Shown: positions 1 through 25,027 of the stretch, one piece after another | Position numbering within the stretch: position 1 is the first letter of the stretch | Layout of the letters: the number at the start of each line of letters is the position of its first letter | Assembly: GCA_965612865.1 (NCBI GenBank) | Contig: CBFDTJ010000014.1 | Coordinates: forward strand, 1 to 25,027 | Source: an uncultured bacterium | GTDB lineage: Bacteria; Caldisericota; Caldisericia; B22-G15 | Direction: 5' to 3' | DNA length: 25,027 bases | Notes under the pieces: model-generated | Database searches by the model: none | Told to the model about the DNA's origin: nothing | Seen by the model: only the letters and a program-made list of their open reading frames with translations | Position numbers and translations under genes: made by a program

Positions 1-65
1 TACGGCGACCACCGAGATCTACACCTAAGCCTTCGTCGGCAGCGTCAGATGTGTATAAGAGACAG
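1..65 (+). other. Illumina Nextera adapter (technical sequence): P5 lacking its first 5 nt, i5 index CTAAGCCT, Read1 primer site, Tn5 mosaic end
   Basis: 1-24 TACGGCGACCACCGAGATCTACAC (P5), 25-32 CTAAGCCT (N/S508 index), 33-46 TCGTCGGCAGCGTC, 47-65 AGATGTGTATAAGAGACAG. Confidence 0.99.
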
Positions 66-121
66 ATATAAAATATTGCAGCTTTGAAATCAAATTTAGG
101 TTTGTATATGGTTTTTTCCAT
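66..121 (-). CDS. 5' fragment of a hypothetical protein (MEKTIYKPKFDFKAAIFY...), truncated by the adapter
   Basis: ATG at 121 preceded by SD-like GAGGT; the frame stays open up to the adapter junction at 65/66. Confidence 0.55.
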
Positions 122-141
122 GTTATAACCTCTAGCTATTT

Positions 142-213
142 TTATAAATATCTTTCCAATACTTTTCCAGCCAAAAAACAATCAGTTACCATCGCTATTC
201 CAAGTGCCTTCAT
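142..213 (-). CDS. possible 23-aa small ORF (MKALGIAMVTDCFLAGKVLERYL)
   Basis: ATG at 213 preceded by AGAGGA, TAA at 142-144, about 34 nt downstream of the TTTAAA box; no recognised homology. Confidence 0.3.
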   Translation of the reverse strand: MKALGIAMVTDCFLAGKVLERYL

Positions 214-240
214 GTTGAATCCTCTGATAAAATTTAATTC

Positions 241-260
241 AAAAGGTTTAAATTTTTCCC
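241..260. promoter_or_regulatory. putative archaeal-type BRE/TATA element, possibly bidirectional
   Basis: palindromic TTTAAA at 247-252 with a purine-rich upstream flank on each strand (AAAAGG on +, GGGAAAAA on -), midway between divergent ATGs at 213 and 288. Confidence 0.45.
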
Positions 261-287
261 AATGTTAATAAGGAGTAGGGATATATA

Positions 288-1736
288 ATGATTCTTATAA
301 GACTGGATAGAAACGACATAAAAATAATAGTCCGAGATTTGGGTGCTATATTAATTTTAATCGGTTATCTTTTGATTTTTCCTGCCATAATTGCATATTA
401 TTTTGGGGAAGAATATCTTAGTTTTTTATCTCTAAGTTGCGTGACCATATGGATAGGATTTGGGTTAAAAAAACTTTATGAAGAGGCTGGAGAAACTAAG
501 CTCAAGCATGCGATGGTTAGCGCAGGTTTAGCTTGGCTACTCGTTCCTTTAGTATGCTCGTTACCCTTTCTGGGATTCGTTGGCTTCTTAGACGCTTACT
601 TCGAAAGCATGTCTGGATTTACTACCACGGGATTAACGATATTTAAGAACGTGGAAACTCTGCCAAAGAGCATATTGTTCTGGCGAGCTCTTATTCAATG
701 GATAGGCGGCATAGGAGTGGTAATGCTTTTCTTGCTGATTCTTATGCAAGTCGGTATAGGGGTTGCTAGATTTTATACCGCAGAGGGCAGAGAAGAAAGA
801 ATTGCCCCAACAATCTCCTCAACGGTAAGAAAAATCTGGCAACTCTATCTTTTCTACACCGTATTTGGGATAATTTTATATTATATAGCTGGCATGAATC
901 TCTTTGATGCAACTTGTCATACTTTCACAGCTCTTGCGACCGCAGGATTTTCTACAAAAAACGCTAGCATAGGCAGCTATAATAGCACGTTTATAGAGAT
1001 AGTCTCCTTAGTTTTAATGTTCATAGGTGGAGTGAGCTTTCTTCTACACTACAAGCTCCTCACCGGTAGAAAGGAAGAGGTAATAAAAGATCCCGAAATA
1101 AGAATATATGTTGGTGTTATACTGACGTGTACATTGTTAATTACTATAGACCTATTTTTGAAGGGTAATAATATAGTTAAATCATTTAACTATGCTCTTT
1201 TCCATTCAGTCTCAGCGATAACCACAACGGGCTTCTCTATCTCCGACCTTTCTACTTTTCCCGAATTTTCTAAAGCCATTCTTACGTTGCTCATGGTCTC
1301 AGGTGGTTGTGCTGGTTCAACTGCTGGAGGTATGAAGATATTCAGAATATTAATTCTACTCAAGCTCGCATATTATCAAAACTTAAAAGAAATTCTTCCA
1401 AGTAGTAGCGTTATAACGTTCAAAATAAAGGAAAGGGTTATCGAGGATGAAGACCTACTTAGAATAACAACATTTTTCTTCCTTTATACTTCTATAGTAT
1501 TTGTGATAGGGATAATTCTAACAGAGTTTGGATTAAGTTTTGTAGATGGTTTGGCTATAGCTGCTTCAGCCCAAGGAAATGTTGGATTAGTTACCGTTTC
1601 TTCGCTTCAATGGTATTCCTTGCCTTCGATAGCAAAACTTCTATTAATAATTCAGATGTGGGTAGGAAGATTGGAGATATATCCCGCCTTCGCATTGTTC
1701 TATGCTATATTCTCAAGCTGGAAGAAGGAGAAATAG
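288..1736 (+). CDS. trkH: TrkH-family potassium uptake membrane protein
   Basis: 482-aa polytopic protein with four pore loops (SGFTTTG, TALATAG, SAITTTG, SAQGNVG), plus FWRALIQWIGGIG, GGCAGSTAGGMK and WVGRLE motifs. Confidence 0.95.
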   Translation: MILIRLDRNDIKIIVRDLGAILILIGYLLIFPAIIAYYFGEEYLSFLSLSCVTIWIGFGLKKLYEEAGETKLKHAMVSAGLAWLLVPLVCSLPFLGFVGFLDAYFESMSGFTTTGLTIFKNVETLPKSILFWRALIQWIGGIGVVMLFLLILMQVGIGVARFYTAEGREERIAPTISSTVRKIWQLYLFYTVFGIILYYIAGMNLFDATCHTFTALATAGFSTKNASIGSYNSTFIEIVSLVLMFIGGVSFLLHYKLLTGRKEEVIKDPEIRIYVGVILTCTLLITIDLFLKGNNIVKSFNYALFHSVSAITTTGFSISDLSTFPEFSKAILTLLMVSGGCAGSTAGGMKIFRILILLKLAYYQNLKEILPSSSVITFKIKERVIEDEDLLRITTFFFLYTSIVFVIGIILTEFGLSFVDGLAIAASAQGNVGLVTVSSLQWYSLPSIAKLLLIIQMWVGRLEIYPAFALFYAIFSSWKKEK

Positions 1737-1739
1737 ACG

Positions 1740-2288
1740 ATGAAGATAGTAATAGGTCTAACTGGAAAAATTGGCGCTGGCAAAAGCGCTGTTGCAAAAT
1801 ATATTAGTAAAAACTATAACGCAAGCGAGCATAGGTTTTCTCAGATACTTATGGATATTCTCGACAGACTTTATCTTCCACATAAAAGAGAATATCTCCA
1901 AAGTCTTGGAGCATGTTTAAGAAAAATTAGGGAGGATGTAATAGTAGAAGCCTTCAAAAAAGATTTGGAAAAAGACAAATCAGAAATCATAGTAATAGAT
2001 GGCATAAGATACCCAAATGAGGTGAAAATGCTAAGAAGCTTTGAGAAAAATGTTTTGATTTGTATAGAAGCTCCTGTAGAGCTTAGATATGAAAGATGCA
2101 AGAAAAGAAAAGAAAAGGAAGAGACGCGCCTAACCTTTGAAGAATTTTTAAAGAACGAAGAAGCTGAAACCGAGAAAAGAATAGAGGAAATATGTAAAGA
2201 GGCTGACTTTATTATAAATAATGATTCAACCTTAGAAGAACTTTTCAAAAAAGTAGATGAGATAATGGAGTTAATTGCTCAAAAATAG
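1740..2288 (+). CDS. P-loop nucleotide kinase, dephospho-CoA kinase-like (COG0237, archaeal type); substrate uncertain
   Basis: Walker A GLTGKIGAGKS, VIDGIRYPNE, IEAPVELRYER and ADFIINNDSTLEEL motifs; starts 3 nt after the trkH stop. Confidence 0.85.
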   Translation: MKIVIGLTGKIGAGKSAVAKYISKNYNASEHRFSQILMDILDRLYLPHKREYLQSLGACLRKIREDVIVEAFKKDLEKDKSEIIVIDGIRYPNEVKMLRSFEKNVLICIEAPVELRYERCKKRKEKEETRLTFEEFLKNEEAETEKRIEEICKEADFIINNDSTLEELFKKVDEIMELIAQK

Positions 2289-2648
2289 AACTAATTTCTT
2301 ACCATTAACCTCTCTTACTGTAGAAAACTCTTCTACTGGTTTCTCCTTATTACCAAAATATATTAGCGGAATTTCTTTTATTTTAATCTTTTTCTGGATC
2401 TCTATTCTTTTATTCCTTTTATTACCGTTGTCTAAAATTCTTACTTCATACTTGGGCTCTTCTATCACTAAATAGTCGGGACCTATAAAGGATCTTAATA
2501 CTATGGTTCTCTTTCCATCATCTCTAACAAACTTCTCAACCTTTTTTAGCGCCTCTTCAGGAGAATAGCTTCTTTTAAAGAACAAACCCTCAGTATATAC
2601 TTTTGAAGCTTTTAGAATTTCATTTTTTATTATTTTCTCCTCTATCAT
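2271..2648 (-). CDS. hypothetical protein, 125 aa
   Basis: Lys/Glu/Ile-rich composition like the neighbouring real genes; overlaps the kinase tail-to-tail by 18 nt. Confidence 0.65.
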   Translation of the reverse strand: MIEEKIIKNEILKASKVYTEGLFFKRSYSPEEALKKVEKFVRDDGKRTIVLRSFIGPDYLVIEEPKYEVRILDNGNKRNKRIEIQKKIKIKEIPLIYFGNKEKPVEEFSTVREVNGKKLVLFLSN

Positions 2649-2802
2649 CTCTATTTCCCCCTTTTGTAGATTGTCTTTTACTTATACCTTCTAAATAATT
2701 TTCGGGGATTATCCCTCTAGCTATATCTCTTTTAATTACTCTCTCTGTATACTCCTCTGAAAATCTTATAATTTCTTCTTTTATTTTCTCCATTATTCTC
2801 AT
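2620..2802 (-). CDS. hypothetical protein, 60 aa
   Basis: ATG preceded by GGAAGGTGA SD; N-terminus resembles that of the downstream 125-aa ORF; alternative ATG at 2793. Confidence 0.55.
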   Translation of the reverse strand: MRIMEKIKEEIIRFSEEYTERVIKRDIARGIIPENYLEGISKRQSTKGGNRDDRGENNKK

Positions 2803-2825
2803 TTGTTTTCACCTTCCTTATTTTT

Positions 2826-3590
2826 CTAATTTTTATAAAATGAGTTACTAAAATACCTTTCTCTTATTTTTGTGAGTTCAAAGAGGGCGATGCCTGCTGA
2901 TACTGATGCATTTAGGGAGTTTACCTTTCCATACATGGGAATCTTTAAGACCATATCACTTTTTTCAATAACCTTTTTACCTGCTCCCTTTCCCTCTCCT
3001 CCAACTACGAGAACCACAGGGAATGGAATGTCCACCTTTCCAAGAATTTGTTTTCCTTTCATATCAAGGGTAACTATCCATAAGCCTTTCTCTTTCAGTG
3101 TTTCAATCCCTGAAAGAACACTTCCTATCTCATAGATTGGAATGTGGAATATGCTCCCTGCTGATGCCTTAATTACAGATGGAGTTATGGTAACTCCTCT
3201 TCTCTTTGGAAAAATAATTCCCTTTACTCCAAAACACTCAGAGCTTCTTATTATTGCGCCAAAATTCTCCGGATCCTCTATGTTTGATACAAGAACATAT
3301 ATGTCACTCTTTCCCGCCTTTATCTCTCTTATATCCCTTATCCTTACAGGGGATACATATGCAATAACACCCTGAGACTTTGGATAATCTTTAAAAAAGT
3401 TTTTATCCTTAAATGTAAATGGTACCTTCTTCTCTTTCAGTAGATTCTCAAGCTCTCTTATTTCCTTTCCCTTAACCCCAAACTTTATTATGACCTTGAG
3501 TACCTTTCCGGATTTAACTGCTTCAATTACAGGATTTCTTCCATAAACTATGTTATTCTCTTCTGAAGTAGATGGTTTCCCTCTTTCCAT
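2826..3590 (-). CDS. rlmB: 23S rRNA (Gm2251) 2'-O-methyltransferase, SPOUT family
   Basis: YGRNPV N-terminal motif and SPOUT motifs EDPENFGAIIRS, VGGEGKG, IPMYGKVNSLNASVS; follows cysS; GAGGTGA SD upstream. Confidence 0.92.
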   Translation of the reverse strand: MERGKPSTSEENNIVYGRNPVIEAVKSGKVLKVIIKFGVKGKEIRELENLLKEKKVPFTFKDKNFFKDYPKSQGVIAYVSPVRIRDIREIKAGKSDIYVLVSNIEDPENFGAIIRSSECFGVKGIIFPKRRGVTITPSVIKASAGSIFHIPIYEIGSVLSGIETLKEKGLWIVTLDMKGKQILGKVDIPFPVVLVVGGEGKGAGKKVIEKSDMVLKIPMYGKVNSLNASVSAGIALFELTKIRERYFSNSFYKN

Positions 3591-5007
3591 CCCTCACCTC
3601 ATATCCAAGCTCCTTGAGCCTGTCTCTTATTTTATCTGCCTTTTCATACTCTTTATTCTCCCTCATCTTCTTTCTCTCATCTATTATCTTCTTTATAAGT
3701 TCCTCCTCTTCCTTCTCCTCATCTCCCTTTTCAATAAGATTAAAGTCAGAAAGAATCTTTATTAGTTCCTCCTTTAAATTCTTAATCTCTTTAAAGGAAA
3801 TTTTTATTCCAAGTATGTTTAACATATCCTCAAATACCTTTAGTGCATAACCAAAACTTCCCTCCCCTCCTTCTCCTTTAATCTTATTTATAAATTTAAA
3901 TAAAACTCCGAGGGCACCCTGAGTATTAAAATCATCATCCATAAAGGATGTAAACTCTTTCATTGCATCATCAGAGATTTTCCTTATCTTTTCATCATCC
4001 TCAGGGAATTTCTCCTTCATCATCTTGAGGAAGTTGTAAAACTCCTTAATTCTTTCATAGGATTTTTTTATCTCATTCAGTTTCTCAAAGGAAAAGTCTA
4101 TGGGAGAGTGATAGTCACCTGAAAGAAGAAACAATCTTAAAACTTCTGGCTGATACTTCTTTAAGAGCTCTTCAATGGTAAAGAAGTTCCCAAGAGATTT
4201 GCTCATCTTTTCCTTGTTTACAGTTATAAGGCCATTGTGAAGCCAGTATCTTACATAGGGTTTATCTCCTGCCCATGCCTCAGATTGAGCTATCTCATTC
4301 TCATGATGAGGGAAAATAAGGTCAATTCCACCACCGTGAATATCGTATCCAAAACCAAGGTACTTCATGGACATAACAGAGCATTCAATATGCCATCCCG
4401 GTCTTCCCTTTCCCCATGGAGAATTCCACGCTGGCTCTCCCGGTTTCTGCTTCTTCCATAGTGCAAAATCAAGGGGGTCTTTCTTTGTTTCATCCACAGG
4501 GATTCTTGCTCCCTTTATTAAGTCCTCTATTTTTCTTCTTGAAAGTTTCCCGTATTCAGGAAATTTTTTCACTGAAAAGTAAACCCCTGTGTCTGTTTCA
4601 TAGGCAAAGCCTTTATTCTCAAGTTCCTTTACCATCTTTATAATGCCATCTATATTCTCTGTAACCCTTGGATATATGTTTCCCTCTCTATCAACATTGA
4701 ATAGCTTAAGATACTTTTCATACATTAAGATAAAGGTTTCTGCAATCTCCTTTGGTGAAATTCCCCACTCATTTGCCCTTTTTATGATCTTATCGTCTAT
4801 ATCTGTGTAGTTTTGAACATACTTAACTTCAAATCCTTTAAATTTCAGATACCTTTTTATGGTATCAAAGACAACAAAGGCCCTTGCGTGTCCAAGATGG
4901 GGGTAGTTATCAGGGGTGAGACCACAAACATACATATAAATCTTTCCTTTCTCTCTTGGAACAAGTTCCTCTTTTTTTCTCGTCAGTGTATTGTATACTC
5001 TAATCAT
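3553..5007 (-). CDS. cysS: cysteine--tRNA ligase
   Basis: YVCG..HLGH, NYTDIDDKII, DFALWK, GRPGWHIECS, HGGGIDLIFPHHENE, KMSKSLGN, MDDDFNT. Confidence 0.98.
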   Translation of the reverse strand: MIRVYNTLTRKKEELVPREKGKIYMYVCGLTPDNYPHLGHARAFVVFDTIKRYLKFKGFEVKYVQNYTDIDDKIIKRANEWGISPKEIAETFILMYEKYLKLFNVDREGNIYPRVTENIDGIIKMVKELENKGFAYETDTGVYFSVKKFPEYGKLSRRKIEDLIKGARIPVDETKKDPLDFALWKKQKPGEPAWNSPWGKGRPGWHIECSVMSMKYLGFGYDIHGGGIDLIFPHHENEIAQSEAWAGDKPYVRYWLHNGLITVNKEKMSKSLGNFFTIEELLKKYQPEVLRLFLLSGDYHSPIDFSFEKLNEIKKSYERIKEFYNFLKMMKEKFPEDDEKIRKISDDAMKEFTSFMDDDFNTQGALGVLFKFINKIKGEGGEGSFGYALKVFEDMLNILGIKISFKEIKNLKEELIKILSDFNLIEKGDEEKEEEELIKKIIDERKKMRENKEYEKADKIRDRLKELGYEVRDGKRETIYFRRE

Positions 5008-5022
5008 TATTTACCTCCACTG

Positions 5023-6459
5023 TCAGGCTTCCCTTACCTCCAAAATTGCCTCTGAGAGCCTCTTAACACTCTCTTCTTTTCCAAGAAGATATATATAGAT
5101 GTATATCTCTGGTCCTTCTCTCTTATGTGTTATTGCCACCCTCAATGGAAAGTAGAGTCTCTTTCCCTTAAAACCAAGTTCCTTTCCTGTTTTTCTTATG
5201 AGTGTTAGAATTTCATTTTCATCCCACTCTGAAAGTGATGAAAGGTTCTTCATAAACCCCTCAAGCAAAGGAATAAATTCCTTCAAGTATTCTTTATCGT
5301 CTTCTAAGAGAGGTGGCGGGGAAAATATATCCTTGATTATGAGATTTAAATCCTTAAGAAGTGTCATGTGTTCTCTAAGAAGCCTTGTTGCCTCTTTTAT
5401 CCAATTATCGGATAGGGAGGGAAACTCTTTTTTTACGAAGGGTTTTACCCTCTCAAAAATAACTTCCAAGGGAAGTGTCTCCATGTATTTGTGATTCATC
5501 CACTTTAATTTTGATAATGAAAATATTGCGTTACTCTTTGAAAGGTTGTCTATGTCAAACTCTTTAATGAGTTCTTCCATTGTGAAAAATTCCTTCTCCT
5601 TTGACTTTGGAGACCATCCAAGAAGCGCCATGTAATTTATTAGAGCCTCTGGGAGAAAACCATCAAATCTATAGTCTCTTAAGGATACACTTCCGTGTCT
5701 TTTTGAGAGCTTTGTGTGATCTTCACCAAGAATCATGGGGAGATGAATAAATTCAGGAACAGGAAAGCCAAGAGCTTCATAGAGAAGAACCTGCCTTGGT
5801 GTGTTTCCATGAAGATGGTCTTCTCCTCTCATAACATGGGTTATTTTCATCAAAGCGTCGTCAATCACAACTGCAAAGTTGTATGTCGGAATTCCATCAG
5901 ACCTAAGAATCACAAAATCGTCAAGGTTCTCCATGGGAAAGGTGAGTTCTCCCCTCAATCTATCATAGACTTTAACCTCTCCAGAGAGTGGTGTTTTAAA
6001 CCTTACAACAGGGATTCTTCCCTCTTCAAATTTCTTTCTTCTCTCTTCCTCTGTAAGATTCCTACATCTACGGGAGTATTTTGGCATCTCTCCTCTTTTT
6101 ATTGCCTCCTCTCTGTCTCTTTGTAATTCCTCTGGAGCGCAGAAGCAGTAATACGCCTTATCCTCTTTAAGAAGCTTATCAATGTATTTTTTATAAATAT
6201 CAAGTCTTTCACTCTGTCTGTATGGTCCATAGGGTCCACCTATATCAGGACCCTCATCCCACTCTATACCAAGCCACTTAAGTCCATCAATTATATCTTC
6301 TTCATACTCCTTTTTTGAACGGAGCTTATCTGTATCTTCAATTCTTAATATGAGTTTTCCTCCCTTACTTTTTGCAAATAAGTAGTTAAAAAGAGCAGTC
6401 CTTACATTCCCTATGTGCATGTATCCAGTGGGTGAGGGCGGAAATCTAACTCTAATCAT
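5023..6459 (-). CDS. gltX: glutamate--tRNA ligase
   Basis: RVRFPPSPTG.MHIGN, LRIEDTD, PYRQSER, YYCFC, THVMRGEDH, KLSKRHG; AGGAGG SD. Confidence 0.98.
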   Translation of the reverse strand: MIRVRFPPSPTGYMHIGNVRTALFNYLFAKSKGGKLILRIEDTDKLRSKKEYEEDIIDGLKWLGIEWDEGPDIGGPYGPYRQSERLDIYKKYIDKLLKEDKAYYCFCAPEELQRDREEAIKRGEMPKYSRRCRNLTEEERRKKFEEGRIPVVRFKTPLSGEVKVYDRLRGELTFPMENLDDFVILRSDGIPTYNFAVVIDDALMKITHVMRGEDHLHGNTPRQVLLYEALGFPVPEFIHLPMILGEDHTKLSKRHGSVSLRDYRFDGFLPEALINYMALLGWSPKSKEKEFFTMEELIKEFDIDNLSKSNAIFSLSKLKWMNHKYMETLPLEVIFERVKPFVKKEFPSLSDNWIKEATRLLREHMTLLKDLNLIIKDIFSPPPLLEDDKEYLKEFIPLLEGFMKNLSSLSEWDENEILTLIRKTGKELGFKGKRLYFPLRVAITHKREGPEIYIYIYLLGKEESVKRLSEAILEVREA

Positions 6460-6489
6460 CTTTCCTCCTTTTAAACAAGGTCTTTATTA

Positions 6490-6495
6490 ATTATA
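6490..6495 (-). promoter_or_regulatory. putative sigma70 -10 element for gltX-cysS-rlmB
   Basis: perfect TATAAT on the minus strand about 30 nt upstream of the gltX ATG; no clear -35. Confidence 0.45.
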
Positions 6496-6547
6496 ACTTA
6501 ATTTAATGAGATTAAAGAATTATTTGATTTTCCTCCTTAAAGGAAAT

Positions 6548-6576
6548 TTTAATCTGACTCCTTTTTATTATACAAT
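6548..6576 (+). promoter_or_regulatory. putative sigma70 promoter for the CDP-alcohol phosphotransferase gene
   Basis: TTTAAT-17 nt-TACAAT, followed by a GGAGG SD and ATG at 6594. Confidence 0.35.
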
Positions 6577-6593
6577 AAACATGCGGAGGAAAT

Positions 6594-7118
6594 ATGGTCT
6601 CTGATATTTTGACATTTTTAAGATTTGCTTCTTCTGGCTTTATCGTTTATCTTGGTTTAATCCCGAAAGATACCTTCCCCATCTTTTTCTACACAGTGCT
6701 ATTTGCATGGGAAACAGACATTCTTGATGGATATTTAGCAAGAGCTACAGGAAAATTTTGGAAACTTGGAAAGTACGATTTTCTCTTTGATATGATCTTT
6801 GTCTGGTCAACTCTACTTTACTTCTATCTCTCTGGGAGGATAACATTAACCCTCTTTGCTTTTTATAACCTTGTTTCTTTTTCATTTATTGCACTCTTTC
6901 CATCAAAAACAACAACTATGACATTTGCCGCTCCTGTTGTCTTTGCTCCTTTCGTTATATCCTTCTTTGAATACAAATCTCTTTCAACCGCTTCCTGGAT
7001 ATGGATCGTAATAAACTTCATACTCTTCCATAAAAGATTCTTTGAGGTAATAGCAAGCTACATAAAGGGACTTAAAAGAGAGGAAGAGGCAAATCATTTT
7101 GTAAATAAAAAGCACTGA
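6594..7118 (+). CDS. CDP-alcohol phosphatidyltransferase family protein
   Basis: DILTFLR start and D-x2-DG-x2-AR-x8-G-x2-D-x3-D motif (DILDGYLARATGKFWKLGKYDFLFD); hydrophobic, 174 aa. Confidence 0.85.
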   Translation: MVSDILTFLRFASSGFIVYLGLIPKDTFPIFFYTVLFAWETDILDGYLARATGKFWKLGKYDFLFDMIFVWSTLLYFYLSGRITLTLFAFYNLVSFSFIALFPSKTTTMTFAAPVVFAPFVISFFEYKSLSTASWIWIVINFILFHKRFFEVIASYIKGLKREEEANHFVNKKH

Positions 7119-7128
7119 ACATTTCTAA

Positions 7129-7137
7129 TGGTATAAT
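7129..7137 (+). promoter_or_regulatory. extended -10 promoter (TGnTATAAT), probably giving a leaderless transcript
   Basis: TGGTATAAT at 7129-7137, 7 nt before ATG 7145, with no SD. Confidence 0.6.
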
Positions 7138-7144
7138 ACTTTTC

Positions 7145-7984
7145 ATGAGAAAGGATACTCTCTCCTTAATAGTTGCTACAATCCTCTGGGGAGTTACTTT
7201 TGTTGTTGTTAAGAAGGGTGTTGAGGCATATCATCCAGTATCATTTTTATTTTTAAGGTTCAGCATAACATTCCTTGTTCTCACGGTATTTATGGCTTTA
7301 ACAAAGAGAAAAATCAAAAATGAGATATTTGTAAAAGGATTGATACTTGGCATTTTTCTATTCTTTGGATACATTCTTCAAACTGTTGGTTTAAAATACA
7401 CAACCCCATCAAAGAGCGCATTTTTAACATCTCTTGCCGTGTTATTCACTCCATTTATATCTCTCTTTATACTCAAAACAAAGATAAAGTTTAGAACAGT
7501 GCTTGCCGTCATTTTAGCTTCCGCAGGAATATATCTTATGTTTGGGCTCTCAATAGATACAATTAACATTGGAGATATTCTTACAATTCTTTGTGCTGTA
7601 AGCTGGGCTTTTCACATTGTTTTCGTTGGACTTTTATCCATAAAAGAGGAAAACTTTGGACTTCTATTTGTGGAGGTATGGGTGGTTCTTATCCTGTCTG
7701 GGTTATTCATAATAACCACAGGAGTTAAGACAATTCCCATACCCACTGTTTCTCTAAATGGAGCAATAATAACTTCTCTCTTTGCAACCATTGTTCCTTT
7801 CTATATACAGCTAACTTTCCAGACAAGAGAAAACACCATAAAGGCAAACTTCATCTATGCCACAGAACCTGTTTTTGCTGCACTCTTTGAATTCTTCTTT
7901 TTAGGTGTTGTGTATGGAATTATAAATTATGTGGGTATGCTTTTTATTTTTCTTTCCGCTCTCCTTGCTCAGAAAGAAGGTTAA
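7145..7984 (+). CDS. EamA/DMT family transporter
   Basis: ILWGVTFVVVK, FLFLRF, LQTVGLKYTTPSKSAFLTSL, GDILTILCA and IYATEPVFA motifs; two EamA repeats. Confidence 0.93.
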   Translation: MRKDTLSLIVATILWGVTFVVVKKGVEAYHPVSFLFLRFSITFLVLTVFMALTKRKIKNEIFVKGLILGIFLFFGYILQTVGLKYTTPSKSAFLTSLAVLFTPFISLFILKTKIKFRTVLAVILASAGIYLMFGLSIDTINIGDILTILCAVSWAFHIVFVGLLSIKEENFGLLFVEVWVVLILSGLFIITTGVKTIPIPTVSLNGAIITSLFATIVPFYIQLTFQTRENTIKANFIYATEPVFAALFEFFFLGVVYGIINYVGMLFIFLSALLAQKEG

Positions 7985-8028
7985 AAATTCGCAACTCTGG
8001 GTGCCTGGCACCTGGCGTTGCATTTTTT
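7984..8028. terminator. likely bidirectional intrinsic terminator between convergent eamA and ecfT
   Basis: near-perfect 31-nt hairpin at 7991-8021 (GCAACTCTGGGTGCCTGGCACCTGGCGTTGC), T6 tract at 8023-8028 and an A-tract on the other side. Confidence 0.75.
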
Positions 8029-8040
8029 AAGTGAAGGAAG

Positions 8041-8841
8041 TTAAATTCCAAATATGATTGGGGAGATGCTTACAAAAATTGAAATTAAAAGAAAGATTGT
8101 ATCAGAAAATCTCCAGTTTAGTTTCCTCATGTAAGTTCTCTTCTTTCCTGGCTGGAAACATCTTATTTCCATAGCCACTGCAAGATCTTCTGCTCTTTTG
8201 AAGGCAGAGACAAAGAGAGGAACGAGGATGGGAATGAGACTTTTGGCTCTCTTAAATATGTTTCCTTCATCAAAGTTAGCACCTCTGCTGGTTTGAGCCT
8301 TTATAATCCTTTCTGCCTCTTCCATAAGCACTGGAATAAATCTTAAAGCAATGGTTATCATAATAACAAGTTCACCGGATGGGAAACCAATCTTTTCAAG
8401 GGGTAGAAGAAGGAACTCAAGACCCCTTGTAAGTTCAAGAGGAGTTGTGGTGAATGTAAGGATTGAAGAGATAAGTATAAGAAGGATGAGTCTTATACCT
8501 ATAAAACTTCCCCTCACAATACCCTCTCTTGTGAGTTTCAGGAAGTAGAATTTAAATATCACATGTCCCTCTGTAAAGAAGAAGTGGAAGAATATGGTAA
8601 AGACAAGGAGAATAAGTATTGGTTTCAGTCCCTTTAAAACATGCTTCACAGGAATTTTAGAAAGAATAAAGAGTATTAAAAGCAAAATAAAAACAGGAAT
8701 AAATCCATAAAGGGTCTTTGTAAAGAAAAGGAAGATCATCAGTATGAGGAATGAAACCATCTTTCCCCTTGGATCAAGGGAGTAAACAAATCCTTCACCT
8801 GGAAAGTACTGACCGACTATAAGAGTGTCTTTAGAAATCAT
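8041..8841 (-). CDS. ecfT: ECF transporter transmembrane T component
   Basis: GQYFPG..LDPRGK, TTTPLEL, IALRFIPVL, AQTSRGA, LVPLFVSAFKRAEDLAVAMEIRC. Confidence 0.95.
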   Translation of the reverse strand: MISKDTLIVGQYFPGEGFVYSLDPRGKMVSFLILMIFLFFTKTLYGFIPVFILLLILFILSKIPVKHVLKGLKPILILLVFTIFFHFFFTEGHVIFKFYFLKLTREGIVRGSFIGIRLILLILISSILTFTTTPLELTRGLEFLLLPLEKIGFPSGELVIMITIALRFIPVLMEEAERIIKAQTSRGANFDEGNIFKRAKSLIPILVPLFVSAFKRAEDLAVAMEIRCFQPGKKRTYMRKLNWRFSDTIFLLISIFVSISPIIFGI

Positions 8842-9710
8842 ATGTTTTTCACTATCTCCTTCTTTGCAATTAAGGAATCTCTAAAAGGCTCATCTATCTT
8901 AAATCCCTTCTCTTTCAGTTCCTCACCAAGAAGGAATATATCTGGCACTGAGAGATCAAAAAGTTCAACAATTTCCTTGTTTTTAAAAACTTCCTCAATT
9001 TCTCCCTCCACAACTATCCTTCCCTCCTTGAGAACAAAGATTCTATCAACAAGGGAGAGAATATCCTCCATAGAATGGGAAACAAATATGACAGTCACAT
9101 CCTTCTCACTCTTAAGCTTCTTAACAACAGAGAGTATCTCTTCCCTTCCCTGAGGATCAAGACCTGCCGTTGGCTCATCAAGAACAAGAATTTCAGGCTT
9201 CATTGAAAGAACTCCTGCTATTGCCACCCTTCTCTTTTCACCACCTGAAAGAGAGAATGGAGACCTTTCAAGATACTCACTGGTTAAACCAACCTCATCA
9301 ATAGCCCACATAACCCTTTCCTTCACTTCATCCTCTGAAAGTTTTAGATTCCTTGGACCAAAAGCAATATCATCGTAAACAGTTTCTGCAAAGAGCTGGG
9401 ATTCTGGAAATTGAAAAACAAGACCCACCTTTCTCCTTAGCTCTTTTAAAAACCTCTTATCATTTTTAATCTCTTCTCCAAAGACTTTTACAGTTCCAAC
9501 CTGTGGTAAGATAAGACCATTAAAATGCTGAATAAGTGTGGATTTTCCACTTCCTGTGTGTCCAACTATTCCCACAGCCTCCCCTTTAAAAATCTTGATA
9601 CTTACAGAAGTTAAGGCTTCTTTTTCATAGGGAAGCCCGCGACTGTAAATATAACTTAAACCCTTAACTTCAATTGCAATATCTCTTTTAAGAGATCCTC
9701 TCTCTTCCAA
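8838..9710 (-). CDS. ecfA2: ECF transporter ATPase A2
   Basis: GHTGSGKST, VFQFPESQLF, SPFSLSGGEKRRVAIAG, DEPTAGLDP; TTG start with GGAGGT SD. Confidence 0.93.
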   Translation of the reverse strand: MEERGSLKRDIAIEVKGLSYIYSRGLPYEKEALTSVSIKIFKGEAVGIVGHTGSGKSTLIQHFNGLILPQVGTVKVFGEEIKNDKRFLKELRRKVGLVFQFPESQLFAETVYDDIAFGPRNLKLSEDEVKERVMWAIDEVGLTSEYLERSPFSLSGGEKRRVAIAGVLSMKPEILVLDEPTAGLDPQGREEILSVVKKLKSEKDVTVIFVSHSMEDILSLVDRIFVLKEGRIVVEGEIEEVFKNKEIVELFDLSVPDIFLLGEELKEKGFKIDEPFRDSLIAKKEIVKNI

Positions 9711-10486
9711 AGCTTTACCTCCAGAGGGTATCCTTCCTTCTTCAACAAATAAGAAAGATAGGTGAGTGGGGGAACGGATAGATCAATACTTTTTAATCTC
9801 TCAACTTCTTTAAAGACATCTTGAGGGGGTCCATCCATCTCTATCCTTCCATCATTTAAAACTATTACCCTCTGCGACATTGATGCTTCTTCCATTCTGT
9901 GAGTTATAAGCACTATGGTTATACCCTTCTTATGTAATTTCAATATTAAATTAATTACATCTCTTCTTCCCCCTGGATCCAGAAGAGATGTTGGCTCATC
10001 AAGAACAAGGTACTTTGGCTCCATGACTAAAACACCTGCAATGGCAAGTTTCTGCTTCTGTCCCCCTGAGAGAAAATGGGGAGGAAAGTTTTTAAATTCG
10101 TAAAGACCAACCTCTTCAAGAACTCCATCAACCCTTTCTCTTATCTTATCTGGAGGAAAATTTAGATTTTCAAGTCCAAAGGCAACATCTTCTTCCACAA
10201 TCTGTGAAACAATCTGATTATCTGGATTCTGAAAAACCATGCCAACCTTCCTTCTTATCTTGTAAAGATTCTCCTCCTCCCTCGTGTTCATGCCATCAAC
10301 AAAAACCTCCCCTTCTGAGGGGAGGAGGAGAGCTGATATTAATCTTGCAAGAGTTGACTTACCTGATCCGTTTCTTCCTATTATGCTGACAAATTCACCC
10401 TTATCAATCTTAAGATTAACATCTTTAAGTACATCAATCCTTTCGGGTGAGAGGTAAGAAAAAGAAACATTCTTAAATTCAATCAC
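9656..10486 (-). CDS. ecfA1: ECF transporter ATPase A1
   Basis: GRNGSGKST, VFQNPDNQIV, LSGGQKQ, DEPTSLLDP; GTG start overlapping the rplQ stop. Confidence 0.93.
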   Translation of the reverse strand: MIEFKNVSFSYLSPERIDVLKDVNLKIDKGEFVSIIGRNGSGKSTLARLISALLLPSEGEVFVDGMNTREEENLYKIRRKVGMVFQNPDNQIVSQIVEEDVAFGLENLNFPPDKIRERVDGVLEEVGLYEFKNFPPHFLSGGQKQKLAIAGVLVMEPKYLVLDEPTSLLDPGGRRDVINLILKLHKKGITIVLITHRMEEASMSQRVIVLNDGRIEMDGPPQDVFKEVERLKSIDLSVPPLTYLSYLLKKEGYPLEVKLWKREDLLKEILQLKLRV

Positions 10487-10836
10487 TCTTTTATAAGCTC
10501 AATTATTACCTGGAACGAACCATCACCCCTTCTTTCACCTAAGGGAATTATTCTGGTGTATCCACCATCTCTTCCTTCAAACCTGTCTTTAATTTCCTCA
10601 AGATGCTTACCTGCTTCCTTTGAAAGAAGAAGCGAATAAACTTTTCTCCAATCATGGAGTGTATCTTTCTTTGCCCATGTTATAACCCTGTCTGCAAGTC
10701 TTCTAACTTCCTTTGCCCTTGCCTCAGTGGTTACAATTCTTTCATGGATAATAAGAGATGTAAGAAGATTCCTTAGCATCATTTTCCTGTGAGAAGGAAA
10801 TCTGTTTAGTTTTCTATAGCCTGCTCTATGCCTCAT
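10483..10836 (-). CDS. rplQ: 50S ribosomal protein L17
   Basis: MRHR..RKLNR..HR, ERIVTTEARAKE, GGYTRI, RRGD. Confidence 0.98.
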   Translation of the reverse strand: MRHRAGYRKLNRFPSHRKMMLRNLLTSLIIHERIVTTEARAKEVRRLADRVITWAKKDTLHDWRKVYSLLLSKEAGKHLEEIKDRFEGRDGGYTRIIPLGERRGDGSFQVIIELIKE

Positions 10837-11954
10837 TTTTTCTTCTCCTTTCTAAGAAATAGATTCCATTTCCTAAGTTTGTTCTCTATCCTCTTAACCC
10901 TCTTTGAGGGAAGCTCAAATTTATCAGACAGAAGATCTGAAGCACTATACCCTAAAAGATCCTTTAAGGTCTTTATTCCGCCCTCTTTTAATCTCATGAG
11001 CTCCTCATCGGTCAATGCAAATTCATCCATAAGTTCATCAATTGGCTTAGAGAAGAATGAAGGCTCTTCCACAGCCTCTTCTGTTTTGAAGAGCACCTCT
11101 CTTATCTCCTCAATGGACTTCTCTCCTATTCCTCTTATATCCTTTATGTCTCCAGAATTTACCAGCTTTTTAAGTTGGGTGACTGTCTCTATTCCCTCTT
11201 TTCTTAAGATGTTCTTTATTCTACTTGGAATGGGGAGTAACTCCACAGAGAGTTCTTTCTTTACCTCTTCCTCTTTGAATTCGCTTATAATGCCCATGTA
11301 ATACTTGAGAATCTCAGATGCTTCCTTCAAGGCTTTTCTCGGGTTTATTGCACCATTGGTATAGATTTCCATAACCAGTTTCTCTCTCTTCGGGAATGGT
11401 GCAACATCTGAAGAAGAGACCTCAAAATTTACCTTCCTTATGGGGGAGAAAATTGTATCCATAAATATTGTATTTATTGGAAATCCCTTCTCCTTATTCT
11501 CTGATTCTAAATTGTATCCAAAACCTCTTTTAACATAAGCAGTAATCTCTACTTCACCTTTCTTGTCTGTTATGGTGAATAGGTGCTGATCCGGGTTCAC
11601 TATCTCTATATTTGGATTTGGGTCAAAGTCCGAAGCCTTAACCTCCTTTTCTCCTTTAACTTTCAGGTGAAGTTTATCTCTATCAAGTGAACCCTTTATT
11701 ATTACCTGTTTTAAATTAAATATTATTTCTGGCACATCTTCATACACATGAGGAATAGATGTAAATTCGTGGGTGATACCACTTATTTCCACAGCGTAAA
11801 TGCCATAACCTCTTATGGAAGAAAGAAGAACTCTCCTTAGAGCGTTGCCAAGTGTTATTCCATAACCTCTATAGAGAGGATCAACAACAAACTTTAAGTA
11901 ATTCTCCTTCTCTTCCAGGACTTTTACTTTCGGTCTTCCACTTAAATACTCCAT
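10833..11954 (-). CDS. rpoA: DNA-directed RNA polymerase subunit alpha (373 aa, two alphaCTD-like domains)
   Basis: PLYRGYGITLGNALRRVLLSSI, HEFTSI, FSPIRKVNFEV; located between rpsD and rplQ. Confidence 0.97.
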   Translation of the reverse strand: MEYLSGRPKVKVLEEKENYLKFVVDPLYRGYGITLGNALRRVLLSSIRGYGIYAVEISGITHEFTSIPHVYEDVPEIIFNLKQVIIKGSLDRDKLHLKVKGEKEVKASDFDPNPNIEIVNPDQHLFTITDKKGEVEITAYVKRGFGYNLESENKEKGFPINTIFMDTIFSPIRKVNFEVSSSDVAPFPKREKLVMEIYTNGAINPRKALKEASEILKYYMGIISEFKEEEVKKELSVELLPIPSRIKNILRKEGIETVTQLKKLVNSGDIKDIRGIGEKSIEEIREVLFKTEEAVEEPSFFSKPIDELMDEFALTDEELMRLKEGGIKTLKDLLGYSASDLLSDKFELPSKRVKRIENKLRKWNLFLRKEKKK

Positions 11955-11964
11955 CTTTCACCCC

Positions 11965-12591
11965 TTACTTGGAGTAGAACTCAACAACGAGTTCTTCTTT
12001 AATTGGAGTATCTATCTGGTCTCTTGTGGGAACTGAAAGAACCTCTATTGTAAAGTTGTCAAAGTTTGTGTTGAGCCATGGAGGAACAAAGGGTTTTTGC
12101 TCTATGGCAGAAAGAACTGTGGGTATATTTTTTGCCTTTGGTCTTAACTGAATCTTGTCTCCTGGTTTTACCTCAAAGGATGGAATTGTAACTTTTCTTC
12201 CATTTACAAGAACATGACCATGGGAGACAAGCTGTCTTGCAGCAGACCTTGAAACTGAAAGTCCTCCTCTAAAAACTACATTGTCGAGCCTTCTCTCAAG
12301 TAGCTCAAGGAGTTTTTCACCTGTGGCAATCTTTCTCTGAGATGCAGCTCTTTCAAAGTACCTTCTAAACTGTCTCTCCATAACTCCATATATCTTCCTT
12401 AGTTTCTGTTTCTCCCAGAGATGTATTGCATAATCTGAGGGTTTGGATTTTCTTCTTATACCCTGCATACCTGGTGGAGAGAACTTTCTCTCAAGGGGAC
12501 ATTTGGATGTATAGCACTTTTCACCCTTTAGAAACAGTTTCACACCAAGTCTTCTGCAAACTCTACATTTGGGTTTGGTAAGTTTAGCCAT
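11965..12591 (-). CDS. rpsD: 30S ribosomal protein S4 (zinc-binding form)
   Basis: CRVCRR..LFLKGEKC, LERRLDNVVFR, ARQLVSHGH, VVEFYSK; start moved to ATG 12591, which has a GGAGGT SD. Confidence 0.97.
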   Translation of the reverse strand: MAKLTKPKCRVCRRLGVKLFLKGEKCYTSKCPLERKFSPPGMQGIRRKSKPSDYAIHLWEKQKLRKIYGVMERQFRRYFERAASQRKIATGEKLLELLERRLDNVVFRGGLSVSRSAARQLVSHGHVLVNGRKVTIPSFEVKPGDKIQLRPKAKNIPTVLSAIEQKPFVPPWLNTNFDNFTIEVLSVPTRDQIDTPIKEELVVEFYSK

Positions 12592-12602
12592 ATCTACCTC
12601 CT

Positions 12603-12977
12603 TTAGACCCTTCTTCTCTTTGGAGGTCTGCAACCATTATGTGGAATTGGTGTTACATCCTTTATGGATTTAACAACCAGACCTCCAGTTTGAAGAGCTC
12701 TTACTGCAGTCTCTCTACCTGGACCTGGACCTTTAATAAAGACATCAACATACTTTGCTCCCATATTTACTGCCTTTTTTGCAACTGACTCTGCTGTAAG
12801 CTGAGCAGCAAAAGGTGTACCTTTTTTTGTCCCTTTAAACCCAGCAGTACCTGCAGAACCCCATGTAATCACATTGCCATTCTTATCAGTAATGGTAACT
12901 ATTGTATTGTTGAATGTGGACTGAATATAAGCATTCACATACTCGTCTATTCTTTTTTTCTTTTTCTTTTTAGCCAT
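12603..12977 (-). CDS. rpsK: 30S ribosomal protein S11
   Basis: [45 protein letters not shown]. Confidence 0.98.
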
Positions 12978-12989
12978 CTACTCCTCCTT

Positions 12990-13355
12990 TTATCTCTTTC
13001 TTCCTATAGTTTTCCTTGGGCCTTTTCTTGTCCTTGCGTTGGTTCTTGTTCTCTGACCTCTTACTGGAAGACCCCTCTTGTGCCTCATTCCTCTATAGCA
13101 GTTAATGTCTACGAGTCTTCTGATGTTGGAAGCGATTTCTTTACGAAGCTCTCCTTCAACCTTGTAGTTCTTGGGGATGAACTCGTTAAGAGCCTTAATC
13201 TCCTCCGGTGTCAGGTCTTTCACTTTTTTGTTTATGTCAAGACCCACCTTCTCAACTATCTCCTTAGCCCTTGAGTGACCTATACCATAAATATAAGTCA
13301 GGGCTATATCTATTCTCTTGTTTTTTGGTAAATCTATACCAACAACTCTTGCCAT
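12990..13355 (-). CDS. rpsM: 30S ribosomal protein S13
   Basis: [33 protein letters not shown]. Confidence 0.98.
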
Positions 13356-13363
13356 AACTCCTC

Positions 13364-13477
13364 CTATCCTTGTCTCTGTTTATGTTTTGGGTTAGAGCAA
13401 ATTACCATAACCCTTCCCTTTCTTTTTATAATCCTGCACTTAGGACATATCTTTTTTACTGAAGACCTTACCTTCAT
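13364..13477 (-). CDS. rpmJ: 50S ribosomal protein L36 (not in the ORF track)
   Basis: manual translation gives [39 protein letters not shown] upstream. Confidence 0.98.
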
Positions 13478-13488
13478 CCTATCCTCCT

Positions 13489-13710
13489 TTAAGAAAGTCT
13501 ATAAACAATTCTACCCTGAGTAGGGTCGTATATAGATATCTGGAGTTTAACTCTATCTCCAGGAACAACCCTGATGGAGTGGAGTCTCATTTTTCCACTC
13601 ACAAAGGCTTTTATTATTTTTCCGTTTGGAAGCTTAACCTTAAAGTTCATGTTCGGAAGAGTCTCAACAACAATTCCTTCTACTTCTACGTATTCTTTTT
13701 TCTTTTCCAT
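13489..13710 (-). CDS. infA: translation initiation factor IF-1
   Basis: [36 protein letters not shown] overlaps the map TGA (in-frame GTG at 13713 also possible). Confidence 0.97.
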
Positions 13711-14471
13711 CACCTCACCTCCTCTGGAACAGTGAGAATCAAAGGACCCTTTGCTGTAATAGCAATTGTGTGTTCAAAGTGCACACACGGACCATCATCA
13801 ACAGTTTTTGCAGTCCATCCGTCGTCCTCTACCTTCGTCTTTCCGCTACCTATACATATCATCGGTTCAATGGCTATGGTCATTCCTTCCTTTAATACAG
13901 GTCCTTCACTCCTGTCTCCAAAGTTTGGAACCTGCGGATCCTCATGTAAACTCCTACCAATTCCGTGTCCCACATACTCCTTTACAACACTAAAACCATT
14001 CTCTTTCACAAACTCTTCAATGGCATTAGATATAACTCCACGTCTGTTTCCTACCTTCGCCTTTGATATCCCAAGGTAAAGTGCTCTCTCTCCAACCTCA
14101 AGAAGTTTTCTTTTTTTCTTGTCTATTTCTCCAACAGGAACTGTAAATGCCATATCTGAGTAGTATCCTTTATATTTAAGTCCTATATCAAGAGACACGA
14201 GGTCTCCGTCTTTGAACACCTTTTCCTTTGACGGAAAACCGTGAACTACCTCACTGTTCACAGAGACGCAGAGCGTATAAGGATAGCCTCTATAACCCTT
14301 AAAGGCAGGTTCTGCATTGAGGCTCCTTATCTTTTTCTCAGCAAACTCATTCAGTTTGTACGCAGAGACTCCTTCCTTTACCATCTTTTTTAACTCTTCC
14401 ATCACCTCTGAGAGAAGCATTCCAGCTCTTCTCATAATTTCTATTTCAGCCTTACTCTTTAGTATTATCAT
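13710..14471 (-). CDS. map: methionine aminopeptidase type I
   Basis: [41 protein letters not shown]. Confidence 0.97.
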
Positions 14472-15099
14472 CTATAGTCTTCACTATTCTATTAAAAACT
14501 TCATCAGGAGTTCCTTCTCCATCTATCTCGAAGAGTATTTTCCTCTCTCTATAAAAATCTATAAGAGGGAGGGTATTCTTCTTAAACTCCTCAATTCTCT
14601 TTTTAACAACTTCGAGATTGTCATCTTCTCTCTGAATTAACTTTTCACCATCAAAATCGCAAATTTCGTCGTTCTTTGGAGGATTAAAATAGATATTGTA
14701 AATCCTCCCGCATTTAGGACAAACTCTTCTTCCTGTTATTCTCTTTACAATTGTATCCTCAGAAAGTGTAAGGTAAAGAACAAAATTCAAAGGATTGTTG
14801 TTTAGTTTAAGAAACTTTTCAAGTTGCTCTGCCTGAAATAGAGTTCTTGGAAAACCATCAAGGACAAAACCTTCCAAATTATTAATTTTATCAAAAACTA
14901 TTTCATTTACAACTTCATCGGGAACAAGCTTTCCCTCTTTAAGGATGTCTTTCACCTTTTTTCCAAGAGGAGTCTCATTTCTTATATTCTCTCTGAATAT
15001 ATCTCCTGTAGCGATATATGGAATATTAAACTTTTCTGAAAGTTTTCTTCCCTGAGTTCCTTTACCAACTCCAATGTTTCCAAGCATGACAATCTTCAT
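14452..15099 (-). CDS. adk: adenylate kinase with zinc-binding LID
   Basis: GKGTQ, TGDIFR, GKLVPD, LDGFPRT, GRRVCPKC..CDFDG, QREDD. Confidence 0.97.
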   Translation of the reverse strand: MKIVMLGNIGVGKGTQGRKLSEKFNIPYIATGDIFRENIRNETPLGKKVKDILKEGKLVPDEVVNEIVFDKINNLEGFVLDGFPRTLFQAEQLEKFLKLNNNPLNFVLYLTLSEDTIVKRITGRRVCPKCGRIYNIYFNPPKNDEICDFDGEKLIQREDDNLEVVKKRIEEFKKNTLPLIDFYRERKILFEIDGEGTPDEVFNRIVKTIDDNTKE

Positions 15100-16367
15100 T
15101 TGAGGAGTCCCTCGTAGTGACGCATCTTCACATAGGCATCTATCTGTTGAACGGTCTCAAGAGCAACTCCTATAATAATAAGTATTGAGGTACCTCCAAA
15201 ATAGAAAGCTCGTATATTTACAGCTCCAAAGAAATAGTTAGGCACTATAGCTATAAGGCCAAGGATTATTGCTGCAGGCAGTGTAATTCTGTTGATAATC
15301 TTTGCAATGTACTGAGCGGTTGCCTTCCCTGGTCTTACTCCTGGGATAAAACCTCCCCATTTCTTCAGATTGTCTGATAGTTCCTGAGGATTAAAGGAAA
15401 TCTCGGTATAGAAATAGGTGAAGAAGACTACAAGAAGGAAGAAAGTAAGGTTGTATGTAATTGATGTTCTGCTTGTTAACGCCCTTGCTACATTCTCAAT
15501 CCATGTACCGGGGAAAAACTGACCTAAAGTTGCAGGGAACATGATAAAGGAAGATGCAAAAATTATTGGTAAGATTCCAGCCTGAATTAACCTTAAGGGA
15601 ATGTATGTGGACTGTCCTCCATAGATTCTTCTTCCAACTATTCTTTTTGCATACTGAACTGGAACTCTTCTTTCAGATTGATAAAGATATAGAATTGCAA
15701 ATAGTATCGCAAGAAGTCCAACAACTGCAATTAATATCTGAACAAGTGTAATTCCTCCAGCTTTTCCGTAAAGTCTTGCAATCTCACCTATGCCAAGAGG
15801 AATTCTACTCACTATTCCTGCAAATATAATTAAAGAAACGCCATTTCCTATACCTTTCTGACTTATAATCTCTCCAATCCAGTAAAGAACATAGGTTCCT
15901 GCAACGAGTGTAAAGATTATAGTTGCCTTTGATAGAAGTCCTGTAGCAGTAACTGCACCGTTGTTTGTAAAGGTGATAAGGAGAGCAAAAGCCTGTATTA
16001 GAGCAAGAAAAAATGTAAGATACTTTGTCCAGACTGCAATCTTTCTTCTTCCTTCTTCTCCACCCTCTTTCATAAGCTCCTCAAGGGATGGGAATACAGC
16101 ACCAAGAAGCTGCATGATGATGGATGCGTTGATGTATGGGAAAACTCCAAGAGCAAAGATTGAGAAGTTTGAAAGACCACCTCCAGCAAACATATCCATA
16201 AGGGAAAGCAAACCTCCCTTTTCAACAGCTTGCTTTAGGAGTTCTCTATTCACACCTGGAACAGGAATAAAGGTTCCCAATCTGAAGAGACCAAACATAA
16301 AGAGGGTAAATATTATTCTGTTTCTAAGTTCTTTTATTCTTAAAGCATTCTTCAAAAGGTTCCACAT
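15096..16367 (-). CDS. secY: preprotein translocase subunit SecY
   Basis: SIFALGVFPYINASII, GIGNGVSLIIFAGI, AGILPIIFASS, FIPGVRPG, GGTSILI. Confidence 0.98.
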   Translation of the reverse strand: MWNLLKNALRIKELRNRIIFTLFMFGLFRLGTFIPVPGVNRELLKQAVEKGGLLSLMDMFAGGGLSNFSIFALGVFPYINASIIMQLLGAVFPSLEELMKEGGEEGRRKIAVWTKYLTFFLALIQAFALLITFTNNGAVTATGLLSKATIIFTLVAGTYVLYWIGEIISQKGIGNGVSLIIFAGIVSRIPLGIGEIARLYGKAGGITLVQILIAVVGLLAILFAILYLYQSERRVPVQYAKRIVGRRIYGGQSTYIPLRLIQAGILPIIFASSFIMFPATLGQFFPGTWIENVARALTSRTSITYNLTFFLLVVFFTYFYTEISFNPQELSDNLKKWGGFIPGVRPGKATAQYIAKIINRITLPAAIILGLIAIVPNYFFGAVNIRAFYFGGTSILIIIGVALETVQQIDAYVKMRHYEGLLK

Positions 16368-16371
16368 CTTC

Positions 16372-16824
16372 TCACCTCACCACTTCAACCTTTCCCCCTG
16401 CTTTCTCAATCTTTTCCTTTGCGCTTTCACTAAAAGCGCTTGCTTTTACTGTAAGGGGAAAATCTATCTCTCCTCTTCCAAGAATCTTAACAAATCTAAC
16501 TCTTTCCTTTATTATTCCTTTATCTTTAAGTGTGTCTATATCAACGGTGTCTCCTTGTTTAAAGAACTCTGATAGTGTATCAATATTTATTTCAGCCATT
16601 ATCTTCCTGTTTTTTCTACTCTTAAAACCTTTAAGCTGGGGAAGTCTCTTATATATTGGGGTCTGTCCACCTTCAAACCAGCTCTCTTTTCCTCTTCCAC
16701 TTCTTGATTTCTGTCCTTTATTTCCGTATCCTGCATTCTTTCCAGAGCCTGATCCTGGTCCTCTTCCAACTCTAAATTTTTTCTTCCTTGGAAAAGGGTT
16801 AGAGAGGTTATTCAACTTTACCAT
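16372..16824 (-). CDS. rplO: 50S ribosomal protein L15
   Basis: [42 protein letters not shown]. Confidence 0.98.
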
Positions 16825-17323
16825 CCTGAACCTCCTTTACCTTCCTTTTTCCCAATAGCTCCATCTTTTTCTGGAAAGTTATAAGATTCTTGAGTGCTTC
16901 AAGGGTTGCAAGGGCAACATTTACCTGATTGGATGAACCAAGAGACTTGGAAAGAACATCTCTTACTCCTGCAAGTTGAAGTACTGCTCTTACTGCGCCT
17001 CCTGCAATAATTCCGGTTCCAGGAACTGCTGGTTTCAGGAATACCTTTGCTGCACCCCACTTTCCCCAGATCTCGTGAGGAATTGTGGTTCCCTTAAGAT
17101 TCACCTTTATGGCATCTCTTCTTGCCCTTGCTGAAGCTTTTTTTATTGCTGAAGGAACTTCGTTGGCTTTTCCTACGCCAACTCCGACAGTACCATTTCT
17201 ATCTCCAACAACGACAAGGGCTCTAAATCTAAGTCTCTTTCCTCCTTTGGTTACCTTCGTAACTCTCCTTATCTGAACAAGCTGCTCCTCAAAAGTAACT
17301 TCAAGATCATCTCTACTTATCAT
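16808..17323 (-). CDS. rpsE: 30S ribosomal protein S5
   Basis: [38 protein letters not shown]. Confidence 0.98.
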
Positions 17324-17334
17324 CTCATCTCCTC

Positions 17335-17703
17335 CTAAAATTCTATTCCCTTCTTTCTCATCTCTTCACAAAGGGCCTTTATGTTGCCATGATACATGTA
17401 ACCTGATCTATCAAAGATTATGGTCTTTATTCCTTTTTCTAAAAGAAGATCTGCCATTTTCTGACCGAGAAGTATGTATGCCTCTTTGTTCTTCTTTCCC
17501 TTGAGAGTTTCTCTTATCTCTGGAGTTAAAGTGGAAAGGTAAATTAGGGTATGGCCATTCTCATCGTCTATTGCCTGAAGGTGTATATGTTTCAGACTTT
17601 TGTATATACAAACTCTTGGACGAGAAAAAGTTCCAGAGATTTTTTTCCTTATCCTCTTATGTCTTGCTTTCCTTTTCTCATTTCTATTTACCTGTTTAAT
17701 CAT
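17335..17703 (-). CDS. rplR: 50S ribosomal protein L18
   Basis: [30 protein letters not shown]. Confidence 0.97.
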
Positions 17704-17712
17704 ATTTCCTCC

Positions 17713-18264
17713 TTATGCTCCAGTTCCCTTGGCAAGAGCCTTTCCTGGTTTTCTTCTAATAACTTCGTTTTCGTATCTTATACCTTTTGCTTTGTATGGA
17801 TCAGGATTTCTAAGTCTTCTAATCTTCGCTGCCACATGACCAACAAGTTCCTTATCGAACCCTTTGACCTTTATCCTGATTCCTCTTTCAACTTCAAACT
17901 CAATTCCTTCTGGAGCTTCTATCTCAATTGGATGGGAATAGCCAAGATTTATCACGAGCTTCTTCCCTGTAAGCTGTGCCTTATAACCAACACCATGGAT
18001 TATGAGAGTTTTTTCAAAACCTTTACTTACTCCTTCCACCATATTGTTTATCAAAGCTCTGTATGTTCCATGAAGTGATCTCACCTGTTTATCTTCTCTG
18101 CTTCTTTCCACAACTATCTGGGAATCCTCTACTTTCACTGAAAGCACAGGTGGAAATTCCCTTTTAAGGGTTCCTTTGGGTCCCTTTACTGTTATCTCTC
18201 TATCCTTTATAGTTACCTCAACTCCTTTTGGTATTGGAATTGGTTTTTTTCCTATTCTTGACAT
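17713..18264 (-). CDS. rplF: 50S ribosomal protein L6
   Basis: MSRIGKKPI, VKGPKG, GVGYKA, LGYSHP, PDPYKAKGIRY. Confidence 0.98.
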   Translation of the reverse strand: MSRIGKKPIPIPKGVEVTIKDREITVKGPKGTLKREFPPVLSVKVEDSQIVVERSREDKQVRSLHGTYRALINNMVEGVSKGFEKTLIIHGVGYKAQLTGKKLVINLGYSHPIEIEAPEGIEFEVERGIRIKVKGFDKELVGHVAAKIRRLRNPDPYKAKGIRYENEVIRRKPGKALAKGTGA

Positions 18265-18273
18265 CTCATCCTC

Positions 18274-18669
18274 CTACCATACGTACAGAAGAACCTCTCC
18301 ACCCTGACCTATCTTTCTTGCAACCCTATCAGTTACAAGACCCTTTGAGGTGGAGATAATTGCTATTCCTATACCATTAAGAACCTTCGGCACCTGGTCT
18401 TTTCCAACATAGATTCTCCTTCCAGGTTTTGAGACTCTCTGGATTCCCATAATTACTCTTTCCTTATTCTTTCCATACTTCAGGTATATCTTTATGGTCT
18501 TCTTGTTGTCTTTCTCTATAACTTCGTAATCACTTATATAGCCTTCGTCTTTAAGAATCTGTACAATATTCCTCTTTATCCTGGAGTAAGGAACCTCTGT
18601 AGATTCTTTGTATACCATATTTGCATTTCTTATTCTTGTTATAAGATCTGCAATTGGATCTGTCATCAA
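18274..18669 (-). CDS. rpsH: 30S ribosomal protein S8
   Basis: [34 protein letters not shown]; start probably TTG 18669 or ATG 18666 given the GGAGG SD position. Confidence 0.96.
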
Positions 18670-18681
18670 GTTAACCACCTC

Positions 18682-18867
18682 CTACCAACTCGCTTTCTTC
18701 ATTCCGGGAATATAACCTGAGTGGAAATATTTCCTCACACAAATTCTGCAAAGTCCAAAGTCATTGTAAACAGCTCTTGGTCTTCCACAGATTCTACATC
18801 TATTCACCTTTCTTGTTCTATACTTTGGTTTTCTTTTTGCTTTCTCTATTAAAGCCTTCCTTGCCAT
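18682..18867 (-). CDS. rpsN: 30S ribosomal protein S14, short zinc-binding type Z
   Basis: 61 aa, [24 protein letters not shown]. Confidence 0.97.
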
Positions 18868-19422
18868 TTATGCCTCCTTTCTCTTCTTTGTTTCAAAGGG
18901 AAGCCCCAGCTCTTCAAGTAAAGCCTCTGCCTCTTCATCTGTTTTTGCAGTGGTGACAATGGTTATATCAAAACCTCTAACTTTATCAATCATGTCGTAA
19001 TCGATCTCTGGAAATATCAACTGCTCTTCCACACCAAAAGTATAATTACCTCTTCCGTCAAAAGACTTTCTGGAGAGACCTCTAAAGTCCCTTATTCTTG
19101 GAAGAGCGACATTGATAAGTTTCTCAAAGAATTCCTCCATTCTCTTTCCTCTAAGAGTGACTTTGGCACCTACAACCATTCCTTTTCTGATCTTGAAGGA
19201 GGCAATGGACTTCCTTGCCTTCTTAAAAACTGGTTTCTGTCCTGTTATGAGTTTTATCTCTTCTTCTGTCTTCTCAATTGCCTTTGGGTTCTCAGGAGCA
19301 TCTCCTATTCCACGGTTTACGACTATCTTCACAATCTTCGGGACTTCCATTATATTTTTATATCCAAACCTCTTCATGAGCTTTGGAGCTACTTCAAGCC
19401 ATTTAGCCTTTAAGTATCCCAT
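18868..19422 (-). CDS. rplE: 50S ribosomal protein L5
   Basis: [35 protein letters not shown]. Confidence 0.98.
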
Positions 19423-19430
19423 AATTCCTC

Positions 19431-19757
19431 CTATGTTCTATCAATGATTTCTCCACACTTCTTACAAACTCTCACCTTTTCTCCTGTTTCAAGAAACAGC
19501 ATTCCAACTCTTGTGGGGTTTTTACAGTGAGGACATACAAGTTCAACTTTCCATGCGTATATAGGACTTTCTATCTCCTTCACACCACCTTCAGGATACT
19601 TCTGAGTGGGTCTCATGTGTTTCTTAACTACATTCACTCCTTCAACAATTACCTTTCTTTCTCCGGGAAGAACTTTGAGGACCTTTCCTGTTTTTCCTTT
19701 ATCTCTGCCTCTTATTACTTTTACAGTGTCTCCTTTTCTAATTCTCAGTCTTCTCAT
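19431..19757 (-). CDS. rplX: 50S ribosomal protein L24
   Basis: KOW motif [19 protein letters not shown] and VEGVN; start moved to ATG 19757, just after the rplN stop. Confidence 0.96.
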
Positions 19758-19758
19758 C

Positions 19759-20127
19759 CTACACCACCTCTGCTGCAAGGGAAATTATCTTAAGGTACCC
19801 TTTCTCCCTCAGTTCTCTACATACTGGACCAAAAATTCTGGTTCCTTTAGGATTTCCGTCTTCATCTATTATTACCACGGCATTGTCATCAAACCTCACA
19901 TAAGATCCATCTGGTCTTCTAATTCTGTTTTTGGTCCTTACAATAACTCCTTTACCTACAGTTCCTTTTGGAATAGGACTGTTTGGAATAGCATCTTTAA
20001 CTGTAAAAACGATTATATCTCCTACTTTTCCATACAATTTATTTGATGCTCCAAGAACTCTTATACACATAACCTCTTTTGCGCCTGTATTATCTGCAAC
20101 TTTAAGTCTCGTCTGTGGTCTTATCAT
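19759..20127 (-). CDS. rplN: 50S ribosomal protein L14
   Basis: [33 protein letters not shown]. Confidence 0.98.
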
Positions 20128-20389
20128 TTTTCACCTCCGAAGTTTCCTCTCTTGGAACACTTTTCACTATTCTTCTAACTCTCCACCTCTTGAGTTTGCT
20201 TAGAGGTCTCGTCTCTTCTATTTCCACTATGTCTCCAATCTCAAGGGGTATCTCAGTATGAGCATAAAACTTCGAGTGTCTCTTAATGTACTTCTTAAGA
20301 AGAGGATGCTTTACAAGTCTCTCAAGCCTTACAATCACTGTCTTCTGCATCTTGTTTGATATAACTTCTCCTATCAATCTCTTCTTCAT
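20102..20389 (-). CDS. rpsQ: 30S ribosomal protein S17
   Basis: [31 protein letters not shown]. Confidence 0.97.
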
Positions 20390-20580
20390 GATACTCTCTC
20401 CTTTTCCTTAAGAATGGTAAGGATTCTTGCAATATCTCTTCTTACAAATCTGATTCTTACAGGATTCTTTAACTGATGGGTCGCCTGCTGGAATCTGAGA
20501 TTAAACAGCTCTCTCCTTAATTCCTCAAGTTTTCTTTCCAATTCATCTATTGAAAGTTCTCTTAATTCTCTTGCCTTCAT
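20386..20580 (-). CDS. rpmC: 50S ribosomal protein L29
   Basis: [24 protein letters not shown]. Confidence 0.97.
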
Positions 20581-20584
20581 TCTC

Positions 20585-20995
20585 TTACACCTCTCTTTTA
20601 ACTATCTTCGTTTTTATAGGCAGTTTGCTCTGGGCAAGTCTCAAGGCGTGAGTGGCAAGCTCTTCTGATACTCCACCAATCTCAAAAAGGATTCTTCCAG
20701 GCTTAATTACGGCTACCCAGAACTCTGGATCTCCCTTTCCACCGCCCATTCTTGTTTCTGCTGGTTTCTTTGTTACAGGTTTATCAGGGAATATTCTTAT
20801 CCACATCTTTCCGCCTTTATGGGCTGCCTGGGAAATTGGAATTCTTGCTGCCTCTATCTGGCGTGCAGTTATCCATCCGGGCTCCAGAGCCTTTATTCCA
20901 TACTCTCCAAAGGCTATCCTTGATCCTTTAATGGCTAAACCTTTGGTTCTTCTTCTATGTTGCTTTCTCCATTTAACTCTCTCTGGCATAAGCAT
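20585..20995 (-). CDS. rplP: 50S ribosomal protein L16
   Basis: [35 protein letters not shown]. Confidence 0.98.
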
Positions 20996-20997
20996 AA

Positions 20998-21660
20998 TTA
21001 CACCTCCACCTGCTCTTTCCTGAATCTTCTAACGGGAAGGTCTCCTCTGTAAATCCACACTTTTACTCCGATAACTCCAAACTTTGTCTTTGCTGGTATG
21101 TAAGCATAGTCTATATCTGCTGTGAGCGTCTGAAGAGGAATTCTTCCTTCCTTGAACCACTCAGTTCTTGCGATTTCTGCTCCGTCAAGTCTTCCTGAGC
21201 ACTGAACCTTTATACCTTTAGCTCCGCCTTTCATTGTTCTGGCTATGGTCTGTTTCATGGCTCTCTTGTAAGATGCTCTCTTTTCAATTCTGTCAACAAT
21301 AAATTCTGCCTGAAGTTTTGCAGAAAGTTCAGGTTTTTTAACTTCCACTACCTTAACATCCAGTTTTTTATCTCCAACAATTTCCTGAAGATCGCCTTTA
21401 AGCCTTTCGATATTGGATCCACCTTTTCCTATAAGAACTCCAGGTCTCGCGGTAAATATAACAACTCTCACCTGGTCACCTTTTCTGTAAATCTCAACAG
21501 AGGCAACTGCAACTTCTCTTCCAAGACTGTCAATTTTATTTCTTATCATCAAATCTTCAAAGAGGATGTTCGGTATCTCTTTCTTGGGAGCATACCAGAA
21601 AGCCTTCCATTCTTTAGTTACTCCGATCCTAAAACCATACGGGTTAACTTTCTGACCCAT
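20998..21660 (-). CDS. rpsC: 30S ribosomal protein S3
   Basis: [43 protein letters not shown]. Confidence 0.98.
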
Positions 21661-22004
21661 TACTCTTCCTCCTTTCTCTCTTCAACATAAACAGTTATAT
21701 GTGAAAGGGGTCTTCTAATAACATCTGCTCTACCCATTCCACGGGGTTTAACCCTTTTCATAGGAGGTCCTTGATCAACCATTATCTTACTTATATAGAG
21801 AAGATTCTCATTCATGTGGTAGTTGTTTTTGGCATTGGCTGCAGCAGATTTTATTGTCTTTGCTATGGGAACAGCAGTCTTTGAAGGGATAAATTTGAGC
21901 ATGGAAAGTGCAATCTTTACATTCTTTCCTCTTACAAGGCTGGCTATTCTTCTTGCTTTCTTTGGAGATATTCTTACAAATCTATTCACTGCTCTAACTT
22001 CCAT
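21660..22004 (-). CDS. rplV: 50S ribosomal protein L22
   Basis: RISPKKAR, SAAANA, VDQGP.MKR, SHIT. Confidence 0.98.
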   Translation of the reverse strand: MEVRAVNRFVRISPKKARRIASLVRGKNVKIALSMLKFIPSKTAVPIAKTIKSAAANAKNNYHMNENLLYISKIMVDQGPPMKRVKPRGMGRADVIRRPLSHITVYVEERKEEE

Positions 22005-22014
22005 TGTTTACCTC

Positions 22015-22299
22015 CTATTTAGGTGCCGTTGAACGCTCAGTGGGTCTGTTGTGAGACCTGAAGGTTCTTGTAAAGGCGAATTCACCAAGTTTGTGTCCGA
22101 CCATTGCTTTTGTTATGTAAATGGGAATGTGATTCTTTCCATTATGAACTGCAATAGTATGTCCAACCATCTCTTCAGTAATAGTAGATCTTCTGCACCA
22201 CACCTTTATTATCTTCTTCACACCTTTTTCATTCATCTCTCTTATTCTTTTCAAAAGTTTCTCATCCACATAGGGTCCTTTTTTCTTGCTTCTTCCCAT
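22015..22299 (-). CDS. rpsS: 30S ribosomal protein S19
   Basis: [26 protein letters not shown]. Confidence 0.98.
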
Positions 22300-22301
22300 G
22301 C

Positions 22302-23129
22302 CTACTTCCTCCTCCTGACTATAAATCTGGTACTTGGTTTCTTTTTCTTCCTGGTCTTTTTACCAAGAGTCGGTTTACCCCAGGGAGATAAAGGTGAAGG
22401 GTGTCCAATTGGAGCTTTTCCTTCTCCTCCTCCATGTGGATGATCCACCGGGTTCATGGCAGATCCTCTAACTGTAGGTCTTATACCAAGATGTCTTTTT
22501 CTGCCTGCTTTTCCAAGGGAGACATTGATATGGTCAAGATTTCCAACCTGTCCAATTGTGGCTCTGCACTTTATGTTTATCATCCTGATTTCTCCTGAAG
22601 GAAGTTTCACCTGTGCATACTTTCCCTCTTTACTCATAATCTGAGCTCCTGCTCCTGCAGAACGTACAATCTGACCTCCTTTACCAGGAGTAAGCTCTAT
22701 ATTATGAATTAGAGTTCCTACCGGTATGTTTTCTATGGGCATACTGTTCCCTGGTTTTATGGGAACATTCTCTCCTGAAAGAATGGTATCTCCAACCTGG
22801 AGTCCCAGTGGAGCAAGGATGTACCTTTTTTCTCCATCGGCGTAATGAATAAGGGCAATTCTTGCTGATCTGTTGGGATCGTATTCTATGCTTGCAACTT
22901 TTCCAGGCACTCCATCTTTATCTCTCTTAAAATCAATAATTCTGTAGAGCCTTTTAACTCCACCGCCTCTATGTCTTGTGGTTATCTTTCCCTGGTTATT
23001 TCTTCCAGCTTTCTTTCTTAAACCAACTACAAGAGATTTCTCTGGTTCCTTTTTTGTTATATCGCTGAAGTCTGGATAAACTGCATGTCTCTGCCCCGGG
23101 GTTATTGGTCTAACCTTTCTTAGTCCCAT
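22302..23129 (-). CDS. rplB: 50S ribosomal protein L2
   Basis: [35 protein letters not shown]. Confidence 0.99.
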
Positions 23130-23130
23130 C

Positions 23131-23412
23131 TTATACTCCTTTCATAATATCTATGGAATACCCCTCTTTCAGAGTGACAATGGCCTTCTTCCCTTCTGGA
23201 GTATGGGAGAAGAAAGCCCTTGACCTTCTTTTCTTGGGGTATTTTTTCAATATATTCACCTTTTCAACCTTCACATTAAATAACTCCTCAACAGCCTTTT
23301 TAACCATATCTTTATTGGCATTCTTATACACTAAGAAAACATACTTTCTCTCTTTAGAAAGTTCCTGACTTTTCTCAGTAACCACCGGTCTAATCAAAAC
23401 TCTCTCAAACAT
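23131..23412 (-). CDS. rplW: 50S ribosomal protein L23
   Basis: [27 protein letters not shown]. Confidence 0.96.
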
Positions 23413-24028
23413 TGCCCCACACCTCTTTCATGTTTTTATATGCTTCCTCTGTCACAACAAGATTCTCGTGCTTAACTACATCATATGTATTAACTTTATT
23501 CCAGAAGAGTGGTTTCACCTTTGGAAGATTTCTCATTGAAAGTCCAACCTCACCATTCTCGTCAGAAAACACAAAGAGAATTGAACCAGAGATCTTAAGA
23601 GATTTAATCAATGCTGTGGCCTCTTTTGTACTTACTTTGTCAAACTTTACTCCCTTGAGAACAAAAAGTTTATCGTTGATAATCTTGTCTGAAATTGACG
23701 ATCTTATTGCAAGTTTCTTTACCTTTTTGGGGATACTTATTCTGAAACTTCTTGGTTTTGGACCAAAGACAACTCCTCCACCTCTCCAGATAGGAGAGCG
23801 AATGGATCCATGTCTTGCTCTTCCTGTACCTTTCTGCCTCCAGGGTTTTCTTCCACCACCTCTAACCTCTGCTCTGGTTTTTGTAGATGCTGTTCCTCTT
23901 CTTAAAGCATTCCTTACATACCTTATATCTTCAAATATGGAAAAGTAGTGAGGTGGAATTGAAAACCCTCTGGGAATTTCTTCATTTCCAACCACTTCGC
24001 CTTTTAGATTATATACAGGTATACTCAT
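23405..24028 (-). CDS. rplD: 50S ribosomal protein L4
   Basis: TKTRAEVRGGGRKPWRQKGTGRARHGS, GGGVVFGPKPR; start moved to ATG 24028, which has a GAGGTGA SD (GTG 24037 is an alternative). Confidence 0.96.
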   Translation of the reverse strand: MSIPVYNLKGEVVGNEEIPRGFSIPPHYFSIFEDIRYVRNALRRGTASTKTRAEVRGGGRKPWRQKGTGRARHGSIRSPIWRGGGVVFGPKPRSFRISIPKKVKKLAIRSSISDKIINDKLFVLKGVKFDKVSTKEATALIKSLKISGSILFVFSDENGEVGLSMRNLPKVKPLFWNKVNTYDVVKHENLVVTEEAYKNMKEVWGNV

Positions 24029-24029
24029 C

Positions 24030-24632
24030 TTACTCACCTCTTATTACAACAACAGAACCCTTTGGGCCAGGAACTGCACCCTTAAGTCCTATTAAGTTCT
24101 TCTCTTTATCAACAAAAACAACTTCAAGATTCTTCACCGTAACTGTTTCTCTTCCCATACGACCGGGCATTCTGTGTCCTTTGAAAACTCTCTGAGGAGT
24201 AAGTCTATTTCCAATAGCACCTATTCTTCTATGAGACATTGAACCGTGTGAGTCCTTTCCACCAGCCATTCCATGTCTTTTCATTACTCCCTGAAATCCT
24301 TTCCCTTTGGAGATACCCTGAACATCTACTCTCTCACCTTTCTGGAATATTTCCACAGTAATCTCTTCTCCTATATCTTTTTCAAAGTCTCTAATCTCTT
24401 TTAGGTACTTAAAGTACTCTCCTACTTTTGAGAAATGTCCTTTCAGGGGCTTATTAATTCTTTTTTCTTTGGCTGGCTCAAAACCTATCTGAACAGCAGT
24501 ATAACCGTCTTTTTCAGGAGTCTTTTTCTGAACAACCTTACATGGTCCTGCTTTAAGAACTGTTACAGGAACAACCTTTCTATCTTCAAAAATCTGTGTC
24601 ATACCCAGTTTCCTTGCTAAAATTCCTTTCAT
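24030..24632 (-). CDS. rplC: 50S ribosomal protein L3
   Basis: [36 protein letters not shown]. Confidence 0.98.
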
Positions 24633-24642
24633 ATCTTCCTCC

Positions 24643-24957
24643 TTAGAGTTTTATCTCTATATCCACACCTGCTGGTAGATCAAGATCCATTAAAGCTTTA
24701 GTTGCCTCTGGTGTAGGATTTAAAATATCTATAAGCCTCTTATGAACTCTAAGCTCCAGCTGCTCTCTGGAATCCTTATCAATATTTGGTGCCCTTAAGA
24801 ATGTATAAACAGTTCTCTCAGAAGGAAGAGGGATAGGTCCCGCAACTTCTACCCCTTTCTTCTTGAGAGTTTCTACTATAAGGGTCGCTGACATATCAAG
24901 GATTCTTGAATCAAAGGATCTTAATTTTATTCTTACCTTGCTTTTAGTTCCTCTCAT
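24643..24957 (-). CDS. rpsJ: 30S ribosomal protein S10
   Basis: [38 protein letters not shown]. Confidence 0.98.
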
Positions 24958-24964
24958 CTTCCAC

Positions 24965-25027
24965 CTACTCTATAACCTTGGATATAACTCCAGCACCAAC
25001 AGTTCTTCCACCCTCTCTTATTGCAAA
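24965..25027 (-). CDS. tuf: elongation factor Tu, C-terminal fragment (runs off the window)
   Basis: manual translation gives [20 protein letters not shown]. Confidence 0.97.

Follow-up and report, generated by a model that had tools for sequence, protein, structure and literature searches.

The 25,027-nt stretch of DNA analysed here (the window), a contig of the Caldisericia genome G000, begins with archaeal DNA that passes directly into a bacterial core-gene region, and the junction between the two is very probably an artefactual inter-domain join; most likely, it is not a real biological feature. The block at 66..2841 is, by best matches and trees, archaeal in origin, both parents exist separately in other samples, and their sequences overlap by 21 bp. 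It is likely that the contig is an in-silico chimera, produced by an assembly misjoin at this shared word. A chimera had already been preferred in the preliminary description of the window, and this reading is the best supported one, albeit on the grounds of the exact overlap and the separately existing parents. The parts of the window are as follows.

1..65, plus strand: contig-end adapter, which we take to be untrimmed Illumina/Nextera adapter, index and mosaic end; non-genomic
66..2841, no strand: archaeal block from a Ca. Hydrothermarchaeota-related lineage (run X4 contig, identity to genome G021, composition)
288..1736, plus strand: trkH, predicted K+ channel subunit, 482 aa, archaeal type (PF02386, E=1e-66)
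1740..2288, plus strand: predicted P-loop nucleotide kinase, 182 aa, AAA_18/CoaE/DNMK-like (PRK08356-like, below cut-off)
2271..2648, minus strand: orfA, orphan protein of 125 aa from the block's archaeal lineage (55% identity to G021:C88)
2620..2802, minus strand: orfB, 60-aa orphan ORF (identical protein on three contigs)
2821..2841, no strand: site of the join, an AT-rich word of 21 bp with 1 G/C, exact in both parents
2842..2848, no strand: bacterial strain-variable spacer, 7 bp (homologue of an 8-bp spacer in L057)
2826..3590, minus strand: rlmB, 23S rRNA methyltransferase of the Caldisericia host, 254 aa (TIGR00186, over cut-off)
3553..25027, minus strand: Caldisericia core region with cysS, gltX, ECF transporter genes and the alpha/spc/S10 ribosomal cluster (gene names beyond cysS recognised by eye from ORFs)

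Archaeal origin of the block

TrkH matches PF02386 over its full length (225.5 bits against a cut-off of 27) and scores 312 with TIGR00933, just below the cut-off of 331; its family membership suggests a function in K+ transport. Like the TrkH/TrkG proteins of Ca. Hydrothermarchaeota (PF02386, TIGR00933), it is full length at 482 aa, and it shares 72% identity with the protein of G021, a Ca. Hydrothermarchaeota genome that is archaeal by marker profiles over cut-off, and 49–57% with those of six further genomes of the phylum. The identities to G021 are 73% for the kinase and 55% for orfA, while at the DNA level the two sequences are 71% identical over trkH and the kinase gene. In a FastTree tree, without bootstrap, that includes all 12 Caldisericia copies and a reduced set of other rows, TrkH falls into a Hydrothermarchaeota clade with a support of 99 and apart from all 12. 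By best matches and trees, the kind of check that the preliminary description had proposed, TrkH, the kinase and orfA group with this phylum. The archaeal origin suggested there is upheld, but the closest relationship is to a Ca. Hydrothermarchaeota genome; Altiarchaeota matches rank second, and do so solely for the kinase.

Neither TrkH nor the kinase is unusual in Hydrothermarchaeota. Copies of the kinase were found in 23 of the 38 genomes of the phylum (E<1e-40), where the PRK08356-like or dephospho-CoA-kinase-like P-loop enzymes are 42–73% identical to it, and eight of the nine global matches that carry a taxon name are archaeal. Unlike these families, the block kinase scores below all curated equivalog cut-offs. 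The gene order also differs, by eye, from that of relatives: several of the Hydrothermarchaeota genomes have a trkA-like neighbour after trkH, a place occupied by the kinase gene in the block, which has no trkA, and in most relatives inspected the kinase follows a dCMP-deaminase-like gene instead of trkH. The orfA/orfB region is variable among archaeal strains. A homologue of orfA is present in only one of the 38 genomes (G021), and the protein collection holds three, one of them on a 25,034-bp contig; its search of the ESM Atlas gave no usable match, and its model has a pLDDT of 0.40. The protein identical to orfB occurs on three contigs, the longest also of 25,034 bp, and profile searches assigned orfB to no family. 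A frameshift splitting orfB from orfA was considered and rejected, as there is no indel at this place relative to the run X4 contig.

The composition of the block matches that of G021. As the preliminary description had stated, CTAG occurs four times in 66–2830 (132, 766, 964 and 2717; 0.36 expected at the host rate, P=5.5e-4) and not at all in 2831–25027, and CG is more frequent left of the join, with an observed/expected ratio of 0.70 in the block against 0.28 (57 CG, 30.7 expected, P=1.4e-5); the corresponding ratios are 0.64 for the archaeon and 0.33 for the host. A Markov score of archaeon versus host, taken in 200-bp bins, is positive in 13 of 14 bins over 66–2865 and negative in 11 of 11 over 2866–5065. 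The TATA-like boxes previously described at 247–252 and 2834–2839 are indeed present, but cannot serve as an archaeal signal, since the motif occurs at that distance before 8.9% of host genes (41 of 460) and 12.2% of archaeal genes (20 of 164). A sigma-70 scan of 66–3100 returned 10 sites, with 9.9 expected.

The bacterial side of the join

Beyond the join, the window is by its sequence Caldisericia. RlmB is 97–100% identical to its homologues in the same-genus genomes G001 and G002 and shares a cluster with a member labelled Caldisericia, while the cluster members of RpoA and CysS are labelled Caldisericia or Caldiserica. The atypical tail of RlmB had been regarded as a sign of the junction. 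The protein is indeed 6 aa longer than in relatives (254 versus 248 aa) and overruns TTTTATAAAA, but bases 2842–2848 lie on the bacterial side of the switch, and the tail is rejected as a product of the join. This spacer differs from its 8-bp counterpart in L057, a further strain of the bacterium, by three substitutions and one indel, and the usual RlmB stop is lost because it is one base shorter; the long tail is probably a bacterial allele. A run X3 unitig that ends exactly at 2849 would reflect a second allele, the first base of which is unlike that of the G001-like one.

Behind rlmB, this genus has a variable slot into which foreign cassettes are taken up, an observation that counts against a misjoin. 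At least four continuations are known here, namely that of G001, two in X3/L057 and that of the window. A conserved DUF7670 gene, which G001 and G002 also have, closes the slot in L057; it was not found in G000, which is weak evidence for a misjoin given that this genome is 87.6% complete. The yraN gene, the neighbour of rlmB in the sister genus, was rejected as the native continuation, since in this genus it lies elsewhere, among other genes.

Separate parents and the shared word

Logan contigs of runs X1–X4 were aligned to the window, and a metagenome scan was added. In run X4, positions 69–2841 lie inside a 25,034-bp contig (record positions 7919–10693) with 16 differences and two gaps, so that the block is 99.4% identical to a free archaeal parent; all four block proteins are also found on a contig of 25,034 bp, and depth in this run is zero over 2866–3865, with no cover of rlmB. 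The bacterial parent is represented by L057, which is 95.4% identical to the window over 2821–3230 and in which rlmB is followed by the 21-mer and then by the restriction-modification genes of a DpnII-family nuclease and a methylase. Run X3 has no depth over 66–2665 and shows a loose end at 2821, where 27 of 32 columns are, by eye, like the L057 continuation, suggesting that restriction-modification genes follow rlmB here as well. Run X1 holds both organisms, as does X2; depth in X1 falls from 14.9 to 6.0 over orfA/orfB, and the archaeal piece ends at 2841. By best matches and trees, the two sides of the join come from different organisms, and each occurs elsewhere with another continuation. 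The join itself did not recur in any independent sample or assembly among the records searched: none of the 32 pieces listed from the four runs, next to 243 further pieces and 74 loose ends outside the listing, bridges the block and rlmB, and the one pattern match of the metagenome scan, which may leave out records very near the window's genome, lacks the block.

The pieces from X4 and X1 match the window up to 2841, and L057 and one X3 contig match it down to 2821; therefore, the parents overlap by exactly 21 bp. The switch maps to this word, and not to the breakpoint at 2830–2860 given in the preliminary description. A length of 21 is the usual smallest (default) k-mer of assemblers, and the overlap at 2821–2841 is of just this length. 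The word has a single exact copy in G000 and none in G001, G002 or G021. Words of this kind are shared by chance: G000 and 442 kb of G021 have six of at least 21 bp in common, five of them exactly 21 long, which scales to about 18 per genome pair. The word was also considered as a dif-like or att-like site and rejected, as it has no second copy, no clean symmetry and no repeat family; an AT-rich inverted pair at 133–151/2829–2847 (79%) was treated as chance.

A probable assembly misjoin

The proposed course of events begins with two organisms of the same vent sediments, a Hydrothermarchaeota-related archaeon and a Caldisericia bacterium, which would share the AT-rich word by chance, just upstream of orfB in the former and just downstream of rlmB in the latter. 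In a de Bruijn graph with a smallest k of 21, the word would form one node with two entries and two exits. Given thin coverage and strain-variable DNA in both parents, the assembler may have left rlmB via the archaeal exit and continued for 2.8 kb, up to the point where adapter terminates the reads, after which binning would have placed the archaeal piece in the bacterial genome. Of these events, the assembler step is an inference. The adapter, previously taken as a sign of a chimera, is rejected as evidence, since 80 of the 111 contigs carry one and 29 have it at both ends. Counted against a misjoin are the close depths of trkH–kinase and rlmB in X1 (14.9 and 13.8) and the finding of two contig records each for a protein identical to the 254-aa RlmB and for one identical to TrkH.

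Interspecies chimeras were reported in 69.4% of near-complete MEGAHIT MAGs from CAMI data (10.64898/2026.10.15.759294). As in the chimeric contigs described in passages on short-read MAGs (10.64898/2026.10.15.759294; PMC8682757), the foreign segment of the window lies near a contig end, is missed by marker-based contamination scores (0.69% for G000) and mimics horizontal transfer. Unlike in those passages, the parents belong to different domains and the join is mapped to an exact 21-bp word from independent samples; a shared-word mechanism is not stated in the passages concerned.

Alternative explanations

It is unlikely that the chimera arose in the library, from a partly extended strand that primed on the other organism via the 21-bp homology during amplification and subsequently guided assembly. 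One or a few such molecules would suffice, exactly the microhomology found would be required, and the library is of a transposase/PCR type with thin, adapter-terminated contig ends. Nevertheless, the word would be a poor primer (1 G/C, computed Tm about 35 C), an overlap of exactly 21 fits a k-mer size better, and one index pair dominates the contig ends (39/41 and 49/50), with no sign of whole-genome amplification seen.

A very recent archaeon-to-bacterium transfer by illegitimate recombination at the word, through which one strain would have gained a second TrkH from at least 2.8 kb of the chromosome of a co-occurring archaeon, is quite improbable. The polymorphic slot, the co-occurrence of both organisms in X1 and X2, the similar depths in X1 and the intactness of both rlmB and orfB at the join are all consistent with such an event. 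It is opposed by the lack of a bridging record in the scan and among the pieces listed from four runs, by the near identity of the block to its free parent without amelioration toward host composition, and by the absence of the block from 20 relatives, the best kinase matches in 92 other Caldisericota genomes reaching only 32–33% identity. Furthermore, the block reaches the adapter-bearing contig end without a return to bacterial sequence, and it lacks trkA, while the host has its own TrkH/TrkA pair on another contig (C35). Literature searches listed nothing about this locus or about transfer from archaea into Caldisericia.

It is highly improbable that the block represents one end of an integrative element, with the rlmB 3' end as attachment site and the word as recombination core. 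The same word does follow rlmB with different cargo in L057 and X3, the orfA/orfB region varies among the archaeal strains, L018 has a tyrosine-recombinase-like fragment (by eye; no Pfam/NCBIfam match) 1.3 kb past the kinase, and the block resembles tyrosine-recombinase islands in its foreign composition and sharp edge at a core gene 3' end. These islands differ, however, in having an integrase, a tRNA, a duplicated att core and a second end, whereas only one block end is visible here, the word has no second exact copy in G000 and none in G001, G002 or G021, the cargo genes are commonplace in the archaeal phylum, the block has no match among viral contigs, plasmids or phages, and in X4 it extends at least 7.9 kb beyond its supposed end. 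Scans of the window, join and block agree with the preliminary description that the join has no terminator, integrase, tRNA or att-like repeat: no tRNA was detected in the whole window, neither a terminator-like site nor a direct repeat at the join, and no integrase in the block or at the join.

Implications for genome curation

If the join were true, donor, recipient and crossover of an inter-domain transfer would all be known, a rare snapshot in which archaeal DNA had entered a defence-cassette slot behind rlmB via 21 bp of microhomology. As an artefact, it is no more than a curation flag: four archaeal proteins reside in a species-representative Caldisericia genome with a contamination score of 0.69%, and gene-tree surveys would read them as archaeon-to-bacterium transfer. 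No second mappable join was found among the other foreign-looking G000 contigs annotated. A shared word of k-mer length at a compositional edge, together with the occurrence of each parent in other samples, provides a cheap test for such misjoins. The contig should be split at 2821–2841, and the ORFs that read through the adapter at 1..65 are artefacts.

Composition and origin of the left end

The window is contig C14 of the host genome (G000; 1.42 Mb in 111 contigs, completeness 87.6 %, contamination 0.69 %), and the following features were recognized at its left end.

1-65, untrimmed adapter
288-1736, trkH
1740-2288, P-loop kinase gene
2271-2648, minus strand, small ORF (orfA)
2620-2802, minus strand, small ORF (orfB)

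Adapter sequence, previously taken as a pointer to a chimera, is not specific, as 80 of the 111 host contigs carry adapter ends (both ends in 29 of them, a single index pair predominating), which indicates untrimmed reads and thin contig ends and nothing more. The higher CTAG and CG content left of the join was borne out by counting: four CTAG sites lie in 66-2830 versus none in the remaining 22.2 kb (0.36 expected in the block at the host rate, P=5.5e-4), and CG o/e is 0.70 in the block versus 0.28 in the rest of the window (30.7 CG expected for the block at the host rate, P=1.4e-5). The composition profile suggested in the preliminary description gave the same picture: of the 200-bp bins up to 2865, 13 of 14 scored positive under an order-4 Markov model that sets a Ca. 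Hydrothermarchaeota genome (G021, 341 kb of training sequence) against the host, the 11 bins that follow were all negative, and C14:71-2070 has the top score of 1242 2-kb host windows, the GC-rich start of contig C3 excepted. The TATA-like boxes do occur where they had been placed, but such a hexamer motif, found upstream of 41/460 host and 20/164 archaeal genes, has little weight as an archaeal sign.

The archaeal origin proposed for TrkH and the kinase is upheld by their best matches, by the recommended phylogeny and by the kinase distribution. TrkH has its best genome match (72 %) on contig L018 of G021, where the kinase gene also adjoins trkH, while the remaining 31 loci match at 30-38 %; orfA matches at 55 % on a different G021 contig. 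G021 itself is archaeal as judged from markers that exceed their cut-offs, namely archaeal uL16, Kae1, Dph2, archaeal topoisomerase I, Cgi121 and MfnA. The protein collection holds 18 TrkH clusters with identities of 48-99 %, after which values fall to 41 %; the three taxon-named ones are all Hydrothermarchaeales/-aceae, and the 72 % cluster has a single member with the label Thermoplasmata. In a FastTree phylogeny, the window TrkH groups with seven Hydrothermarchaeota genomes (support 99), and a distinct clade (support 100) comprises 12 Caldisericia copies, that on host contig C35 among them. The kinase is matched at E<1e-40 in 23 of the 38 genomes of the G021 phylum, its best match in 92 other Caldisericota genomes is 32 % (E=3e-9), and eight of nine taxon-named global matches are archaeal (three Hydrothermarchaeales, five Altiarchaeota). 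Both trkH and the kinase gene of the block are ordinary archaeal genes, with putative functions assigned from family membership.

In most other Hydrothermarchaeota loci inspected (L061-L068), a gene that by eye resembles dCMP deaminase directly precedes the kinase gene, which hints at a role as deoxynucleotide-monophosphate kinase rather than the dephospho-CoA kinase named by some sources. On L018, 1.3 kb past trkH-kinase, a partial ORF (3287-3751) resembles by eye a tyrosine recombinase with a C-terminal CxxC pair, and its profile search gave no match. The N-termini of orfA and orfB, both orphans of one archaeal lineage, look alike by eye, and their region (2271-2802) seems strain-variable in the archaeon; several kinase cluster members differ at the C-terminus. 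The window has one base fewer at 120 and at 178 than contigs from two other sequencing runs (X2 and X4), and the minus-strand frame upstream of trkH thus differs between strains; in 66-264 this frame has no family match.

The bacterial side

The right side of the window can be assigned to Caldisericia from its RlmB, RpoA, L2 and CysS protein clusters, which all have members so labelled; one L2 record also labelled Firmicutes and one CysS fragment labelled Thorarchaeota are probably mis-binned. RlmB is 97-100 % identical to that of the same-genus genomes G001 and G002, and the native TrkH on C35, adjoined by TrkA, is 94.2 and 98.7 % identical to their respective copies. RpoA (10833-11954) comprises 373 aa with an apparent second C-terminal-domain-like segment, a length that recurs in most cluster members listed and is thus a real trait of the genus. 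In a sister genus (L006-L011) yraN converges directly on rlmB, whereas in the host genus it lies apart, amid surface-protein genes (G000:C101:1248-1631).

In this genus, rlmB and a conserved DUF7670 gene seem to bound a variable defence slot. It holds a DpnII-family nuclease and a methylase in L057 (380-2531), a metagenome contig of another host strain, and a methylase and a DUF499 ATPase followed by the DUF7670 gene in G001 (L191, G001:C100), where the contigs are unjoined and the link to rlmB is inferred. Contigs break at the rlmB end in both G001 and G002 (L188, G002:C120); the DUF7670 gene is present in both and was not found in G000.

The join and its separate parents

Contigs of four runs were aligned over 66-6065, and none of the 32 pieces listed, 243 others being outside the listing, bridges the join. 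In X4, positions 7919-10693 of a 25,034-bp contig correspond to 69-2841 with 16 differences, the contig extends at least 7.9 kb past both block ends and rlmB has zero depth, so the block exists without the bacterium; the four block proteins are all recorded on a contig of 25,034 bp. X3 contains the bacterium and lacks the block: its rlmB unitig terminates exactly at 2849, two contigs exit with loose ends at 2849 and 2821, and bin depths are compatible with two branches of ~13x each. X1 contains both organisms, with 242-2274 at 14.9x, 2358-2841 (final base unmatched) at 6.0x and 3005-3981 at 13.8x, the archaeal depth thus dropping after the kinase gene.

A scan for the junction, in which the spacer was left unspecified, of a metagenome collection that may lack near-identical records gave one contig, L057, 95.4 % identical over 2821-3230, in which rlmB is followed by a homologous spacer, 21 bases identical to 2821-2841, the nuclease, the methylase and the DUF7670 gene. 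Compared by eye, 27 of the 32 columns after the 21-bp word agree between L057 and the X3 loose end at 2821. Together these put the overlap of the two parents at exactly 21 bp, 2821-2841, which replaces the breakpoint of about 2830-2860 proposed earlier, and make strain variation of the bacterium the most likely source of 2842-2848 and of the long RlmB tail. The tail is indeed atypical, since ERYFK ends the G001 protein (whose genomic alignment stops at 2849) and 11 of the 14 other cluster members listed, three being incomplete (15 of 22 members listed); it is most likely bacterial strain variation rather than a product of the junction.

The word has a single exact copy in G000 and, with up to two mismatches, two places in G000, none in G001, two in G002 and none in G021. 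Six exact words of at least 21 bases besides 5S rRNA are common to G000 and 442 kb of G021, five of exactly 21, which implies ~18 by chance per such genome pair.

Origin of the fusion

The fusion is likely to be a de Bruijn misjoin made at k=21, the value from which common short-read assemblers start by default. In the assembly graph the shared 21-mer would be one node that two paths enter and two leave, and the wrong pair may have survived thin coverage; both parents appear strain-variable there, with several bacterial slot alleles on one side and the depth drop and kinase C-terminal variation on the other. Three marks of an assembly chimera could be checked, and the fusion shows all of them; of the two checkable marks of real transfer, independent reproduction and either presence in relatives or amelioration, it shows neither. 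The preference for a chimera already expressed is best supported by the exact overlap of separately existing parents. PMC8682757, where misjoins are corrected at contig edges, names false horizontal transfer as one of their consequences. Search listings on archaeal-bacterial pairing at this locus held nothing relevant.

A chimera formed during library amplification is unlikely, the Tm of the word being only ~35 °C. It is quite improbable that the variable slot really received the block by a very recent transfer. The similar X1 depths of trkH and rlmB, and the foreign cassettes that the slot does acquire, speak for such a transfer and against a misjoin, and the record of an identical RlmB and an identical TrkH on one further contig each may also count against a misjoin, but neither the listed pieces nor the metagenome scan reproduced the join independently, a search of 20 relatives did not recover the block, and its composition is not ameliorated. 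An integrative element is hardly credible, with no integrase, no second core and no match in viral, plasmid or phage collections; the reported absence of a tRNA was confirmed by a scan of the window, and, also as reported, the join has neither a direct repeat nor a terminator-like site.

Apart from this probable misjoin, compositionally foreign stretches occur in C42 (distal 6 kb), C60, C67, C13, C81 and the C3 start, possibly further mis-binned or misjoined DNA. C42 carries virus-like ORFs and a methylase, C60 and C81 encode giant Kelch or Ig-repeat proteins, and on C3 an RCC1-repeat gene adjoins 5S rRNA-like sequence.

Follow-up and report, generated by a model that had tools for sequence, protein, structure and literature searches.

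A second, diverged C-terminal domain in the RNA polymerase alpha subunit of Caldisericia

The RNA polymerase alpha subunit (RpoA) of an uncultured bacterium of the Caldisericia was found to carry two tandem C-terminal domains (CTDs). The gene lies in the window analysed here, a stretch of 25,027 nucleotides. The two-CTD RpoA is real, lineage-wide, old and under selection, and sequence comparison is what suggests its function. An alpha subunit of two domains has been regarded as a fixed feature of bacterial RNA polymerase; in this one class, the number of CTDs varies between one, two and three by family.

The rpoA gene is located in a minus-strand ribosomal-protein superoperon with the usual order rpsM-rpsK-rpsD-rpoA-rplQ, the neighbours being recognised from sequence (Table 1). 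Because the ATG of rplQ overlaps the stop codon of rpoA (ATGA), no separate open reading frame is hidden in the RpoA extension. The protein scored above the curated cut-offs of TIGR02027 (264.6 versus 227.8 bits) and NF003519 (293.4 versus 277 bits), and its N-terminal domain (NTD) matched PF01193 and PF01000. It was the sole PF03118-matching protein of the 87.6% complete genome, in which custom alphaCTD profiles gave no further strong match elsewhere. These results showed that the protein is the ordinary, single RpoA of the cell. With two CTDs per chain instead of one NTD and one CTD, it represents a variant of RpoA. The intact NTD suggests that it assembles as a dimer into core polymerase, and if that dimer is normal there would be four CTDs per polymerase, as a first-pass annotation of this DNA had reckoned. 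At the window start, a TrkH-like membrane transporter and a kinase-like open reading frame, also recognised from sequence (288-2288 on the plus strand versus 2271 onward on the minus strand), face the minus-strand block and appear unremarkable.

Table 1. Features of rpoA and its neighbours in the window (all on the minus strand)
Feature	Position	Strand	Basis
rpoA, RNA polymerase alpha subunit	10833..11954	-	373 aa; ORF translation and RpoA models
alphaNTD, dimerisation and assembly domain (aa 1-225)	11280..11954	-	PF01193 aa 26-217, PF01000 aa 55-170
Short charged linker (aa 226-234)	11253..11279	-	29 residues from NTD helix to R265-equivalent
alphaCTD domain 1 (aa 235-289)	11088..11252	-	PF03118 E 3e-10; alignment; pLDDT ~80
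Acidic inter-domain linker (aa 290-298)	11061..11087	-	12-residue spacer in 9/9 f1 members
alphaCTD domain 2 (aa 299-368), class-specific terminal type	10851..11060	-	profile, AlphaFold2 fold, alignment
Basic tail KEKKK (aa 369-373)	10836..10850	-	translation
rplQ, gene downstream of rpoA	10483..10836	-	recognised from sequence and gene order
rpsD, gene upstream of rpoA	11965..12633	-	recognised from sequence and gene order

Two PF03118 matches had been expected. Two stretches of the whole protein were indeed matched, but of the isolated domains only domain 1 was clearly recognised (E 3e-10), while domain 2 (E 0.028) reached 14.6 bits and missed the cut-off of 23.8; it is therefore overlooked by annotation. 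When a profile was built from 32 terminal domains, the first 47 PDB rows were all RpoA chains, with a best E of 5.3e-8. The AlphaFold2 model of domain 2 alone (pLDDT 80) was most similar to the Bacillus subtilis alphaCTD 1z3e (Z 9.8, rmsd 1.9, 66 residues aligned) and to Escherichia coli alpha 4mex (Z 9.6); the next matches after alphaCTDs were SAM/HhH domains (Z 7.5). Alignment of domain 2 with domain 1 by hhalign gave a probability of 85 and E of 6e-6. Foldseek of domain 2 returned no match at E ≤0.001, yet its first 40-odd rows were alpha chains. The ESM Atlas gave generic alphaCTD clusters only, at 0.85-0.86, which is under its reliable range, and a word-based search with aa 228-373 retrieved nothing beyond the cluster of this RpoA. 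A full-length AlphaFold2 model from 9 sequences showed the NTD at low confidence, and Foldseek of that model was not domain-specific. Taken together, the profile matches and the predicted structure indicate that domain 2 is an alphaCTD by fold and by homology, in agreement with the two tandem domains of alphaCTD fold that had been noticed in the 373-residue protein and with the fold proposed for aa 300-368.

Only 12 of 63 residues are identical between the two domains, and their DNA shared only short chance-level matches (longest exact run, 9 bases), which implied an old duplication; that it is ancient is almost certain. The same layout was observed in all 8 other genomes of the family (9/9 including this one, at 63-99% identity), and the 90%-identity cluster of this RpoA has 37 members. 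A contig from the run of another study spans window positions 10400-12000 unbroken, with 4 substitutions and no gap, and in three further runs, which cover this stretch piecewise, neither an indel nor a joint is listed. A mis-assembly, a read-through or a chance helical extension is thus practically excluded, being refuted by the layout, the cluster, the independent contig, the divergence, the fold and the selection described below. Such artefacts do exist: in two long RpoAs of other lineages, near-identical repeats take in some of the NTD and have the appearance of assembly repeats.

To describe the distribution in the phylum Caldisericota, the family of this organism (this genus plus a sister genus) is denoted f1, other families of Caldisericia f2-f6, and a family of another class f7. 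The alphaNTD was matched once each in 92 of 93 genomes, with frame lengths that split by family. Among the 70 of 92 RpoA proteins read, two CTDs were found in f1 (9/9), f5 (13/13) and f6 (2/2), three in f4 (11/11), and one in f2 (12/12), f3 (14/14) and f7 (9/9); one f2 protein, of which only part of the sequence was taken, was left out of the residue counts below. The 22 unread RpoAs (11 each of f2 and f3) have frames of 305-338 codons, which leave no space for a second domain. With the terminal-domain profile, matches were obtained in 35/35 genomes of f1, f4, f5 and f6 and in 0/58 of f2, f3 and f7 (E 1e-12). Since this profile was built from the matched families, leave-one-family-out profiles were also run. 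The left-out terminal domains scored 45-65, 33-47 and 40-53 bits, and any other CTD at most 38, 41 and 42 bits, respectively; the left-out domains ranked first on average, but the f4 range overlapped with the single domains of f3. These results demonstrated that RpoA of Caldisericia has one, two or three CTDs depending on the family.

The evolutionary order of these states was examined with several trees. In a domain tree of 61 rows, the terminal domains formed one group (support 89/72) with the middle domain of f4 as sister (88/88), values that come from few columns (66) with long-branch warnings and an orthology support that was not starred. A tree of 22 operon proteins from 36 taxa had the topology ((f1,(f2,f3)),(f4,(f5,f6))), and the 20-taxon operon-protein tree supported f1+f2+f3 with an SH-aLRT of 87. 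AU tests were made on 12 of the 36 taxa. The clade f1+f4+f5+f6, which would need one gain and no loss, was rejected with Dayhoff-6 recoding (p-AU 0.026) and by neither LG (0.285) nor LG+C10 (0.237). A homologous RpoB insertion of ~240-265 residues at one site was present in 12/12 genomes of f2-f6, 0/3 of f1 and 0/2 of f7 (L165-L181). This pattern points to f1 as the earliest branch, and the corresponding tree was rejected in none of the AU tests. Whichever of the two favoured trees holds, it entails a gain in the class ancestor and a loss in f2+f3. The trees and the RpoB insertion thus indicate that the terminal CTD was likely gained in the class ancestor and lost in the ancestor of f2 and f3, and we infer from them a further CTD copy gained in f4. 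Apart from this question, the RpoB insertion would help to place the root of Caldisericia.

The dN/dS of domain 2 was estimated in three trios of f1, giving 0.041 for this genus and 0.059 and 0.122 for the sister genus (two trios); in f6 it was 0.041. These values were like those of domain 1 and the NTD, and the long linkers had values of 0.16-0.41. In a deep f1 comparison domain 2 reached 0.34 at a dS of 1.19; because dS was saturated in several deeper comparisons, only shallow dN/dS values were relied on. The terminal domain is under purifying selection.

For the residues that touch DNA, E. coli numbering was set on the proteobacterial-type CTD of P0039. N268, G296 and S299 belong to the UP-element contacts of E. 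coli alpha. According to PMC5101437, upstream DNA is contacted by R265, N294 and K298. In domain 1, R245, N248, G277, K279 and S280 correspond to R265, N268, G296, K298 and S299, and this full set of five was found in 3/3 proteins of this genus, so the statement that domain 1 keeps the UP-element equivalents was confirmed. In domain 2, R265, N268, G296 and S299 are replaced by E317, M320, P349 and R352, as had been described, but K298 is kept as K351 in the PSKR motif, contrary to that description.

Across the class, the terminal domain lacked both R265 and G296 in 34/34 cases, with Lys at position 265 in 7/34 and Ser/Thr in 31 and Pro in 3 at position 296 (Pro in 3/3 of this genus). None of the 34 had the full set of five, although N268 was present in 6/6 of the sister genus and K298 in all 34. 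Together with the five contacts kept by domain 1 of this genus, this agrees with the proposed duplication with specialisation. K298 was Lys in 79/79 domains of the 34 multi-CTD proteins; in single-CTD families it was Ala in 11/11 of f2 and Thr/Ala in 11/14 of f3. Only two columns were invariant among 32 terminal domains, one of them the surface lysine K298, and the majority of the conserved columns are hydrophobic core positions. Position 294 was Lys/Arg in 25/25 terminal domains of f4-f6. Domain 1 had the full set in 17/34 multi-CTD proteins, namely in this genus, f5 (12/12) and f6 (2/2), with 0/6 in the sister genus, where N268 and S299 are lost, and 0/11 in f4. The characterisation as one DNA-binding-type and one degenerate domain therefore fits this genus and is not general. 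In f2, the single alphaCTD is strongly degenerate, keeping R265 and G296 and having lost N268, K298 and S299; it is under the Pfam cut-off, and its helix 3 is shorter by 3 residues (L030, L055-L064, L074).

The two domains also differ in their flanks. The L253 equivalent and the terminal L-x-L are both present in domain 2, the latter as the first-pass annotation had pointed out, and both are missing from domain 1 of f1, where K occupies position 253 in 9/9; no domain 1 in any of the four multi-CTD families has L at 312/314. The terminal domains carry D/E at 258 and 259 (33/34 and 30/34) and E304 (33/34). Domain 2 has a basic last helix and, in helix 0, a 4-residue insertion; an insertion of 4-5 residues is common to the terminal domains, 34/34 of which have 10-11 residues at positions 257-262, where every other CTD has 6-8. 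A one-residue insertion near helix 3 was considered as a common terminal-domain trait and dropped, as f4 lacks it. The leash from the NTD helix to the R265-equivalent of domain 1 has 29 residues in f1; its length is 35-48 in the remaining families and 44-45 in four references from outside the phylum's families. The inter-CTD tethers outside f1 are variable, mostly acidic and 55-102 residues long.

The net charge of domain 2 is +1.3 in this genus, with the last helix at +6, and from -0.2 to +2.5 across families. Helix 0-1 of the terminal domain is acidic specifically in f1 (mean -5.7 in this genus and -4.2 in the sister genus); its averages in f4, f5 and f6 are -1.5 to +0.8. Segment 294-310 of the terminal domains averages +1 to +6. 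Domain 2 of f1 is thus a strong dipole, with -4 to -6 at 256-273 and +5 to +6 at 294-310, and domain 1 of f1 has the mirror image, with +1 to +2 and -1 to -2, respectively. Outside f1, the helix-4 charge of the terminal domain (+1.0 to +2.2) was like that of canonical references (+1 to +2). The acidic repeats of NusA have a helix-hairpin-helix fold; the suggested likeness of domain 2 to them proved weak, as domain 2 has a net charge of about +1, a last helix of +6 and the invariant K298, and an acidic helix 0-1 occurs only in f1.

How these features might work together can be proposed from the residue patterns. The terminal domain might serve as an extra, tethered, sequence-independent grip on the DNA backbone, a tentative reading in which we place somewhat less than even trust. 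Without R265, the terminal copy would stop reading the narrow minor groove of UP elements. It would retain the phosphate-contacting end of the helix-hairpin-helix, formed by K298, Ser/Thr at 296 in most members and the basic last helix. It could then grip upstream DNA independently of sequence, adding avidity and reach beyond domain 1, which would act as the specific reader where R265/N268 are kept. In f1, the leash of domain 1 is short and just 12 residues separate it from domain 2, so the pair probably works as one tandem unit; outside f1, the long and mostly acidic tether might let the extra arm range further. The families without the extra arm, f2 and f3, have mostly lost the K298 contact too, but this link stems from one evolutionary event, on the branch of f2+f3, and ordinary alphaCTDs often have K298 as well, so that no independent support follows from it. 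Further observations count against the DNA-grip reading. Pro at 296 in this genus presumably offers no backbone NH for a phosphate, the terminal helix-4 charge outside f1 is canonical, and f2 lives with a single degenerate CTD (full set 0/11), so that a loss of readout does not require an extra arm to make up for it.

In a broader form, the polymerase of the Caldisericia ancestor may have gained four, and later six, arms, the extra ones being a dedicated module with its own partner or a DNA-wrapping role, which we consider conceivable but rather uncertain. If so, the extra arms would take the place of upstream activators within the polymerase itself, or connect it to the ribosome; the lineage has also altered the end of sigma region 4, and two of its families would later have lost the arm along with K298.

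Alternatively, domain 1 might touch DNA while the basic helix of the terminal domain meets an acidic protein surface; activators, NusA-NTD, sigma region 4 and the ribosome are candidate partners. Such docking, the main rival reading, is possible but rather uncertain. It would fit the acidic 258/259 and the L312/L314 end, which the terminal domain retains and domain 1 has lost, the absence of R265 and G296, and the conserved lineage-specific insertion with the near-invariant E304, as a binding surface might have. Furthermore, in 21/21 Caldisericia proteins read, region 4 of the primary sigma factor has no HPSRS end, which is kept in 3/3 of f7 (L122-L146). In E. coli, sigma R603 has a role in the alphaCTD-sigma interface. 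With the HPSRS end gone, this interface may be rewired class-wide, which would agree with docking. PMC7171158 and PMC13374769 also describe the alphaCTD as binding NusA-NTD and transcription factors. However, the sigma change is also present in single-CTD families, and none of the tested partners (NusA length, sigma, omega, CarD/Mfd, RpoB and RpoC) separated multi- from single-CTD families. NusA, detected in 88/93 genomes, showed no split in length by CTD number, and the lengths of RpoD, RpoB and RpoC did not follow it either. Among 27 genomes of the phylum, a CarD-type domain (query PF02559) was found in 26, in Mfd-sized or other long frames and never as a stand-alone CarD. Omega (PF01192) was found in 5/27 genomes at E 0.01, being too diverged to profile, with a weak match in this genome (G000:C41:2583-2720).

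Two variations in core subunits were seen in the course of these searches. The N-terminal regions of the primary sigma factor (RpoD) vary widely in length by family. The RpoC frames of f1 have 1351-1358 codons, and their model match is in three pieces. In the other 14 genomes it is in two, so f1 appears to have an extra insertion of its own in RpoC (region G000:C29:11347-12218, L150-L152).

It is also conceivable, though unlikely, that the extra copy is a structural or neutral accretion which lends stability to the polymerase or to the trimmed domain 1 and is selected for folding only, with no regulatory partner. The terminal L-x-L of domain 1 is lost in all four multi-CTD families, two families of Caldisericia manage without the extra copy, and the conserved terminal-domain columns are mostly hydrophobic core. 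But the surface residue K298 is one of just two invariant columns, the dN/dS of the terminal domain is as low as that of the NTD, and a domain beyond a variable tether of 55-102 residues would be badly placed to stabilise domain 1.

By analogy with NusA-AR2, the acidic face of domain 2 could fold as an autoinhibitory cap onto the basic, DNA-binding face of domain 1, to be released by DNA or an activator. This seems improbable, and is plausible only for f1. The mirror-image charges of the two f1 domains and their spacer fixed at 12 residues in 9/9 members would suit such a cap, as would the binding of NusA-AR2 to the alphaCTD through the UP-element site, described in PMC7171158. On the other hand, the sister genus keeps the acidic face although its domain 1 has lost N268 and S299, and the terminal domains of f4, f5 and f6 have no acidic face and sit on long, variable tethers, so a cap cannot be the ancestral role.

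Repeated alphaCTDs outside the class were also inspected. Among the best 120 of 1649 RpoA-like proteins of at least 364 aa, a sample biased towards the query, 60 were near Caldisericia references and all had 2 or 3 CTDs; the other 60 comprised 54 with a single CTD (in many cases plus an acidic tail), 4 with none and 2 with near-identical repeats. The terminal-domain profile gave 1355 matches in 1.84 billion representatives, the best 150 of which were considered. In this set, 143 had no alphaNTD match, most with 2-12 matched stretches, and the 7 with an NTD match were four Caldisericia proteins plus P0205, P0151 and P0207. These last three contain NTD parts and 2-3 CTDs, are single-member clusters, and canonical motifs are preserved in their copies; the repeats are near-identical in one, and another has a copy inside the NTD. 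Repetition of the alphaCTD is thus common, and sporadic within RpoA, yet among the matches examined an old, diverged and lineage-fixed copy was seen only in Caldisericia.

P0207 (409 aa, from another lineage) has a second alphaCTD inside the NTD insert domain (aa ~107-176) in addition to the normal terminal one. Many proteins of 200-2000 aa (P0122-P0269) have 2-12 alphaCTD-like stretches and no alphaNTD, and form a large, apparently uncharacterised set. In P0132 (309 aa, a single-member cluster), an N-terminal part unlike RpoA, which we take to resemble a phage prohead protease, is fused, with a glutamate-rich stretch at the junction, to a terminal alphaCTD of the f1 type; it is probably a chimeric assembly.

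In a title- and abstract-level literature search, no paper was found on tandem CTDs in one RpoA chain, a theme that older surveys of RNA polymerase domain evolution may mention, nor on the RNA polymerase of Caldisericota. In PMC13374769, alpha is described as an NTD plus one CTD, and the word "tandem" does not occur. The Caldisericia families provide natural CTD deletion and addition variants with which to ask what the alphaCTD does beyond reading UP elements, such as sequence-independent upstream wrapping or factor docking, and the domains are small enough (~70 residues) to be assayed in isolation or grafted onto a model polymerase.

Compared with the canonical one-CTD RpoA (TIGR02027, PF03118; 1Z3E, 4MEX/1LB2), the present protein shares the NTD, the operon position and the single copy, both of its C-terminal domains have the predicted alphaCTD fold, and domain 1 of this genus keeps the five contacts. 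It differs in having two CTDs per chain (three in f4), in a domain 1 without its N- and C-terminal flanks on a leash 6-19 residues shorter than in other families and references, and in a domain 2 that lacks R265 and G296 and has the helix-0 insertion. The Francisella alpha1/alpha2 heterodimer (PMC3294249) likewise has two non-identical alphaCTDs per polymerase, for which its authors suggest possibly differing DNA and protein contacts; there, however, the whole gene was duplicated to give two CTDs per enzyme, whereas here tandem CTDs in one gene would give four or six. AR1 and AR2 of E. coli NusA, which serve as docking or inhibitory modules (PMC7171158), are likewise small helical domains arranged in tandem on a protein of the transcription machinery. 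But they are predominantly acidic and belong to NusA, whereas domain 2 has a nearly neutral charge, a basic last helix and the sequence of an alphaCTD. Fold searches rank the alphaCTD first, and no NusA chain is among the rows listed, although some structural likeness to AR1/AR2 is still conceivable. NusA frames in Caldisericota are mostly 343-412 codons, leaving little room for two AR domains. Finally, the alphaCTD arrays outside RpoA and the sporadic RpoAs with repeated CTDs resemble the present case in that the alphaCTD is often repeated, but P0205, P0151 and P0207 are single-member clusters, while the domain in Caldisericia is old, diverged and fixed across four families in the housekeeping rpoA.
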